Shown here: in pieces, positions 1-64,000 of the stretch
Layout: the number at the start of each line of letters is the position of its first letter
Numbering within the stretch: position 1 is the stretch's first letter
Program-made: the position numbers and the translations under genes
NCBI GenBank assembly: GCA_963760795.1
Contig: CAVXEP010000012.1
Coordinates: 128,001-192,000 of the forward strand
DNA length: 64,000 nt
Reading direction: 5' to 3'
Source: an uncultured delta proteobacterium
GTDB taxonomy: Bacteria; Desulfobacterota; Binatia; UBA9968
The notes under the pieces: generated by a model
Told to the model about the DNA's origin: nothing
Database searches by the model: none
The model's input: only the letters and a program-made list of their open reading frames with translations

Positions 1-243
1 ATGCACGTGGTCGAGCGCGCGGCGGAGTTTCTCCAATCGCACACCGATATCACCTACCAACTCGCCCAACTCCTGGCTCAGAGATTATACAGCGTCACCA
101 CCTATCTCGTTGACTTAAAGAAACAGTTTGAGGATCGCCAAGACCATCTCGGCATGGTCGATGAGGTGCTGGAGACCCTTGTCAACCAACAAGTCGAAGA
201 GTGTAGTCCAGGCTCAGACCGCGACCCGAATACGACTATTTGA
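1..243 (+). CDS. Cyclic nucleotide-binding domain protein, C-terminal part (runs off window)
   Basis: FLQSHTDITYQLAQLLAQRL resembles the C-terminal helix of small cNMP-binding proteins; neighbours carry cNMP domains. Confidence 0.6.
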   Translation: MHVVERAAEFLQSHTDITYQLAQLLAQRLYSVTTYLVDLKKQFEDRQDHLGMVDEVLETLVNQQVEECSPGSDRDPNTTI

Positions 244-1008
244 ACCAGCTTGGCAATTCCGTGAGTTCAGCCACGGGGCGATTGAAGGGTTGGTCCAGGT
301 GGACGACTTCCGCGCCAGCCAGCGAGAACCACAGCGCCATCCGCTCCGTGGTGTCGAAAACGATATGCGTAGGGTCGGGGCCTATCTGTCGTCCAGGATT
401 AAACACCCAGGTCGAGCCCAACCGGTCCACCCACGACCCGCCTTGACGAAACGGAGACTGGTGGATGTGACCGCTAAGGACGATGTCCGGCTGGTATTGT
501 TTGATCCAACGCACCAACTCGGCGTCACCGAAATGCTTCTGCCCGCCCCAGCTCGTCGGCGACTCGTCTGGCGGCGCATGATAGACCCAAATCCATTGCT
601 GCTTCGGCTTTTCGGCATCGCGCGCCAATTGAGCGCCTACGGTCTCCCTCGTCTGCGGACCGTCCCACCACGGGCAGATGGTAATCAAGACACCGTCAAC
701 GGAAAGACTGTCTCCGTCGGTGGGCGCGCCGAATTGACGAACCTTCGTGATCCACTTCGCCACCTTCTCACCGGCGCGTTGAGCGAATCGAGATCGTGAT
801 TGCCCGAGCAGACGATCAATTTGGTCCTGCTGTGGAGGCGCTTCAGGTAAGTCAGAATCACAACGATTTGCGCCCGCGCCTCGACCGCCGATGAGATATC
901 GAGATGGTCGCCCGCGATCACGACGACGTCAAAATCTTTCGAGACGTTGGTTACCCAGTCATATTGTTTGAGAGCGTAGTGCAGATCCGATACGAGGAGA
1001 CATTTCAT
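236..1008 (-). CDS. Metallophosphoesterase (Icc-like), one frameshift
   Basis: SDLH, AGDHLD and SGNHD in ORF 685..1008; HAPP and SGHIH in ORF 236..763. Confidence 0.85.
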
Positions 1009-1207
1009 GAACGCCTCCCCCGTGAAATTTTGCTCAGCGTCAAAGTGTCACCACTCCTGCGCGATTCTACGGATGCCTCCGTTGGGATTGACCGCGCATA
1101 TTCCCGGATAATCGAGATCGGCTTTAGCTGGAATCACGCCATCGGCGAGCGCGGCAACATCTTACCGCCGTACTCACGGTGTTTTTAACCGGCCGTTGTG
1201 CCCCGTG

Positions 1208-3080
1208 CTATTCCGCCAGAGAGCGAATTTCCGCATCCGCGCGCCGCAGACGAGCGGAGAGTTCGCGGCAGATATTGAAAATAAGTTTGGTCTCGATCGC
1301 CGGATGGTTGCTCGCGAGCGCCCTGAACTTGGCGATCGGCAGCACGTAACACAGCGCCGGCTCGTCGGCGATCACGTCGGCGGAGCGCTCGCCACCGTCT
1401 AATAAGGCAAGCTCTCCGAAAGCTAGACCCGGCGTGATCGTGCTCACCCGCCGTCGCCGATTACCATCGGTGAGTCGAAGGTAGACGCTAACCGTGCCGG
1501 CAGCGAGGAGAAAAAGGTCGTCAGCACGATCGTTTTCGCGAATGATGGTTTCGCCCTGGGCGTAGTAAACCTCCTCGACGATGGTTTCGAGCAAGGCGGT
1601 TTCTTGAGCGGCGAAACCGGCAAGAATATTCATCGCGCTGAGCGGCACGCGAAGAATTTCGGCCACAGGCCGGGGCTGCTCTTGCGCGAGCAAACGATTT
1701 TCGCACCATTCCAGAGCGGTGTCGGTATCGCCGAAAAAGCTTCTATCGGTCCAGACATAATCAGGACTTCGCTTAAGCGTATCTGCGAAGCGCGGCGCGA
1801 GATGTGCGAAGATGAGCTTCTTGCCTTGGGTCGCCAGCCAGACGTTCAACTGGACCACCAACGTCAAGGCGCATTCATCGATTCCCATCACTCGCTTAAC
1901 GTCGAGGATGAGGTACTCAAGGGTTGCCAATTCCGTGGCGAGCTTGCGAAACACCTGTTCTAAGGCGCCAAAGAAAAGAGTTCCCTGGAGTTCATAGACA
2001 CAAATCCGCCTGACCCTTGCGATCGAGGATCGCCTGCTCGACGCTGCCCCTTTGGCGGATCGAGCGCACGGTGGCGGCCCGATAACTCCGGCGCAGGCAA
2101 ACCCCGGTAGTCGTGCGGGCGCCGAACATGTGCAGCTTGAAGCGCGCTGAAAGCTCTTCGCAAACCTGAATGCCACGGCAACTGTTGCCTTGATCGTCGA
2201 GTAATGGAGAGAATATGCCGATGCCAAACTGGCCGGGAAGAACCGCGATGACGCCGCCGCTCACACCGCTCTTAGCCGGCAAACCGATGCGGTAGGTCCA
2301 TTCGCCGGTATAATCGTACATGCCACAGCTATGCATCACGCTCAAAACGTTCTTGACATAGGCCGATTGCAGCGCCCGTTTGCCGCTCAACGGATTGACG
2401 CCGTCGTTGGCCAGTGTCGCTGCCATCACGGCGAGATCCCGCGCGCTGGCCAAAATCGAGCACTGCTTAAAGTACAAATCGAGATGCTCGTCAACTTGCC
2501 CATCGATCATGCCGGCACTGAGCTCAAGATAGCCGATGGAGCGGTTGCGGTGGCCAGTCTTGGATTCCGAAAGATAGACGTCATGGTCGATCGCTAAGCA
2601 ACGATCGGCCAAGTCGGTAAATTTTTTAAGCACGCGGTCTAGCCGCCGCTCGGCGCTCTCGCCTTTGATCAAAGCGGTGGTGGCGATGGCTCCGGCATTG
2701 ACCATCGGATTGAACGGGCGGTTATTGCGCTCATCGAACACAATGGAATTGAAGGCTTCGCCCGTCGGCTCAACCCCAACCTTGGTCAAAACGTAATCCG
2801 CACCGTGATCTTCCAACGCCAAGCCATAGACAAAGGGCTTCGAGATCGATTGAATCGTGAACGAATGGCAGGCATCACCGACTTGGTAGATTTGCCCGTC
2901 GGCGGTAACCAGCGCGATGCCAAACAGCTTTGGGTTAGCTTTGGCCAATTCGGGGATATAGGTCGCTACTTTACCGCTAAAATTGTCGGCGTATTTCGCA
3001 TGAATTTCTTGCAGTGAAGCGATCAGCGGCGACGGATTGGCGCCGTTGACGCTGAGCATAGTCGCTGAAGCTTGTTGCAT
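1208..3080 (-). CDS. glsA: Glutaminase A fused to STAS and cNMP-binding domains, frameshift near 2000
   Basis: FTIQSISKPF (SxxK), NPMVNAGAI, PAKSGVSGG; second frame has YELQGTLFFG (STAS) and FGELALLDGGERSADV (cNMP). Confidence 0.9.
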
Positions 3081-3176
3081 CTGCGGGACGTAAGAATGGT
3101 GTTAACCGGCGACGGTAATTGAATCCGTCAAACCAAAAATTTGAAGCGTTAGCGATTCCACAATCGCAGGGTAGCG

Positions 3177-3192
3177 TGCACTCTCCGTGCCA
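3177..3192 (-). promoter_or_regulatory. sigma54 (-24/-12) promoter for glsA
   Basis: Minus strand reads TGGCACGGAGAGTGCA (GG-N10-GC) about 100 bp upstream of glsA. Confidence 0.65.
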
Positions 3193-3218
3193 ATATGGGC
3201 TATAACTTAACTCTTACA

Positions 3219-4139
3219 TCAACTCATTAGAATCGCGGGGATTCCTCGAGCTGTTAGCGGCGAGAAGCAACAAAACGAAGGCAAATGATGGTTTCTTGAG
3301 CAGCGCCGTGATGAATTTTTAAGCGTGGAACTCAGAATAACTTGCGATGCTCGCAGCGCCGGTAGCTCGGCGCGCACTTTGGCAAGGTGATCGAAATCGA
3401 TTTCGGCTGTGATCAAACCTGGCCCATCTGGCAACTCAGCGAGAATCGTTCCCCAGGGATCGACGATCATTGAATGGCCGTGGCATTCGAAGCTTTTGGC
3501 GCTTTTGCCGAATTGATCGGCGGCGATTACGTACGCTTGGTTCTCAATGGCGCGGGCGCGCAAGAGAGTCTCCCAGTGCGCTTGACCGGTGAACGCGGTG
3601 AATGCCGAGGGAACAAAGATTACTTGCGCGCCTTGGTCGGCTAATCGACGGTAGAGCTCGGGAAAGCGCAGATCGTAGCAAACCGATAAGCCCAGGGTGC
3701 CAAGCTCGGTCGGCGCGACCACGACATCGCCGCCATGAGCGCGGCTCTCCGACTCGCGCAGCGACACGCCATTGGCCAAGTCGACATCGAAGAGATGAAT
3801 CTTGCGATAGCTTGCGAGTAGATTTCCCGCAGGATCGAAGAGCAGGCTGGTGTTGTAGGCTTTTGGGCTAGCCGGAATTTCTTCGAGGATCGAACCGCCG
3901 AGCAAGTAAATATTCAACTCACGCGCCAGCTCGGCAAGCCGGTTGGAAGTCGGTCCGGGTATCGGTTCGGCGCAGGCTCTTTCTAACTTCTTGTTGCCGC
4001 GCCAGATAAAAACTTCCGGCAGGACCACCAGCCGCGCGCCTTGGTGCGCCGCGTCGCGCAACCAATGTTCAGCCTCGGCCAAATTGGCCGCCTTGTCGTC
4101 GGTGGCCAACATCTGCACCGCAGCAGCAATAAACTTCAT
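3219..4139 (-). CDS. Carbon-nitrogen hydrolase (Nit1/YafV-like); C-terminus probably frameshift-extended
   Basis: LPE, YRKIHLFD and VCYDLRFPE give the E-K-C triad; RARAIENQ. Confidence 0.92.
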   Translation of the reverse strand: MKFIAAAVQMLATDDKAANLAEAEHWLRDAAHQGARLVVLPEVFIWRGNKKLERACAEPIPGPTSNRLAELARELNIYLLGGSILEEIPASPKAYNTSLLFDPAGNLLASYRKIHLFDVDLANGVSLRESESRAHGGDVVVAPTELGTLGLSVCYDLRFPELYRRLADQGAQVIFVPSAFTAFTGQAHWETLLRARAIENQAYVIAADQFGKSAKSFECHGHSMIVDPWGTILAELPDGPGLITAEIDFDHLAKVRAELPALRASQVILSSTLKNSSRRCSRNHHLPSFCCFSPLTARGIPAILMS

Positions 4140-4145
4140 AATTCC

Positions 4146-4180
4146 GAAACCTTGAACCGTTGAACCCGTGAAACATTGAA
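4146..4180 (+). repeat. Short intergenic tandem (TT)GAAC-type repeats
   Basis: gaaaccttgaaccgttgaacccgtgaaacattgaac; a similar run lies at about 59965-60000. Confidence 0.5.
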
Positions 4181-4186
4181 CGGCTG

Positions 4187-5023
4187 TTATCTATTTAGAA
4201 ACACCGGGCAAGGCGCATTGCGCAGGACATACTCAGTCGTGCTGCCGAGCACCATCTTAATGATCCGCCGGTGGCCGTGGGCGCCGATGAACAGCAGGTC
4301 GTATTTGAGATTGACCAGATACTCGATGATTTTTTGTTCGGGATAGCCGCGCGCGATCTCGTACTTGACGTCGATGGCATAGGAACCGAGATAGGCCTTG
4401 GCCTGTTGCAAGATCGCCTGCGCCGCCTCCTCCTCGCGGGCGATGGTCAGCACGGTAAGCGGCAGTTTGAGCACCGTGCAAAACTCCGCCGCCGATTCCA
4501 TCGCCGAACTCGCCCGCTGGCTGCCATCATAGGCCAACAGCGGGTTGGCGATGGTATTAAAGCGCTCTGTCGAAACAAAGATCGGCCGCGGGCATTTGCG
4601 GATGATCGTTTCGGCGGTCGAGCCGAGCATGCCGGCGGTAAAACCTTCGTTGACGCCGCGATGGCCGATCACCACCAGGTCGGCGACCTTAGCCCGCTCG
4701 CAGATCTCGTTGGCGATCAGTCCGGTGTCGAGAAAGGTGCGCTCGCGGATGTTCTTCGCCGCGCAGATCTCGCGAAAATTTTCCAGGACGAGCTTGCCGC
4801 GCTCATCGAAGATCTCGCGCATCTTGGTCGATAAATCGAGATAGGGTTCGAAGCCGAGGGAACCGGAGACATCGTGAAAAAACGTTCCTTCGAGGGAAAC
4901 CGTGTCGATCACATGCTGGCCCATCAGCATGCCGTCAAAGCCGCGCGCCAGCCAGACCGCGTAATCGAGCGCCGCCTTGGAATGCTCGGAGCCGTCGAGA
5001 GGAATCAAAATGTTTTTGATCAT
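4187..5023 (-). CDS. Tandem-domain universal stress protein
   Basis: ILIPLDGSEHS, DLVVIGHRG, LGSTAE, and a second domain with LGSTTEYVLRNAPCPV. Confidence 0.92.
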   Translation of the reverse strand: MIKNILIPLDGSEHSKAALDYAVWLARGFDGMLMGQHVIDTVSLEGTFFHDVSGSLGFEPYLDLSTKMREIFDERGKLVLENFREICAAKNIRERTFLDTGLIANEICERAKVADLVVIGHRGVNEGFTAGMLGSTAETIIRKCPRPIFVSTERFNTIANPLLAYDGSQRASSAMESAAEFCTVLKLPLTVLTIAREEEAAQAILQQAKAYLGSYAIDVKYEIARGYPEQKIIEYLVNLKYDLLFIGAHGHRRIIKMVLGSTTEYVLRNAPCPVFLNR

Positions 5024-5199
5024 GCTGCCCTCCGCTACATTTGCTCTGCGTCAATCCAACCGCTGGTCGCCGGCGCGCTCGGTTATGTTTCGCTGGCTGG
5101 AAGCACGATAACAAGGCCGGGGCTATTTTCAAACGGAATCTGCCACAGCAGTTTACAAAAGCCGCCCTTTAGGAGATACTCCGGTCTACGTTCGGAAAG

Positions 5200-5493
5200 T
5201 TGGATCAAATGCAGCGACCGAAGAATCGTCAGGAAGCCCGCCTCCAGGATCTCATCGTCAGCGCCAAACAGCTGAATATTCATGTGCGCATGGAGAAGCT
5301 TTTGCGCGAAGTCGGCTACCGCGCCCATAGCGGGCGCTGCCGGGTCAAGGGACAGGAATTGATCGTCATCGACCGGGATATTGCGCTCGGCGATCAGATC
5401 GAGTTTCTCGCCAACGAATTGGCCGGCCTTCGAGCCGAGACAAAACCGGAACCGCCATCCACTCAGGACCCCGCGCAAGCAAGTTCGAACTAA
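5200..5493 (+). CDS. Hypothetical protein
   Basis: Compact ORF between USP and the regulator, with SGRCRVKGQELIVID; start uncertain. Confidence 0.55.
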   Translation: MDQMQRPKNRQEARLQDLIVSAKQLNIHVRMEKLLREVGYRAHSGRCRVKGQELIVIDRDIALGDQIEFLANELAGLRAETKPEPPSTQDPAQASSN

Positions 5494-5511
5494 CACTCCC
5501 TGCGGCGAAAT

Positions 5512-6177
5512 TTAGTGAACGCGGATTTTCTTCGCCGCTTCGATGCCGAGAGAAAACTGATCGTCGCCGACTTTCAGCGTCATCATGCCAAGAGATGGGG
5601 CGACATCTATAATATGTACTTTGGCGCCTGGCACCAGTCCGTGATCCTCTAAATACCCCAACAGGCGAACATCCCGTTCGCCGCCCTCGGTAATATAGTC
5701 GAGATCCACTTGTTGGCCGTCCACGGCTTCGCTGAGCGGCACGGTTTTGGGCAGTTTACCGGAACCGGTTCCGGGAATCGGGTTGCCATGCGGGCAGGTC
5801 GTCGGGTTGCTCAACAGCTTTGCTAGACGTTCTTCAACCTCCTGCGAAATCGCGTGCTCCAAACGATGGGCCTCCTGATGCGCCTTGACCCAGTCCAATC
5901 CCAACAAGTCGGTTAGGAAACGCTCGGTCAGAAAGTGGCGGCGAACGATCCTCTCAGCGACTTTTCGTCCATCTTCGGTCAGATGAATCTCCTTGCGGCG
6001 ATTGATCGTGACGTAACCGTCACTAGCCAGACGACGCAACGTCGCGAACATGGTCGACGGCGTCACCCCGGTCTCGGCCGCGATGCGAGCGGCGATCACC
6101 GGTTGAGCCTCCTCGGCTAGCTGGTAAATCGCCTTCAAATAGTCCTCCAAGGCGTGGGTTACTTTATGAGCTTCCAT
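5512..6177 (-). CDS. DtxR/IdeR/MntR-family metal-dependent repressor with C-terminal FeoA/SH3 domain
   Basis: EDYLKAIY, RRHFLTERFL, EAHRLEHAIS, CPHGNPIP. Confidence 0.95.
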   Translation of the reverse strand: MEAHKVTHALEDYLKAIYQLAEEAQPVIAARIAAETGVTPSTMFATLRRLASDGYVTINRRKEIHLTEDGRKVAERIVRRHFLTERFLTDLLGLDWVKAHQEAHRLEHAISQEVEERLAKLLSNPTTCPHGNPIPGTGSGKLPKTVPLSEAVDGQQVDLDYITEGGERDVRLLGYLEDHGLVPGAKVHIIDVAPSLGMMTLKVGDDQFSLGIEAAKKIRVH

Positions 6178-6440
6178 ATATCAATTGACTACGGATCGCT
6201 TTTCTCACCTCGCTCCGGGCCCGTCGAATCGCACGGCCACGATGAGCACAGGTTTCTGCACAGATGTAGCGCATGCTATTGGAGGAATCGTTCAAGTGCA
6301 AGTTGATTACACGAGAACAGCCGAAACGGTCGCGATGTAACAGCGTCCGGAAATTCACTGCGGAACTCAGAGGTGGAATTTCCCCGGGCTGTTCTGGACC
6401 TCTCTAGCGGTTTCAGGTATTGATTCCTGGCAAAGCACCG

Positions 6441-7493
6441 ATGGTTGTCATAAAAGTCGAAAAAGTCAGCAAGCGATACAACCACACCCCGGCTGTAAAG
6501 CGCTGCGACCTCCAAGTCCATTCAGGTGAGATTCTAGCACTGCTCGGACCGTCGGGATCGGGGAAAACCACCTTGCTCCGGCTGATTGCCGGATTCGAGC
6601 GACCCGATGAAGGGCGGATTCTTATCGGCGAGCGCACCGTCGTCGACGTCGCCGGTTCGATATGGCTCCCCGCCGAAGCGCGCGGCGTCGGGATGGTTTT
6701 TCAGGACTACGCCTTGTTTCCCCATTTGACGGTGACCGAGAATATTCAGTTTGGCCTGCGCGGCATTGCCAACCAAGAGCGCCAAGAGCGCCTTCAAGAG
6801 TTGTTGCGGGCAACCGAGTTGCTGCCGTATGCACAACGATATCCCCATGAATTATCGGGTGGTCAGCAACAGCGGGTTGCTTTGGCGCGCGCCCTAGCAC
6901 CGCGCCCGCCGGTTGTCTTGCTTGACGAAGCCTTCAATGGCCTCGACCCTGAACTCAGGCCGCAAATGCGCAAAGAGGTCGCTAGCATATTGCGCCAGAT
7001 GAAAACGGCCGCGGTGCTGGTCACCCACGACCAGGAAGAAGCTCTCGGAATGGCCGACCAAGTGGCGGTCGTTCGCCAGGGCGAACTGCAGCAAGTCGGC
7101 ACACCGGAAGAGGTCTATTATAATCCTTCGACTATATTTGTTGCCGGATTCGTCGGCCACGCCGACTTTATCGGTGGCGTCGTATCCGGAGCACAGGTTC
7201 AGACCGAATTTGGCAATTTCTCCTGTTCATCGGAGATTCGTCCCGGCCCGGTCAAAGTGATGATCCGCCACGAGGCCGTCAACACCAAAGCCGACGGCAT
7301 TCTCGCCACCGTCGAAGAGCGCGAGTTTCTTGGCGGCGAAATCCTCTACCGGCTGCGTCTCCCCTCGGGCGACGCGGTCCACTTGGAGCAACGCAAACCC
7401 GTCCATTGGCCGGTCGGACACCGAGTGCCAATCGACGTTCATATCCCCACCGCCGTGGTCTTTGCCGATGCCGGCAGTGAACCCATCGAGTAG
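6441..7493 (+). CDS. fbpC: Fe3+ ABC transporter ATPase (FbpC/FutC type)
   Basis: GPSGSGKTT, VFQDYALFPH, LSGGQQQR, TOBE-like tail; adjacent to binding protein and permease. Confidence 0.85.
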   Translation: MVVIKVEKVSKRYNHTPAVKRCDLQVHSGEILALLGPSGSGKTTLLRLIAGFERPDEGRILIGERTVVDVAGSIWLPAEARGVGMVFQDYALFPHLTVTENIQFGLRGIANQERQERLQELLRATELLPYAQRYPHELSGGQQQRVALARALAPRPPVVLLDEAFNGLDPELRPQMRKEVASILRQMKTAAVLVTHDQEEALGMADQVAVVRQGELQQVGTPEEVYYNPSTIFVAGFVGHADFIGGVVSGAQVQTEFGNFSCSSEIRPGPVKVMIRHEAVNTKADGILATVEEREFLGGEILYRLRLPSGDAVHLEQRKPVHWPVGHRVPIDVHIPTAVVFADAGSEPIE

Positions 7494-7688
7494 TTTCCAC
7501 CTTTTTCCAGAACACGAACGATCGAAAGCCCTTCCGTTTAGTCGGTGTTGGCCAGCACCCGTGGCAATTCCACGACGAGGCTCGCATCGCATCGGCGCAA
7601 AACCAGCCCCGATATTTTGCCGTTTGTTGGCAGTTTGAAACTCCAGAATACGCACTTCCCAGGGGTGCCTTATGGGCAAGGTTGCGGT

Positions 7689-7721
7689 TTGACAAACTAA
7701 TAACATTCGACTATACGAACA
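7689..7721 (+). promoter_or_regulatory. sigma70 promoter overlapped by palindromic operator
   Basis: TTGACA(7689)-N17-TATACG(7712); palindrome TTCG-ACTATA-CGAA at 7706-7719. Confidence 0.7.
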
Positions 7722-7813
7722 ATCAAAGTTTCTCAGGGAACAACTTTTAGAAGTTAAATTTGTCAAATATTGAAACAGCCAAGACGAAGTAAATTTTGTC
7801 GGGAGGACATGAG

Positions 7814-8867
7814 ATGAAGCATAGGTATTCGCAATGTTGCTTGTCGGTTTTTGCCTTGATTTTTGGACTCGGGTTAAGCGCGATTTTTAGTGTCACCGTG
7901 ACGGCGCAAGAAAAGGTCATGAACCTCTATACCGCCCGTCATTATTCCACCGATGAAGCTTTCTACACCGGCTTTAGCAAACTCACCGGCATCAAGCTTA
8001 ATCGCATCGAAGGCGGCGAAGACGCGCTTTTCGAACGGATCAAGGCCGAAGGCGCCGCTAGTCCGGCGGATGTCTTCTTGACCGTCGATGTCGCCCGGCT
8101 GTGGCGCGCGGAGCAGGCGGGCATCTTCGCGCCGCTCAAGTCGGAACTGCTGGCTAAGCGCATCCCCGCTCACTTTCGCGATCCCAATGGCAACTGGTTC
8201 GGCTTCTCATCGCGGGTTCGGGTTATCGCCTATGATCGGCGTAAGGTCAGTCCCGGCGATGTCGCGCGCTATGAGCAGTTGGCCGATTCCAAGTGGAAAA
8301 GCGAAATCTGCACCCGCCCGAGCAGCCACCCATATAACCTTTCTTTAACATCCAGCATGATCCTCCACTTGGGCGAGGATAAGGCGCGCGAGTGGGCGCG
8401 CGGCGTGGCAACCAACTTGGCTCGCCCGCCAAGAGGCGGCGACACCGACCAATTGACCGCAGTGGGCGTCGGTGAATGTTCGATCGCGCTGTCAAACCAT
8501 TATTACTATGTCCGGCTTATGCGTTCGACAAAGCCGGAAGATCGCGCGCTGGTGGAAAAAGTCCACATCGTTTGGCCCAATCAGAACGATCGCGGCGCTC
8601 ATGTCAACATTTCCGGCGGCGGCATACTGAAAAACGCCCCCAATCGCGACGCTGCGGCGAAGTTTCTCGAGTATCTCGCCAGCGACACGGCACAAGCTTA
8701 TTTTGCCGATGGCAACAACGAATGGCCCACCGTCAAGGGCGTGAAGCTGGCCAATCCCCAGCTCGAGACTTTCGGCCGGTTTAGGACCGACGCCGTTGCC
8801 ATTGGCAGATTTGGGCAAGACCCAGGCGGCGGCCCAGCGACTGGCCGACCAGGTCGGCTGGAAATGA
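7814..8867 (+). CDS. fbpA: Fe3+ ABC transporter substrate-binding protein (FutA/FbpA), frameshift near C-terminus
   Basis: Signal peptide, NLYTARHY, SPADVFLTVD, NHYYY, HVNISG; alternative frame ends DQVGWK*. Confidence 0.9.
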
Positions 8868-8906
8868 AGCCTTAACCTTAGCACCAACTGACTGACAACT
8901 GACACC

Positions 8907-10652
8907 ATGACAACGATTGCCGCTGCTTTGCGCTCGAAGGCCATCAGCGACATCACCGTGCCGCGGATCGGTGCTCTTGGCGTGGTGTCATTGATAACCG
9001 CCGCCCTGGTGGTGGCGCCGATTGCTGCGGTCGTCTGGAACATTTTTCTGCCCAGCGAGGCGACCTGGGAGCACCTGATATCGACTGTCCTGCCCGAGTA
9101 CATCGCCAACACTTTCCTGCTGCTAGTGCTGGTCGCCGCGGGAGTTGTTTGCTGCGGCGTGCTCTCCGCGTGGTTGGTTACCGCCTATGAATTCCCTGGC
9201 CGACGCGTCCTAGAATGGGCGCTGGTGTTGCCAATGGCGATCCCCGCATATGTCATGGCCTATGCTTACACCGATTGGCTCCAGACCTCGGGACCGGTGC
9301 AAAGCATACTGCGCGAATTCACCGGTTGGCGGGTGCGCGAGTACTGGTTTCCGGAAATCCGCTCATTGCCGGGCGCCGCGACCATGCTGTCGCTCGCGCT
9401 CTATCCCTATGTTTACCTGCTGGCGCGCGGCGCCTTCCTTGAACAGTCACGCAGCAGCTATGAGGCCGCCCAACTGGCCGGCTATGGCGCGTGGGGAAGA
9501 TTTTGGCATGTGTCATTGCCTCTGGCGCGCACCGGGATTGTCGCCGGCGTCGCCTTGGCGCTGATGGAGACACTCGCTGATTTCGGCACCGTCTCGTATT
9601 TTGCCGTGAATACTTTTACCGCTGGCATCTACCGCGCCTGGCTCTCCCTTGGCGATTCGGTCGCCGCGGGCCAGCTCGCTACCTGCCTGCTCGTGTTCGT
9701 GCTCGCAATGCTCGCCCTAGAGCGCATGCACCGCGGCGATGCGCGCTATACCAGCAACCGCACACCCATAACCCCGCAACGGCTTGGCGGCGCCAAGGCT
9801 ATGGGCGCATTCGCGCTATGCGCCATACCGATCGCATTCGGTTTCATGGTGCCGGCGGCGATTCTGCTTGAACTGGCCCTGACCGATCCGCAGGTGCAAT
9901 TTGGCGCGCGCATCACCGGACTGATTACCAACACGTTTATTTTAGCTGGCATCGCCGCGATTGCCGCCGTCGTCGTCGCCATGCTGCTGGCTTATGCGGC
10001 AAGGACAGTGAAGAGCCCGCTGGTACAAGCAGCGAATCGCCTGGCTGTGCTCGGCTATGCCCTGCCAGGCGCGGTGATCGCGGTAGGCATTCTTCTACCG
10101 CTGGGCAAGCTCGACAACGCTTTGATCGCCTGGATTTACCAACAGTTTGGCGTGCGCACCGGATTGATTTTAACCGGTTCGGTCACGGCGCTCATCTATG
10201 CCTATCTCGTCAGGTTTCTCGCCGTGGCGTTTCAAACGGCCGAAGCCGGGCTGACACGGGTGACTCCGTCGATGGACGATGCCGCGCGCAGCCTTGGCCT
10301 TTCACCCGGCCGCACCCTGGTGCGGGTGCACATGCCGATCATGCGCAGCAGCATCGCCACCGCAGCGCTGCTCGTATTCGTCGACGTTATGAAAGAATTA
10401 CCGGCGACCTTCGCCATGCGGCCGTTTAATTTCGACACCCTAGCGGTGGAGGCCTACAACTTGGCAAAGGACGAGCGCATCGCCGAAGCCGCCCTGCCGG
10501 CGCTGCTGATGGTCGCCATCGCGCTGTTGCCGCTGATTTTACTGTCGCGCCAGATCGCCAATTCGAGCCAGCGCAACGCATGTGGCTCGCAGTCAGGACT
10601 CTGCTGTCTAGCCGAACCAGGGATCCGAGATGACCACGAGCACTTTACTTGA
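8907..10652 (+). CDS. fbpB: Fe3+ ABC transporter permease (FbpB/FutB)
   Basis: Two EAA-type loops, LALMETLADFG, DVMKELPAT, RPFNFDTLA. Confidence 0.92.
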   Translation: MTTIAAALRSKAISDITVPRIGALGVVSLITAALVVAPIAAVVWNIFLPSEATWEHLISTVLPEYIANTFLLLVLVAAGVVCCGVLSAWLVTAYEFPGRRVLEWALVLPMAIPAYVMAYAYTDWLQTSGPVQSILREFTGWRVREYWFPEIRSLPGAATMLSLALYPYVYLLARGAFLEQSRSSYEAAQLAGYGAWGRFWHVSLPLARTGIVAGVALALMETLADFGTVSYFAVNTFTAGIYRAWLSLGDSVAAGQLATCLLVFVLAMLALERMHRGDARYTSNRTPITPQRLGGAKAMGAFALCAIPIAFGFMVPAAILLELALTDPQVQFGARITGLITNTFILAGIAAIAAVVVAMLLAYAARTVKSPLVQAANRLAVLGYALPGAVIAVGILLPLGKLDNALIAWIYQQFGVRTGLILTGSVTALIYAYLVRFLAVAFQTAEAGLTRVTPSMDDAARSLGLSPGRTLVRVHMPIMRSSIATAALLVFVDVMKELPATFAMRPFNFDTLAVEAYNLAKDERIAEAALPALLMVAIALLPLILLSRQIANSSQRNACGSQSGLCCLAEPGIRDDHEHFT

Positions 10653-10697
10653 GCCGGCGCAAACGGCAGGCCGAACCACGATTGGCGGATAGTAACT

Positions 10698-10730
10698 TTT
10701 TCAGGTCGCTTCCCCTTCCATATACGAACA
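10698..10730 (+). promoter_or_regulatory. Third copy of the TATACGAACA promoter/operator
   Basis: TTTTCA-N17-TATACGAACA directly before the FTR1 gene. Confidence 0.5.
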
Positions 10731-10732
10731 CT

Positions 10733-12711
10733 ATGGGTTCCTCCCCGGCTACGATTCCGCCACAATCGAAAGTTCAGATCGGCTCCTGTTCGCCATTGGA
10801 CTTGTTTTCCTAACCGTCACCGGCGCATTCGCTGCCGGCGATGAAGCCAAGCGTATTTTAGCGCTAATCGATTACATCGGCGGCGACTATCGCAACGCCG
10901 TGCAAGGCGGGAAAGTCGTCAGTGACGCCGAGTACACGGAGATGAGCGAGTTCTCGGCGCGCAGCTTGGAGCTGTTCAGCCAATTGAAATCCGCCGAAGG
11001 CGATAAAGCGGGCATCGAAAAAGATCTGCGAGCGCTGGCAAGCCACATACAGCAGAAAACCGGCGAGGATGCAGTGCCGCAGTTGGCCCAGCAGATCAAG
11101 GACCGCTTGATCAAAACCTATAACATCGTCACCTACCCCAAGGCTCTGCCGAACTACGAGGGCGCGAAACTGATCTACATGCAGAATTGCGCTCAGTGCC
11201 ATGGCGAGAGCGGCAGAGGCGACGGCCCCGGCCGCGAGTCGATGAATCCAAAAACACCGCCGCCGGCCAATTTTACCGACGCAGACTTCATGGCCGGACT
11301 CTCGCCTTTTAAAGTCTATAACACGACCACGTTCGGCATCGACAAAACGGCGATGGCTTCCTTCGCCGCGCTGCCGGACGAGCAACGCTGGCAAGTCGCC
11401 TTCTATGTTATGGCGCTACGTTTTCCCGCTGAAACAGCAGCTGCCGGAGAGTCCTGGCTGAAAGGCAAGTCGCTGCCGGCCACCCTCGCAGGCGTCGCCA
11501 CCTTGGCAACTTCTTCAGACAACGAGCTATCCGATAAAATCAAGACGAGTTTTCCCAACGCGCCGCACAACGACATTCTCGCCTACCTCAGGCGCGGGCT
11601 TCTAGAGAAAAAATCGAGCGATCCATTGTTGATCGCTCGCACCCTGCTCGGCGAAGCCGCTGAGATATACAGCAAAGGCGATAAGGAAAAAGCTTACCAG
11701 AAAGCCATCGAGGCCTACCTTGACGGCTTCGAGATGGCCGAGCCGGCGCTGTTCGCCAAGGATGCGGCCTTGGGAAGATCTCTCGAGGCCCAGTTCACGC
11801 AGTTTCGCAATTCGATCCGGCAGGGAGTTTCCGCCGAGGAGATTCAAAAACAACACGCCGAGATCGAAGCCAAGCTCGACCAGGCGGCACAGATGTTGGC
11901 CAGCAGCGATGATTTCTCCGGTTATTACGCATTCTTGAATTCGGCCCTGATCATTTTACGCGAAGGACTAGAGGCGGCGCTGATTCTCGCCGCGATCATC
12001 GCCATGCTGCGAGTGATGGGCGCGACAAAATCGATTCGTTACATCCATTTCGGCTGGATGCTGGCGGTGGCCGCCGGTTTCCTCACCTGGCTCGCCGCGC
12101 AGACCGTGCTGACTTTCAGCGGCCAGCACCGTGAAAGCATGGAAGGATTCATCTCGATCTTCGCCGCGGCGGCGCTGTTCTATGTCGGCTATTGGCTGCA
12201 CACCCGGACCGAGGCTAAACGGTGGCAGGCGTTTATTCAAGACAAAGTCCAAAACGTACTTTCGCGCAAAAGTATCTTCGGACTGGTCGGCATCTCTTTT
12301 TTCGCTGTGTATCGCGAGGCCTTCGAGGTCGTGCTCTTCTATCAGGCGCTCTGGTTACAGAATGAAAATAGCCACCAAGCCATCCTTGGCGGATTCGCCG
12401 CAGGCGTAGCCGCGCTGCTCGCGGCTACCTTTGCGATCTTCAAGCTCGGCCTGCGCATACCGCTAAAATACTTCTTCGGCGTCACCGGCACACTGCTCTA
12501 CATCATGGCCTTCATCTTCGCCGGCACCGGCATCAATCAATTGCAGGCGGCCGGCTGGGTTCCGGCAACACCGCTCGATTTTCCGCCGGCGGTGCCGCTG
12601 TTGGGCATCTATCCGACCATGGAAACCCTGGCAGCCCAGGGACTATTGGTCTGCATATTTATAGCTACCTCGCTATGGATGGCGCATGAACGAAAAAAGG
12701 CAGTGGCTTAA
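10733..12711 (+). CDS. Cytochrome c/FTR1-family iron permease (EfeU/PbrT-like); 5' end approximate
   Basis: In-frame ALIDYIGGDY upstream of ORF 10900, CAQCH heme motif, REGLE and REAFE motifs. Confidence 0.9.
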
Positions 12712-12900
12712 ATGCGTGTTCCAAGGCAAGGCGAACAGGAAACGGCGGAGACGGTGACTCAGGACGGCGATGCGCTTCGTTGCCATTGCGGCAGCTTGGT
12801 CGCCCGGCTGGTGCCGAATGGAGTGGAAATCAAATGCCGCCGCTGCAAACGGCGCGTTGTAATTCCGCTCGGTTTGGGCGCTTTTGAAATCTCAGAATAG
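12712..12900 (+). CDS. Com-like Cys4 metal-ribbon microprotein (62 aa)
   Basis: RCHCGSLVARL...VEIKCRRCKR matches the Com-family pattern; ATG abuts the FTR1 stop codon. Confidence 0.75.
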   Translation: MRVPRQGEQETAETVTQDGDALRCHCGSLVARLVPNGVEIKCRRCKRRVVIPLGLGAFEISE

Positions 12901-12954
12901 AGCCAATAATCGAGAAGCCATGGCACTTGATTGAAAGCTAATTAAGTTTTAATG

Positions 12955-13037
12955 TTCAGTTACTTAAAGAGTAATATTTAGTATCGACTAATAATTTTAC
13001 TTAGAGTTGACAAATATTATTGATTTCGATATACGAA
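12955..13037 (+). promoter_or_regulatory. Four DtxR-like boxes at 23-bp spacing over a sigma70 promoter
   Basis: 14-mers at 12955, 12978 (TTAG-TATCGA-CTAA), 13001 and 13024; TTGACA(13007)-N17-TATACG(13030). Confidence 0.6.
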
Positions 13038-13044
13038 CATAATT

Positions 13045-13122
13045 AGCGGCCAGCGATCTAGAATCCAGAGCCCGGATTTTGCCGAAAAAATATCGGCAAA
13101 ATTACGGGCATTTTTATTGTTT
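13045..13122 (+). terminator. Leader element copy A: 29-nt repeat motif, hairpin and T-tract (attenuator-like)
   Basis: AGCGGCC AGCGATCT AGAATCC AGAGCCC overlaps stem GCCCG..TTTTGCCGA/TCGGCAAAA..CGGGC, followed by ATTTTTATTGTTT. Confidence 0.65.
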
Positions 13123-13138
13123 ACGGAGGTCAATCTAA

Positions 13139-13351
13139 ATGTACGGCATCAAATCACCCCAGGGCAGATGGTCGGTCTCGCTTTGCAACTGTAGTCAGGA
13201 CACCGCCCACTTTCACTACGGCAGCGTCGTCCTGCACATCGCCCGTGACGACCTGCGCGAGCTTGGTCTCGCCATGCAAAGCGTCGCCGAAGGTAGCGAC
13301 CTAACTGATACGGAAAATCACATCGAGTTAAAGAAAGGTCTGGTCCAATAG
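13139..13351 (+). CDS. Small CxC/HxH protein, first gene of the tonB operon
   Basis: GGAGG RBS at 13125; LCNCSQDTAHFHYG; stop 2 nt before exbB. Confidence 0.7.
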   Translation: MYGIKSPQGRWSVSLCNCSQDTAHFHYGSVVLHIARDDLRELGLAMQSVAEGSDLTDTENHIELKKGLVQ

Positions 13352-13353
13352 TC

Positions 13354-13963
13354 ATGTCGGCATTTATTGCAATCATCATCAAAGGCGGCATCGTCATGAT
13401 CCCGCTGCTCGCTTGCTCCTTGATCTCACTCGCGCTCACCATCGAACGGTTTGTGTTTTGGGCCAAACTGAAAACCAAAGATGTCCTGGATCAAATCTTG
13501 TCATTGGTCGAAAAGGGCGAATTCGAACAAGCTCTTAAAACTGGGCAAGACCTCCAGCCAGCCAATCGCGCGGGTTTTAGCGGCGGGTATCGCGCACCGC
13601 AATCCCGCGCCGGCGAAGGCAATGGAAGCTCTGGCGCAGGCCGAGATTCCCGTGCTCAAAAGCCGCCTCGGAATTCTCGACACCATCGTGACGCTTGCCC
13701 CTCTGCTCGGATTGCTCGGCACCGTCGTCGGCATGATCGGCTCCTTCGATGTCATGTCGGAAGCGGGCATGGGGCAACCCCACGCCATTACCGGCGGAGT
13801 CGCGGAAGCGCTCATCGCCACTGCCACCGGCTTGTTGATCGCGATCTTGACCCTGGTCTCCTACAACTACTTCACCGCCAAGGTCGAGCGCGAAATGGAC
13901 CGCATGGAGCACTTCAGCTCCTCGCTGGAATTGTTGCTGCATGAACATGCGGGGAAGCATTAA
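13354..13963 (+). CDS. exbB: ExbB/MotA/TolQ proton channel, one frameshift
   Basis: GGIVMIPLLACS...IERF then APLLGLLGTVVGMI and EALIATATGL. Confidence 0.9.
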
Positions 13964-14376
13964 TGCGCATTCAACGCCGCAGTATCAAGAAAGCGCGCAT
14001 CGAGATCATCCCGATGATCGACACGATCTTTTTTCTACTGGTATTTTTCATGATCTCGACCTTGTCGATGACCCAGTTCAAAGGCATGCCGGTCAATCTG
14101 CCCAAGGCGGCGTCCGGCCAGCAGGCGCCCGCCGAGAGCGCGGCGATCACGATTGATAAAGACGGCCGGTTGTTTCTCAACCAGCAAGCGATCGACAAAG
14201 CGGCTCTCGGTGAAGCTTTGAGCCAGCAACTTGCGAAGAATGCCGAGATGTTGGTCGTCATCAACGCCGACGACGGCGTTCAGCACGGCCAAGTGGTCGA
14301 AGTCATGGACATCGCCCGCGGCGCCAACGTGGCAAAGATGGCCATCGCGGTCAAACCGAAGGAGCAGAAAAAATGA
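13963..14376 (+). CDS. exbD: ExbD/TolR biopolymer transport protein
   Basis: IEIIPMIDTIFFLLVFFMI, VNLPKA, VINAD. Confidence 0.93.
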   Translation: MRIQRRSIKKARIEIIPMIDTIFFLLVFFMISTLSMTQFKGMPVNLPKAASGQQAPAESAAITIDKDGRLFLNQQAIDKAALGEALSQQLAKNAEMLVVINADDGVQHGQVVEVMDIARGANVAKMAIAVKPKEQKK

Positions 14377-15203
14377 ACGAGCGCTGGTTGGTATCTTCAT
14401 TCACTGCGTCGTCGTTGATTCATTTGGGAATAATTCCGTTGGCTGCGTTGGTGATGCACGCCAAACCGATTAAACCCGCCATGGTTCCCATTGAGCTGGT
14501 GGATGTGGCGCGCGTCGAGGAACCGAAGAAAGTCGAAGTCCCACCGCCTCCGCCTCCTCCAGCGCCCAAACCCAGGCTGCAAAATATCACCGCGCCGAAG
14601 CTTATATCCAAACCGGATTTCGAAACCAGCCCGCTGCCGCCAACCGGCAACACCAAGGAAGAGATCAAAGAGAAACCGGTCGAACAGCCGCTCGCCTCGC
14701 TGCCGGATAACTCCGGCGCCGCCAAGGCTGGATGGAATGTCGGCGCGCGCGCCGCGGAAGCCGAAGGCAGCGCCGCCGGCGCCGGCAATCTTTTCGGCAA
14801 GGGCGACGTGGGCGTGGTCGGCGGTAGCGGCGTGGCCGGCGGTGGCGGCGGCACAGGCGCGTCGGGATTGGGTCGAGGCGCCAAGGGCGACGGCACCGGC
14901 GGCGGCGCGGGCTCCGGCGAAGCATTATCGGGTCTCGCTCGCCCGCTCGGCGGTTACCAAGTCAAGCCGCGCTATCCCGAGTCCGCCAGAAGAGCGGGTG
15001 TTCAGGGAGTAACAACGTTGCGCGTGCGTGTTTTGGAGAATGGCCGGGTCGGCGAAGTGGTGGTCGAACAGTCAGCCGGCTTCCGGGATCTCGATTTCGC
15101 CGCGATGGACGCGGTCAAAAAATGGCTCTTCGAGCCGGCTCGCCGGGGCAAAGACGCGGTGTCGGTCTGGGTGATGTTACCGGTGAAGTTCGAACTGCAC
15201 TAG
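14373..15203 (+). CDS. tonB: Energy transducer TonB
   Basis: N-terminal TM with SxxxH, Pro- and Gly-rich linker, PRYPESARRAGVQG, WLFEPA. Confidence 0.92.
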   Translation: MNERWLVSSFTASSLIHLGIIPLAALVMHAKPIKPAMVPIELVDVARVEEPKKVEVPPPPPPPAPKPRLQNITAPKLISKPDFETSPLPPTGNTKEEIKEKPVEQPLASLPDNSGAAKAGWNVGARAAEAEGSAAGAGNLFGKGDVGVVGGSGVAGGGGGTGASGLGRGAKGDGTGGGAGSGEALSGLARPLGGYQVKPRYPESARRAGVQGVTTLRVRVLENGRVGEVVVEQSAGFRDLDFAAMDAVKKWLFEPARRGKDAVSVWVMLPVKFELH

Positions 15204-15211
15204 GAAAGACC

Positions 15212-15403
15212 ATGGGCAAAACGCTTGTGAATTTCGCTATCAAACAAACGGTCACACCGAGTCTGCCGGCCCCTTCCGGCCCAAAGCCGCGCATCGAAAG
15301 CAATCACTTGTTTCAAGGCAACAGCGAGATCGTCATCGTGCACCAAAAGGAGGAATACAACCTGCGCATCACCAGAAACGGCAAGCTAATTTTGACGAAA
15401 TAA
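15212..15403 (+). CDS. hemP: Hemin uptake regulator HemP/HmuP
   Basis: IESNHLFQGNSEIVIVHQKEEYNLRITRNGKLILTK, with the KLILTK family signature. Confidence 0.9.
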   Translation: MGKTLVNFAIKQTVTPSLPAPSGPKPRIESNHLFQGNSEIVIVHQKEEYNLRITRNGKLILTK

Positions 15404-15414
15404 TGTTTATGACG

Positions 15415-15488
15415 AAGCCAGCCATCCTCTCCTCCGGACGTGGAAAGCCAGCCAATCAAGCAACCCAAACACTATGGAGGATGAGATG
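15415..15488 (+). promoter_or_regulatory. Putative HemP-responsive leader: direct repeats plus anti-SD
   Basis: AAGCCAGCCA at 15415 and 15445; CATCCTCTCCTCC (15423-15435) is largely complementary to GGAGGATGAGATG (15476-15488). Confidence 0.65.
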
Positions 15489-17662
15489 AGTCGGCAACAA
15501 AAGCGTGCGATCGAAAGAAAGAAGGGCAAGACGGCGTTCCAAAAACTCTGTCTTGCCGCGGGCGAAGGAGTTGGCAAGGCGATGGCTTTCAGCTTTGCGT
15601 TGGCAAGCCACGCAGGCGCGGCGGAGCCGAAAAAAGAGGAACCGATCACCCTGCCGCCTGTGGTGGTGCAGGATCAAGGCAGCCCCTACACTGCCGGAAT
15701 CGTCCCTGTCGAGAATACCTGTACCACTGCAGGATATGCCACAGTCGATTACCGTGATACCGCAACGATTAATGCAGGAACGCGGAGCTGCTAGCTTCCA
15801 CGATGCGTTGCGCAGTGTACCCGGTATTAGTTTCCAAGCAGGCGAAGGGCGGCGCTCAGGGCAACAATTTGACGTTGCGAGGCTATAACGCGAGGAACGA
15901 CCTTTTCATTGACGGGGTTCGCGATCAGGGCTCGTATTTTCGCGATATATTCAATCTCGAATCGATTGAGGTTCTAAAAGGACCGTCCTCACCTATACTT
16001 CGGCCGTGGCTCGACCGGTGGCGCGATCAATCAGGTCAGCAAAGTTCCACAGCTTACGCCGAGCTACGGCGGCATGTTTGCTCTGGCGGCAACGGGGTTT
16101 ATTTGCGGGGCACGAGCGATGTCAACCACCCAATAACCCGGTCGCCCACGCGGCTTTCCGCGTCAACTTGATGGCCCACAAGGACGATATTGTCGAGTCG
16201 CGACATTTCAGAGCAGCAACGATTGGGATTTGCGCCGTCGATCTCGTTCGGTCTCGGCACCCCAACCCAGTTAACCTTGAGCTATCTTATTCAAGGCGAA
16301 GACAATATTCCGGATTATGGTTTGCCCTACGTGGAATGGCAACCCGTTCCGCACCGACCGGAACAGCTTCTATGGCTTTGACCAGTGAAGATTACGAAGA
16401 AGACAATGCTGAATCTCGGCACGTCGCGGCTGGATCATCGCTTCAACGATATTTTCAGCTTGCGGAATACCCTACGCTACAGTCATAACGACCGGGAGCA
16501 CGAAACCACAGCGCCACGCGTCAATGTCATCCCCACCCTGTTCACCAGGAATAGACCGGCGCGCGATATTACTGAGGCGCTTCTCAGCAACCAAACGGAT
16601 CTAACCGCCAAGTTCGACACGTGGGGCTTTAAGCATGCATTAGTCTCAGGGCTCGAGTTTTCCCGGGACTGGTTGGATCGAACCAATTGATGCTTTCGTG
16701 GGAGCGCCGCCGGCAAACGCTATCAATCCAAACCCATACGCCAGTACCGCGGGCATGTCACACTCGGCTATCGCAGCGCGCAGACGGCGCCGCCTTCGGA
16801 TTCGGCATCTTCGCCGCAGATCAAATCAAACTGAACGAGTATTTTGAACTCGTCGGCGGCGTCCGTTGGGATTATTTCGACAACGACTTCGAAGGATCAC
16901 GCATAATACCCTGACGCGATAAGCTCGTTCGGACGGGTCGACGGATAAAATGTGGAGTTATCGGGGCGGACTGATCTTTCACCCGACCCCGTCACAGAGC
17001 TACTATTTCTCCTATGCGACCTCGTTCAATCCCTCCGCCGAAGCCATCCCTCAGCCAGCCACCAACGGTACTCCTCCGGAAAAGAATAGAATCTTCGAAA
17101 TCGGCGGAAAAGTGGAATTCTTCAATGGAACCTTAAACCTGCAAGGCGCTGTATTTAGAATCGACAAAACCAATGCCCGTGTAACTGATCCATTAGACCC
17201 AACCGGGACGCTCGTGCTTGACGGTGAGCAACGTGTTCAGGGTGTGGAATTCGGCATCGCTGGCCGCATTCTCCCCAACTTGAATGTGTTCGCTGGATAC
17301 ACTTTTCTCGATTCGAAGTTTCGCAAATCCCCGACCCCAGCCGTCGAGGGCAATCCGATATTAAACGTGCCGAAGCACAGCGCGAACTGTGGGTAACCTA
17401 CGACTTTTTCGAAAAGTGGCAGATCGGCGGGGGGCCGACGTATGTCAGCAGCTCGATCTACAACAATGCCGCGAACGTCACCCGTGTCCCGGTTCATGTT
17501 CTCTGGGACGCGACGGTGGCGTATCAGCTAACCAAGAATTTCCAATTCCGGCTCAATGGTATCAATCTTACCAATGACCATTACTATTCGGCTCTCAGCG
17601 GAGGAAACGTGTTGCCTGGAAATGGGCGCACGTTCATCCTCAGCACGAGCTTCAAGTTCTAA
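15486..17662 (+). CDS. TonB-dependent siderophore receptor (Fiu/PiuA-like), many frameshifts
   Basis: TonB-box-like [44 protein letters not shown]-terminal SFKF*. Confidence 0.85.
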
Positions 17663-17676
17663 GGAGTCCGACAAAA

Positions 17677-18357
17677 ATGATCGTCCAAGTGCCCAATGTC
17701 CTGAACTCCGAACAGCTCGCGCGCTGCCGTGAAGTGATGCAGCGCGCGGGCTGGATCGATGGCCGCGTGACGGCAGGGTATCAATCCGCCGTGGTCAAGG
17801 ACAACCGCCAGCTACCGGAGAATAGCCCGGAGGCGCGGGAGCTCGGCGATATGATCGTGGCAGCCCTGGAGCGCAACCCGCTGTTTATCACGGCGACGTT
17901 GCCGCTCCGGGTCTTCCCGCCTCTATTCAACCGCTACGAAGGCGGCGAATCATTCGGCGCGCATCTGGACAATTCCATCCGGCAGATTCCCGGCACACCG
18001 CTGCGCGTGCGCACGGATATTTCCGCGACGCTGTTTCTCAGCGCGCCGGAAGACTACGACGGCGGCGAGCTGGTCGTCGACGACGTTTACGGCGCCCACG
18101 CGGTGAAGCTTGGCGCCGGCGACATGGTGGTTTATCCGGCGAGCAGCCTGCACCACGTCAAGCCGGTGACGCGGGGAGTTCGTCTCGCGTCGTTTTTCTG
18201 GGTGCAGAGCATGGTGCGCGACGACGGCACTCGAACTCTGCTTTTCGATCTCGATATGGCGATCAACAAAGTCAATCAAGCTCTGCCAAATCACGGCGCC
18301 GTGGTGGAGCTGACCAATTGTTATCACAACTTGCTGCGGCGCTTCGCGGAGGTGTGA
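17677..18357 (+). CDS. piuC: PKHD-type Fe(II)/2OG hydroxylase (PiuC/YbiX)
   Basis: [43 protein letters not shown]. Confidence 0.95.
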
Positions 18358-18358
18358 C

Positions 18359-18891
18359 ATGAATAGGCGATCAAGAATGATCTCGGCCATCGCCCTCGTG
18401 CTGGTTGCCGGCTGCGCCGCGGCCGCGCCGGTGGATGAATCCGCCGCGCGCGGATCTCCGTCGCCTTCATCGAACCGGAGAAATTCACCGACGCGCGCCG
18501 CGCCGAGCTGGAGCCGACATCGACGGGCATCGTCGGCGAACTGCAAAAATTTATCATCACGACCGGCGCGCGCTACATCCCTGAGAATATGACACTGAAT
18601 ATCCGGATCACTGACATCGACCTCGCCGGCGACTTCGAATTGTTTCGCGGTCCGCAAGCGGACCAAGTGCGCATTGTCAAAGGTCTCTACCCGCCCCACA
18701 TCGTGCTTGAGTTCGAGATCATCGATAGCGCCGCGACGGTGGTCAAATCCGGCAAACGCGACTTGACCGATATCAATTACCAACTCCGCAGCGTTTACCC
18801 GAGAGAAGACTATCTACGCTACGAAAAGGATATCTTGCGCGACTGGCTGCGCGCCGAGCTTGGTGTTCTGAAGGCCGGCAAGACCAACTAG
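18359..18891 (+). CDS. DUF3016-like lipoprotein, frameshifted
   Basis: VAGC lipobox, FIEPEKFTD in the middle frame, ITDIDLAGDFE, LRYEKDILRDW. Confidence 0.7.
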
Positions 18892-18907
18892 CGCCCGAGG
18901 AGACGGC

Positions 18908-20730
18908 ATGAAGCTGCTGCATAAAATCATTTTTTGGTCCCACCTGCTCGCCGGCGTTATCGGCGGCACCGTCATCTTCATCATGTCGGCGACCGGCGTC
19001 ATCCTGATGTACGAGCGCCAACTGGTCGAATACGCCGAACGACGACGTGCGCGAGGTCGTGCCGCCGGATGCCAATGCGCAGCGCATAAGCCTGGATGAA
19101 CTGGTAGCCAAGGCGCGCGCGCAGAATCCCAAAGCCCAGCCCACAGGCGTGGTCCTGCGCAACGAACCGACCGCATCCGTCGCCGTCGGCTTCGGTCGTG
19201 AAGGCGCAACCTACGTGAATCCATATACCGGGGCGATCCTCGGCTCGGAATCGAAACTGCATGACTGGTTTCACGACGTCGTCGATTGGCACCGCTGGCT
19301 CGGCACGGAGGGCGAAGGCCGTGTCACCGCGCGCGCCATCACCGGTGCTTGCAACCTAGCGTTTTTCTGGCTGGCGCTTACCGGAGTCTATCTCTGGTGG
19401 CCGCGCAGTTGGCACTGGCGGGGATTGAAGCCGAGCCTCCTTTTCAATTTCCACCTCCGCGGCAAAGCGCGCGACTGGAACTGGCACAACGTCATCGGTT
19501 TTTGGTCGTCCGTCGGTGCTCGTCGTTCTCACGCTCACCGCGGCGGTGATGTCTTATCCGTGGGCCAACGATCTGCTCTACACATTGACCGGCAGCGAGC
19601 CGCCGCCAAGAGCGCAAGCCCCCGGCCCTGCGGCTCAAGCGCAGCAGCGGCGCGGCGCGGGCACAGAGACGCGCGAGCGCAAGCCGATGGCAAGCTTCGA
19701 TGCCTTCCTGGCGCGCGCCGATCAGCAAGCTCCCGGTTGGATCATGATGACGATGCGCCTGCCGCCGCGCGGCGATGGACCGGTCACGGTCTTGATTCAA
19801 GAGCCGACAGCGCCGCATATTTTCGCGCGCTCGCAACTGGCGCTCAATCGCTCCAGTGCCGAAGTCATAAAATGGGAGCCCTACGCCGCCGCCAGTCCGG
19901 GACGAAAGCTGCGAGTCTGGGTGCGCGGTCTTCACACTGGCGAGGCTCTCGGTTTCGCCGGCCAGACCGTCGCCGGCCTGGCGTCTCTCGGCGGCTGTTT
20001 CCTGGTTTGGACCGGCCTCGCAATGGCTTGGCGGCGTTTCCGCTACCGTAAACGCGATGCCGAAGACGCAACCACTGTGGAATATGTAACCGCGCCGGTG
20101 CAAGCCAGTCCCGAAGTCGTGCACACCGCGCCGCAGACCAATGAAGCATCAAAGGAGGCAACGAGAATCGACATGGAAGAAACGACCTCTAGCGCAACCA
20201 ACGGCCATGCTCACAACGGCCACGAGGACGCCCGCGCCCAATGGACCGGCGCGCCCGACAACGGCGATTCAGTACTCGTTCTGTACGGCACCGTCACCGG
20301 CAACGCCGAGTTGCTGGCGAATAAGCTGTCGGCGGCGCTACGCCGCGCCGGCGTAGCAGCTCGGGCACGAGACATGGCGCACTGCCAACCCAGCGTGTTG
20401 ACGCAGGCAAATTGCGTACTGGTGGTGATCAGCACCTACGGCGACGGCGAGCCGCCTGACGATGCCGCGTCGTTCTGGAAGGCTGTGGTGCAAGGCAATA
20501 GCCTCGATCTGCGCGGCGTCAAGTTTTCCGTGCTCGCCCTCGGCAACACCACCTACGATCATTTCTGCAAGTGTGGCCGCGACTTCGACGCCGCCCTGGA
20601 GCGCCACGGCGGCATACGAATCCATCCGCGCGTCGATTGCGACGTCGATTACGACACGCCGGCCAAGCATTGGCTCGACGGCGTGCTGGCGCAACTCCTC
20701 GACGACGAACGCAGCGCTCACTCGGCATAA
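18908..20730 (+). CDS. PepSY-associated TM protein (PiuB-like) with C-terminal flavodoxin domain, two frameshifts
   Basis: FWSHLLAG, YVNPYTG, WHRWL, WHNVIG, LHTGE; then YGTVTGNAE, STYGDGEPPD, ALGNTTYDHFC. Confidence 0.85.
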
Positions 20731-20747
20731 ACCAAAGGAGAACCCTC

Positions 20748-21428
20748 ATGACCAAGTTGATTTCCCTTTTCACGATGCTTGCGACGCTGTCGTTAATTCC
20801 TTCCGCTCACGCTCATTTCCTTTGGCTCGAACGTGACGGTGACGGCCCGGCGCGCGCCTACTTCGGCGAATGGATCGACGATATCCGCGAAAAAACCGGC
20901 GGGCTGCTCGACCGATTCAAAGCGCCGCGCGTATTTGTCGGCGCGAACAACGAACCGCTCCAGGTTAAACGCAATGAAAATAACCTCGAATTCGCAGCCA
21001 AAGGAGCTGGCGACGTGCGCTTCGTGGACAGCAGCGTGCCAGCGCGCGACGACAACGAAAAAGGCGGAACTACCAAGACAATCTATTACGCCAAGCATGG
21101 GCGTTCGGAAACCGCGGCGAAGCTCGACTTGGAGTTAGTGCCCACAGAAGCCAACGGTAAAACCTTTGTGCTAATTTTGCTCGGTTCACCGCTTCCTAAA
21201 GCCGAAGTCACGATCATCGGCCCGTCCAAGTGGGAAAAGCCGTTAACCACCGATGAACAGGGCCGTGTCACTCTGCCGATGCCCTGGACGGGTCGCTACG
21301 TTTTGGAAGTGACCCACTTCGATGACAAGGCCAGCGGCAGCGGTAGCGAAAAATTCAACCGGACGCGCCATATATCGTCGCTTTCGTTTGTGCAGCAGGA
21401 CGGCATACCCTGGATCGATAAGCGCTAA
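20748..21428 (+). CDS. DUF4198-like periplasmic protein
   Basis: AGGAG RBS, signal peptide ending AHA-HFLWLE, TDEQGRV. Confidence 0.75.
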   Translation: MTKLISLFTMLATLSLIPSAHAHFLWLERDGDGPARAYFGEWIDDIREKTGGLLDRFKAPRVFVGANNEPLQVKRNENNLEFAAKGAGDVRFVDSSVPARDDNEKGGTTKTIYYAKHGRSETAAKLDLELVPTEANGKTFVLILLGSPLPKAEVTIIGPSKWEKPLTTDEQGRVTLPMPWTGRYVLEVTHFDDKASGSGSEKFNRTRHISSLSFVQQDGIPWIDKR

Positions 21429-21588
21429 TCTTTCGCTTGGTGAAACAGTTATGGATAGTTTGATTCAAAAGGCACTAGCTGTTTCTCGGCTCACGGCGCA
21501 ATTTCCGGTTGATACTATTTTCTCCGCTACGGTCTGGTTCGAAGAGATGATGGTAATCTCGCTTGACAATATCGACGTGCAACTAAGT

Positions 21589-21613
21589 CCGTTTAATTGA
21601 TACGATTAAACGG
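21589..21613. promoter_or_regulatory. Inverted repeat (operator-like) upstream of the SIP gene
   Basis: CCGTTTAAT-TGATACG-ATTAAACGG, downstream of TTGACA at 21563. Confidence 0.55.
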
Positions 21614-21639
21614 TTTCCACTCTATCGGAAGGAGCTTGG

Positions 21640-22467
21640 ATGAACCAACCAGAACCCCAAAAAGTCCGTCGAGTTCGCCAGAGGCCGCGCATAGTCGAAG
21701 TCGTGCACGTTGAACGCCTTACACCGCATATGACCCGCGTGGTTTTTGCCGGAGAGGAATTGGAAGGCTTTGCGACCCGAGGCCCGGCGGAGCACTTGAA
21801 AGTAAACTTCCCAGCTCCAGGTGAACCGACGGTGGTGCTCCCGGAATGGGGACCCGAAGGGCCGATCCTTCACGAGGGGCAGCAACGACCTTTGAACCGC
21901 ACCTACACACCGCGACGATGGGACGAGAAAGCGAGGGAATTAACCGTTGATTTCCTACTCCATGGCGAAGGCCCGGGCACCACTTGGGCACAGCAAGCCA
22001 AACCGGGGCAGGTGGTGGCTGTGTCTCATCAGCCAGGAGGCGCGTACAAAGTAGATGCCACAGCGGACTGGTACTTTATCGGCGGCGACGCGGCGGCGCT
22101 GCCTGCGGTGGCGACGCTCCTCGAAGCGCTGCCTCCGACGTGTTTCGCCTATGCGTTCGTTGAGGTGGCGGACGATGCCGAAGAACTGCAGCTGAATTCG
22201 CCGGCACAGTTACAACTAACGTGGCTGCACCACAGCGGGGCGACCCAACCGGTCGGGCGGAGTCTGGAGCAGGCGGTGCGAGAATTTCCATTCCCGGATG
22301 GCAACGGCCGGGTCTGGATCGGCTGCGAAGCCGGCATCATGCGGAACATCCGCCGCCATCTGTTGAACGAGCGTGACATGGACCGGTCTAATATCCACAC
22401 CCAAGGTTACTGGAAGTACGGCGCGGTGAATCACCCCGACAACGACCGAGGAAAGGACTTGGACTAG
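21640..22467 (+). CDS. Siderophore-interacting ferric reductase (ViuB/YqjH family)
   Basis: LTPHMTRV, RTYTPR, VDFLLHG-GPG, DAAALPA, GYWKYG. Confidence 0.93.
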   Translation: MNQPEPQKVRRVRQRPRIVEVVHVERLTPHMTRVVFAGEELEGFATRGPAEHLKVNFPAPGEPTVVLPEWGPEGPILHEGQQRPLNRTYTPRRWDEKARELTVDFLLHGEGPGTTWAQQAKPGQVVAVSHQPGGAYKVDATADWYFIGGDAAALPAVATLLEALPPTCFAYAFVEVADDAEELQLNSPAQLQLTWLHHSGATQPVGRSLEQAVREFPFPDGNGRVWIGCEAGIMRNIRRHLLNERDMDRSNIHTQGYWKYGAVNHPDNDRGKDLD

Positions 22468-22612
22468 AGAGTTATTGTCAAGCTAGAGGTTTAGTTGACG
22501 GACTATCGGGACTCGCGCTCTGTACAGCGACCGCCGTCGTCCATTGGCATATCGCCCGGCCTGGGCGAGAACGACCTACAGGAAAAGTAAAGATCAGCTA
22601 AATTTCCCGGAC

Positions 22613-23091
22613 CTAGCTCTTCTTGTATATCTGTTGCGCGAGGTAATTTTGGTATCCGACTTCTTCAATCTCATGCAGCTGGGTTTCGATCCAGTCGACA
22701 TGCGCTTTCTTCATCAACGAGAATATGCTCCAAAAGCTCCCGGCTGGCGTTGTCACTCGCGTCGAAGCAGCTCTTGATGCCGCCTTTTAAAACTGCCAGT
22801 GCGCCCTCTTCCAATCCAAGATCATTTGCCAATTGCTGTTTCACCGATCGCTCCGACGCTGATTTTGTCATAAGCGGTGAGATTGGGAATCCCTTCGAGG
22901 AAAAGAATCCGTTCGATAATTTGATCGGCGTGCTTCATCTCTTCAATGGATTCTTTCCACGCCACCCCTGCCAGCACCTCGTAGCCCCAGTTTTTGCACA
23001 TCTTGGAGTGAATAAAATACTGATTGACGCCGGTAAGCTCTTTGCGCAGCACTTCGTTAAGAACCTTGATGACTTCAGGACTTCCTTTCAT
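22613..23091 (-). CDS. bfr: Bacterioferritin, two frameshifts
   Basis: MKGSPEVI..ELTGVNQYFIH..ESIEEMKHAD..ERILFLEGIPN; tail HVDWIETQL..GYQNYLAQQI. Confidence 0.9.
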
Positions 23092-23372
23092 ACCTTACCT
23101 CCGTACGGTTTATCTAAGCATGTACTTCGGCAAAGAACAAAGCGGATTATAGACTTTTGCTGAATTTTTCCAGCCGCCGATTCTCATCGGACGTCCTCTC
23201 TGTCATTCTCAATAGGACCATAGTCCACTTTGATCAATTGCCCGTGAACACTTTCGCCATCAGAAAACTAAAGACACCGGTGTTTCCCATAGTTGAAGTT
23301 TTTTGCAGCCCACATTTTCAACAATGACAATTTATCTTTGGTCCAGCCTCGATAAACCAAGCCAATCGGACG

Positions 23373-23388
23373 CGGCACGCTAAGTGCT
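23373..23388 (+). promoter_or_regulatory. sigma54 promoter for the ferritin-like gene
   Basis: CGGCACGCTAAGTGCT (GG-N10-GC); predicted +1 near 23399. Confidence 0.55.
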
Positions 23389-23403
23389 TCTTCAGCTAAA
23401 CAA

Positions 23404-23536
23404 AGAGGCCAGCGGTCACGAACCCAGAGCCCAGCGTTTTGCCTTAGCGGCAAAACCCGGGCTCTCGGATTTGCTTACGATGAGATGCCAGCGCAAAAGA
23501 ATAATGATATGGTGTTTGTCCATCCGTAAACAAATC
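23404..23536 (+). promoter_or_regulatory. Leader element copy B plus a second long stem ending just before the RBS
   Basis: 24/29 identity to 13045-13073; stem AGAGCCC..TTTTGCC/GGCAAAA..GGGCTCT; then GATTTGCTTACGATG/CATCCGTAAACAAATC. Confidence 0.65.
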
Positions 23537-23554
23537 AATCAGGAGGAGAATATT

Positions 23555-24055
23555 ATGGGCACTAAAGGAAGAGAAATTGTCGGCATGGACGTAGAACAAC
23601 TGTTGAAGACACTCAACATGGCTTTCGCCGACGAGTGGTTGGCTTATTATCAATACTGGCTCGGCGCCAAAGTCGTGAAGGGGCCGATGAAAGAAGCGGT
23701 GATCGCCGAACTTTTGCAACATGCGGCGGACGAGCTTCGTCATGCCGGCCTGATCGCGGGCAGGATTATTCAGCTCGGCGGCACGCCGGTGGCCGAGCCG
23801 AAAAAATGGTACGACGTGACCAGTTGCGGTTACGACGCGCCCGATGACCCGTTCGTCGAGACTATCCTGAACCAAAACATCAAGGGCGAGCGCTGCGCCA
23901 TCGACTTTTACAAGAAGCTGTTAGAGGCGACGCAGGGCAAAGATCCGGTCACTTACAATATCGTATTGCAGATTCTCCAGGACGAAGTGGCGCACGAGGA
24001 AGACCTCCAATCGCTCGCTGAGGACCTGGACTTCATGTTGAAGAAATCACAATAG
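23555..24055 (+). CDS. Ferritin-like (DPS-like) protein
   Basis: AGGAGG RBS; ADEWLAYYQYW, DELRHA, GERCAI, DEVAHE. Confidence 0.9.
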   Translation: MGTKGREIVGMDVEQLLKTLNMAFADEWLAYYQYWLGAKVVKGPMKEAVIAELLQHAADELRHAGLIAGRIIQLGGTPVAEPKKWYDVTSCGYDAPDDPFVETILNQNIKGERCAIDFYKKLLEATQGKDPVTYNIVLQILQDEVAHEEDLQSLAEDLDFMLKKSQ

Positions 24056-24225
24056 CTATTACGCACCGCCGTGCGCGCAGCCTCACTTACGACTTTCGCA
24101 GCGATGGTCCCGCTTACGGCGAAGGCATTGCTATGGTGTCGGGTCTGCCGACAGTACAAGCAGCCTGAAATCTTACGGCTCGGACGAATGGGAGACGGGC
24201 GGCCATTGTATCAGATCCTGAGATC

Positions 24226-24998
24226 TCACATCTTGAACAGGGCTCGGACGTTGCGGGTCGTCACGTCGCCAACGATTTCCAAAGGAGTCGACTTGATCCT
24301 GGCGATCGTCTCCGCTACCAGGCAGACATAGGCCGGCTCATTGCGCTTTGCCGCGGTGGGGAACCGGAGTGAGATAGGGTGAATCGGTTTCGACGGAGCA
24401 TTCTCTCCAGCGGCACTTTGCGCACCACTTCGCGCAGCGGCTCGGCATTTTTAAAAGTAATGATGCCGGTGAAGGAAAGATAAAACCCCAGGTCAAGATA
24501 AGCACAGGCAGCTTGGTAATTACCTGTGAAGCAATGAATCACGCCGCGCAACTCTCCGCCGCCTTCGCTGCGCAGTAATTCGACGGCCTCCTGCGCCGCG
24601 TCGCGCTCATGGACGACGATCGGCAGTTTCGTCTGGCGCGCCATCTGGATGAATTGGCCGAATACGCGCCGTTGCACGTCGTGGGGCGAATGGCTGTAAT
24701 AGTAATCCAAGCCGGTTTCGCCGATGGCGACGACTTTGGGATCTTCGGCGAGTTGTTTTAGAACTGCCAACTCATCGGCGCCGACGTCCTTGGCGTCGTG
24801 GGGATGCATGCCGACAGTGGCGTAGACGTTGGCAAATGAATTAGCCAGCCGCACCGCTTCAGTGTTGCTCGACATATCGCCGGCGCCGCCCACCGCGACA
24901 ATCATCTCGACCCCGGCCGCGTGCGCCCGGGCGATCACGGCTTCCGTCTCGCCGGCGTATTCCTTGCCCTGGATATGGGCGTGGCTGTCGATCAGCAT
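24226..24998 (-). CDS. tatD: TatD-family nuclease, frameshifted near C-terminus
   Basis: IDSHAH, GMHPH, AIGETGLDY, VIHCFTG; alternative frame RNEPAYV..RALFKM*. Confidence 0.92.
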
Positions 24999-25012
24999 GG
25001 TTTGCGAAGCTG

Positions 25013-26548
25013 CTATTTCTTCTTGGCGTCGGTTTCGATGCGCGGAAACAAGACTTTCGGCGCGTTGATCCGATGTCCGGCCACGAAGCCCTCGCCCCAA
25101 GGTTTGGTCAAAGCAGCGGGCTCAAGCGCCAACAAGGCGCGCAACTCACCCACCGTGTCCGGCAAGAATGGCGCCAACAGCCGCGCCAGAGTACGCACCA
25201 CTTCGAGCAACTGATGCAGCACCGCACCGACGCGCGCTTGCTTGTCGGCATCCTTGATCATCGTGAACGGGGCCATCTGGACGATATAGCGGTTGACGTG
25301 GTCGAGAGCGGCCATGACCGACTCCAAGGCGCGATGGAACTGCAAGTCGTTCATGTAGCCATCGATGTCTTTCTCGGTTTGAGCGAACTTATCGCGCAGC
25401 TCGCGGTCTTCCACCGGCCAATCGGCGCCCAGCGGCTGGACGATACCGGCGAAATATTTTTGTTGCATGGCCAGCGCCCGGCTGACGAAGTTGCCGAGAT
25501 TGTTGGCGAGATCGGTATTATACCGGCTAACCAAACTCTCATGACGGAAGTCGGGATCCTGGCCGAAGACGCTTTCACGCAGCAAGAAATAGCGCAACGC
25601 ATCCATGCCGATCTCGGCTTTCACTTCCAGTGGTGCCACGGTATTGCCCAAGCTCTTCGACATTTTCTGGCCTTCGACGGTCCAAAAACCATGTACGTTC
25701 AGATGCTTGTACAGCGGCAACCCGGCCGCCATCAGCATGGTTGGCCAAAACACGCCGTGGGGTTTGACGATGTCCTTGCCGATAAAATGCTGCGCCGCCG
25801 GCCAGAATTTTTGAAAAGTTTCCTCGCCCTTGAACTTGAGCGCGCTCACATAGTTAAGCAAGGCGTCGAACCAGACGTAGGTAACGTAACGCTCGTCGAA
25901 GGGAATGCCGATCCCCCAACTGAGCCGGCTCTTGGGCCGGGAGATGCACAGGTCGCCGATCGGTTCGCGCAGCATGCCGAGCACTTCGTTGCGATAGCCT
26001 TCGGGGCGGATGAAATCCGGATGACTTTCGATATGCTCGCGCAGCCGGTCCTGATACTTTCCCATGCGGAAAAAATAATTTTCTTCCTCGATGAGCTTCA
26101 GTTCGATGAGATGGTCCGGACATTTGCCGTCGCGCAGCTCCTTTTCGGTGTAAAAGCGCTCGCAACCGACGCAATATAAGCCGCCGTACTTGCCGAAATA
26201 AATATCGCCGGCATCATAGACCCGCTGCAAGACCTCTTGCACAAAGCGCACATGATGCGCGTCGGTGGTACGAATGAAGTGGTCGTAGGTAATGCCGCAA
26301 TCGTCCCAGATACGGCGAAACGCCGCGCTGACGCGGTCGGTAAACTCTTTTTCCGGGAGCTTGGCCTCGGCCGCGACCTGGGCGATCTTGTCGCCATGCT
26401 CGTCGGTGCCGGTAAGATAAAACGTCTCGTCGCCTTTGGCCCGGTAGTAGCGCGCCAAAGTGTCCGTGATGACCATTGTGTACGTGCTGCCCAAGTGGGG
26501 TTCGGCATTCACGTAGAACAATGGCGTAGTGAGATAAACCGCACTCAT
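25013..26548 (-). CDS. metG: Methionyl-tRNA synthetase (short form)
   Basis: YVNAEPHLG, GTDEHG, YVWFDAL, KMSKS. Confidence 0.97.
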   Translation of the reverse strand: MSAVYLTTPLFYVNAEPHLGSTYTMVITDTLARYYRAKGDETFYLTGTDEHGDKIAQVAAEAKLPEKEFTDRVSAAFRRIWDDCGITYDHFIRTTDAHHVRFVQEVLQRVYDAGDIYFGKYGGLYCVGCERFYTEKELRDGKCPDHLIELKLIEEENYFFRMGKYQDRLREHIESHPDFIRPEGYRNEVLGMLREPIGDLCISRPKSRLSWGIGIPFDERYVTYVWFDALLNYVSALKFKGEETFQKFWPAAQHFIGKDIVKPHGVFWPTMLMAAGLPLYKHLNVHGFWTVEGQKMSKSLGNTVAPLEVKAEIGMDALRYFLLRESVFGQDPDFRHESLVSRYNTDLANNLGNFVSRALAMQQKYFAGIVQPLGADWPVEDRELRDKFAQTEKDIDGYMNDLQFHRALESVMAALDHVNRYIVQMAPFTMIKDADKQARVGAVLHQLLEVVRTLARLLAPFLPDTVGELRALLALEPAALTKPWGEGFVAGHRINAPKVLFPRIETDAKKK

Positions 26549-27536
26549 GACTGTCCCTTCACGACTCCAAACAAGTATTTCTCCAAAACCATGCGGCGAT
26601 TGAGATTGCGTTGGATCGCCGCCGCGGCCCGGCTGCTGGCGGACACAGCCGCGATTCGCTGCTCGCTCTGCGCCGGCGTAGCTTGCTGTTCGATTTGCCC
26701 GAGCATGTCTAAGTTGACCAGCTGGCTGCCATCGCCGGTAACGCCATAAACCAGCAGATCGCGATACCAGCTTTGTGCCCAGGAAAGAAACTTGAGCGCG
26801 TCGTCGCGGTTACCGGCCAACGCTTCGGCAGCCACGACGGCAGACTGATAATCGCCCGCCTTGAGCGCGCCGACCATGCCTGCCCAAACCCGCCGCTTCT
26901 CGACAAACGCTTCTTTGTCGAGACCCATGGCGGCGCCGATGCTGCCCATACTCATGGCGGCGACAAACTCAACATCGTCGCCGGTCATCCTCTGCTTCGT
27001 GCGCAAATACTGAGCGACCTCGCTACGCGCCAGCGGCGCAAAGGAAATCCGCAGACAACGCGAACGCACCGTCGGTAATAGCCCGCCGGCGCTCGCGGCG
27101 ATCAGAATAATCAGCGAGTCTTGCGGCGGTTCTTCGAGGGTCTTTAAGCAGCGCGTTCTGCGATGCCAGGTTCATCAACGTCGCCGGATCGACGATGACG
27201 ATTTTACGCTTACCCGTGAACGATCGATAATTGAGCTCGCGCTCGAACTCGCGCACCTGCTGGATCGAAATCTCCTTTTTGCCGGCCAGCGGCTCGATGA
27301 CGCGCACATCGGGATGATTGCCATCGGCGATTCTCGTACAATTGACACACTCGCCGCAAAAATCGCCGACGCCGGCGCCGCAATGCACCGCTTGCGCCAG
27401 GGCGGTTGCGAGCATGCGCTTGCCGATCCCCTCAGGCCCAACAAACAGATAGGCATGGTGCAACCGTCCGCTGGTCAAGGCCAGGCGCAGGGTCTCCAGT
27501 TGTCGACCGATGGCCGATGATTTCGTTAAAGCCCAT
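26545..27536 (-). CDS. holB: DNA polymerase III delta' subunit, frameshifted
   Basis: HAYLFVGPEGIGK, CGECVNC, NHPDV, QNALLK, RSRC; tmk-holB-metG-tatD synteny. Confidence 0.9.
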
Positions 27537-28178
27537 TATTCCAGCGCCTCGTCGATGATTTTGCGAATTGCCAACGAAACCTCGGCCGCTGGCTGTGCCG
27601 CGTCAATCACGCGAAATCGTCCTGGCTCTTGCCGCGCCAGGTCAAGAAACCCGGCGCGGACCTTTTCATGGAACTCCATTTTCTCGCGCTCGAAGCGATC
27701 TTCCTTCGGTGTGTCGACTTGGGACTGCGCCTGGCGGCTCGCGGTGCGGTTCAAGCCAACTTCAATCGGACAATCGAGCAGCAAAGTGAGATCCGGACGC
27801 GTACCGTCGTCAGCGACGCTATTGAACTGGCGCAGCAAGCTTAGGTCCAAACCGCGTCCGTAGCCCTGATAAGCCAGAGTCGAGTCGGTGAAACGGTCGC
27901 ACAGCACGATCTTGCCGGCGGCCACCGCCGGGCAAATTACTTCGCTGACATGCTGCGCCCGGTCCGCCAAGTAAAGAAACAGCTCACTCGAAGGCGCAAT
28001 CGGTTGCCCCGCCGGCTTCCAAGAGCACTCGGCGGAGCATCGCTCCAAGTTCAGTCCCGCCCGGCTCCCGGGTAACCAAACAGGCTTTGCCGTGGGAACT
28101 CAAGTAGCTCTCCAGGGCTTTGATCTGGGTAGTTTTACCGCTGCCGTCGCCGCCTTCGAAGGTGACAAAACGAACCAT
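27536..28178 (-). CDS. tmk: Thymidylate kinase, frameshifted
   Basis: FEGGDGSGKTTQ, TREPGGT, CDRFTDSTLAYQGYGRG. Confidence 0.93.
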
Positions 28179-28266
28179 GGACTAGGAGAATGAAGAAAAC
28201 CCAGACAAGATGCAAATCGCGCTCTTGGCTGGGCCGGGAACCGGGGTAAATAACCTGAACTGCGAA

Positions 28267-28656
28267 TTAACTAGCGGCTTTGCCTTCGCCGAGCAGCAAA
28301 TTGATGCCGTTGACCAGCTGTGTGCTGGTGAAGGGTTTGGTGATGTAATAGTCCGCCCCCAACTTGTAGCCACCGAGCACATCTTCGTACTGCACCTTGG
28401 CGGTTAGGAGAATTACGGGAATCGTCGAGGTTTCAGTCTTGCCCTTGAGCCGGGTGAGCACTTCGAGACCGTCCATTTCCGGCATCATGATGTCGAGAAT
28501 GATCAGATCGGCCTTTTGAGTCGGTAGCAGGTTGAGCAACTCGGGGCCGCTGGAGGCACTAAAGACGGTAAAACCCCTGCCCTCCAAAATGGTTTTGACG
28601 ATCGTTATGATATCGGGGTTATCGTCAACCACCATTATGGTCTTTTTGGTATCCAT
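28267..28656 (-). CDS. Single-domain response regulator (CheY-like)
   Basis: VVDD, LDIMMPEMDG, LTA, KPF. Confidence 0.92.
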   Translation of the reverse strand: MDTKKTIMVVDDNPDIITIVKTILEGRGFTVFSASSGPELLNLLPTQKADLIILDIMMPEMDGLEVLTRLKGKTETSTIPVILLTAKVQYEDVLGGYKLGADYYITKPFTSTQLVNGINLLLGEGKAAS

Positions 28657-28847
28657 GCGCTCTCCCTCTTACACCGCTACCGTAAACTCAGACTTGGTAT
28701 TTTACATGATCAGGCTGGGAATTGTCAGAAAAACTTCTAGCTCCCTGAAAGCTCGTTCCATGGGCCAGTCAATTGCTCCCAAACCATTGTAGAATCGTTA
28801 TTTAGCATCTTGCAGCGGGTAATGTAAATTAAACCTTCGGGGCTTTT

Positions 28848-30010
28848 TCACGGGCTCTCCGAGCGCCAATAATCCTGCTTAATCGAAACCGGCAAGCTGG
28901 CGTGGAGCGCAGCAAACTCGCTGCTAGGAATCAAGCCACTAACGCGGTTTTGCGCCAAGCGACTATAAGACGCCCGGAAACTCCCCTGAATGTCCAGAGC
29001 TAAAGCTCCAAGGCCCGGGGTGCCTGTCTCATTGATCATAACCGATCCAAAAATATTCGTCGTGCTCGACGCTCCAGCCTTCAGACTAACCTCGCTGCCG
29101 GTAACGAGAATCAAGCCTTCCCAGCGCATCGCCGCGCTCAATATCAAATCGGCATTTCTGACGATGAGAATACCGGCGCCTGCGGAATCGCCAGCTAGCA
29201 TCACGGCATCCCCGGCGCCAGAAATTCCTTCGATACAGCGCAGTTGCGGCGTCATTGGCGTTCCCCAAATCTGGTTTGCCAGAGTCAGCGCACCCGTAAC
29301 CGGTATCGACAGCGTTACTGCTCCCGGAGCGGCACAAAGACTGTCGGCCAGTTGACTGAGTGCGGCAGAGCTAAGATGACTACTCGGCGCAGCGGCCGGC
29401 CCGCCCGCAGCGCTTTGCCAGCTACCAGCCGGTAAACTCGCCGTCTGCGCGCCGACCAGATCGCTCAGCGACTGGGAATCGGTTGAAACTGCCAGATGAC
29501 CCGTCGCAGCGCCATTCGGCTGGCCGGTCGCCGGATCATGATCGATGCCGGAAATGGCGATGCCCGAGCCGGCCAAATGAACCGCCTGAATATTGCCGCG
29601 CAGCCCGAGCGCGCCATCGGCAAGGTCATAGATCTTGCTCAATCGGGCTTGCAACATGTGAGAATCACGGCCGAGAATCCCTAAAGATCGCACGACAAAC
29701 TGCGCCGACAGCGGTCCAAGGCTGAGCGCCGATACGAAGGATACTGAGAACCTGCCATTGTTGAAATTTACCGACCGGTCCGCTGGCGCCTGCGAGAGTC
29801 CTGGGGATGACAATAGTTCACTCTTGCCCCATTCGATGCCGGATGCGGCGAGATAAAAAGTCTGTGAGCCAGCGCGCAGATTGGCCGACGTGCGGTGATC
29901 GTTTTGCAGCATTACACGTGCGGCGACGCCGGCGATCGCGAGCGCCGAGAGAATCACCAACGTGCCAGCCAGGACAATACCGCGCTGGTTTTGTATCAAA
30001 TCGCCCAACC
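28848..30010 (-). CDS. PilX-like minor pilin (start approximate)
   Basis: QRG/IVLAGTLVIL class III signal, TFYLAASGIE. Confidence 0.7.
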
Positions 30011-30025
30011 TTTCACTGAGACCGT

Positions 30026-30673
30026 CTAATTGCGAAACTCGACGCTGCTCGACAATTGCGAAGTCAGCGTACCGCCGACTCGCGGGTCCGGGTTCGTCAC
30101 CCGAAGCGCGAAGGCAATGCGCACACGGCGAATCGCCGTGCGGTCCGGTGTCGCACCGAGCTGATTGCCGGCGCCATCGTAATAAGTGAACAACGCCCCG
30201 GGATCCGTCACGGCATTGGCCACCAGGCAGTCGCCGTTGCGCCGAATGATCTTCGGACCGGAACAACTGGAAGTCGGACCGGTTAGTTCGTAGCGGAGGT
30301 TTTCTCGCGGTTCAAGATCCGTACAGTTGCCGTTGCCGTTAAGATCCATTTGCACGTGGATGATGGTGGCCGTCGCCCGGTAGACGCGGTTGCACACAGA
30401 GTCGGCATCGCCGTCGGGATCGTCCGCGCCGGCGCTTTCCGCCGGAGCGCTGCCGGTGCCCCAGGAACCGGCGTTTTTCAAGTCGCGAATCATGATGTCC
30501 AACGCTCCGCGGGCATCCTCCATCGTCGTAATCCTGGTCTCAAGCGCGCGCAAATGAAAAGCCTCCGAGCGGAAATAGCCAAATAATCCGGTCATCATCA
30601 CACCGCCCAATCCTAAGGCGATCAATTGTTCGATCAACGTCACGCCGCGTTGGTTACGCATTGGCGCCATCAC
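30026..30673 (-). CDS. PilW-like prepilin
   Basis: QRG/VTLIEQLIAL, RDLKNAG. Confidence 0.75.
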   Translation of the reverse strand: MMAPMRNQRGVTLIEQLIALGLGGVMMTGLFGYFRSEAFHLRALETRITTMEDARGALDIMIRDLKNAGSWGTGSAPAESAGADDPDGDADSVCNRVYRATATIIHVQMDLNGNGNCTDLEPRENLRYELTGPTSSCSGPKIIRRNGDCLVANAVTDPGALFTYYDGAGNQLGATPDRTAIRRVRIAFALRVTNPDPRVGGTLTSQLSSSVEFRN

Positions 30674-31083
30674 GATCCCGCGAACAGCAACGCCGAGAGC
30701 GTCACTTCACCAGATTGGAAATCGCGCCATGTCACCGTGACATCGAGTTGCTTGAGATCGGCTCCTAGCAATGAAGGCTGAACGCGCCAGCAACGATCGA
30801 AACGCCCTCCCGTGCCGCCGCTGGCGGACAGCCCAAGATCCCCAGCGCCGGGACAGCGATTTTCATCGGCGGGATTGCGTCGGGCTTGTAGCTCTTCAAG
30901 TTTATCCTGGGCCAGTTGCAATGCGATAGTCGCGTTGCCGTTGACCGTCTGTTGGCGAAACATCGACGCGCTGTTCAACGAATAACTCATCACGGCGACC
31001 ATACAGAGGGACATGGCCGCTAACAGTTCGTTGAAGGTGAAGCCACGCTGGTCGCGTGTCGAACGCCAAAGCAAAGGGGCCAA
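30670..31083 (-). CDS. PilV-like prepilin (start approximate)
   Basis: QRG/FTFNELL, LAQDKLEEL, VTVTW. Confidence 0.75.
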   Translation of the reverse strand: MAPLLWRSTRDQRGFTFNELLAAMSLCMVAVMSYSLNSASMFRQQTVNGNATIALQLAQDKLEELQARRNPADENRCPGAGDLGLSASGGTGGRFDRCWRVQPSLLGADLKQLDVTVTWRDFQSGEVTLSALLFAGS

Positions 31084-31084
31084 C

Positions 31085-31534
31085 TCAGCAATCCTCCGCG
31101 CAACTATTTGGCGTGCATGAGCGCACCCGACCGGTGGCGCTGACGACGATTTGCCGGCACGCGCCTTGCCCATCATCGAGTAAACGCAAGCGGTTCGCCG
31201 CCGCCGTGCCGCGCGGCGAGAAGGTCACCGTTCCCGCTTTGGCGATCGTCGTGCCCTCAGCCAACGGCTTGGTAACCATGGCTATGCTATCGCGCTGAAT
31301 CGTGTAGTTCCTCGCACCGGCGGCGTAGACCAACTGAAAACTGACGTTTTCCGCTGCCGCGCGCGACTTGAGGTTGTGCAGCTCGGATTGAACCTGACGA
31401 GCCGAGTTGTTGAGATGGTAGCTCTTTAGGAAGCGGTTCCAGTTGGGCAGCGCAATCGCTGCCATCGCCCCGGTCAAAGCCACTACCACCACCAACTCGA
31501 TTGTCGAGAAGCCGTAAACATCGATGACACGCAT
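31085..31534 (-). CDS. FimT/GspH-like prepilin
   Basis: G/FSTIELVVV, TFSPRG, IVVSATGRVR. Confidence 0.8.
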   Translation of the reverse strand: MRVIDVYGFSTIELVVVVALTGAMAAIALPNWNRFLKSYHLNNSARQVQSELHNLKSRAAAENVSFQLVYAAGARNYTIQRDSIAMVTKPLAEGTTIAKAGTVTFSPRGTAAANRLRLLDDGQGACRQIVVSATGRVRSCTPNSCAEDC

Positions 31535-32075
31535 GGTCCCTCCAAAAGCTGGCGGACCATATGGGTCTCAGATCAATCTGTCAAGACCCCGCCAAATCGC
31601 ATCCAGCAAGACCCTGGTTTCATGAGTTGTTTGGTTTCGCCTTAGCTGCGGCGCAAACTTGCACCCATTTGAAATCAACGGCGTCGCACGCTGTGTTCCC
31701 TAGTAGTGCCAGCGGGATTGCTGGAAGCTCTAATCGGCAAGGCCGCCATCGGCGATATCGAATGGAACCGAGGTGGGCGTCAATTTAAAGGGATCTACTG
31801 GACCGTGCCGATGAAGTACGAGTTGCAAGTGCCAGGCTCGGTCGTACCGATGACTATTCTAGGGAACGCGAATCGCATCGATCAGCGAGTTATGGCGGTC
31901 GTTTGTTCTAACAATTATGCATCGGTCGGTCTTAGATGCAGCTCGCCATCTTTCGAATTCGTATGCGCCTCGTGTGCCGGCGGACGACAATCAACCCCAT
32001 GACACAAGGTTTACCCGAGGCAGTGCAACAAGCCGGAATTACGCAGCCAGCCGCGAACCGAGCTGCTTAACGAAG

Positions 32076-32873
32076 TTAATCGCCGAGATAGAGACCGATC
32101 AGCTGACTGCCGTAGAAAAGATACGCCAGCGCCCCCGAGCACAGAAACGGCGCAAACGGCAATGCCAGGCGGCGGCCGGCGCCGGTGGCGACCATCAGGC
32201 CGATCCCGATCACCGAACCTAAAATCGAGGCGACAAAAAGCGTGACCGGCACCGACGGCCAGCCGAGGAACGCACCGATCATCGCCAAAAGCTTGATGTC
32301 GCCACCGCCCATGCCGTCTACTCCAGTGAATTTTTCGTAGGCCCAGGCCGTGGCGAGCAAGAATCCGCCACCAACGAGAATACCGATGAGCGAACTCAGC
32401 GGCGTCGGGAGGATCTCGAAAGAATCGGCAAAAACGAAAAAACCGATGACTGAGAACACCAAGCCAACAACGATCCCCGGCAAACTGATCACATCCGGTA
32501 CGATCCGAACGTCGAGATCGATGAACGAAATCACTATGAGCGCCGCGGCAAAGACAAAACTCACAAAAAACGTGTAGCTCAGCCCAAACCAGGAATAGAG
32601 CATCACGGAGAGTAGCGCCGTCAGCAGCTCAACGATGAAATAGCGCGGCGAGATACTTTCCTTGCAGGAATGACACCGAGCCCGAAGCAATACATAGCTA
32701 AGCAACGGTATGTTATAGTAAAAAGGAATCGAAACCTTACATTTAGGGCAATGAGAAGACGGGTGAACGATCGATTCATCGTTCGGAATCCGGGCGATGC
32801 AGACATTGAGAAAGCTTCCGACCATCGCGCCGAATAAGAAAATAATTAGATACATTTCGTTCGATAGCATCAT
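32076..32873 (-). CDS. pilD: Prepilin peptidase/N-methyltransferase
   Basis: GSFLNVCIARIP, two CxxC, FIDLD, GMGGGDIKL, PFAPFL. Confidence 0.95.
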   Translation of the reverse strand: MMLSNEMYLIIFLFGAMVGSFLNVCIARIPNDESIVHPSSHCPKCKVSIPFYYNIPLLSYVLLRARCHSCKESISPRYFIVELLTALLSVMLYSWFGLSYTFFVSFVFAAALIVISFIDLDVRIVPDVISLPGIVVGLVFSVIGFFVFADSFEILPTPLSSLIGILVGGGFLLATAWAYEKFTGVDGMGGGDIKLLAMIGAFLGWPSVPVTLFVASILGSVIGIGLMVATGAGRRLALPFAPFLCSGALAYLFYGSQLIGLYLGD

Positions 32874-32885
32874 TTTTAACTCACC

Positions 32886-33770
32886 ATGAGCACCCCGATG
32901 GTCTGCGCTATTGTACTCGACTATTACGGCGCGGAGATAACAAAAAAGTGCTTGATCTCGCTGATCGGCCAGGGGATAAAGACCATCTATGTGCTGGACA
33001 ATTCACAAGCAGGCGAAGCTGCGACAACTCTCGCAAGCACCGTCGATCAAGTTCGCGCCCAACGCGCTGACTTTGCGGTCGAAATCATTTCCGCCGGGAC
33101 CAACCTCGGTTTTGCCAAAGGCGTTAATTTCGTCATCGCCCATGACCAACAAGCTGAATCGCCGCACGACTATTACTTGTTACTAAACAATGACGCGGTG
33201 GCGGGACCGGGGCTGGTGGCCGAGCTACTCCGGGCGTTGGAACACGAACCCGAAGCCGTACTCGCCGCGCCAAGGGTGTTATCGAGCGATTCGTCCAAGC
33301 GGGAGCAAGGCATCTGGTATCACCGTTATCTTGGCTTGCTATATTCACGACCGGGATGGTTTCGCTTTCATTATTTTACCGGTTGTTGCCTGCTGGTACC
33401 CAGTCGACTGGTTAGTAAATCGCCATTATTTGACGAAGCATTTTTCATGTACGGCGAAGATACCGAACTGGCTTGGCGCCTGACCCGCCAACGCAAAAAG
33501 GTAGTATGCGCGACGGATGTCTATGTAAACCATGACTACGGACCCTCCGTTGCGCGATCTAGCTTCTTCTATGAATATCACATGGCGCGCGGCCATCTGC
33601 TCTTGAGCTTGAAGACATGGCTACATCCGGCTGAGATTCCGCTTCTGGTTTTGACCAAGATCGTAGGTCTCGGCGGCCGGGCAATCGTGCGCTGTTTCCG
33701 TTATCGGTCTCTCACTCCACCGTTTTCCCTATTAGTCGCATGGCTACCGCTGCGCGTAAACAAGACGTAG
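32886..33770 (+). CDS. Glycosyltransferase family 2
   Basis: LDNS, NLGFAKGVN, LLNND, FDEAFFMYGED. Confidence 0.9.
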   Translation: MSTPMVCAIVLDYYGAEITKKCLISLIGQGIKTIYVLDNSQAGEAATTLASTVDQVRAQRADFAVEIISAGTNLGFAKGVNFVIAHDQQAESPHDYYLLLNNDAVAGPGLVAELLRALEHEPEAVLAAPRVLSSDSSKREQGIWYHRYLGLLYSRPGWFRFHYFTGCCLLVPSRLVSKSPLFDEAFFMYGEDTELAWRLTRQRKKVVCATDVYVNHDYGPSVARSSFFYEYHMARGHLLLSLKTWLHPAEIPLLVLTKIVGLGGRAIVRCFRYRSLTPPFSLLVAWLPLRVNKT

Positions 33771-33776
33771 TCCAGA

Positions 33777-34751
33777 TCATCGGACCTTCGAGTGGGTCGG
33801 GCGAGATACAACTCCTTTAGTGACAACCACCGGCCGCCGGGTCCTGCTACGCAAACCTCTGTAAAGACCATAGCGCATGACCAAACGAATGATCGGCGCT
33901 TTGAAGATCCATTTGCAAGTAGATAGCGCGCCTTCTCGCCGACCGACAATGAATTTGACGTCACCCATTGCCTCGAAAACCGCGTAAGATAAGACTCCTT
34001 TGAGAGAGAGTGGAAGTGAAGCAAATTCTCGTATCGACACCCCGTAGTCGAAATGCCGCTGGTAAATCATCGGTAACGGATGATTGTGCGAATGGTAAAC
34101 TACCGACGTCGCCTCGTAGATGATCCAGTAGCCCGACTCGATCGCTCGCTTGCACCATTCCTGATCCTCCACCATCACGATCTTTTCCGAGAAAGGCAAT
34201 CTGTCCAGCGCATCCCGGCGGATACATGAGCTGACATTGGAGAAGGCGATAAATCGAAATAAGCACGCGGCATAGCTCTGTTTCTGAAACGGATCCTGTT
34301 GATCGACCCTCTTGACCGTGCTCAGTGGACCGGCGCCGATACCGATATCCCGAGATTCGATAGGATTACAGTCCGGTCTGGGAACTTGGCGACTATAACT
34401 TCCGGCCACCCGCTCATCTTCCAAAAGCGGGCGAACCAAGTTTTCCAGCCAGTTTTGGTTAGCGGGTTCGGCGTCTTGGGTTAAGAATACAACATAACGA
34501 CCTAAACTGTTTTGAGCCGCCAAATTTCGCGTCCGACCGTGACCAAACTCTAGGTTGGGAATTCGAATGACACGGACGGGATGTTTATTAAGGATTTCCA
34601 GCGTTCGATCCGTGGAACCCGAGTCAATGGCAAGAACTTCATAACTCAACCTCGTTCGCTGCGTGAAGATTGACGCTAGGACCTCCGCCAAATATCGCTC
34701 CCCATTGAAGGTAAGCAGCACTATGGAAATTTCGACGCTGCCACCGCTCAT
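33777..34751 (-). CDS. GT2 (rhamnosyltransferase-like)
   Basis: IDSGSTD, FGHGRTRN, LTQDA, FSNVSS, VYHSH. Confidence 0.88.
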   Translation of the reverse strand: MSGGSVEISIVLLTFNGERYLAEVLASIFTQRTRLSYEVLAIDSGSTDRTLEILNKHPVRVIRIPNLEFGHGRTRNLAAQNSLGRYVVFLTQDAEPANQNWLENLVRPLLEDERVAGSYSRQVPRPDCNPIESRDIGIGAGPLSTVKRVDQQDPFQKQSYAACLFRFIAFSNVSSCIRRDALDRLPFSEKIVMVEDQEWCKRAIESGYWIIYEATSVVYHSHNHPLPMIYQRHFDYGVSIREFASLPLSLKGVLSYAVFEAMGDVKFIVGRREGALSTCKWIFKAPIIRLVMRYGLYRGLRSRTRRPVVVTKGVVSRPTHSKVR

Positions 34752-35674
34752 GAAAGAGGCCTTTCCCGCGGCCCGTAACGCTTACGACCGTCAGCCAATC
34801 CTTTGCGGTAGTAGTATTGTTCCAAGGCCGAATAGATCGGAAAAACCGGCAGGAACTTCAAATATCCATTCGCAATCAAGAACCTCATGACTCTGACGGA
34901 GCGAACCGCGTACCGAAGCACCGCACCCAAGTCCCGTGAATTGTTGCCGAGTCGATTTTCTCCTACCGCCCATCGATACTGAAGTCCGTAGGCATATTGT
35001 AGATACTGCACAAACACGCCGTTGTCATAGGAGCGCTTTGCCCAATACTTAAATCGTGCCGGATGAGTGTGATAAACCTCGGCTTCTGGGACGTATTTGA
35101 TTTCGAACTCTTTCGGGAGCAGTTGCGACCAGATGTAATCTTCGGCGAAACTTGCCGTTTCATCGAATGGATATCGTTGCCAAATTTCCCTTCGAATCGC
35201 ACAGTTCGCGTTTGAAAACGGCGGTCCGATTCTGCCTTTTTCGTCCGGTTTGAATGCGGCCAACAACGACCGCTCTTCGAAGGGGTTTAAACCTTTAATT
35301 GGAACCTGCCCGCCGTAGGTGGCGGCAATGCGTGACTTGGGCCGCAAATCCCTGACCATGTGGGCAATCCACCGATCGCTCGTTGGAATACAGTGAGCTG
35401 AGAGGTTTATTAGGTATTGGCCCTCCGCTAATGTTGCGCCCAAGTTGAGCGCGCGGCCGTAACTAAAATCGCGCGCCTCGATTTCATAAAGCCGCACGGC
35501 ATGGGTTCGGACAATGTCGAGAGTCCCGTCGGTGGATCCCGAATCGATCACGATCACTTCGAAGCGAAGATCGACGTCCTGTTGAAAAATGGCTGTGAGA
35601 ACTCGCCCGATCAAGCGCTCTTCGTTCTTACTTCGAATAATGATCGAAATCTCTGGTTTTTGTTTATCGGACAT
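34748..35674 (-). CDS. GT2 (rhamnosyltransferase-like)
   Basis: IDSGSTDGT, FSYGRALN, LSAHC, FSNAN, AED. Confidence 0.88.
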   Translation of the reverse strand: MSDKQKPEISIIIRSKNEERLIGRVLTAIFQQDVDLRFEVIVIDSGSTDGTLDIVRTHAVRLYEIEARDFSYGRALNLGATLAEGQYLINLSAHCIPTSDRWIAHMVRDLRPKSRIAATYGGQVPIKGLNPFEERSLLAAFKPDEKGRIGPPFSNANCAIRREIWQRYPFDETASFAEDYIWSQLLPKEFEIKYVPEAEVYHTHPARFKYWAKRSYDNGVFVQYLQYAYGLQYRWAVGENRLGNNSRDLGAVLRYAVRSVRVMRFLIANGYLKFLPVFPIYSALEQYYYRKGLADGRKRYGPRERPLS

Positions 35675-35722
35675 AGTGATTTTCCGAAACCGACCATAAT
35701 CTATGATTGCATGATGCTCGAC

Positions 35723-36460
35723 TCACCAATCAGATTTATACAAGCCGGGGGTAACCTTCGCCGCCGACCAATGACCGGGATTGTCACGCTTTCGCTCGTA
35801 AACGTATCCTCCCCAAAACCACTTCTCGTTCTCTAATGGCGACAATTCTTCCTGGTGGATGACATCGAAACCTTCGCCGCTCAGCACGGCATGCAAAAAA
35901 CTCGCGGTCATTCCCCATATCCAATGGCTCTGATTGACTTGAGAAATATCGAACATCCGAAATTCGCCATGATTCAGCCTGAGCGGGTAAAGATCGTCGG
36001 TATTGCCGGGCAAGTAGATGAGTGCGTTAGGAAACTGCTGTTCGCGCAGCATCGGTTGCACGACGCAGAATCGCTTGTCAATCTTTTCAAGCATAAGGTG
36101 CAACGTATTGAGCAAAGGAGGTTGATGTAACAGGATATCGAAGGCTACTCCCAGATCGAATTTTTCCGCAATGCTTTTCATGAACAATGAATTCGAAAAA
36201 TCCCCTTTGAAGAACTCAATCTGCGGATACTGGAGCCTGGTCTTGAGCCACTTAGCCGTCTCCAACGAATCGACTAAAGCGGCTCGCTTGCAGCCGAGTT
36301 CCAGTGTTTTTTGCGTATAGAAGCCGTCGACCTTCCATATATCGCCGAACACGATGGCCGATTCCGCCGGCATCGCTTTTTTGAGTATGCCTGTTTTGAA
36401 TTGAACCACCGGACTATCAGTCTTGTCGATTCCAAAAGTCTTCAGTAATTGCCTTAGCAT
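35723..36460 (-). CDS. Hypothetical protein, possible methyltransferase fold
   Basis: Intact 245-aa ORF in operon; FFKGDF, FDLGVAFDILLH. Confidence 0.55.
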   Translation of the reverse strand: MLRQLLKTFGIDKTDSPVVQFKTGILKKAMPAESAIVFGDIWKVDGFYTQKTLELGCKRAALVDSLETAKWLKTRLQYPQIEFFKGDFSNSLFMKSIAEKFDLGVAFDILLHQPPLLNTLHLMLEKIDKRFCVVQPMLREQQFPNALIYLPGNTDDLYPLRLNHGEFRMFDISQVNQSHWIWGMTASFLHAVLSGEGFDVIHQEELSPLENEKWFWGGYVYERKRDNPGHWSAAKVTPGLYKSDW

Positions 36461-36569
36461 CTTAGTTCTGCCTCGCCTTTAAGGGGTTAGCCCGCCCATA
36501 TTCGCAGCGTGTTTTTTAAGTGTGTTCAATGGGTGCTCGTTCAAAGCATCCTGTGCAAACCAACTAAAA

Positions 36570-37643
36570 TTAGTGGCTCGCCTGAGAATCTCTAAACGGT
36601 TTGAGAAGAGTTCTGTACAAACGGTACGCTAGAGTTTGTCGCACGGCGTCGGCAAAAGTTTGCAGACGCGCATTACGGTCTTGCAGTTGTGCAATCGTTT
36701 CGTCTTTGCGTCTCGATTCTTCTCTCATCAAGGCTCTCAGGGCATTCAACTGTTGCTCTTTTTCGCCGACGACACTTTCCAAGTGCAGGACCTTATCTTG
36801 GTCATGCAATTCAGAAATCAACCGCAAGACGCTGCCCAAGCCGTCCGGGACATTTGTTCCGGTTATGTAATCCTTGGGCGTCGCCAATGGACCCGGTAAC
36901 GGCAGCGCGCGAAGCATGAGATAAAGCAACTTGTCCTCGAGGAGAATGGCGCGTTCGTTGAGCAGCTCTTCAGCCCCTCCGACTTGATGACGTAGGTCGC
37001 CCGCAATGCTTGCTTCGATTTGCGAAACGCCGGCCGCGTGCCGCAAACCACAAAACTCGGAGAGCCGGTTTACTTCCTGGGTCGGTCGACAGAAGTAATC
37101 TTCGTAAAAAGTCAGAATGCGTGAATATCCTTCGGTGCTCCGAATTGCCTGACATGTGTATTGCCGCCAAAGATGGACTGCCCCGGTAATCGATTGCCCG
37201 TCGCGTTGCGCCAACGACCAAGCCACCTCCAAGGGGTTGCGGATACAAATGACATATCGGAGGTTTGGAACGATTCGCCGCCAGAATGGCAGAAGTATCG
37301 TCGTGCGAGGATCCTTCCAACCCCAATGCTTGCAAGCCGCGAAGTCTTTAAGGAGCGCACTCGCCTTCCGGGCCAAATCATCCAAGCCGGGATCTTGCTC
37401 CCAGTCCGATTGGAGCGTCGGGGGACTATCCCAAGAACCGCCCAAATACTTCAGAAGCGCCTCGTTGATTTCGAGGAAGCCCGTATGCTCGAAATGTCCG
37501 AACTGATTGCTCTCGCTGGTGCCCATCAAACGCTCGTCGGGACCTAATGAAAGGCCATGGAGGCGCAGCAAATTGGCCACCATCGAGGTGCCGCTGCGGT
37601 GCATTCCGATGATGCATACAGGCCATTCGTGTGAGTTTTCCAT
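36570..37643 (-). CDS. Sulfotransferase-family protein with C-terminal coiled coil
   Basis: IGMHRSGTS PAPS loop, WGWKDPR, RNPLEVAWSL; heptad-rich tail. Confidence 0.85.
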   Translation of the reverse strand: MENSHEWPVCIIGMHRSGTSMVANLLRLHGLSLGPDERLMGTSESNQFGHFEHTGFLEINEALLKYLGGSWDSPPTLQSDWEQDPGLDDLARKASALLKDFAACKHWGWKDPRTTILLPFWRRIVPNLRYVICIRNPLEVAWSLAQRDGQSITGAVHLWRQYTCQAIRSTEGYSRILTFYEDYFCRPTQEVNRLSEFCGLRHAAGVSQIEASIAGDLRHQVGGAEELLNERAILLEDKLLYLMLRALPLPGPLATPKDYITGTNVPDGLGSVLRLISELHDQDKVLHLESVVGEKEQQLNALRALMREESRRKDETIAQLQDRNARLQTFADAVRQTLAYRLYRTLLKPFRDSQASH

Positions 37644-37703
37644 GCCGTTCAGAAGGTCACATTGATCGCACTGTGGAAGCCGTTCGCACCGCAATCGCCC
37701 CGC

Positions 37704-38351
37704 TCAAATGCGATTTGCACGCCGCCTGATCAAGAGCCAGGTCTGCCCGTTCGGGTGAGGCCAATCGATCGTTTCGGCGATGAGATTGTGGGCGCCGGCG
37801 AACTGTTTCATTTGCTTAAGTGTATAGGTGACACATTCGGGATAAACCCAGCCTTCTCCCTGGTAATCCACCTTTCCCGCCACAAAGGTCGCTGCTAATA
37901 CGCCCGTGGGTTGCAGGCTTTGGCCCACCTCGCCGAGGCATTGATGAATTTGCGCCGGGGATGCGTGAGAGAAGATGGACTGAGCCACGACAAAATCAAA
38001 TTGTTGGTTAAAATGAAGACAGTTGAAGTCTGAGTCATGGCTAAACACCGGACGCTTGAGTTGCAGAATTTCTCGACCCAATTCCTTGTTGAGACCTTCC
38101 TCGACTAACCACGATTGTGGTTCTATCCCGTAGTAGTGCCCCGATAGTAGATAGGGAATGAACAATCTCCCAGCTCGCAAAGATCCGCAGCCAATGTCTA
38201 ACAGATAATGAAATTCGCGCAGTCCAAGATGGGTTAGCAAGTTAAACTGCATTGCACCCACCAAGTCATACTTTTCCGGTGGACCGACATAAGCCCGGTA
38301 GTGATGCGCGCCAATAGGCAAGCTTTGGCCAAAGTCGTCCTTGCCGCTCAT
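37704..38351 (-). CDS. Class I SAM methyltransferase
   Basis: LLDIGCGSLRAG, FDFVVAQSIFSH. Confidence 0.88.
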   Translation of the reverse strand: MSGKDDFGQSLPIGAHHYRAYVGPPEKYDLVGAMQFNLLTHLGLREFHYLLDIGCGSLRAGRLFIPYLLSGHYYGIEPQSWLVEEGLNKELGREILQLKRPVFSHDSDFNCLHFNQQFDFVVAQSIFSHASPAQIHQCLGEVGQSLQPTGVLAATFVAGKVDYQGEGWVYPECVTYTLKQMKQFAGAHNLIAETIDWPHPNGQTWLLIRRRANRI

Positions 38352-38367
38352 AGCCCGCGCTCCGGAA

Positions 38368-39684
38368 TTATTGCAGTTGTTGCCACTCAATTTCCGATTC
38401 TGGATCGAAAAGACCGACCCTCTGGCTAGCTTCGACAACTTGGAACGGCATGTAATCAAAACGTCGGTCATAGACCACATATTCCTCCGTCTCCCACGCT
38501 CCACAGCCTATGGAAAGAAGATAAGCACCGGCGTTAAGGCGAGCGACTTGCCTGAACACAACCAGGACAACCGCACCCCGTTCTACCTGTCCCATTTCGA
38601 TATTCTGGAACATAGTATTCGTGCCGCAAAGAACCATCCCCTTAGCATCTTTGATAGAATACGCGGCCACGGCAGTCGTCATTGATTCATTGTGACGCAG
38701 TTTGATTTTGATCAGGAATTCGCGATTACGTTCTATGACCTGGATCGGAGCGCCCTCTAAATCGAAAATTCCTGCCTCGAGAATTTCGGCTTTATGCGAG
38801 CCATAGCGGTCTTCGTTCGGATTAACTTTGAACAATCCGTCCCACTCGATGGTCTTTGCACGAGCGACCGACCTTGCCTCATCGGCTCGATTTCCGACGG
38901 ACGCGTAACTTTTAGGACGACTCTTAGAAATCATCCTGTTGTATTCATCAACCGCAGTTTTCGGCGTCCCATGGCAGAGCACATTGCCCTTGGAGAGTAA
39001 CACTGCTCGACTGCAGCGGGAATTGACAACGTCCAGGTTGTGCGTGACGAGGATTATGGTTACGCCTCGCTCGCTGAATTCTCTCAGTTTCCCGTAACAC
39101 TTGGACTGGAATGAGACATCCCCGACCGCAAGCGCTTCATCGATTAGAAAAATATCCGGTTCCGCATGCACTGCAATTGCAAACCCCAGGCGCACGTACA
39201 TTCCAGACGAATAATGTTTAACCGGGCTATCGATGAATTCGTCTAAATCGGCGAAATTGACGATGGCGTCAAATTTGTCAGATATCTCTTCTTTGCTAAG
39301 TCCAAGAATTGCAGCATTCAAGTAAATATTTTCCCGGCCGGTAAGCGCAGGATGAAATCCCGCGCCTAATTCCAACAAGGCACCGACACTGCCGCTGATT
39401 TTGATCGTGCCATGATCCGGGAGGGTAATTCCGTTTAGCAGCTTCAAAAGCGTACTTTTACCGGCGCCGTTTGGTCCGATGAGGCCCAAACATTCGCCGC
39501 GCCGCACCTCAAATGAAACGTCCTCCAAAGCCCAGAATTCGTCCGCTCGCAATTCGCTGGAGTTCGGAGAGATACCTAACAGGTCGCGGGCCACATCCTT
39601 TGCCCCATAGAGCATGGTTCGTTTGAGCGAGCGGCAAAATTTCTTGCTGACGCTCTGCACGTTGATGATAGGATCGATGGACAT
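38368..39684 (-). CDS. wzt: Polysaccharide ABC exporter ATPase with C-terminal carbohydrate-binding domain
   Basis: FWALEDVSF, GPNGAGKS, YSSGMYVRLGFA, Wzt_C-like tail. Confidence 0.92.
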   Translation of the reverse strand: MSIDPIINVQSVSKKFCRSLKRTMLYGAKDVARDLLGISPNSSELRADEFWALEDVSFEVRRGECLGLIGPNGAGKSTLLKLLNGITLPDHGTIKISGSVGALLELGAGFHPALTGRENIYLNAAILGLSKEEISDKFDAIVNFADLDEFIDSPVKHYSSGMYVRLGFAIAVHAEPDIFLIDEALAVGDVSFQSKCYGKLREFSERGVTIILVTHNLDVVNSRCSRAVLLSKGNVLCHGTPKTAVDEYNRMISKSRPKSYASVGNRADEARSVARAKTIEWDGLFKVNPNEDRYGSHKAEILEAGIFDLEGAPIQVIERNREFLIKIKLRHNESMTTAVAAYSIKDAKGMVLCGTNTMFQNIEMGQVERGAVVLVVFRQVARLNAGAYLLSIGCGAWETEEYVVYDRRFDYMPFQVVEASQRVGLFDPESEIEWQQLQ

Positions 39685-39694
39685 GAAATTGGCT

Positions 39695-40594
39695 CTAAGC
39701 GTAGCCGGCGACACGTGGAATCGTGACGTGAAAAGCGCGCCAACCGCCGAAGGCCAAGGCTAACGAAAACAAGCAAGCCACCGCCAACATTGCCGGTCTG
39801 CTTACGTATCCGATAGCGATCAGATCCTGGGTAGCGTTCACAAAGGGGCTCAACGGATTCAGGACGTTAACCATGAAAAACGGCCAGCGCACCGGCGCCG
39901 GGTAAAGCACGGGGGTGAGAAACATGCCGACGGTAAGGACCATTCCAAGCGCATTGCCGGTATCACGGAACACAAGATTGGCAATCGCCAGGATAAATCC
40001 AAAACCCAACGCTAATAGCATGACCGTCAGAAGTAGCAGCGGGACAAATACAACAGTCCACTCAGGCACCACCCTGTACCAAAAGAAAACCGCGACTACC
40101 GGTAGCAATCGCACACAGAAATCGAATAGCGGTTGACCGAGCGCCGCCATGACGAGTGTCTCCCTTGGGAAACTCACCTTTGTCACCAGGGCGCCGCTGG
40201 CGACCAAACTCGCGGTGCATGCGCTAAGACAACCGGCAAAGAGATGCCACACGCTCAAGCCCCAGAGCGCAAAGGCGACGTAGGGAATGCGAGTATTGCC
40301 GATCGGTAAGACGTGGGACGCGTTGAGAAACGCGAAGGTCGCGACGGTGAAAAGTGGCGGCACGATCGCCCAGACGTAGCCGAGTATCGACTGCCGGTAG
40401 CGCACCGAAATATCCCGCCGCACCAGCAGCCAAATGAGCCGGCGGTTATCGGTCAGCTCTTTAGCCATTAAGCTCCAGCCCTTTGCTCCGTTGCGTTTCA
40501 CGCCGGCGGGCGAATACTCGACCTCCACAAGTGTTGATTCAACTGGCTGTGCGACGGGATCGGCCAGCGGAGCAGACTGGATCGTTTGTTCCAT
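39695..40594 (-). CDS. wzm: Polysaccharide ABC exporter permease
   Basis: RDISVRYRQSILGYVW, KVSFPRE, FLTPVLYP, LNPL. Confidence 0.92.
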   Translation of the reverse strand: MEQTIQSAPLADPVAQPVESTLVEVEYSPAGVKRNGAKGWSLMAKELTDNRRLIWLLVRRDISVRYRQSILGYVWAIVPPLFTVATFAFLNASHVLPIGNTRIPYVAFALWGLSVWHLFAGCLSACTASLVASGALVTKVSFPRETLVMAALGQPLFDFCVRLLPVVAVFFWYRVVPEWTVVFVPLLLLTVMLLALGFGFILAIANLVFRDTGNALGMVLTVGMFLTPVLYPAPVRWPFFMVNVLNPLSPFVNATQDLIAIGYVSRPAMLAVACLFSLALAFGGWRAFHVTIPRVAGYA

Positions 40595-40757
40595 GGGTAA
40601 AACTTTCCGCGATTATCGGCCCCATTAAGCGTATATCGTCGGAGTAATAACGGTTATTATACGTCCTGTGGCGGTGGATTACTATTTTTTTTTGAACACC
40701 TGGGCACTTCCGGTATATTAAGGTCATCTTTCGAGCGCTATCGACCAGCCAACGGCA

Positions 40758-41918
40758 ATGAGAATCCTCGTCCTCACCAAACGCCAGTATATGGGCAAGG
40801 ACCTCCTCGATGATCGTTTCGGCAGATTCCGCGAGCTGCCCTTGGAGCTCGCGCGACTCGGCCATCAAGTTCACGGCCTGTGCTTAAGCTACCGCGCGCG
40901 CAACGAAGCCCATGTCATCGACTGCACCGCCTCGCGGGATGGCCAAGTCGAGTGGCAATCAGTCAATCTAATGCGTGGCTTCTTGCCGGGATTGCCGGGC
41001 TATTTCCGCCGGGCACGACAACTGATAGGTGAATTTCGACCTGACTTCATTTGGGCTTGTTCGGACGCCTATCACGCGATCTTGGGAGCTCGCCTCGCCC
41101 GCGAGTTTCACTGTGGTTTGGTGATCGACCTTTACGACAACTTCGAAGCTTTTTCCGCGACCAAAGTGCCGGGGGTCTTGTCTATGTTTCGCAGTGCGGT
41201 GAAAGACGCCGCAGGGGTCACCTTCTTCAGTCAACGCCTGGCCGACTACGTCGTCCAGACCTATCCCATGACTAATCCACACGCTGTGATCTTGAGCGGT
41301 GTGCGCAAGGATTTGTTCTATCCGCGGGACAGGCTCACTTGCCGGCGAGAGTTGAAACTGCCAGCCGCTGCCACGGTCATCGGCGTCGCCGGAGCACTCG
41401 ATTCCAGCCGTAGCATCGATAGCCTATTCTCCGCGTTTGCGACATTGGCGAAAGAAATGCCGGATATCCATTTGGCGTTAGCCGGAGCACGCGGCCCGAA
41501 GCAAAAAATACCGAGCGGACCGCGGATTCACGATTTTCAATCATTACCCCACGAACGAGTCCCGTTATTTCTAAATGCCCTCGACCTCGCCGTCATATGT
41601 TATCGCCGTTCAGCTCAAGGCGAATACAGTTTTCCGCAAAAAGCGTACGAAATCATCGCCTGCGGTGTCCCGTTGGTCGCTGCCGCAGTGGGCTCGATGA
41701 ACGAGTTGCTAAAGAATTATCCGGATTGCCTTTTTGAGCCAGAAGATTCAATGAGCTTGGCAAGCACTATCCGATTACAATTGGAAAAAAAGACCGTGGC
41801 GCAAATCGTCGCTCCCTCTTGGGCTGACTCGGCGGCGCACCTGAATAGATTCTTCGAAAATGTCTCCGGCGCGCAGTCTTCCACGCCGCAAAGATCGCAG
41901 GTTGGAGGCGCCGACTAA
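40758..41918 (+). CDS. Glycosyltransferase family 4
   Basis: GT-B pattern, FPQKAYEIIACGVPLV. Confidence 0.85.
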   Translation: MRILVLTKRQYMGKDLLDDRFGRFRELPLELARLGHQVHGLCLSYRARNEAHVIDCTASRDGQVEWQSVNLMRGFLPGLPGYFRRARQLIGEFRPDFIWACSDAYHAILGARLAREFHCGLVIDLYDNFEAFSATKVPGVLSMFRSAVKDAAGVTFFSQRLADYVVQTYPMTNPHAVILSGVRKDLFYPRDRLTCRRELKLPAAATVIGVAGALDSSRSIDSLFSAFATLAKEMPDIHLALAGARGPKQKIPSGPRIHDFQSLPHERVPLFLNALDLAVICYRRSAQGEYSFPQKAYEIIACGVPLVAAAVGSMNELLKNYPDCLFEPEDSMSLASTIRLQLEKKTVAQIVAPSWADSAAHLNRFFENVSGAQSSTPQRSQVGGAD

Positions 41919-43069
41919 TTGGCTCCTTCACTCAGACGGTGAAACGTCGCTTCATAGCGTGACACCACCGCGTTCCAGGAGAAGTTCTTCACGGCGCGTT
42001 GGCGGCCGGATTGTCCCATCGCTGCGCCCATCTGGGGATCCTTTAGCAACGTAACAATCGACTCACTCAAGCGCTGGTAGTCTCCCGGCTCGACCAGAAT
42101 GCCGCTCGCGCCATGCTCAACTGCGTCAGGAAGCCCGCCGCACCGAGTGGCGATCACCGGCTTGCCGGCAGCGGCAGCTTCCAAGGCAACCATGCCGAAG
42201 CCTTCGACATCATAATCCAGATCCAAAACCGGCAGGACGACGACGTCGCACAGTGCGTAAAGCTGAACCAGTTCAGCATCGCTAACCGCGCCAAACCAGC
42301 GCACATAGCCGGAAAGATCGTGGCGCTCGATCGCTTGGCGAATCTCTGCAGCGACATCTTCGTGCTGGGTCAACGATTCCGTCGGATTGTCGCCGGCGAC
42401 GACGAAACAAACCTCAGGCACTTGCTTGACGATATCGACCAGTGAATGCTCGATGAATTCTTTGACGCCTTTGCGCCGGGCCAGCCGGCCGACGAAAAGA
42501 ATTACTTTACGGCTCACCAACCCCCGCGCTCGCTTTAGTGCTTCCGCGTCCTCTGCGACTTGGAAGCGCTGCCAGTCGACTCCGGGAGGGATTATCTCGA
42601 TCGCTCGCTCCGTCACGCCCTTCTGCTGAGCCAACCTCGCTGTGTGACGGCTGTTGGCAATCACGCGATCGACATAGCGAAGCCTGCGGACAACCAAGAA
42701 TTGATAGAGCGAACTGCGATAGATCAGATCTAAGCCATGGGCTTGGACGACCGCTTTGCGGCGAAACAAGCGGGCCAGTATCAAGACCATTGGCGTCACC
42801 AACACACTGCCGCCGAAAACCACGGATATGTTGCGGTTGCCGCGCAGTAGCGCTACCCCTTTGGTAAATGCGAAGAGAAAGTAGCGTGCGAGGCCAGTCG
42901 ACGCGGGCCGAAAAATCGTTTCGTCGCCCGCTGTGAAATGCGTATCGGCATACGCCGTGATCACTGATACCCGATGATTTTTGCTCAAGCCAGCGCAAAC
43001 GCTGGCGAGCAGCTGCTCCATCCCCCCCTGCCGCGGTGGATAATTCCACGTGATGACGAGAATCTCCAT
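41915..43069 (-). CDS. Glycosyltransferase family 4
   Basis: NYPPRQGG, VGRLARRKG, EGFGMVALEAAAAGKPV. Confidence 0.92.
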   Translation of the reverse strand: MEILVITWNYPPRQGGMEQLLASVCAGLSKNHRVSVITAYADTHFTAGDETIFRPASTGLARYFLFAFTKGVALLRGNRNISVVFGGSVLVTPMVLILARLFRRKAVVQAHGLDLIYRSSLYQFLVVRRLRYVDRVIANSRHTARLAQQKGVTERAIEIIPPGVDWQRFQVAEDAEALKRARGLVSRKVILFVGRLARRKGVKEFIEHSLVDIVKQVPEVCFVVAGDNPTESLTQHEDVAAEIRQAIERHDLSGYVRWFGAVSDAELVQLYALCDVVVLPVLDLDYDVEGFGMVALEAAAAGKPVIATRCGGLPDAVEHGASGILVEPGDYQRLSESIVTLLKDPQMGAAMGQSGRQRAVKNFSWNAVVSRYEATFHRLSEGAN

Positions 43070-43080
43070 GCTCGCGGTAG

Positions 43081-43821
43081 TCAACGCTTGATCGTGCACA
43101 GATGATAAACTTGATACTGCCAATCCAGCGGCCAGAATGGTAAGGCGAACGCTTGGGCCGCGCGCACCGTCCACGCGTACCACGGTCCGCGAAAAATCCA
43201 TGACGGCGAGATCACGTGGAGATCGCGCCAGCGATAGCGCACTCTGAGACCAGCCCTGTCAAAAAGTTCGCGCCACTCAAACAGCGACCTGACGTCTTCC
43301 CGAATGTCGGCTTGCTGCGTTCCCGAATAGAGTCCCAAGCGCAAAGGCAAAAATCCTGCATTCGGTACGAGTAGAATGAATACCGCGTCCGGTTTCGCCA
43401 CTCGGACCATCTCGCGCAGCGCCGCTTGCGGATCTACGAAATGTTCCAAGGCCCCGAGACATGAAACAACGTCAAACTGCCGGTCGCCAAACGGCAATTG
43501 TTCGGCCGCACCGCAATGAAGCTCGGCAGGAGGAAGCGTCTCACGGCATAGGTCGAGGGCTTTTTGGGAAATATCGATGCCGGCGGGAACGGCGCCAAGT
43601 GCGGCAGCGGCGCCAAGCCATTGCCCTGTGCCGCAGGCGACGTCGAGCAACCGCTGGTTTTTCCAGGGTTGAAGCTTCTTGGCCAGCCGCCGGTAGTGCG
43701 CGGGAATTTTCCCCGTCGCGCTGGCATCCGCGTAATAGACCCGATCGTAGAAATCGCGCAGTGCCGCTAGGTTCGGAGGATCTTGAGTTTTTGGTTGCGG
43801 ATTCACGCTATCGGCAATCAC
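43081..43821 (-). CDS. Class I SAM methyltransferase
   Basis: LLDVACGTG, AEQLPF, LGALEHF. Confidence 0.9.
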   Translation of the reverse strand: MIADSVNPQPKTQDPPNLAALRDFYDRVYYADASATGKIPAHYRRLAKKLQPWKNQRLLDVACGTGQWLGAAAALGAVPAGIDISQKALDLCRETLPPAELHCGAAEQLPFGDRQFDVVSCLGALEHFVDPQAALREMVRVAKPDAVFILLVPNAGFLPLRLGLYSGTQQADIREDVRSLFEWRELFDRAGLRVRYRWRDLHVISPSWIFRGPWYAWTVRAAQAFALPFWPLDWQYQVYHLCTIKR

Positions 43822-44705
43822 CCATCGTCCTGGCGCCGCCCGCTCTCCTGGCGCTCCATGCGCAAGAGCGCGATCTGTTCGGAGATCAAACCCAACATGA
43901 AAATAATCACCGCAGTGGTCAAGGCGAACACCGACATGTTGGTGAAACGATTCTGCGTGACGTAAGTGTAAATGTAATTACCAAGGCCGACGACGAAGAA
44001 AAACACACTCACCGGCAAGAAAACCCGAAACGGCGCGAACAACGTGGCGATCTTGGTGATGATCAGCAGGAACAGGATGCCGTCGGTTACCAGGCTGATT
44101 TTACTCTGGCCGGCGCGGTAAAGTGTCTGGATCGGCACATACTTGACGGTCAACCCGGAACGCAGAAAGGCCAGCGTCAATGTCGTCGGGTACGAAAACG
44201 TATTGGGCAGCAAATCGATGAAGCGCAGCGCGTCGCGCCGGCGCATGGCACGAAACCCCGAGGTCAGATCCTCGACCCTAAATCGGGTCACATAGGATGC
44301 CAAGAGATTGTAAACCATGTTGGCCAGGTTGCGGTGTACTCGCAGCTTCGATCCCTTGGCGCGCGCGCCAACCACCATGTGAAAAATGGTCGCCGCGGCT
44401 AACAGTTTGGGAATATCCTCGGGCTTGTGCTGGCCATCGCCGTCCATCAGCACGATGACCTTGCCTTTGGCCGCGCGCATGCCGCTTTTCACCGCCGCGC
44501 CATTACCGATGTTGTAGGGATGGCGCACGACGTTGGCGCCGGCCGCCATGGCGATATCCGCGCTGCCGTCGCTGGAGCCATCATCGACGACGATGATTTC
44601 GCTATCGGTCAACCCGAGGGCGCGAATCTGGCCAAGTAGTTTTTTTAGATTCGCCGCTTCGTTGTAGACGGGAACGATGATTGAGGTTTCGACTGGGTTA
44701 GCCAT
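43818..44705 (-). CDS. GT2, polyprenol-phosphate glycosyltransferase-like
   Basis: VPVYNE, VDDGSSDG, MDGDGQH, DLTSGFRA, two C-terminal TMs. Confidence 0.9.
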   Translation of the reverse strand: MANPVETSIIVPVYNEAANLKKLLGQIRALGLTDSEIIVVDDGSSDGSADIAMAAGANVVRHPYNIGNGAAVKSGMRAAKGKVIVLMDGDGQHKPEDIPKLLAAATIFHMVVGARAKGSKLRVHRNLANMVYNLLASYVTRFRVEDLTSGFRAMRRRDALRFIDLLPNTFSYPTTLTLAFLRSGLTVKYVPIQTLYRAGQSKISLVTDGILFLLIITKIATLFAPFRVFLPVSVFFFVVGLGNYIYTYVTQNRFTNMSVFALTTAVIIFMLGLISEQIALLRMERQESGRRQDDG

Positions 44706-46479
44706 TCAATTGATAGAGTGCGTGGCCGCGCTCACGGAAGTTGAGCCGCAGCCGGCGCGTCGCAAAGTCATTCCATAGGCGGGCTTGATCGGCACTCAGA
44801 TTGTTACTGAGAAAATCTGTCAGGAGATCCTCGCGTAGCATGAGATGGGTGATCTGTTTTCCCCTGAGCGACTGTTCTAACTGTGCGATGTCTTTCGCGT
44901 TACGAATTGCGGCCAAAAGAAATCCGGGAAGTTCACCGCCATCGTGGAAATAGTTTCGCTGGCAATAATACGCTCTCCGGCCGATAAAGAGAAGATAAAT
45001 TTTCGCATGCGCCGGCGTTTCTCGGTTGATATAGCGAAACGTCGGATACTCCGGCAGCGTTCGTGCGAGATAGCCATCGCGGCTCTCCGCGCCAATTAGA
45101 TAAGGCCATGGAGCGGCCGCCGCAACATACTTCCACAGAAATGCGCCATGCCATATCGCGAACAGCGAGAGGCCGGCAAATAAAATCGCCGGCCGCTTGA
45201 TCCGGGCATAAATATTGAACACCCCGTAAACCGCTAAGATCGCCAGCGGCGGGACGATCGACAGCACGTAGCGCACCCGCAGGTCGACCAAGAAGAGCGC
45301 ATAGAGAAGCGACAACAGGGAAAAACTGGCGAGCAATTTCTTGTCCTCCGACCACTTGCCGGTGAAGACCCAGGGCAACAGTAAAATCAACAGCGGCGTC
45401 AACACGCCGTCAAAGTATTGCGGGTTATCGTCCTGGCCGGAAAAAAACAGCCGCAGCGGCAGCGCGACGATCTGCCAGATGTTTTCGCCGTATAAGAGCT
45501 CGCGCTTGTCGAATATGCCGATGCCTGGGAAACTAGCCGCGTCCAAGACGGCGGCGGCCTTCGCGCGGAACAAGCCAGGGAAGAACGGGTAAAATGGATT
45601 GCCGGTTTGCCACCAGTTCTTGAGCAACCAGGGTAAGAACGGCAGTAGCGTCAAGGCGCCCAATAGCGCGGCTTCTTGCATCGATGCGAACAAACTTTGC
45701 CGCGGCGGTTTGGCCAACACCATAGCAAACAGCATGACGATAATCAGCGCCGCCACCAGACCATTGGGCTTGGTAGCCAGAGCGAATCCCAACGACAGTC
45801 CGGCCAAGGCCAGCGCGCCCAAAGCGTTTCTATTTTCCCGCCAGCGCAGCATCAACAACAGCGCCGCGGTGGTGTAAAAAGTAATGCCGAGATCGATATA
45901 GCCCCAGTGGCTGAGCCGCAGGATCACCGGCGTCGACAAAAAGAAAAAGGCGCCGAGCAAACCGTACAGCCCATTCATGCGCCAACCCAGATACGCGTAG
46001 ATCAGCAGCCCGGTGAGCGCGCCGTAGAGCGCGTGAATCCACTTGGGGACAAAATCATAGCCCCAATAAATCCACGGCGTGTAGAGCATGTCGACCAGCA
46101 TTGGATAGTAGGCGTAGGGCGCTAGCGGCACTTCGACGATGCGCCCGGCATCGGCGTAGAGCTTGGGTATCGCCAGATGATGGGTCAACTCATCGCGACT
46201 GGTGGGCGGCAGTAGCCCAAGTAGTCCTTCGGTGAGGAGAATCGCCAGGATCACCAGCCAGATACCGCGCCCGACCCAGTTGGTCTGAGCAAAGGCCGCC
46301 AAGAAGTTCCACAGGAAAAACAGCAGCGCCACTACGAGACCCGCGGCGATAGCGAGATTGAGCACCGGGCTGTGAACCAAACCGGCCAGGCCCGCCAGCA
46401 AGTAAACCGTGCCAGCCCCACCGAGCAGGCAACCGATAACGCAAGTGCGGGTCAGGAGTTGTGCGAAGCGCGCTTCCAT
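44698..46479 (-). CDS. Multi-TM GT-C/ArnT-like membrane glycosyltransferase
   Basis: DELTHHLAIPK, many TMs, KNWWQTGNPFYPF. Confidence 0.75.
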   Translation of the reverse strand: MEARFAQLLTRTCVIGCLLGGAGTVYLLAGLAGLVHSPVLNLAIAAGLVVALLFFLWNFLAAFAQTNWVGRGIWLVILAILLTEGLLGLLPPTSRDELTHHLAIPKLYADAGRIVEVPLAPYAYYPMLVDMLYTPWIYWGYDFVPKWIHALYGALTGLLIYAYLGWRMNGLYGLLGAFFFLSTPVILRLSHWGYIDLGITFYTTAALLLMLRWRENRNALGALALAGLSLGFALATKPNGLVAALIIVMLFAMVLAKPPRQSLFASMQEAALLGALTLLPFLPWLLKNWWQTGNPFYPFFPGLFRAKAAAVLDAASFPGIGIFDKRELLYGENIWQIVALPLRLFFSGQDDNPQYFDGVLTPLLILLLPWVFTGKWSEDKKLLASFSLLSLLYALFLVDLRVRYVLSIVPPLAILAVYGVFNIYARIKRPAILFAGLSLFAIWHGAFLWKYVAAAAPWPYLIGAESRDGYLARTLPEYPTFRYINRETPAHAKIYLLFIGRRAYYCQRNYFHDGGELPGFLLAAIRNAKDIAQLEQSLRGKQITHLMLREDLLTDFLSNNLSADQARLWNDFATRRLRLNFRERGHALYQLNG

Positions 46480-46702
46480 CAGAATACCTTGCCACCCTGG
46501 TGACTCTCGGCCGGCATAGCGCAAGCCACTGCACCTAGCCGCGCTTGGGAAACATTAGCGCCGGTCATCAATGAGAGCGGAGCAAACAAAATGATTTTCA
46601 GTAATCGCCGGAGTGGACAATGAATTAGCTTGTCTCCGCCCGGTTGGCGCTGGCGGCTCCCGCCATCGCCAACCGGGCAGAAATTTTTTGCGGGCAGAGT
46701 TA

Positions 46703-46942
46703 CTAAACGATAACCGCAACCGCGGCGCCGAATTTGATAAAGTCGCCCTCTTTGGCGCTTACCTCACCCAGCGTGCCATCCGCCGGCGCTTCGATCTCGA
46801 CGTTGACTTTGTCGGTTTCGACTTCGAGCAGCGCTTCGCCCTTTTTCACCGCTGCACCAGAGGTCTTGATCCAGCGCAGGATTCTCACCTCGTCGCTCTC
46901 GTCGCTGGAACCCAAACGCGGCACGATTACGTCGGTCTTCAT
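46703..46942 (-). CDS. Stand-alone lipoyl-domain protein
   Basis: LLEVETDKVNVEIEAPADG with lipoyl lysine. Confidence 0.88.
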   Translation of the reverse strand: MKTDVIVPRLGSSDESDEVRILRWIKTSGAAVKKGEALLEVETDKVNVEIEAPADGTLGEVSAKEGDFIKFGAAVAVIV

Positions 46943-46950
46943 GCCGGATC

Positions 46951-47553
46951 CTACAGAGATGGCGCGTCGAAGCTGTCGGCCAAGGATTTGAGCTTTAACG
47001 TCTGGCGCATGTTTTCGAGAAACGCGTGGACGTTTTTATACTGCGCCGGGACATCGTATTTCACCGCGGTATACAGATAATGCAGCTCCGAGAAGATCGA
47101 GATGTCGGCAAGGGTCATCTTGTTGTCGAAGATGAATTTCTTGCCGGCATACATCTGGTCCAGGGTTTTGAAGTGGCTATCCCACTCGGCCTCGGCTTTT
47201 TGCTTAGCTTCTGGATTATCGGCGCGCCGCATGGCGTGATTGGCGTGTATCAAAACTTCGTCGGACCAGTCTTCGATCGCCAGGCAAAGCCCCTTGTTAT
47301 TGGCGCCTTCTGGATAAATGCTGTTCTGCGGATGATCCTTTTCCAGCCGCGCTGAGATCACCGTCGAGTCGATCACACACTCGCCGTTGTAATTGACCGT
47401 CGGCACTTTGCGCTGATTAGTGTATTCGAGCAACGACTTGCGCTCGTCGGCACGCACATCAATGACCTCGTAGGGCACCTTCTTCAGCGCAAAGACCACC
47501 CGGACCTTTTCGCAAAACATCGAGGTTTGAGAATTGAACAATTTGATCGCCAT
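46951..47553 (-). CDS. Glutathione S-transferase family protein
   Basis: SMFCEKVR, KVP, DSTVI, TLADI. Confidence 0.85.
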   Translation of the reverse strand: MAIKLFNSQTSMFCEKVRVVFALKKVPYEVIDVRADERKSLLEYTNQRKVPTVNYNGECVIDSTVISARLEKDHPQNSIYPEGANNKGLCLAIEDWSDEVLIHANHAMRRADNPEAKQKAEAEWDSHFKTLDQMYAGKKFIFDNKMTLADISIFSELHYLYTAVKYDVPAQYKNVHAFLENMRQTLKLKSLADSFDAPSL

Positions 47554-47770
47554 GGTTTCGATCCTCCCTTAGTGTAATCGTAAACAATTTGAACGGTTGA
47601 AATCACTAATGCGGCAACCCCGAACGTAGGCCGGCGTCGCTTATGTATAGTAAGCCATGCATCAAATCAGACCAATTCTCAACCCCGCGGCGGCCGCCGT
47701 CATTGACCTTAGCGGAGTTCGTGAGTATTCTACTGCCAACCGCGAAGGTAAGTTTACACGAGGATCAAAG

Positions 47771-47983
47771 ATGGCGAAGTACCTACACTGTAGCGAGTGC
47801 GGCAAGCTGGCTTTTTATTATGACGACTTTGTCGGCACCGAAAAGCCTTTCTACAAACGCTTCATGCGCTACCCCGAAGGCGAAACCAAGCATGAACCGC
47901 CGCGCTGCTTCAACTGTGGCGGCGTCCCGCGCTTGATCCACGACAATATCAAGGAAGAAAAAGCCGCTGCGGCTAAGCACTAA
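47771..47983 (+). CDS. Small double-CxxC protein
   Basis: GAGGA RBS; CSECG...CFNCG; downstream hairpin. Confidence 0.65.
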   Translation: MAKYLHCSECGKLAFYYDDFVGTEKPFYKRFMRYPEGETKHEPPRCFNCGGVPRLIHDNIKEEKAAAAKH

Positions 47984-48068
47984 TTAGCCGGCAAGTTTCC
48001 CAGCTCTCGCCGGAAATCATTACCGGCGCGAGTTTCAACAATTTCCTGTAATAATCACTGCCCGGGGC

Positions 48069-48386
48069 TCAACTTCGCGCACTGATCGCCTTCAAGTGCT
48101 CCTGCACGACTTCACTAGGACACAGACGGAGAAATAATTTTAAGCCGCCGAGGATAACCGCAAGGTCGTCCAGCTGACCGACCCCGATAAGGAAATCCGG
48201 CAGCAGATCGGTTGGCAAGATGACATAGGCCAAGATGCCGGCGACCACCAGTTTGGCGCTGGCAGAAACCCTTGGGTCATTGATCAAGCGTGAAAACAGT
48301 TTCACAAAGCTCGGCAGATGGGTGAGCAGCTGAAAGAATTTGCCCCAGCCCAACTGCCGGATGATTCGTGTTGGTTTCACTGCCAT
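48069..48386 (-). CDS. DUF1232/YkvA family protein
   Basis: DPRV, YVILPTDLLPDF, GQLDD. Confidence 0.88.
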   Translation of the reverse strand: MAVKPTRIIRQLGWGKFFQLLTHLPSFVKLFSRLINDPRVSASAKLVVAGILAYVILPTDLLPDFLIGVGQLDDLAVILGGLKLFLRLCPSEVVQEHLKAISARS

Positions 48387-48431
48387 GGCTTAGATCCTCC
48401 GCCAACGTAACAGACGCCGGCGCACCCATGC

Positions 48432-49000
48432 CTATTCACGCGCGCGCTGACATGCCAGTCGATCCAAGTCTAGTGCTTGTCCAAGACTGGCGCGCCGCGG
48501 GCGAACAACCCGATCACACCCTGGCGAACGTCTTTTCTCAGCACCATCATACCTAGGGCCAAGATAATATAGAGAATCGAATAGTAGAAACGAAACTGCG
48601 GATCGGGAAAAAACAGCTGAGTCGCAAACAACATATGACACAGCCTCGCCGAGGCTAAACTTGAGATTGGCCAAGATCACCACGGCAAACAGCGCCTGCG
48701 CCGCGGTCAAAAACATCTCCTCGATTTGCCGCTGGTCCAATTCCATCGGCCCCAAGCGGCCCGCCGACACCATGAACACCACCGGCAGCATGCCAATCAG
48801 CAGAGTCCACTGGTTGACCTTGGAAGAAAGCAGCGCGCCCATGCTGATGCCGGGCTGGGCCTTTCACGCGAACAGAATCGCGACGATGAACTCCGGCGAC
48901 TCCGAAGATGCCGAACGTCCGGCCCGTCGCCAGCAGCCCCTCGGCAAACGGCTCCGCCGCGATGAAAATCGCCACCCCGGAACTCAAAGCCAGCCAATGC
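48432..49000 (-). pseudogene. Na+(H+)/Ca2+ antiporter remnant
   Basis: AEPFAEGL and LLSSKVNQWTLLIG; N-terminal half absent, internal deletions. Confidence 0.7.
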
Positions 49001-49331
49001 GGCGGCGGATGGGCGCGGAGAAATGGACAACCAGCCACTACAAGCAAACCAGCGCTGAAGAGCCGATCCACAGCCAATGCGCCATTGGTTTCCCCCGCGC
49101 GATGATTACAATATCGTCATGAAAATTCCCGATCCTATTTTCATAACCCAGAGGTTAAGTCAATTCGGCAATAAGAAAAATGCCACTGCGGCGCGACCGC
49201 GGGGAAATTCGAACCACCTTGTCAAGGCAAAGTAACAGTTGTCGGTAGGTTAACCCTTACGGCAACCGCCTGCGGTCAGCAGGGGAGCGCCTGCCGATAT
49301 TTCAATAGCAGCGGTACTGAAAGAAGAATTT

Positions 49332-49516
49332 GGTGGTGGCAGCAAGACAGGTAAAGAACGCTCTACACCCCTTCGTTCCGGTTACCTTAGGCGAAAGGCA
49401 AGAACCCACCCGAGGCGCCGCAGAGCAGTGCATTCGGGGCGGGGTGAGATTGGCAGCGTCGAAGACTGAATTGTTCCATTCAGGAGCGTCCGCTTACTGT
49501 TTTCGCAGGTCACACC
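49332..49516 (+). ncRNA. Candidate ~185-nt rod-like structured RNA (6S-like architecture)
   Basis: Nested pairs GGTG/CACC, TGGC/GTCA, AAGACAG/CTGTTTT, ACGCTCT/GGAGCGT, CTTCG/CGAAG; G-U wobbles favour the + strand. Confidence 0.45.
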
Positions 49517-49726
49517 CGGCCGGTATCAGCAAACAGACCAGTATGTTACAGGTGCGAGCGCCCGAATCAGCGCTCGCGGACCGGAGTTCCCACCCCGATC
49601 CCAGAATCGCCGCCGCGCCCAAAAGCTTCGGGACTTAGCTCGCCAGGATTTTGCTAATATCGTCGAATGTCGAGTCCATTTTCAGCTCTCCTCGTTTTCG
49701 CTCGTTGCGCTATTGTGATTACGACT

Positions 49727-50650
49727 TTACTTCTTGACGATCCTGTATCCCTGTCTATCCAGAATGTTGAAGATCTGAATCAACTGATTGGTCGGTTCAT
49801 AGCCTCGATAGGGGAAATAAGTCTGGATGATGGCATTCTTCCATTTCGGATGGCCACTGGTTTCTAGATATTCCCTGCCGTTCAATACCGAGAGCACCAA
49901 TTGTTGCATTTCGCCGGCGAACTTTTCGCTTCTGTTGTCCACCCCCATGATCGCCGATGGCACGGAAAACGTGTCCGTATCGGCGCCAGTCCAACCATAG
50001 TGTTTCTTGCCCAATGGAGTCCGAAGATAGATTTGCTCCAGCACCGCATTGCCTGGCAGGCGGACGAAATGGAATCTGCCGTCTAGTTTTGCAATGAACG
50101 GCACGGGGGCACCGCCGACGAACACAACGGCGTCAAGCATGCCTTGATCCATCTTCTTGACGGCGTCTTCAAACGTGTCGTGGGCCACGTTGGCTTTGAT
50201 ATCGTAGACGGAAAATAACACCGCCGCTGTAAGCGCCGTGCCGCCGCCCTGCACGCCCACCGACACCCTTTTCCCCTCGAGATTGTAGAAGGATTGAATA
50301 TCCTTATCCTTAGCAAGAATATGGATTTCTTCTGGGTACAGATTCAAAACGACTTTGATGCTGTCGAAGACGTCTAAACCCTGCTGTTGTTTGGCGATTT
50401 CGGAAGTAAACCGCAGCGCGTCCAGCTGGACGATGGCCAGGTCGACCTTGCCGGTGCCCAGTAGTTCGATATTTTCGAACGAGCCTTTGGTCGGCATCAC
50501 CTGCAGTTCGATCCTGTCCTTCAGCGCCAAATTCTTGATATCTTGGGCGATCTGAAAATAAGTTCCGTCGCTCGGCCCCGTGGCGATGGTGAACGCCCAG
50601 GACAGCTGTACCCAGAGCAAAGCGATCAACACGCACAGAATTTTATTCAT
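49727..50650 (-). CDS. TAXI-family TRAP solute receptor (no transporter nearby)
   Basis: IATGPSDGTY, GSFENI, LYPEEIHI, GGGT. Confidence 0.88.
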   Translation of the reverse strand: MNKILCVLIALLWVQLSWAFTIATGPSDGTYFQIAQDIKNLALKDRIELQVMPTKGSFENIELLGTGKVDLAIVQLDALRFTSEIAKQQQGLDVFDSIKVVLNLYPEEIHILAKDKDIQSFYNLEGKRVSVGVQGGGTALTAAVLFSVYDIKANVAHDTFEDAVKKMDQGMLDAVVFVGGAPVPFIAKLDGRFHFVRLPGNAVLEQIYLRTPLGKKHYGWTGADTDTFSVPSAIMGVDNRSEKFAGEMQQLVLSVLNGREYLETSGHPKWKNAIIQTYFPYRGYEPTNQLIQIFNILDRQGYRIVKK

Positions 50651-50743
50651 AAGAGTCTCCTTTTCGTCGGGTTAAATGAGCGGTCTTTTCTTGATCGACT
50701 CACGCATGCCGCAAACTTCGCCTAACCATCGGACCTATTGGTT

Positions 50744-51176
50744 TCACTCGACAGGAGCGGCTTCTTTGCAATCGGCCGCCGGAGCCGACGCCGCAGCGGG
50801 AACCGCGTGCCATTCGGTCTGGGGAACAAAGACAGGCTTATCGGGTTGCGATTCAAAGTGCGGCGACATGATGTACACGCCGAATTCATTGAACGCATCC
50901 TGTATTTGCGCGCGCAATTCGGACAAGACCCAGGCGCGATTCTTTTCCTAGCTCTTGAATCGTTTCCGGCGTCCCCTGAGTCGAGTGACCCGAGTGGACG
51001 ATTTTCTCCGCCGCCACGCCGTCGATATGAGCACTCATATACTTCACAACACGGCTCAGCACGTCCCGCAGCAGCGACGCCGAGTACGCTAGCGGATTGC
51101 CCGTGTTGTCTACGAAGTAGCAGAACTCGTAGGCACCGAAGGTCGCGCTATCGTTCATGGCGACTCGTGCCTTCAA
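50744..51176 (-). pseudogene. MscS-type channel C-terminal remnant
   Basis: QIQDAFNEFGVYIMSPHF; no TM region present. Confidence 0.55.
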
Positions 51177-51224
51177 CGCAGCCTATTTCCCCTTCAGCAG
51201 TGCTTCTCTCTTCTGATTGTATCC

Positions 51225-51399
51225 CCCTCCGAAAAGATCCTTTTATCGTACGCGGCCTTAAGGTCCACTAGTTCCTGACCTGTGGTGGTTGTCTTGGTCT
51301 GCTGAATAGTTTCGTCACCGCCGCCGATCGATAGGCAGCCGGACAATGCCCATGACAAGGTCAGCCAACCGACTAGATTTACGATTCCGCGCTTTTCAT
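51225..51399 (-). pseudogene. Degraded SHOCT-like lipoprotein
   Basis: Minus strand LSGCLSIGGG..TTTGQELVDLKAAYDK, out of frame with its ATG. Confidence 0.45.
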
Positions 51400-51611
51400 C
51401 TGTGATACCGTGCTTTTTTTGATGGCAGTTATTGCATTGATTTCATCTTAGTAGTCAGGCGCAGCGACTTGGGCCTGCAGCGAAGCGGCGGCTCCCGCAA
51501 CGCACAGTATCGCTGCGAGTGTGGACGCGAATCGTGCCATATAGGCTCCCGATGTTCCGAAATTGCTGACGAGGCGCATCACACCCTATTTTCAAGAATT
51601 ATTGATGTCCG

Positions 51612-52628
51612 TTACCGTCGTGGTCGCGACCACGTGAGTCCCGGCAGCGTCCGTCTGCCGACAACCGCGCGCCGATTGCAGAAAAGCACAATCGAGACCC
51701 GCAATTTATAAATAAACAATCTTATCCTCTCTGCCGCTCGGAACCGGCGCCGTTGTGATGGGAGAAGGGCGCGGGTAAGCCCCCTGGCTTTTTGCCGTCT
51801 CGTTTCCTCGACAATGACGTCGACGAGGTCGGCGCTTTTTTGTCCGAACAAGCCGGATCCACCATAAGCTTTAAGAAAGAATAACTTCTCCGTACGGGTC
51901 AGAAGACGCCCTAGCGTCCGGTCAAGCTGAGCCAGATTCTTGATCCGGCGCCGGCTGCTAACATAGAAACATTTTTTTAACCCTTGCAAATCGATGACGC
52001 TAAAAAGGCCTTCAACCGGCTCTTGCCCATCGCGAATCAAAATATTCGAAGCATTGAAGTCGTTGTGGTAAATTCGCCTTTGATGCAGCGAACTGAGCAA
52101 ATGCGCCAGCCCCCGCAGAAAAGCCCGTCTTTTGCGGTAACCCTCTGCGCCGCGAAGTAAATTCAGATCCTCACGCCAGAAAGCGTCAACGGTTTTTGCC
52201 CCCGCCACTTCCTCGGAAAAGTACAAGCTTTTAATCAGTATACCCCAGTTTCGGTACTCCACAGCCGCGACAGGTTCGGCTGTGGAGTATCCCTCCTGCA
52301 GGAGAATAACCGCGCCTTTCAGCGAACGCAGCGCCGCTGAGGAAAGAAAGAGAGAGCCGAGGCGATGGCCGGTCGACAGAGCGTTATGCTGTTTGATGTA
52401 AACGGTTTTGGTCCGTCCGCTGATTCGCATCGGTATGAAACCAACTTTGATCTTCCTTTCGCTTTTAATAAGTCGGCATTGTGGCTGGACAAATGGATCC
52501 GGCTGGCTCATCAGCGCTTCGTCAAGAGCGCTGGCACCGAGGGAATAGAATTTCACTGCCGGCACCTCGCGGTGATGGCGAGACAGATTCAAAATTACCT
52601 TTTGTTGGACAGTTGCTGCATAACTCAT
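51612..52628 (-). CDS. LPS kinase (Kdo/WaaP/InaA family)
   Basis: VYIK, IYHNDFNASNIL, IDL, KNLAQLD. Confidence 0.8.
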   Translation of the reverse strand: MSYAATVQQKVILNLSRHHREVPAVKFYSLGASALDEALMSQPDPFVQPQCRLIKSERKIKVGFIPMRISGRTKTVYIKQHNALSTGHRLGSLFLSSAALRSLKGAVILLQEGYSTAEPVAAVEYRNWGILIKSLYFSEEVAGAKTVDAFWREDLNLLRGAEGYRKRRAFLRGLAHLLSSLHQRRIYHNDFNASNILIRDGQEPVEGLFSVIDLQGLKKCFYVSSRRRIKNLAQLDRTLGRLLTRTEKLFFLKAYGGSGLFGQKSADLVDVIVEETRRQKARGLTRALLPSQRRRFRAAERIRLFIYKLRVSIVLFCNRRAVVGRRTLPGLTWSRPRR

Positions 52629-52919
52629 GGCTCGTCGTGTCCGTCCTTCCGTTGTCTAAATTGTCGCTTCCTTGGTTCATGCATCATCGAATTCTCGCGG
52701 CCTCCTTACAGGACTTGTCGGGATCGAATTTGCTCATTGAACTGCCGGTGTCTTCGCGCCGAGGTCCTTTTCATAGACGACACCGGTTCGTGGTTTTTTG
52801 CAGTACCGAGACATTTGTAACTCCTTATCTATCTAAGTACTCTGATCTTGTCGACACCGCGATTAAATCGCCTCGGCCGCTTTCGAGGTAGTCGAGCAGC
52901 GCCTGCCGGTTCGGCGGGA

Positions 52920-53813
52920 TCACGACTTCGAGCCGAACGCCGATGCTCTTGGCAAGAAAGTGGTGCTGGTATTTCGGGTCAACATGCGCAGAACTTTACG
53001 CTTCTTGATCTCGTCAAGATCGGCGAAGTAAGTCTCCTCACCGTCCTGGGTCAACGCATGCTCGACTAGGAAAGCGTCGATGGCGGCCTTAAGATCGGGA
53101 TTGTTGCGGCGCAGGCCCCAAGCGATCGGCTGTTTCTCGACCAACTTGAATGCGCTGCGGATGTTGGGAGCAAAAGCGCTTGCCGCCGCATACAAATCGT
53201 AGTCCGCTACCGTGATCTTTTCCTCGCCCCTCCCGACCTTCTGCAAGAGATCGAAAGTTTGCATGGTTGGCGGCGCGACCTTGAGGCGAATACCCTTGAC
53301 CTTGGCATTGTCCAAAGCCTCCGCGTACGAACTTCCTTCCCGCACCGTCACCTCCCGGCCCGCCAAGTCCGCCAATCCTTGAATCGAGGTATCGGACGCG
53401 TGCACGACGACGAGTTGATCGACGAAACGGATCGGCCGGCTGAAAGCGATCCGCTTGCTGCGCGCCGCGGTGATCGCGAGAGAACCGACGATGACATCGC
53501 CATGCCCGTCATTGAGCTGATCGATAAGATCGTCCTGTTCAGCCACCGAGATAAAGACCGCTGTGACGCCCAGCCGGTTTGCCAACTTTTGCGCCAGAGC
53601 GCGCTCGGCGGCGCGCGGATCGCCGGAGCGCGGCAAATGTTCGGCTTCGCCGTGAATGAGAAAACGGATGGAATTCTTGCTTCGCATCTCCTGATAATCG
53701 CCCTTGAGCAGGTAACTTGGCGCGTCGGCGGCGAAGGCCGCGGTTGCCGAGAAAAAAGCGGCGATGATCGCCCACGATCCATATCTCAGGCCCGCTCGAA
53801 TTAGGTTCAACAT
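52920..53813 (-). pseudogene. MltF-like substrate-binding domain protein, C-terminally truncated
   Basis: GDVIVGSLAIT, VREGSSY, IAWGLR; second domain breaks after DLDEIKKRKVLRMLTRN. Confidence 0.7.
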
Positions 53814-54093
53814 AGCTCCTCCATTCCCGCACTTCGGCCCCGCAGCAACAGCGCGCCAAATGCAAAGTTTCCTCGGTGCTTAGGCGCGTCCTGAGCCATG
53901 AGAAGTGAGTCTCCAGGTTTGGTTTGACGGCGAATCGGTCGCGCGCCTCTATCAGCCATCGCATCGATGCCTTCGCTATGCCCGCGTCTGCCTTACTTTT
54001 GGCAAGCTCGCCACGCGTGGCGCGCAAGCGTTGTTTACAGGGGGTCCGCGCGGCAAATCGCATCAAAACTACGCAAGTAGCGTGGCCTTCTCT

Positions 54094-54133
54094 ATCAGAG
54101 TATCCCTGAATTTCAGCTTCGAAATCCCTTAGG
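54094..54133. promoter_or_regulatory. Bipartite operator, copy 1
   Basis: ATCAGAGTATCCCTGA-N10-CGAAATCCCTTAGG. Confidence 0.55.
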
Positions 54134-54173
54134 ACAGCCCGGGCCGAGCGGGCTCATCGAGAGCGGCTACCGT

Positions 54174-54365
54174 TCACGCCTCATCGAGGACTCCTTCGCG
54201 TAGCTCCGTGCCGTAGACGTGGTTGGGGTCTATCTGCGCGGCATTGTGAAAATGCGCCAGGGCGGTTTGATTATCGCCCTTGAACAGCGCCTGTCTTCCT
54301 TGCGCGACATCGCCGCCGCTTTGGATATTCGCGCAGACCGAGAGGAAAACAACAACAACCAACAA
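54174..54365 (-). pseudogene. TPR lipoprotein fragment
   Basis: GRQALFKGDNQTALAHFHNAAQIDPN, truncated. Confidence 0.45.
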
Positions 54366-54687
54366 CCGCCGGTAATGATCCGGCTTTCGGCGTGTTTTCA
54401 GTCTTGGTCACAGGAGACGCGAAGTCGAAGATTGCTTGCCGGATGGTAACGTCAATCCACCAGGGTAGCGGATCGGTGCGGGCAGTATGACATGATTCGT
54501 TCTCTCTTTCGTCACGGCTGCGCAGCCGCCGCCGCCAAAATGGCGCGGGCGGCCGGTGCGTCGCTCGTGTCTGCCGGCGCGGAATCAGGCGCCCGCCGGG
54601 CTTTTTTTACCGTTGCGTCGACGTCAGGCAGCTGCCGATCTTTTGCAGGCCGGCGTCGCCGCAACGCGCAGGCGAGTGCTACACGTT

Positions 54688-55253
54688 CTACTTGGCCACC
54701 TCTACGTTGATCGCCAGAGCCTCAGTGTGTCTGACGACCACTTCATCGCCCTTTTTGACTTCGCTGAATCTCTTGACGTCCTTGTCGACCTTCAACGTGG
54801 CGGTTTTTGTTGCGGTCCGCGCAGCGTTACCGGGCGATTTTTATAATCGATTTCCTCAACCCTTGCTCTCATCTCCATGGTGTCGACGGCGAGGGCGCCG
54901 GGTTTTTGTCCGGGCGCCGCCAATTGGACCGCAGATGCTTCCTCGGCGAAAGGCGGCTCATCGGGTTTGCGCACGAAGATAGCGGTGGACTCGTAATATT
55001 TCGTCGTCACGCGATCGCCGGTCTTGATCTGCTTGAAGTTCTTGACGTCCGGTCCGACCTTGAGCATGACCACGTTGCCTCTGGGTCCTTTGAGCGCCAC
55101 CGTGCGCTTGTCGTAATCGATCGCCTCGACCGTGGCCGTGAACGATGTCGCCTCGACTGTGACCACGCCAGGCTTTCCTGCGGGCTTTTTTTCTTGCGCC
55201 AGAACCTGTGTTGCGAGTACTCCAATCAAAAGTGATACGATGAATGACCTCAT
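54688..55253 (-). CDS. Secreted protein with two OB-like repeats, frameshift near C-terminus
   Basis: Signal peptide; repeated VEAIDYDKRTVALKGP / VEEIDYKNRPVTLRGP. Confidence 0.7.
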
Positions 55254-55324
55254 GATTACCTCCTTCAAAAAATATCTTGCCGTGCACGCGCACGGCTAGC
55301 GGCGTTGACATCGATATTTCTCAT

Positions 55325-55364
55325 ATCGGGCCAACCCTGATGACGTTGTTCGAAATCCCTTGGG
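55325..55364. promoter_or_regulatory. Bipartite operator, copy 2
   Basis: ATCGGGCCAACCCTGA-N10-CGAAATCCCTTGGG. Confidence 0.55.
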
Positions 55365-55534
55365 GACGAGAGAGATTGAAGCTTCGAACGATATGGTCGC
55401 GAAACACTGCGACATCCAATCGATCCTTAACCCGAGAACAAGCCGCCGCGGGCACAGAGATTGTGGAATACCGAGTTAATCAAATCTCAAATTCTCAGGT
55501 TGCGGATTCCTACGCTCACCATGCGGAATGAATA

Positions 55535-55864
55535 CTACCGACCCATGTGGCGCTCATAAGCTGTGTCGAAGCGTCGCGACAGAGTCGGATCGCGTTCGAG
55601 CTGGCCCTTGAAGCTGCTTTCCACCCGCGTCGTCCCATCGGCCTGGTTGCGCACCGTGATGGTCGCGTCGATGCCGTCCTTCGACCCGCGGATCAGGCCG
55701 CCGGGCCGATCGACGGACGTGACATTGATGCCGCTGTCCTGCGCCGCGCGCAGCGCAGCATCCCACGCTCGGTCATAGTTGCTGTAGACCGGCGCCGGCT
55801 CGTAGACGACGCAGCCGTGCAACAGCAAAAAAAACAGCGCCAGACAACGACCGATAGCAATCAA
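55535..55864 (-). CDS. Small lipoprotein
   Basis: LLLHGC lipobox; YDRAWDAAL. Confidence 0.65.
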   Translation of the reverse strand: MIAIGRCLALFFLLLHGCVVYEPAPVYSNYDRAWDAALRAAQDSGINVTSVDRPGGLIRGSKDGIDATITVRNQADGTTRVESSFKGQLERDPTLSRRFDTAYERHMGR

Positions 55865-55917
55865 TCTTTTTAATCTGCCTCGAAGCCTAAACGCGATCGA
55901 ATCTAGGAACGCTGCCG

Positions 55918-56944
55918 TTAATTCTCCGTTGCCGTGCGCGTGTGCTTGCTGGTTGCGGGCGGTATCCGCAGGATACAGCGAAAACCCAGATGGCAAGTAG
56001 AAGTATCGATGGGTTGCGCCATGCGCGCCGCCGGGCGGTAACGACGGCAATAGTTCGGCGCGCACAGATACGAGCCGCCCTTCATCACCTTGCGCGGAAT
56101 TTTAATGTCCGGCGTGGCCGGATCGAAGCTCTGGTCGCGCTCTGCGCCGCGCGAATCGATGCTGCCGCAGCATGAATGCGAGATCTTGCGGTGTTCTTGA
56201 TACCAGTCCGTCGTCCACTCCCAGACATTGCCGGCCATTTCGTATAGGCCATAACCGTTGGGTAGAAAACTTCCCACCGGCGCGCGTACCCTCAAAACCG
56301 TCCTCCTTAAGATTCTGCCAGGGAAAGTCACCTTGCCAAGTATTCGCCATCGGTTTGCCGCCGGGGGTGAATTCATCGCCCCAGACAAATTCCGCTCCGT
56401 CCAATCCGCCGCGCGCGGCAAATTCCCATTGTGCTTCGGTGGGCAATTCTTTACCGGCCCAATTGGCATAGGCTTCGGCGTCTTCGTATGCGATGTGGAC
56501 CACGGGATGCTTCGCTCTGCCTTGCAAAGAACTTGCCGGCCCCTCGGGATGGCGCCAGTTGGCGCCCGGAATATACGCCCACCATTGATAACAATCGCGC
56601 AGATTCACTTTCTGGCGCGGTTTCTGAAACACCACGGAAGCCGGCACCAGCAATTCCGGTTTTGCGCCGGGGTAATCCTCAGCCCTGGGCGGTTTCTCGG
56701 CCAAGGTCACGTACTTTGTCGATTCCACGAAGTCGCGGAACTCTTCGTTAGTGACCGTGTATCGATCCATCCAAAATCCATCGACAGAAACAAAATGCGC
56801 CGGCGCTTCTTCCGGATAATGCCTGTCCGATCCCATGAAATAATTGCCGCCGGGAATCCAAACCATTTTCTCGAGGGCCGATTTGCCGGTTGATTGCGAC
56901 TCAACCTGTGGCATGAAAGAAGTCAGATCGGCCGCGTAGAGCAT
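55918..56944 (-). CDS. Formylglycine-generating enzyme (SUMF1) family, one frameshift
   Basis: LPTEAQWEFAARGG, GNVWEW, KGGSYLCAPNYCRRYRPAAR, HLGFRC. Confidence 0.92.
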
Positions 56945-57078
56945 AAATTCTCCCTTTCGTTTTAACTGGAACCGCGTGCGTTGTTAAAAAACATCGAGTG
57001 TCGCCGGCTCGCTCTCTGATCCTTGTCGCGAGTCGTCTCGTCTTGCCCAAAAACTAATAGAATTGCGCAGGCGCGACT

Positions 57079-57117
57079 ATCGGGACTTCCCTGATTCTTG
57101 TTTCCAAATCCCTTAGG
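57079..57117. promoter_or_regulatory. Bipartite operator, copy 3
   Basis: ATCGGGACTTCCCTGA-N9-CCAAATCCCTTAGG. Confidence 0.55.
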
Positions 57118-57383
57118 AAGGCGGGAGCTTAACGGCCGCGAAGCTTATTCAACCGTTGCGATGCTTGGTTAGTCCTGAAAGAAAAAATTTCCCAGCAAGG
57201 ATGCCAATTGCTGGAATGTGCGCAGGATGGCGAACGCCGATGGCCCGACCCGCTTCGACGACCAAAGCAGCGGCCCCAGTCGACCGGTTCACCTCGATGA
57301 TCTCTTGATTTGTCAGCTTGCGGGTCAGCAACCCGGAGTTTTCAAGCGTCTGTCGCAGCCTCTTTGCCATTGGCTCAGCTTCT

Positions 57384-57950
57384 TCAGCCGGGCCGCTTAA
57401 CCGCCTCACGCGCCTTTTTTTGCGTTTCTTCGACTTCGAGCATCACCTTGTAGGCCGTGTAGTACTTGAAGAGGCTGCGCACATGGGGGTCGTCTCGATA
57501 CCGACTTTCGTCCGCCGTGATTATCTCGACGTTGTTGAACCACTTATCCGGGTCGAGGTCGCGTTTGACCGCTTCCTTGCGCAGGCTTGCGATTCGCCCC
57601 GGGCCCGCGTTGTAGGCGGCAAATGCAAACAGCGACCGATTCGCCTCGTTGAACTTCGCTTCGGGACATATCGGGTCATCAACTGGTCCATGTATTTGGC
57701 CGGCAAGGATGTTCGCCTCGGTCACTTTGACGTCGCCGACTTTCATCTCCGCGCCCGTCGCCGGCATCAGTTGCATGACGCCGATGGCGCCGACGTGGCT
57801 TTTCGCGTCCTGGTTGAGCTGCGACTCCTGATAACCCTGGGCCGCGAGCATCAATGGGTCGAAGCCGTATTTTTCGCCATACTTTCGAAAAAATTCCAGC
57901 GTCGCAATGAAGCGCTTCGCTTCCGCCGAACCGGCGGAGTTGGTGATCTA
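57384..57950 (-). pseudogene. MltF-type lytic transglycosylase (SLT) domain, 5'-truncated
   Basis: AAQGYQES, GAIGVMQLMP, AAYNAGPG, WFNNVE; homology stops at the repeat boundary. Confidence 0.75.
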
Positions 57951-57953
57951 ACG

Positions 57954-58096
57954 GTACGGTCGCAAAGTCGTATTTCATCCACAGCTCGAAGTTCTCGGTT
58001 AACTGCCGAGCTAGCCGGACGCACCATAGTCCAAAGAGTGCTCAGAGGCAGAGGCCCATTGGCTTCACTGCGGAGGGCTTGCCCCTCGCCTTACGG
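57954..58096 (+). repeat. 143-bp direct repeat, copy 1
   Basis: 5 mismatches versus 62865-63007 by manual alignment. Confidence 0.92.
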
Positions 58097-58411
58097 TTAC
58101 TATCCACTGCGTTATTCGGGTTACTTACCCTTTGGCAGTCGCGATCACCGACACTTTTCTCTGCGCCGGCGATGCTAAACGACGCATGGGATGGATAGGA
58201 TCGCGCTGACGACGAAGCACAAATTTGACTTGCCGTGAAGAATGTCGGACTGCGCCGGCAGGGCGCTGCCGGGCGTCCCAGATGAAATGGCGGGGATAAA
58301 TCCTCGACACAACGCCCAACGCTAGGTCGCCTGGAAAGATTCCCAACCTTTCATCCGTCCATAGCCGATGTCTTCGTGAGTTCGCCGTCGATGGAACGTG
58401 CTGACTCGGAA

Positions 58412-59519
58412 TCAGCAAAGCTTATTTGATCTTACTGGGTATGTCCTTGCGCCACTTTGCTTTCGAATACCCAGCTTAAGCATGCGCGAGCGCGCGGTGC
58501 TGGGATGAAGGCCGAGGATCAAGGCAGCGCCTTTGGGACCCTCAATGCGCCATTCTGTTTGCTCAAGGACTCGGGTAATGTGCATCCTCTCGAGCTCGTC
58601 CAGTCGAGTGGCTTGAAAACTCTTGTCAACTTTGGGCAACCTATTTTCCCATGACGGTGTCAAAACGGGCAGCGGTTCCGTTGGCGCCGGACGCATCTTC
58701 CACTCCTCTGGAAGCTGCAACACCCGACCGGTCGATATCACTGCCGCCCGGGAAATTATATTCTGGAGCTCTCTGACGTTGCCCGGCCAGTCGTAGCGCT
58801 GTAACTCCGCGAGCGTTTGCGGGCATATACTATCGAACCGCTTATCCAGCTTCGCGCCCACCTCGCGCAGAAATCCATTCGCCAAAGCCTCTATATCTTC
58901 TTTCCGCTTCCTGAGCGGCGGCACACTCACCGGATAGACGTTTAACCTATAGTACAGGTCCGAGCGAAAAGTACCCTTCTCCATCAATTCCAAGAGATTT
59001 CGGTTGGTAGCCGCAATTAAGCGCGCGTTCACCTTGATCGTTTTGCCGCTCCCCACTCGCTCAAACTCACCCTCCTGCAATACCCGCAGCAGCTTCGCTT
59101 GCAGAGTCAAAGGCAGATCGCCGATCTCGTCCAAAAAAATCGTTCCGCCATGCGCCAACTCAAATCGCCCTATCTGCCGCGCCACCGCTCCCGTGAACGC
59201 GCCCCGCTCATGGCCGAACAACTCGCTCTCGATCAGCGACTCGGGCAACGCAGCGCAGTTCACTTTCACCAGCGGCCGGTCACGACGCGCGCTGCGCGCG
59301 TGAATCGCGCATGCCACCAGCTCTTTGCCGGTGCCGGTCTCGCCAAGGATGAGCACGGTCGTGTCAATCGGCGCCACCTGCTCGACGCAGAACCACACGC
59401 GTTTGAGCACATCGCTGTCTCCGACGATGACGTTTTTTTCCGTTTCGGCTGCGCCGATCCCGGCGCGGCGCGGCGGCGCTACACGGAGCAGCGTTGAGAA
59501 TCCCTTCTCGTTCCATCAT
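58412..59519 (-). CDS. sigma54-dependent activator (AAA+ and HTH), no sensor domain; 5' frameshift
   Basis: [29 protein letters not shown]; AGGAGG before the ATG at 59519. Confidence 0.88.
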
Positions 59520-60010
59520 CAACCTCCTGTTGAACTACCGAGGTGTCTTTTCGTGGCTGATGTCTCCTTCACCTTGGCGCTCTACCTGTCGATCGCTTGA
59601 ATCGATGCTGGCACCGACGGTTGGCGCGCGATGATGTCTCCCCCTAGGACGGCATGTATCGCCGGGACAAGATCATCGCCCGTCGGCAGCGTCGATACCT
59701 CGATGCGCCGGTGGCTTTTTGCTTGCATGCAACATGCTGAGCTTTGTGCCGGATTGTAGATAAATCGCCTGATGGCACAAGTCGGAAATGTACCGGGATG
59801 AGGGTCCGAAAATATACTGAAGGAGAGGCTCAGTAAAAACGCTGGCTACCGGGTAAACAGGATGGAGTGTTGGAGTCGTGGACTACGGCAGCAGCGCATC
59901 ACTCCAGTACCCGTCACTCCAGGTCCACTAGCCGGTCCGTCGGAGCGAGTTGTTTTCTTCGACGGTTTTGAACGTATCGAACGGCTTGAACGATTTGAAC
60001 TGTTTCGAGA

Positions 60011-60646
60011 CTAGGGGGCAACCAGACCGATCTGAATGGCGTAGCGGACAAGCTCCGCCGTGCTTTCGACTTTGAGCACGCGCATCATCTCATATTTGTG
60101 GGTCTCGACGGTGCGCGTGGAAAGCTCCAGGATCGTGGCAATCTCTTTCATCCTCCGGCCCTCCGCGATGAGCCGCAAAACTTCGCGTTGGCGCACCGTC
60201 AGCTTCACGGCGGGCTGAGGGGTGGATTCTGTCAAGATCGCGATGACATCCTTGGTGATCAACGGAGTCAGATAGGTCCGTCCCTGTAGAACCTCCTGAA
60301 TAGCGCCGATGAGTTCCTCGCCGGCAGACTGTTTCAAAACGTACCCGCAGGCGCCCGCGCGGAAGGCTTCGGTGGCCAGTTGGGCATCGGCATGCATCGT
60401 CAGGAAAATAACTTTGGCTTTGCTTTGCGCTGCTTTGAGCCGGCGCAGCGCCTCCAGCCCGCTCAATACCGGCATGGAAATATCGGCGACGATCACGTCG
60501 GGGCCGAGCTTCCGGGCCGCTTCGATCAGCTCGCTGCCGTCGCCCACCGCACCCACAAGGTCGAAATGATCTTTCAGCATGGTCGCCAATCCCTCGGTGA
60601 CGATGGCGTGATCGTCGGCGAGTAGCACTCGGGCGCGACGCTTCAT
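60011..60646 (-). CDS. NarL/LuxR-family response regulator
   Basis: LADDH, DISMP, LTMH, LTVRQREVL..TVETHK. Confidence 0.95.
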   Translation of the reverse strand: MKRRARVLLADDHAIVTEGLATMLKDHFDLVGAVGDGSELIEAARKLGPDVIVADISMPVLSGLEALRRLKAAQSKAKVIFLTMHADAQLATEAFRAGACGYVLKQSAGEELIGAIQEVLQGRTYLTPLITKDVIAILTESTPQPAVKLTVRQREVLRLIAEGRRMKEIATILELSTRTVETHKYEMMRVLKVESTAELVRYAIQIGLVAP

Positions 60647-62538
60647 CGGTTTCCTCCCAACGGAACCTTTACTCGCATTTCTGTTCCACGATTAAGCCCT
60701 GTATTGATCGCCAAACTTCCGCCGATCAACCGCACCCGCTCATCCAGGCTGATAAGCCCTAAACCTCCCAGCCGCCGCGCTTCGCCGAGATCGAATCCCT
60801 GCCCATCATCGATGATGACCAGTTCCAGGCCTTCGTCGTTGGATTTTAGACTGATCTGCGCCTTGTGCGCGGCCGCATGCGCCGTGATGTTGCGTAAGGC
60901 CTCCTGAGCGACGCGGAACAGACAGAGCGCAACATCATTAGGAATGCCGTCCAGATCGGCGTTCGCAGAAAGGGTTACGTCGATCTCGTGTTGCTTACCA
61001 AACTCCGCGCAATGACCTTTTAGTGCAGCGATCAGGCCGGCGTGTTGCAGGACTCCGGGATGCAATTCATGCGATAGGCTGCGGATCACATCGGCCAGGT
61101 CAGTGGTGCGCTGCTGCAGCCGGGTTATATCCTCTCGAACGGTCCCGGTGCCGCTGTTTTGCAACTGCCGCTTGACGTTGCTGAGTGCGATGGACAAACC
61201 CGCAAGCTGCTGGTTGACATCGTCGTGGAGCTCGCTCGCGATGCGTGAACGTTCGGCCTCCTGTGCTGTAATCAGCCTTCCAGCCAGATCTTGAGTCCGG
61301 TCGTAGCTCTCCTTAAGGTCAGCCTCGGCGCGGCGGCGCCGAGCCCGATGGAGCAGCAAATTACCGATCATCGCCGCTTGGATGGCGATGATCGAGAGCG
61401 CTACGATGATGTACAAAATATATTTCTCCCACATCGTCGGCTGTCGAAAGACGATCACGCTGCCGGGGGGCAGGCGATCCTCGCTGATGTTCCAGCGCTG
61501 TAACTCCCGCCAGTCGTACCGCGGGCCTACCGTGCCAATGACCTTCGGTGGGAAATTCGAAATCGGCTCGCCGCGCAGGACGCGAATGGCGATGCTCGCC
61601 GATTCCACGCCCTGGAGCTCACCCTGGTGCAGGCGGCCACCGACGATGCCCAGGCCCAGCTGGTTCTTGTAGAGGCCATTGATGGGCGCATTGGCGACGG
61701 CACGCAGACGTTGGAGCGCGTCGTCCTCGTTGTGAGTCACACCCGACGCATCCCGAAGGAGCAGCCCGAGCAGGATGAAGGAACGCGGGGGCAACTTGGC
61801 CAGCCGCTCCAGCATCTGATCGAATGACAGGTCATTGAGGAAGTTGAAGCTCACCCGGTTCGTGAATCGCTCGAACGCGCGGCGAAACTCGATCGCCCAG
61901 TATCGTTCGAGCAGCGTAGCACCGAGGATAACCTCGATGTTGGTCGTGTCTGGCGCGATCTGGAGGATGTCCTCGACCAGGCCGGCCACATCGAAGTCTT
62001 CCCCGACGAAGGTGGCATTCTTCGTAATCGCATCGGGCGGCACCGTCCGCCGGTCCATCCCCGTGTAAATAACCGGCGTCCCCGGAAACAGACGATCCCG
62101 AAACTTCACCACGAAGCGGCCGGCGGGGGACCCGATCGGCACCACCAGGTCCGGCTGCCATTTCGCTAGGCGCTTGAGCAGGAACTCGACGAACGGTTCT
62201 TCCATGTCCGGCTGGCTGTAGCGCGCATTGTCCAGCGAGATCTCGTCGAGATCGACGCTGTTGCCCATCTCCTGGGTGAGCGTGGTCTCGAACGCAGTCG
62301 AGTGGGTCGTGAACGGCGGCGCGCTGCTCCCGAAGGAATGCACCATGAGCACGCGTTTGGCCCGCCCGGCATCGGCGCCGTGGACGGCGCTTGTTACACT
62401 AAGGCAAACAATCACGCAAAGCATATAAAGTACTCGACGCGCCAAGCGTTGGAAGGCGCGCCGCAAGATTCGGCTTGGCCACATTGGATTCATCGCGGGC
62501 GGGGAGATTTTACGACTGCGCGCCGCGCGAACACACAC
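60643..62538 (-). CDS. HisKA_3 sensor kinase with periplasmic binding-protein-like domain
   Basis: EAERSRIASELHDD, QEALRNI, DDGQGFD, GLGL; overlaps the RR start codon. Confidence 0.93.
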   Translation of the reverse strand: MCVRAARSRKISPPAMNPMWPSRILRRAFQRLARRVLYMLCVIVCLSVTSAVHGADAGRAKRVLMVHSFGSSAPPFTTHSTAFETTLTQEMGNSVDLDEISLDNARYSQPDMEEPFVEFLLKRLAKWQPDLVVPIGSPAGRFVVKFRDRLFPGTPVIYTGMDRRTVPPDAITKNATFVGEDFDVAGLVEDILQIAPDTTNIEVILGATLLERYWAIEFRRAFERFTNRVSFNFLNDLSFDQMLERLAKLPPRSFILLGLLLRDASGVTHNEDDALQRLRAVANAPINGLYKNQLGLGIVGGRLHQGELQGVESASIAIRVLRGEPISNFPPKVIGTVGPRYDWRELQRWNISEDRLPPGSVIVFRQPTMWEKYILYIIVALSIIAIQAAMIGNLLLHRARRRRAEADLKESYDRTQDLAGRLITAQEAERSRIASELHDDVNQQLAGLSIALSNVKRQLQNSGTGTVREDITRLQQRTTDLADVIRSLSHELHPGVLQHAGLIAALKGHCAEFGKQHEIDVTLSANADLDGIPNDVALCLFRVAQEALRNITAHAAAHKAQISLKSNDEGLELVIIDDGQGFDLGEARRLGGLGLISLDERVRLIGGSLAINTGLNRGTEMRVKVPLGGNR

Positions 62539-62826
62539 AGCACGAGCACTTCTCGGGAAATCGGCTGACCCACCCGTCGACTAAAGCCGCGTATCGCTTC
62601 ACTATGATTGCTTCGTGCGTCTTTCGACATCAGACTTATGCCCGGCTAACGCAGCTTTTTCCTTCGCCGCAAACTTCGGCTCGTGGCCTGCCTCGAGGCT
62701 GGCCCGGTGCGATCTGGCATTGGCAAACTGTAACGATTGTCGAGCTTAACGATGACGCGAACGATCCGCAAGTCGACAACGATCCTGCGATCATCGTGAC
62801 CGATGAGTTGATGCTATAGGCCGCCT

Positions 62827-63007
62827 GGCGAGGGGTGAGCCCGGAGCAGTGAAGCCACCCAACTGTACGGTCGCAAAGCCGTATTTCATCCACAGCTCGA
62901 AGCTCTCGGTTAACTGCCGAGCTAGCCGGACGCACCATAGTCCAAAGAGTGCTCCGAGGCAGAGGCCCATTGGCTTCACTGCGGAGGGTTTGCCCATCGC
63001 CTTACGG
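62827..63007 (+). repeat. 143-bp repeat copy 2 (62865-63007) within an element with ~31-bp imperfect inverted ends
   Basis: GGCGAGGGGTGAGCCCGGAGCAGTGAAGCCA (62827-62857) versus TGGCTTCACTGCGGAGGGTTTGCCCATCGCC (62971-63001). Confidence 0.8.
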
Positions 63008-63262
63008 GAACGAATGGAACCAAGAGAAAAAATGGCAGTGACCCCGATAGCACGCCAAGAGCACGACGGACGAAACCATTTTTTGATTCGATGCCGTCGA
63101 GTGTCCTGGGGTCAGAAGTTCGACCAATAAAAGTTGCTCGCGCCTAGCCGTCATACGGGCGGAAGCCGGTATCCAGCTGTTTTTGAAATTCCTGGATTCC
63201 AAAATGTCTGAGATTTAGTCTCGTGATTGTTCGCAAGCCGTGCAACTTGGCGACCTGGGACT

Positions 63263-63470
63263 GTCAATCCACCTCGACCTGACCGGTCACCGCGCGCGCA
63301 CCAGCGACCAGGATAGGCCAAGGCCCAGAACGATCCCAATCACAATCAGTGAGATCCAGGAGAGCAGAGACGGACGATCAGGATTGACAATGCCGTAGTC
63401 AGTGAGCACCCATACCAGAGTGCCGAGCACGAGCGCGCTTAACACCAGTCCGATAGCGCCCAGGGATACC
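63263..63470 (-). pseudogene. DUF6524-like membrane protein, 3' fragment
   Basis: SLGAIGLVL..LVWVLTDYG..LGLSWSLVRAR..TGQVEVD, no start codon. Confidence 0.5.
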
Positions 63471-63595
63471 GACGGTACCCTCTCACTAAGTCAACCAAAT
63501 TCGTTGCTATAACAATCTCCTTTTCTGTGCCGCCTTTGTTGACCTCCAGTGCCTAGATTTTTTCCGTTCTTTGATGTCCACTATTTTTTACCTAC

Positions 63596-64000
63596 CTAGA
63601 CCTTGACTCCGAGCGCACTGGACAGCTGCTTGATTGTCGCGGCTTCTTGCTCGCTTACTGGCGTACCGCCGAAGCCAAGGAAGCCACCCTCCTTGGCGGC
63701 TTCAGAAACCTTCTGGGCCACGGCAACAAGCCACTGCTGGAATCCTTGAGCCTCGTCGGGCTTCGCTTTCTTCCCGACCAGCGCGCCCGCCTGCCGGCAG
63801 CTCTCGATCGCTAAACTCTTGACCTGGTCCGGCGTCTTGCCCTTCAACTCTGCCGGAGCGCTTAAATCCCGCGCTCCCGCTTCGATGTCGGCCACCAACG
63901 CCTCGATTAGTTCATTGGGTGGCCCCTGGGTTTTTACCTCGCGGAGCGTTCTTCCCACCGCAAGCATTTCCTTCACCACTCCGAACGGCCCACTCGGACT
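63596..64000 (-). CDS. Hypothetical protein (runs off window)
   Basis: VSEAAKEGGFLGFGGTPVSEQE motif; frame open to the window edge. Confidence 0.7.
   Translation of the reverse strand, partial: SPSGPFGVVKEMLAVGRTLREVKTQGPPNELIEALVADIEAGARDLSAPAELKGKTPDQVKSLAIESCRQAGALVGKKAKPDEAQGFQQWLVAVAQKVSEAAKEGGFLGFGGTPVSEQEAATIKQLSSALGVKV

What the first reader, a model, noticed from the sequence alone, without database searches (positions are those of the whole stretch)
12712..23536. Candidate Com-type RNA switch in iron homeostasis: Cys4 microprotein plus a leader element found twice
Seen: a 62-aa CxC-x15-CxxC ORF (RCHCGSLVARL..EIKCRRCK) is coupled to the FTR1 gene. A 29-nt motif of four ~7-nt units occurs at 13045-13073 (AGCGGCC AGCGATCT AGAATCC AGAGCCC) and at 23404-23432 (AGAGGCC AGCGGTCA CGAACCC AGAGCCC), 24/29 identical. 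In both copies the last unit forms the 5' arm of a hairpin with the same inner TTTTGCC/GGCAAAA stem but a different loop. Each copy starts about 4-6 nt after a predicted +1, one from a sigma70 and one from a sigma54 promoter. Known: phage Mu Com is a Cys4 zinc finger that binds mom leader RNA at GA-N(2-3)-CC-like repeats and opens an inhibitory hairpin. Inference: a non-phage Com homologue, possibly sensing Fe or Zn, controls an uptake operon and a storage gene through this RNA element. I know of no description of such a system. No phage genes are visible in the window.
Basis: partly seen in the sequence, partly recalled or inferred. Interest (0 to 1): 0.92.

Follow-up and report, generated by a model that had tools for sequence, protein, structure and literature searches.

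The report
Com-like protein with iron-gene RNA switch
A tiny zinc-ribbon protein related to phage Mu's Com regulator sits next to a conserved short RNA element that precedes iron- and heme-uptake genes in several bacterial phyla, which points to an undescribed protein-controlled RNA switch for iron acquisition.

Summary
Both motif copies are at the stated coordinates, and they are the only two in the 6.58-Mb genome.

The 62-aa ORF is a distant Com homologue. hhalign against Mu Com gives 95.6% probability, and the PHROG gpCom family is hit by 16 of 16 genus members.

The motif is a real, low-copy RNA element. Two CCNG(A/C)G repeats flank a covarying 3-bp hairpin, which is 97.9% paired with G-U pairs present. 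A second hairpin follows directly. It is an intrinsic terminator in this genus and reaches the start codon in Myxococcota.

The element tracks the Com-like gene:
- Within the genus, 20 of 31 genomes have the ORF. Nineteen of these have strong RNA hits and one has a diverged copy.
- Among 80 loci from other taxa, 62 carry the motif just downstream of the ORF.

The genes behind the element are iron genes: exbB-exbD-tonB plus a receptor, ferritin-like, DUF4198, cupredoxin and, in Myxococcus xanthus, a heme receptor operon.

Best reading (about 0.6): the protein binds the element and prevents the inhibitory hairpin. No binding, transcript ends or metal sensing were tested. No description was found in Rfam or in six literature searches.

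The parts
10900..12711 (+). FTR1 iron permease fused to cytochrome c; first gene of the unit that ends in the Com-like ORF
   Evidence: Pfam FTR1 9e-26 and Cytochrom_C 8.3e-11. FTR1 directly followed by the Com-like ORF in the related loci.
12712..12900 (+). Com-like Cys4 zinc-ribbon microprotein (62 aa; C24, C26, C42, C45)
   Evidence: hhalign of 16 genus members against Mu Com: probability 95.6%, E 1.2e-8, 34 columns. PHROG 13819 gpCom hit by 16 of 16 members. Pfam PF10122 hit by only 3 of 16, best E 0.015. Core residues 21-52 modelled with three strands and disordered tails.
13007..13035 (+). Candidate sigma70 promoter: TTGACA, 17 nt, TATACG, with an AT-rich spacer
   Evidence: Read from the sequence. 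Conserved in the 7 relatives with the longer spacer. Not called by the scan tool. Start site not measured.
13045..13073 (+). RNA element copy 1: repeat CCAGCG 13050-13055, P1 hairpin 13055-13057 with 13063-13065, repeat CCAGAG 13065-13070
   Evidence: Covariance model R1 scores 68.8 bits, E 3.6e-15. P1 covariation on 64 variants.
13070..13118 (+). P2 hairpin (13070-13109) plus T-run (13111-13118): terminator-like. Its 5' arm begins inside repeat 2.
   Evidence: The hairpin sequence varies among relatives while pairing is kept: 5 of 14 pairs show changes on both sides.
13139..13351 (+). orf70, a small protein of unknown family and the first gene behind copy 1 (SD GGAGG at 13125-13129)
   Evidence: No Pfam, NCBIfam or PHROG match. 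Homologues follow the element in several relatives. The Atlas cluster is mostly Binatota.
13354..18357 (+). exbB (split in this assembly), exbD, tonB, hemP-like, TonB-dependent receptor (fragmented) and a PKHD/PiuC-type hydroxylase: the operon behind copy 1
   Evidence: ORFs. Pfam MotA_ExbB 2.2e-32 and PKHD_C/2OG-FeII_Oxy_3. The same gene order occurs in relatives. The exbD, tonB and hemP names are my reading of the translations.
23373..23389 (+). Sigma54-like -24/-12 promoter (GGCACG 23374-23379, TGCT 23385-23388)
   Evidence: Conserved in 5 of 5 ferritin-like leaders aligned. Consensus recalled, start site not measured.
23404..23432 (+). RNA element copy 2: P1 23414-23416 with 23422-23424
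   Evidence: R1 scores 66.6 bits, E 1.3e-14. The same placement ahead of the ferritin-like gene occurs in G003, G013 and G019.
23426..23465 (+). P2 hairpin of copy 2, followed by a weak, interrupted T-run
   Evidence: Three of the four ferritin-type copies fall just under my terminator rule, with 4 T in 9.
23555..24055 (+). Ferritin-like protein (166 aa), the gene behind copy 2
   Evidence: Pfam Ferritin 9.7e-25.

Best explanation
The 62-aa ORF encodes a chromosomal member of the Com zinc-ribbon family. Com is the phage Mu RNA-binding translational activator.

The ~30-nt motif is its cognate RNA site. It consists of two CCNG(A/C)G repeats flanking a 3-bp hairpin (P1). The second repeat runs into the 5' arm of a second hairpin (P2).

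In this genus P2 is an intrinsic terminator placed just ahead of the Shine-Dalgarno sequence of the next gene. In Myxococcota and others, P2 instead reaches the start codon.

Proposed working:
1. The protein is made together with the FTR1 permease.
2. It binds the repeats and P1.
3. That keeps the second repeat out of P2, so transcription reads through, or the ribosome site opens.
4. Expression rises for exbB-exbD-tonB plus receptor, for the ferritin-like gene and, in relatives, for the outer-membrane, flavin and cupredoxin genes behind FTR1.

Shown here: homology, RNA conservation and covariation, co-occurrence, placement.

Inferred: binding, the direction of the effect (activation, by analogy with Com), and the link to iron status through co-expression with FTR1.
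For: (1) Com homology.
- hhalign probability 95.6%, E 1.2e-8.
- PHROG gpCom hit by 16 of 16 members, best E 2.5e-5; the 'translational regulator' PHROG hit by 11 of 16.
- JGI names several close homologues 'phage FluMu protein Com'.

(2) The RNA element.
- The 5' ~29 nt are nearly invariant in 17 sequences, while the hairpin sequence varies with pairing kept.
- P1 on 64 distinct variants: 97.9% of cells paired, 31 cells changed on both sides, 0 of 500 shuffles as high, and at most 59% paired in the slid controls.
- That count gives 14 G-U cells. One search shows a single A-C pair in P1. This fits RNA read from this strand, not a DNA palindrome.

(3) Low copy number and linkage.
- R1 gives 29 strong hits in 19 of 31 genus genomes, 1-4 per genome. 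Twenty-eight of the 29 lie on the contig that carries the ORF.
- The ORF is present in 20 of 31 genomes. The 20th, G045, has a diverged copy 65 nt after the ORF.
- The Com-less genome G007 keeps only a decayed copy.

(4) Beyond the genus.
- The motif is found by regular expression within 1600 nt downstream of the ORF, on the same strand, in 62 of 80 loci. In 60 of these it is within 35-188 nt.
- Outside that zone there are 8 hits in the 1.16 Mb scanned. Two look spurious.
- It occurs once per genome in four 9-13.6-Mb Myxococcota genomes, at the Com locus, with zero hits for the reversed control.

(5) Two kinds of second hairpin.
- 43 of 80 instances have a hairpin plus T-run.
- 16 of the other 37 have ATG or GTG within 9 nt after the hairpin.

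(6) Placement.
- In 29 of 30 genus copies a co-directional gene lies downstream. Gaps where measured are 7-167 nt; in four cases the ORF caller's start overlaps the element.
- These genes are iron-related.
- In M. xanthus the genes are a TonB receptor, HmuY and HemS/ChuX.

(7) Match to the published Com target (PMC6483171, sections 14 and 18).
- The paper reports two CC(N)2-3GAG-type motifs on both sides of a 3-4-bp stem, proximal to an inhibitory structure that Com melts.
- 63 of 64 variants have two CCNG(A/C)G repeats, and 39 of 64 contain an exact CC-N2-3-GAG.
Against: - No binding, reporter or transcript-end data exist.
- Pfam's Com model does not reach significance: 3 of 16 members, best E 0.015. 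NCBIfam gives nothing.
- The first zinc knuckle is CxC, whereas the hhalign alignment shows CxxC in Mu Com.
- The repeats mostly have one spacer base (CC-A-GAG), not the published 2-3.
- A CC-N2-3-GAG match in a 30-nt GC-rich motif is not rare by chance, and the 64 variants are related, so it counts as one observation.
- Eleven of 80 Com-like loci show no element.
- The copy-2 hairpin has a poor T-run.
- Why an uptake operon and a ferritin-like gene would be switched in the same direction is unexplained.
- The genus RNA scan scored only 150 first-look candidates per genome, so copy numbers are lower bounds.
- My ORF-distance statistic barely discriminates. An ORF of 70 aa or more starts within 300 nt at 76 of 79 elements against 1688 of 2000 random positions. 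Only the version requiring an SD differs: 44 of 79 against 295 of 2000.
Confidence: 0.6

Rival explanations
1. The element is a small regulatory RNA of about 75 nt, either made from its own promoter or derived from a 3' UTR. It would be iron-regulated and act in trans by base pairing like RyhB or PrrF. The Com-like protein would be unrelated to it, or would act as its chaperone.
For: Copy 1 and 6 relatives have a promoter-like sequence directly ahead of the motif and a terminator directly after it. The conserved 5' stretch with a variable terminator is the usual look of an sRNA seed plus terminator.
Against: In 29 of 30 genus copies a co-directional gene lies directly behind the element. Many instances outside the genus have no terminator and run into the start codon of the next gene, so no separate small RNA can end there. 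In other relatives the motif starts 31-33 nt after the ORF stop, with no promoter-like sequence seen by eye. Base pairing to targets was not tested.
Confidence: 0.12
2. The element is a cis-regulatory RNA that senses something other than the Com-like protein, such as a metal ion, a small ligand or another protein. The ORF is merely a neighbour in the same iron locus.
For: The same conserved motif is combined with both terminator and SD-sequestering hairpins, as in riboswitches. The homology of the ORF to Com is weak.
Against: Co-occurrence is tight. Within the genus every Com-positive genome has the element, and the one complete Com-less genome with a copy has a decayed one. In 60 of 80 loci from several phyla the motif lies within 35-188 nt of the ORF's tblastn match end. 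A 3-bp hairpin with two short repeats is small for a ligand pocket, and it resembles the published Com site.
Confidence: 0.12
3. The conserved stretch is an RNA processing or stability signal attached to operon-internal terminators, for example an RNase site or a 3'-end protector. It would have no switch function.
For: In about half of the genus the element sits between genes of one operon, directly after the Com-like ORF and ahead of a strong terminator.
Against: This does not explain the copies placed right after predicted sigma70 and sigma54 promoters. It also does not explain the versions without terminators or the strict linkage to the Com-like ORF.
Confidence: 0.08
4. The motif is a DNA operator for a transcription factor, possibly the zinc-ribbon protein itself acting on DNA.
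For: It lies close to promoters in two contexts and contains a short inverted repeat.
Against: The inverted repeat tolerates G-U pairs: 14 cells, against one A-C pair in P1. The orientation always matches the downstream gene. The motif is fused to an RNA hairpin whose sequence drifts while pairing is kept. Many copies lie inside operons, 31-33 nt after a stop codon.
Confidence: 0.04

Closest known systems
Phage Mu Com and the com-mom translation inhibition structure
   Same: - A ~60-aa protein with a Cys4 zinc finger and disordered tail (PMC6483171 section 3).
- Its gene sits directly upstream of its RNA target.
- The target is a short hairpin with CC..GAG-type motifs on both sides, next to an inhibitory hairpin that binding is thought to melt (PMC6483171 sections 14 and 18).
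   Different: - The setting is chromosomal. The flanking genes from 6420 to 24055 are iron transport and storage genes, not phage genes.
- The targets are iron and heme uptake genes and a ferritin-like gene, not a DNA modification gene.
- There are up to 4 sites per genome, some 10 kb from the gene.
- The inhibitory hairpin in this genus is a transcription terminator.
- The first knuckle is CxC, and Pfam PF10122 is not reached.
Protein-dependent antitermination (BglG/SacY-type RAT sites, HutP and similar)
   Same: An RNA-binding protein site overlaps the 5' arm of an intrinsic terminator in a leader, so binding would give read-through. This mechanism is recalled; no call tested it.
   Different: The protein fold is unrelated (zinc ribbon). 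No sensory domain is evident. The same motif is also combined with SD-sequestering hairpins.
HemP/HmuP/ChuP small regulators of heme uptake
   Same: A small protein is encoded at the head of an iron-regulated heme uptake operon and acts as a positive, probably post-transcriptional, regulator of TonB-dependent receptor genes (PMC9131926, abstract read). The Myxococcus arrangement of Com-like ORF, motif, receptor, HmuY and HemS is analogous.
   Different: The protein family is different. A hemP-like ORF is present separately in this window, around 15200-15403. I know of no defined RNA motif of this kind for HemP (recalled).
Fur-regulated sRNAs with small protein partners (RyhB, PrrF; FsrA with FbpA/B/C in Bacillus subtilis)
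   Same: An iron-linked small RNA element with a conserved single-stranded part and a terminator, plus a small basic protein encoded nearby. These names are recalled from memory.
   Different: The element is always directly ahead of a co-directional gene, and often has no terminator. Trans base pairing was not examined.

Membership tests
Com family (phage Mu Com; Pfam PF10122, PHROG 13819) | Significant sequence match to the family models | tested here: inconclusive
   PHROG 13819 is hit by 16 of 16 members (best E 2.5e-5; the window protein 0.0024). hhalign against Mu Com gives 95.6% probability. Pfam PF10122 is hit by only 3 of 16, best E 0.015, and not by the window protein. NCBIfam gives no match.
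Com family (phage Mu Com; Pfam PF10122, PHROG 13819) | About 60 aa with one Cys4 zinc finger and a disordered C-terminal part | tested here: met
   Four invariant Cys in 16 sequences. AlphaFold gives pLDDT 78-88 for residues 21-52 with three strands, and low-confidence tails. The first knuckle is CxC, not CxxC. Metal binding was not tested.
Com family (phage Mu Com; Pfam PF10122, PHROG 13819) | Binds a hairpin RNA with CC(N)2-3GAG motifs next to an inhibitory structure | not testable with these tools
   Only sequence compatibility could be checked. There are two CCNG(A/C)G repeats around a 3-bp stem in 63 of 64 variants, and an exact CC-N2-3-GAG in 39 of 64. The published motif comes from PMC6483171.
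Com family (phage Mu Com; Pfam PF10122, PHROG 13819) | Phage setting, controlling a DNA modification gene (mom or a methyltransferase) | tested here: not met
   The neighbours are an ABC iron transporter, FTR1, ExbB, ferritin-like and similar genes. In relatives they are the same or heme uptake genes. The rest of the window was not scanned for phage genes.
Intrinsic (Rho-independent) terminator used as an attenuator | GC-rich hairpin followed by a T-run, placed between a promoter or upstream gene and a co-directional gene | tested here: met
   43 of 80 distinct instances meet my rule of a hairpin starting in the last 9 nt of the motif and at least 5 T in the next 9. Copy 1 meets it and copy 2 meets it only marginally. 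The scan tool missed copy 1. Termination itself was not measured.
Described RNA families (Rfam 15) | Match at a family's gathering score | tested here: not met
   Zero matches in the window and in 9 related loci. At E up to 10 around copy 1 there were only four chance-level hits.
Trans-acting iron sRNA (RyhB/PrrF type) | Stand-alone transcription unit not followed at once by a co-directional ORF | tested here: not met
   A co-directional gene lies downstream of 29 of 30 genus copies. Many instances are fused to the next gene's start region.

The most novel reading that the evidence does not exclude
The Cys4 site of the Com-like protein is the sensor. Its loading with Zn or Fe would decide RNA binding. 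The protein and its ~30-nt RNA site would then form an IRP/IRE-like post-transcriptional iron regulon in bacteria. That regulon would be shared by Binatia, Myxococcota and other phyla, and wired to either terminators or ribosome-site hairpins.
Probability: 0.15. Interest if true: 0.92.

Novelty: new variant of a known kind. Interest (0 to 1): 0.8.

Why it matters
- Com has been studied as a phage curiosity with one target. This would be a cellular branch of the family with a defined, covarying RNA site and a coherent set of target genes for iron and heme acquisition, present in several phyla.
- It would add a protein-dependent RNA switch to bacterial iron control, which is usually explained by Fur-type repressors and small RNAs.
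- It would supply dozens of natural sequence variants of a Com-type RNA site, for a protein whose RNA complex is still unsolved (PMC6483171).
- It is directly testable in Myxococcus xanthus, where the element is single-copy and sits ahead of a heme receptor operon.

Tried and rejected
- **Rfam.** There were no gathering-level matches in the window or in 9 related loci. The E-value scan around copy 1 gave only chance-level hits.
- **PDB.** A sequence search with the ORF gave nothing below E 0.79. Foldseek of the AlphaFold model against PDB gave no match below E 1.5; the top rows were assorted zinc domains.
- **Promoter and terminator scan tool.** It supported neither the copy-1 promoter nor its terminator. 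My reading is that its fixed rules exclude a -10 hexamer ending in G and a 9-nt loop. I therefore relied on conservation and folding.
- **RNA evidence.** There are no runs for the window's own organism. For a Myxococcus xanthus locus, 4 RNA runs held as contigs were laid. Three gave very long contigs (13-69 kb laid) that say nothing about transcripts. One (X2) has a contig that begins at L169:3951 and spans the ORF, the motif and the receptor start. This is a weak hint of co-transcription and no more.
- **ORF-distance statistic.** It barely discriminates without the SD requirement.
- **A possible third copy** (contig C34 near 62949, minus strand) was inspected and rejected. P1 does not pair, and no iron-gene homologue from my reference set lies nearby. 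By eye it appears to lie within coding sequence.
- **Weak R1 hits** in G001 and G009 were not taken as copies. The G001 hit appeared to lie within coding sequence, judged by eye.
- **Dispersed repeat.** A generic dispersed repeat (REP-like) was rejected because there are only 1-4 copies per genome, all at the iron locus.
- **Alternative 5' hairpin.** GGCC pairing with GGUC appears in some folds, but copy 1 and similar variants break it.
- **Literature.** Six searches found no description of a chromosomal Com homologue tied to iron genes or of this RNA motif. Subscription journals and paper supplements were not searched.

Full report
**1. The observation**

They are 24 of 29 identical. Each is followed by a hairpin with the same inner stem and a different loop, at 13070-13109 and 23426-23465.

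The 62-aa ORF at 12712-12900 starts on the base after the stop codon of a 603-aa FTR1-cytochrome c fusion.

The pair is not a chance repeat.
- A pattern spanning motif end and stem start occurs twice in the 6.58-Mb genome and never when read backwards.
- A looser regular expression gives 15 hits in the whole genome. Only these two carry the consensus.
- One further look-alike was inspected and rejected.

**2. The ORF**

Pfam and NCBIfam do not name the window's protein. PHROGs gives 'gpCom control of modification' at E 0.0024.

Sixteen homologues from genomes of the same genus align with four invariant cysteines and an invariant basic core.
- All 16 hit the gpCom PHROG (best E 2.5e-5), and 11 of 16 hit a 'translational regulator' PHROG.
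- Only 3 of 16 touch Pfam's Zn_ribbon_Com, all below significance.
- A profile of the 16 aligns to the Com protein of phage Mu over 34 columns with probability 95.6% and E 1.2e-8. One gap arises because the first knuckle here is CxC, not CxxC.
- AlphaFold models residues 21-52 as a three-stranded core (pLDDT 78-88) with low-confidence tails. Foldseek finds no significant PDB match.
- In the large protein collection, JGI's pipeline already calls several close homologues 'phage FluMu protein Com'.

I therefore read the ORF as a distant, non-phage member of the Com family, with membership by curated models left inconclusive.

**3. The RNA element**

In all 16 genus loci the motif lies downstream of the ORF. 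The gap is 31-33 nt in eight loci, 69 nt in one (G010) and 117-164 nt in the other seven. The seven loci with 117-164 nt carry an inserted promoter-like TTGACA-17-TAtACg sequence.

Seventeen sequences align with a nearly invariant 5' 29 nt. The hairpin that follows varies in sequence, keeps its pairing and is followed by a T-run. Five of 14 pairs show changes on both sides.

Across 64 distinct variants from several phyla the core resolves into three pieces:
- a repeat CCNG(A/C)G;
- a 3-bp helix P1 with a 5-8-nt loop;
- a second repeat that runs into the second hairpin.

P1 is paired in 97.9% of 192 cells and has 31 cells changed on both sides. None of 500 shuffles reaches this, and slid controls pair at 59% or less. 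The count includes 14 G-U cells, whereas one search shows one A-C pair. That argues for RNA read from this strand and against a DNA palindrome. Two of the 64 rows (L168:2516 and L160:4970 on the minus strand) look spurious, but I kept them in the count.

**4. Copy number and linkage**

A covariance model (R1) finds 29 strong hits (E 4e-8 or better) in 19 of 31 genomes of the genus, 1-4 per genome. Twenty-eight of the 29 lie on the contig that carries the ORF. Only 150 first-look candidates were scored per genome, so these numbers are lower bounds.

The ORF is found in 20 of the same 31 genomes.
- The one ORF-positive genome without an R1 hit, G045, has a diverged copy 65 nt after the ORF, with a compensated P1.
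- Of the 11 ORF-negative genomes, three gave weak hits.
- The hit in G007 (99% complete) is a decayed copy with mutated repeats, behind FTR1-DUF4198 and with no ORF.
- The hits in G001 and G009 were not taken as copies. The G001 hit appeared by eye to lie within coding sequence.

A scan of one genome per prokaryote species with the ORF alignment returned 180 confirmed loci, of which the best 80 were kept. Their record titles name Candidatus Binatia, Myxococcus, Corallococcus, Hyalangium, Sorangium, Syntrophobacteraceae, Thermodesulfobacteriota and others.
- In 62 of the 80 the motif lies within 1600 nt downstream of the ORF's tblastn match end, on the same strand. In 60 it lies within 35-188 nt.
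- Outside that zone there are 8 hits in the 1.16 Mb scanned. Six are further genuine copies and two look spurious.
- Four more loci are hit only by R1.
- One has the diverged copy, one has copies upstream of the ORF, and one ends at the contig edge.
- Eleven show nothing.

In four Myxococcota genomes of 9-13.6 Mb the motif occurs exactly once, at this locus. It is absent from the Sorangium genome searched.

**5. What lies behind the element**

Within the genus, 29 of 30 copies are followed by a co-directional gene. Gaps where measured are 7-167 nt; in four cases the ORF caller's start overlaps the element. These genes are:
- orf70-exbB-exbD-tonB-hemP-receptor-piuC, as in this window;
- the ferritin-like gene (this window, G003, G013, G019);
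- DUF4198;
- a second Com-like ORF;
- a cupredoxin;
- DUF6662, FMN_bind and ApbE genes behind FTR1 (Pfam on representatives).

In M. xanthus the ORF and motif precede a TonB-dependent receptor, HmuY and HemS/ChuX.

In ten other loci the first downstream gene was scanned:
- five give only weak, sub-threshold matches to porin or outer-membrane barrel families;
- one is a TonB-dependent receptor;
- one has a DUF6662 match;
- one, in a Haliangium locus, is a PLP decarboxylase;
- two match nothing, or only a chance-level family.

Upstream of FTR1 the window carries an ABC transporter with a solute-binding protein. The whole stretch from 6420 to 24055 is thus an iron locus.

**6. The second hairpin comes in two forms**

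By a simple rule, 43 of 80 distinct instances are hairpin plus T-run. Of the other 37, mostly from GC-rich Myxococcota and relatives, 16 have ATG or GTG within 9 nt after the predicted hairpin. In several folds the second repeat pairs with the GGAG region. These are minimum-energy folds read by eye.

One conserved sensor part joined to either a terminator or a ribosome-site hairpin is the pattern of cis-regulatory RNAs. It is hard to square with a free small RNA.

**7. Mechanism**

PMC6483171 (sections 3, 14 and 18 read) reports three things:
- SELEX with a Com zinc finger yields a bipartite motif, with GAG(N)2CC in loops on both sides of a 3-4-bp stem.
- Com recognises CC(N)2-3GAG in a hairpin with an accessible GA.
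- The natural site lies next to, and partly overlaps, the translation inhibition structure that Com binding is thought to melt.

The element here has the same layout. Two CC-N-G(A/C)G repeats occur in 63 of 64 variants, and an exact CC-N2-3-GAG in 39 of 64. They flank a 3-bp stem, and the second repeat forms the base of the inhibitory hairpin.

I therefore propose that the protein binds the repeats and P1 and withholds the second repeat from P2. That would give read-through of the terminator, or opening of the ribosome site in other phyla.

Because the ORF is coupled to FTR1, the switch would pass on the expression state of the FTR1 operon to the TonB system, the receptor genes and the ferritin-like gene. 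Binding, direction and any metal dependence are inference.

The weaknesses are these:
- the homology is marginal by curated models;
- the repeat spacing is shorter than the published one;
- the copy-2 hairpin has a poor T-run;
- uptake and storage genes would be switched in the same direction.

**8. Promoters**

The sigma54-like -24/-12 sequence ahead of copy 2 is conserved in 5 of 5 ferritin-like leaders, together with an upstream block at 23316-23333. It would place the start a few bases before the motif.

The copy-1 promoter candidate is conserved among the 7 relatives with the longer spacer, but the scan tool does not call it. In the other relatives the element lies inside the operon with no promoter-like sequence seen by eye. 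No start site was measured.

**9. Known or new**

Rfam 15 has no family for it. Six full-text searches found nothing on a chromosomal Com homologue linked to iron genes or on this motif. Subscription journals and supplements were not covered.

The closest known system is Mu Com with the mom leader. The closest functional parallel in iron biology is the HemP/HmuP/ChuP class of small positive regulators of heme receptor genes (PMC9131926, abstract read).

I rate this a new variant of a known kind: a Com-type protein-RNA switch recruited to cellular iron acquisition, with a new RNA motif and a terminator platform.

**10. Verdict**

| Item | Verdict |
|---|---|
| Observation | confirmed |
| Confidence in the binding-and-relief model | about 0.6 |
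| Interest | 0.8 |

G004 is an unpublished genome. It contributes single rows to A1 and A2 and to the genus tallies, and no claim depends on it alone.

Noticed in passing
window 13354-13963, 15474-17662, 18908-20730, 22671-23091: exbB, the TonB-dependent receptor, the PepSY/flavodoxin gene and the bacterioferritin gene are each split over two or more frames in this assembly. The matching locus of G019 is fragmented in the same way, while G003 and G013 have intact genes. Assembly indels seem more likely than pseudogenes.
   Followed up: partly
window 12975-13006, and the same place in L004-L009: A conserved inverted repeat (CTAAT .. ATTAG) lies just upstream of the TTGACA of the copy-1 promoter candidate, and the spacer is AT-rich. 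It could be an operator for an iron-responsive repressor. This was not tested.
   Followed up: no
window 23316-23333: The block TTTTCAACAATGACAATT, about 40-60 nt upstream of the sigma54-like promoter, is nearly invariant in 5 of 5 ferritin-like leaders. It may be a site for an enhancer-binding or bending protein.
   Followed up: no
window 13139-13351: orf70 is a 70-aa protein with no family match. Its homologues are the first gene behind the element ahead of exbB in several relatives. Its Atlas cluster has 216 members, mostly Binatota.
   Followed up: partly
window about 15200-15403: A hemP/hmuP-like small ORF sits directly ahead of the TonB-dependent receptor. The operon may therefore carry a second small regulator besides the Com-like protein. 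The name rests on my reading of the C-terminal motif.
   Followed up: no
L063:1501-1570 (G007): A genome of the genus without any Com-like ORF (99% complete) keeps a decayed copy of the element, with both repeats mutated, behind FTR1-DUF4198. This fits relaxed selection after loss of the protein.
   Followed up: partly
L078:5005-5072 (G003): A second ferritin-like paralogue in G003 has a weaker copy of the element (26.5 bits), with changes in a repeat and a shortened hairpin.
   Followed up: no
L074:12738-15185 (G013); L088 (G043): Some genomes carry two Com-like ORFs. G013 has four element copies, one of them directly ahead of the second Com-like ORF, which suggests autoregulation.
   Followed up: partly
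L128:4155-4261: In a Haliangium locus two motif copies stand in tandem 78 nt apart, ahead of a PLP-dependent decarboxylase. I suspect this gene belongs to siderophore synthesis.
   Followed up: no

Follow-up and report, generated by a model that had tools for sequence, protein, structure and literature searches.

Introduction

In the antitermination systems of BglG, SacY and LicT, with their RAT sequences, and in that of HutP, a leader terminator is read through when an RNA-binding protein holds a sequence overlapping the 5' arm of the terminator, and proteins of the BglG/SacY/LicT type stabilise an alternative RNA hairpin. Small RNAs under Fur or DtxR control, such as RyhB and PrrF, are located beside iron genes. 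The system that comes closest to the locus of this study is com-mom of phage Mu, where, as stated in the accessible part of the published account, the Com protein binds to a short hairpin that lies immediately before the mom start, the GA of its loop being crucial, and this binding is thought to melt an adjacent hairpin that hides the start signals (PMC6483171). In Pseudomonas, short com-like genes of the PF10122 type have been described immediately before cargo genes (llpA bacteriocins, levansucrase); according to the accessible portion of that source, what they do in regulation has yet to be explored (PMC6240691). For these chromosomal genes the same portion describes no RNA partner and no tested mechanism (PMC6240691), and Com has so far been a one-phage curiosity.

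In this study, the leader of an iron-uptake operon in a stretch of 64,000 nucleotides (hereafter the window) was investigated together with its relatives in other genomes. We observed that the hairpin of this leader is the 3' half of a conserved RNA motif of about 78 nt and not a lone terminator. This motif, considered with a small Com-like zinc-ribbon gene, suggests a protein-operated gate on downstream expression. The wide spread of the motif, its second copy in the window and the non-iron genes that it serves outside the lineage had been missed by the initial annotation.

The iron-uptake locus and its leader

The features of the locus are collected in Table 1. The Com-like gene starts at the base after the stop codon of the EfeU/FTR1-cytochrome c gene, and an ABC transporter is encoded between the latter and the gene of the DtxR/MntR family. 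Downstream of the leader, MotA_ExbB, ExbD, TonB_C, hemP and the pieces of the receptor were found, in agreement with the label of an exbBD-tonB-hemP-receptor operon that had been given from the sequence at the outset. The first gene after the hairpin, the 70-aa ORF, has no match in Pfam or NCBIfam; its Atlas cluster consists of 216 'hypothetical' members, commonest in Binatota, and it follows the motif in relatives with the same promoter arrangement. Changes of frame split or truncate exbB (13354-13963), the receptor gene (15474-17396), a bacterioferritin gene (22822-23091) and holB (26545-27478), and contigs of relatives differ by 1 nt at 13533-13537, within exbB. These four genes carry either indel errors of the assembly or are pseudogenes.

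Table 1. Features of the window discussed in the text, with their positions, strands and the evidence for each.
Feature	Position	Strand	Evidence or detail
DtxR/MntR-family regulator gene	5512-6177	-	NF053665 E 3.2e-37, NF047407 E 2e-34, both below curated cut-offs
EfeU/FTR1-cytochrome c fusion	10900-12711	+	ORF just upstream of Com-like gene
Com-like Cys4 zinc-ribbon gene, 62 aa	12712-12900	+	ORF; single copy found in genome
Predicted promoter (TTGACA 13007-13012, 17-nt spacer, TATACG 13030-13035)	13007-13035	+	conservation in relatives
Conserved RNA motif, copy 1	13043-13121	+	covariance-model match 66 bits, E 3e-13; folds; pair counts
P2 hairpin, motif copy 1	13070-13109	+	40 nt; sequence reading and fold
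70-aa ORF, CNC..HFH, first gene after hairpin	13139-13351	+	GGAGG 13125-13129
exbB	13354-13944 and 13481-13963, split between frames	+	MotA_ExbB domain in 13481-13963 only
exbD	13963-14376	+	Pfam / NCBIfam
tonB	14373-15203	+	TonB_C, Pfam / NCBIfam
hemP	within 15122-15403	+	PF10636, E 7.5e-17
TonB-dependent receptor, several ORF pieces	15474-17396	+	Plug and beta-barrel matches on separate ORFs
Sigma-54-like -24/-12 element upstream of copy 2	23373-23388	+	CGGCACGCTAAGTGCT; two mismatches to TGGCAC-N5-TTGCW
Conserved RNA motif, copy 2	23402-23474	+	degenerate pattern; covariance model 67.6 bits
Dps-like ferritin gene	23555-24055	+	NCBIfam DPS E 7.8e-23

The predicted promoter of the operon was not called by the consensus scan of the window; its TTGACA is invariant and its TATAC nearly so in 11 of the 11 aligned relatives. 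From its position, transcription would start at about 13042, just 5' of the motif. This TTGACA-17-TATACG element, upstream of the motif, is the only conserved promoter-like element of the operon, and there is no room for a second promoter, since the U-tract ends at 13122 and the GGAGG of the first ribosome-binding site already begins at 13125 (the ATG being at 13139). It follows that the operon should be expressible only by read-through. A short sequence of the -10-like region, ATATACGAAC at 13029-13038, recurs at 10721-10730 upstream of the EfeU/FTR1-cytochrome c gene, and may be a promoter or regulator element shared by the two sites.

Derepression by DtxR had also been proposed as a key to this operon. 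A gene of the DtxR/MntR family is present about 7 kb upstream of the leader, and an inverted repeat, CTAAT..CTTAG at 12988-13004, abuts the -35 and is conserved in relatives. A recognisable operator was not found, and the DtxR key is unsupported: TTAG-N6-CTAA, which we assume to be the operator consensus, occurs once in the window, as it does in 26 of 100 shuffles, which also reach one match. A repeat like that of the leader was not found in the intergenic regions 6178-6420 and 10653-10900. As a separate observation, the TTAG-N6-CTAA palindrome and the CTAAT..CTTAG repeat occupy 12978-13004 together, directly upstream of the -35, and are kept in relatives.

The hairpin and its tail at copy 1

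In window letters, the 5' side of P2 is made up of GCCCG (13070-13074), an unpaired G (13075) and ATTTTGCCGA (13076-13085), followed by a loop of 7 nt, AAAAATA (13086-13092), and by a 3' side consisting of TCGGCAAAAT (13093-13102), TA and CGGGC (13105-13109). The U-tract ATTTTTATTGTTT at 13110-13122 lies directly 3' of the stem, with 7 T within the first nine bases. As RNA, the hairpin by itself folds with -23.1 kcal/mol, the 80-nt motif with -26.5 kcal/mol (z -3.65) and the 106-nt leader stretch with -33 kcal/mol (z -4.15), the last two values being equalled by 0 of 200 shuffles each. Two features of an intrinsic terminator, a stable G+C-containing stem-loop and a U-tract directly 3' of it, are present at copy 1. 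The initial annotation had read a stem from GCCCG at 13070 to CGGGC at 13109 and a T-run between a promoter-like site and the first ribosome-binding site at 13125, and the sequence and the folds bear this out. The hairpin is not among the nine sites of a simple terminator scan, and we infer that it was passed over on account of the 1x2 internal loop, which parts the perfect inner stem from the T-run.

Other kinds of attenuator were compared with the same stretch. The GGAGG is placed 16 nt 3' of the stem, which leaves the Shine-Dalgarno sequence outside P2, so the sequestering feature of the Com/TIS type is not found at copy 1. With regard to leader-peptide attenuators, there is no ATG or GTG within 13043-13122, the single TTG of this stretch sits in the variable inner stem and is not conserved, and no conserved leader ORF was found. 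On inspection of the leader and the alignment, neither an upstream complement to GAGCCC nor a pseudoknot partner or alternative pairing for it was seen. An antiterminator made of RNA only is therefore not available, and a protein holding GAGCCC open would be the simplest switch.

A further reading takes P2 as an ordinary intrinsic terminator of the upstream EfeU/FTR1-com transcript, with no regulatory role. Such a terminator would end the operon of the Com-like gene wherever that gene adjoins the motif, and from the stop at 12900 to the hairpin there is no further terminator. We nevertheless consider this reading extremely improbable, as it leaves unexplained the 27-nt block that is kept across phyla 5' of the hairpin, the promoter found between gene and hairpin in 11 relatives, and also the copies far from any such gene (copy 2 of the window) and the versions that have no U-tract.

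No sequencing run contained as much as half of the sampled words. Contigs were found in four runs (two RNA, two guessed to be RNA), and all of these are from relatives with 85-99% likeness and cannot show ends, strand or level. In one contig of an RNA library, 13075 is joined to 13372, which we read as a relative that has no 70-aa ORF, and a contig of a guessed-RNA run extends from a terminator 3' arm into the 70-aa ORF; both are too weak to be taken as evidence of read-through.

Architecture, conservation and covariation of the motif

The 5' block of the motif, AGCGGCCAG at 13045-13053 in copy 1, is near-invariant and single-stranded, with the consensus GGCCAG.G. It is followed by P1, a mini-hairpin of 3 bp, which in copy 1 is formed by GAU/AUC around the loop CUAGA (13055-13065) and in which the loop takes the form C-N-N-G-A across the motif. 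After P1 comes CAGAGCCC, which opens hairpin P2; in copy 1, CCAGAG at 13065-13070 leads into P2, and the last bases of the string CCAGAGCCC after P1 are the 5' foot of P2. The GAGCCC of this foot is part of the near-invariant block. That the block is nearly invariant across phyla is in part a product of the method, since the cross-phylum loci were found with the exact pattern.

When relatives were searched at the DNA level, a stretch of about 45 nt immediately 5' of the hairpin proved to be 83-94% identical even where the flanks fail to align. Within the genus, a degenerate pattern of the block gave 30 matches in 20 of the 31 genomes, and the reversed control gave none. The match in G001, with two mismatches, inside a coding region and with no hairpin, was rejected as false, leaving 29 true instances, and all 29 share a hairpin that begins with GCCC and ends in GGG(C/T/G). 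In P2, the inner stem varies in sequence with compensation and always folds (-4.9 to -28.8 kcal/mol in the genus instances), and the median of P2 over the 68 instances that form it is -22.7 kcal/mol. P1 was revealed by RNAalifold on the genus set, where its middle pair is GC in 11, AU in 10 and GU in 8 instances and is never broken.

The same behaviour was seen in the 60 distinct sequences, where P1 is paired in 60/60 and its middle pair is GC in 49, AU in 6 and GU in 5, with none broken. Over the whole motif structure of these sequences, 97.3% of the cells are paired, as compared to 94.1 +/- 0.3 in shuffled alignments, of which 0 of 500 reach the observed value. The G-U pairs present in P1 and at the foot of P2 (30/60) fit an RNA of this strand and not DNA. 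Alignment A1 and model R1 include the locus of G004, whose motif region is present letter for letter in the public record L082, and the order and genus tallies of the DNA search of relatives, the motif and the gene include the unpublished genomes G004, G082 and G085.

The Com-like gene and its coupling to the motif

In an alignment of 30 sequences of the Com-like family, C24, C26, C42 and C45 are invariant and give the pattern C-x-C ... C-x-x-C. A profile of this family aligned with phage Mu Com in hhalign at 93.7% (E 1.9e-7, 31 columns spanning both knuckles), and the gene is, as judged from these profiles, a remote homologue of phage Mu Com. None of the 30 members reaches the gathering threshold of Pfam PF10122, and four of them match it at E up to 1, with 0.0038 as the best; the protein of the window itself has no PF10122 match, and the names of its Atlas neighbours, Com family or FluMu com, are automatic ones. 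A profile search of solved structures gave nothing significant, the best being ribosomal uS14 at E 0.045.

The tally over the 123 genomes of the order comprises 51 with motif and gene, 3 with the motif only, 4 with the gene only and 65 with neither, and these counts overstate the support, the genomes being related and not independent, so that they are a description rather than a test. The gene was detected in 55 of the 123. Motif-only genomes are G007, G009 and G118, two of these being weak matches, and gene-only genomes are G045, G080, G114 and G117, again with two weak matches. In G007, exbB is present and the Com-like gene is absent, and exbB is placed directly after the receptor gene, with no leader. 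Among the 32 genomes of the family outside the genus that have both, the motif is located 24-139 nt 3' of the gene match and on the same strand in 27.

Across phyla, the gene was sought by a profile search of six-frame ORFs at 65 loci, seeded with the 62-aa protein and with three duplicate rows dropped, and a same-strand Com-like gene was found within 2.5 kb in 51 of the 66 distinct instances. Five further genomes with no same-strand gene in the 2.5-kb flank all carry it elsewhere (5/5), four strongly and one at E 4.4e-4. The ratio of gene copies to motif copies is 1:2 in the window's genome and 2:4 in G013. The Com-like gene and the motif are tied to each other across genomes and phyla. This tie, and the position of GAGCCC in the near-invariant block, favour that part of the initial annotation which had a Com-like protein acting as a gate at GAGCCC; the DtxR key joined to it there has no such backing. 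It was also observed that in L106, from G013 (2680-2847), a Com-like gene lies 123 nt downstream of a motif copy, and that in L093 (2537-2872) a second Com-like ORF follows the motif; each arrangement could form an auto-activation loop.

The coupling of gene and motif is silent on the direction of the effect, and a repressor has therefore to be weighed, in which the Com-like protein would stabilise P1/P2 and promote termination or occlusion in the manner of TRAP or PyrR. Gene and motif are often co-transcribed, with the gene coming just before the motif, an arrangement that would also suit negative feedback on the distal genes. We assign little probability to this repressor, considering that the only studied homologue activates by melting a neighbouring hairpin, as given in the accessible part of PMC6483171. 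Moreover, with the median stability stated above P2 is already very stable and a stabiliser would add little, and the conserved block extends over the 5' foot of P2, where a competitor of pairing would sit.

Expression platforms and the genes served

Five or more T in the nine bases after P2 were counted in 48 of the 69 distinct instances and fewer in 20, and one instance has no P2; within the genus, 23 of the 29 instances have at least six T of nine. In the GC-rich L086, L111 and L140, the Shine-Dalgarno sequence is inside the 3' arm of P2, with the start codon within 4 nt, and in L086 and L140 the motif is inside the end of the Com-like gene's own reading frame, as in Mu. Taking the 63 distinct instances with one found, a Shine-Dalgarno sequence and start codon follow 9-53 nt after the hairpin in 53, and are inside the 3' arm in 7 more. 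One conserved block combined with two expression platforms has the look of a regulatory binding site. It was further noticed that in L086 (198-285) and L140 (2440-2536) the GUCGC within the P1 region could also pair with a GCGAC that directly follows the downstream AUG. Such pairing, seen in these two related sequences only, would extend the inhibitory structure over the start codon.

The spacing of gene, motif and start codon also bears on a free-standing small RNA of about 78 nt, which would be transcribed from the promoter at 13007-13035, ended by P2 and work in trans by means of its conserved 5' block, possibly in partnership with the Com-like protein, like the iron-regulated small RNAs next to uptake genes. 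A small RNA would have just this anatomy of promoter, about 78 nt and good terminator, the predicted start is just 5' of the block at both copies of the window, and the short RNA would be the main product anyway if termination is efficient. However, in 37 of the 66 distinct cross-phylum instances the Com-like gene overlaps the motif or has its end no more than 60 nt before it, the usual gap being 10-60 nt, which is not a promoter-like spacing. The Shine-Dalgarno sequences and start codons close after the hairpin or inside its 3' arm, as counted above, likewise do not suit a free-standing RNA, nor does the motif inside the end of a reading frame in L086 and L140. Such an RNA would also leave the operon with no other conserved promoter, and a 25-nt block so constant between phyla is unusual for a base-pairing seed. 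A trans-acting small RNA is on these grounds unlikely.

The genes downstream of the motif in the window's lineage encode ExbB, porin-like barrels, DUF6662, cupredoxin, TonB-dependent receptor, FTR1, multicopper oxidase, di-haem peroxidase and ferritin. In Chloroflexota, the genes run from TetR through the Com-like gene and the motif to DUF6125, acyl-CoA dehydrogenase and SDR, and at a Nitrospira-labelled locus an HD-domain protein gene is found downstream of the motif. A single metabolic theme was not found among the downstream genes across phyla. At the Chloroflexota-labelled L081, L087, L091, L095, L109 and L127, the cassette is inserted between TetR and the DUF6125/acyl-CoA dehydrogenase/SDR genes, and no iron genes are nearby.

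These gene contents have to be considered for a riboswitch as well, one that would sense a small molecule or metal ion, with the Com-like gene merely a frequent neighbour. Nucleotides that are near-invariant across phyla and alternative platforms (terminator or Shine-Dalgarno sequestering) are what such an element would display, and the downstream genes in the lineage are iron-related (ExbB, TonB-dependent receptor, FTR1, cupredoxin, multicopper oxidase, ferritin). Nevertheless, the cassette serves non-iron genes elsewhere and is therefore portable, which weighs against a metal riboswitch, and the downstream genes share no common theme across phyla. Rfam 15 gave no family for the window region at E up to 10 and none for nine diverse motif loci at E up to 1, with nothing near the gathering score. 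The structure consists, besides P2, of only a 3-bp stem, with neither a pseudoknot partner nor an alternative pairing of GAGCCC found, and a ligand sensor would not be expected to have one protein gene as a near-obligate companion in its genome. A riboswitch is accordingly very unlikely. Two weak Rfam matches in L109 were rejected, being on the opposite strand and far below the gathering scores.

The second copy, ahead of the Dps-like ferritin gene

Copy 2 of the motif consists of P1 at 23414-23424 and P2 at 23429-23462, the latter being extended to 23426-23465 by AGAG/CUCU, and folds with -33.6 kcal/mol (z -3.62). Its tail, CTCTCGGATTTGC, is not U-rich, with 4 T of 9. The Dps-like ferritin gene, whose homologue in L084 matches Pfam Ferritin at E 3.3e-24, starts 90 nt further on. 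The predicted start is just 5' of the motif, as at copy 1, and belongs to an element that we named after the sigma-54 consensus, which we take to be TGGCAC-N5-TTGCW. At two mismatches the window contains 20 matches to this pattern where 32 are expected, which is not significant, and hence what counts for the sigma-54-like element is its conservation only: five relatives of copy 2 display GGCAC-N5/6-GCT at the same place. Copy 2 and these five relatives have no U-tract and lie 80-95 nt from a Shine-Dalgarno sequence, and folding the alignment of the copy-2 leader did not convincingly connect the motif with the Shine-Dalgarno sequence. As far as the sequences indicate, the motif must act otherwise here, or not at all.

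Distribution of the motif

With the covariance model, the motif was detected in 54 of the 123 genomes of the order, all of them in one family. In that family, 53 of 89 genomes carry it, the window's genome being left out, as compared to 0 of 33 in the two other families. Among 150 other genomes drawn from the phylum, none had the motif at E up to 1e-4 with stricter filters, and the distribution of the motif is therefore patchy.

An exact-pattern scan, with one genome per species, gave 65 public loci, where about one match is expected by chance (about 40 bits over about 1.2e12 positions, with equal base frequencies). The record titles of these loci include Binatia, 'delta proteobacterium' MAGs, Myxococcota, Nitrospira, Bdellovibrionota, Omnitrophota and Thermodesulfobacteriota, as well as Chloroflexota (Anaerolineae, Dehalococcoidia, Thermoflexus), and some titles are doubtful, as two loci labelled Chloroflexota and Verrucomicrobiia are identical to loci of the same genus as the window. 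For the Chloroflexota-type loci, contigs reach 1.5 Mb in length and the protein comes in variants of its own. The pattern had no exact match among 2.9 million viral contigs. No description of the motif RNA, nor of Com-like genes in iron loci, was found in searches of the literature. The leader RNA would belong to a previously undescribed and widely spread class.

Proposed mode of action and significance

We propose that 13043-13121 is a cis-acting leader RNA in which binding of the Com-like protein opens P2 and allows read-through, and we hold this with evenly balanced confidence. In the window and in most copies, P2 and its U-tract would serve as an intrinsic terminator placed before the first ribosome-binding site. 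The 62-aa Cys4 zinc-ribbon protein would bind P1 plus CCAGAGCCC on the nascent RNA, and the bound protein would keep the foot of P2 from pairing, with the result that RNA polymerase would read through into the 70aa-exbB-exbD-tonB-hemP-receptor operon. In a few GC-rich relatives, whose Shine-Dalgarno sequence forms the 3' arm of P2, this binding would release translation, which is the effect that Com has at mom. Activation as the presumed direction of the effect is taken over from Mu by analogy.

A wider reading, to which we lean only tentatively and at rather less than even chances, would be that a Com-type protein and an RNA of about 75 nt make up a portable gate that crosses phyla, works mostly by antitermination and is wired into different regulons. 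These would be iron uptake and storage in the Binatia-like lineage and acyl-CoA metabolism in Chloroflexota. As a bolder extension, the Cys4 site might make the gate answer to metal supply.

What this study adds is a defined candidate RNA partner with a covariance model, about 70 distinct instances from genomes labelled as at least five phyla, and also a conserved block that is combined with expression platforms of two kinds. For the Com family, antitermination at an intrinsic terminator would be a mode not known so far. If the protein binds as proposed, the motif and the gene would constitute a new family of protein-operated leader switches, and a post-transcriptional layer would be added to the control of iron uptake in an uncultured soil lineage.

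Comparison with known systems

With RyhB and PrrF, the motif at copy 1 has in common a short transcript with its own promoter and terminator, both of which are predicted here, and a position inside an iron-uptake cluster. It differs from them in having a ribosome-binding site at once 3', in following the stop of a gene with no promoter at most loci, and in having no Rfam match. The logic proposed for the motif is the same as in the antitermination by BglG, SacY, LicT and HutP; however, the protein folds are unrelated, and no alternative hairpin is evident here besides the 3-bp P1.

The com-like genes of Pseudomonas resemble the gene of this study, in a comparison by description only, as small genes immediately before unrelated cargo, whereas the taxa and the cargo differ, and no RNA element or terminator is described for them in the accessible portion of PMC6240691.

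The nearest likeness is to com-mom of phage Mu. In both, a Cys4 zinc-ribbon protein of about 60 aa, with detectable homology between the two, is encoded immediately before the gene under control, and the RNA site coincides with the 3' end of the protein gene or follows it closely. A small hairpin is followed by a larger one that blocks expression, the Mu side of this likeness being taken from the accessible part of PMC6483171, and the GC-rich relatives hide the Shine-Dalgarno sequence and start codon as the inhibition structure of Mu does. In the Mu sequence the layout of two hairpins is present, but its fold is not strong by itself (z -1.76), and the structural analogy consequently rests on what that part of PMC6483171 reports. 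There are also clear differences from Mu. The setting here is chromosomal, the pattern was not found in the 2.9 million viral contigs, and the RNA sequence is unlike the Mu site and the SELEX consensus as these are given in the accessible part of PMC6483171. The first zinc knuckle is CxC here and CxxC in Mu. The blocking hairpin here is mostly an intrinsic terminator, by which the controlled step would be transcription, and one gene here serves two to four copies of the RNA per genome, some of them at a distance.
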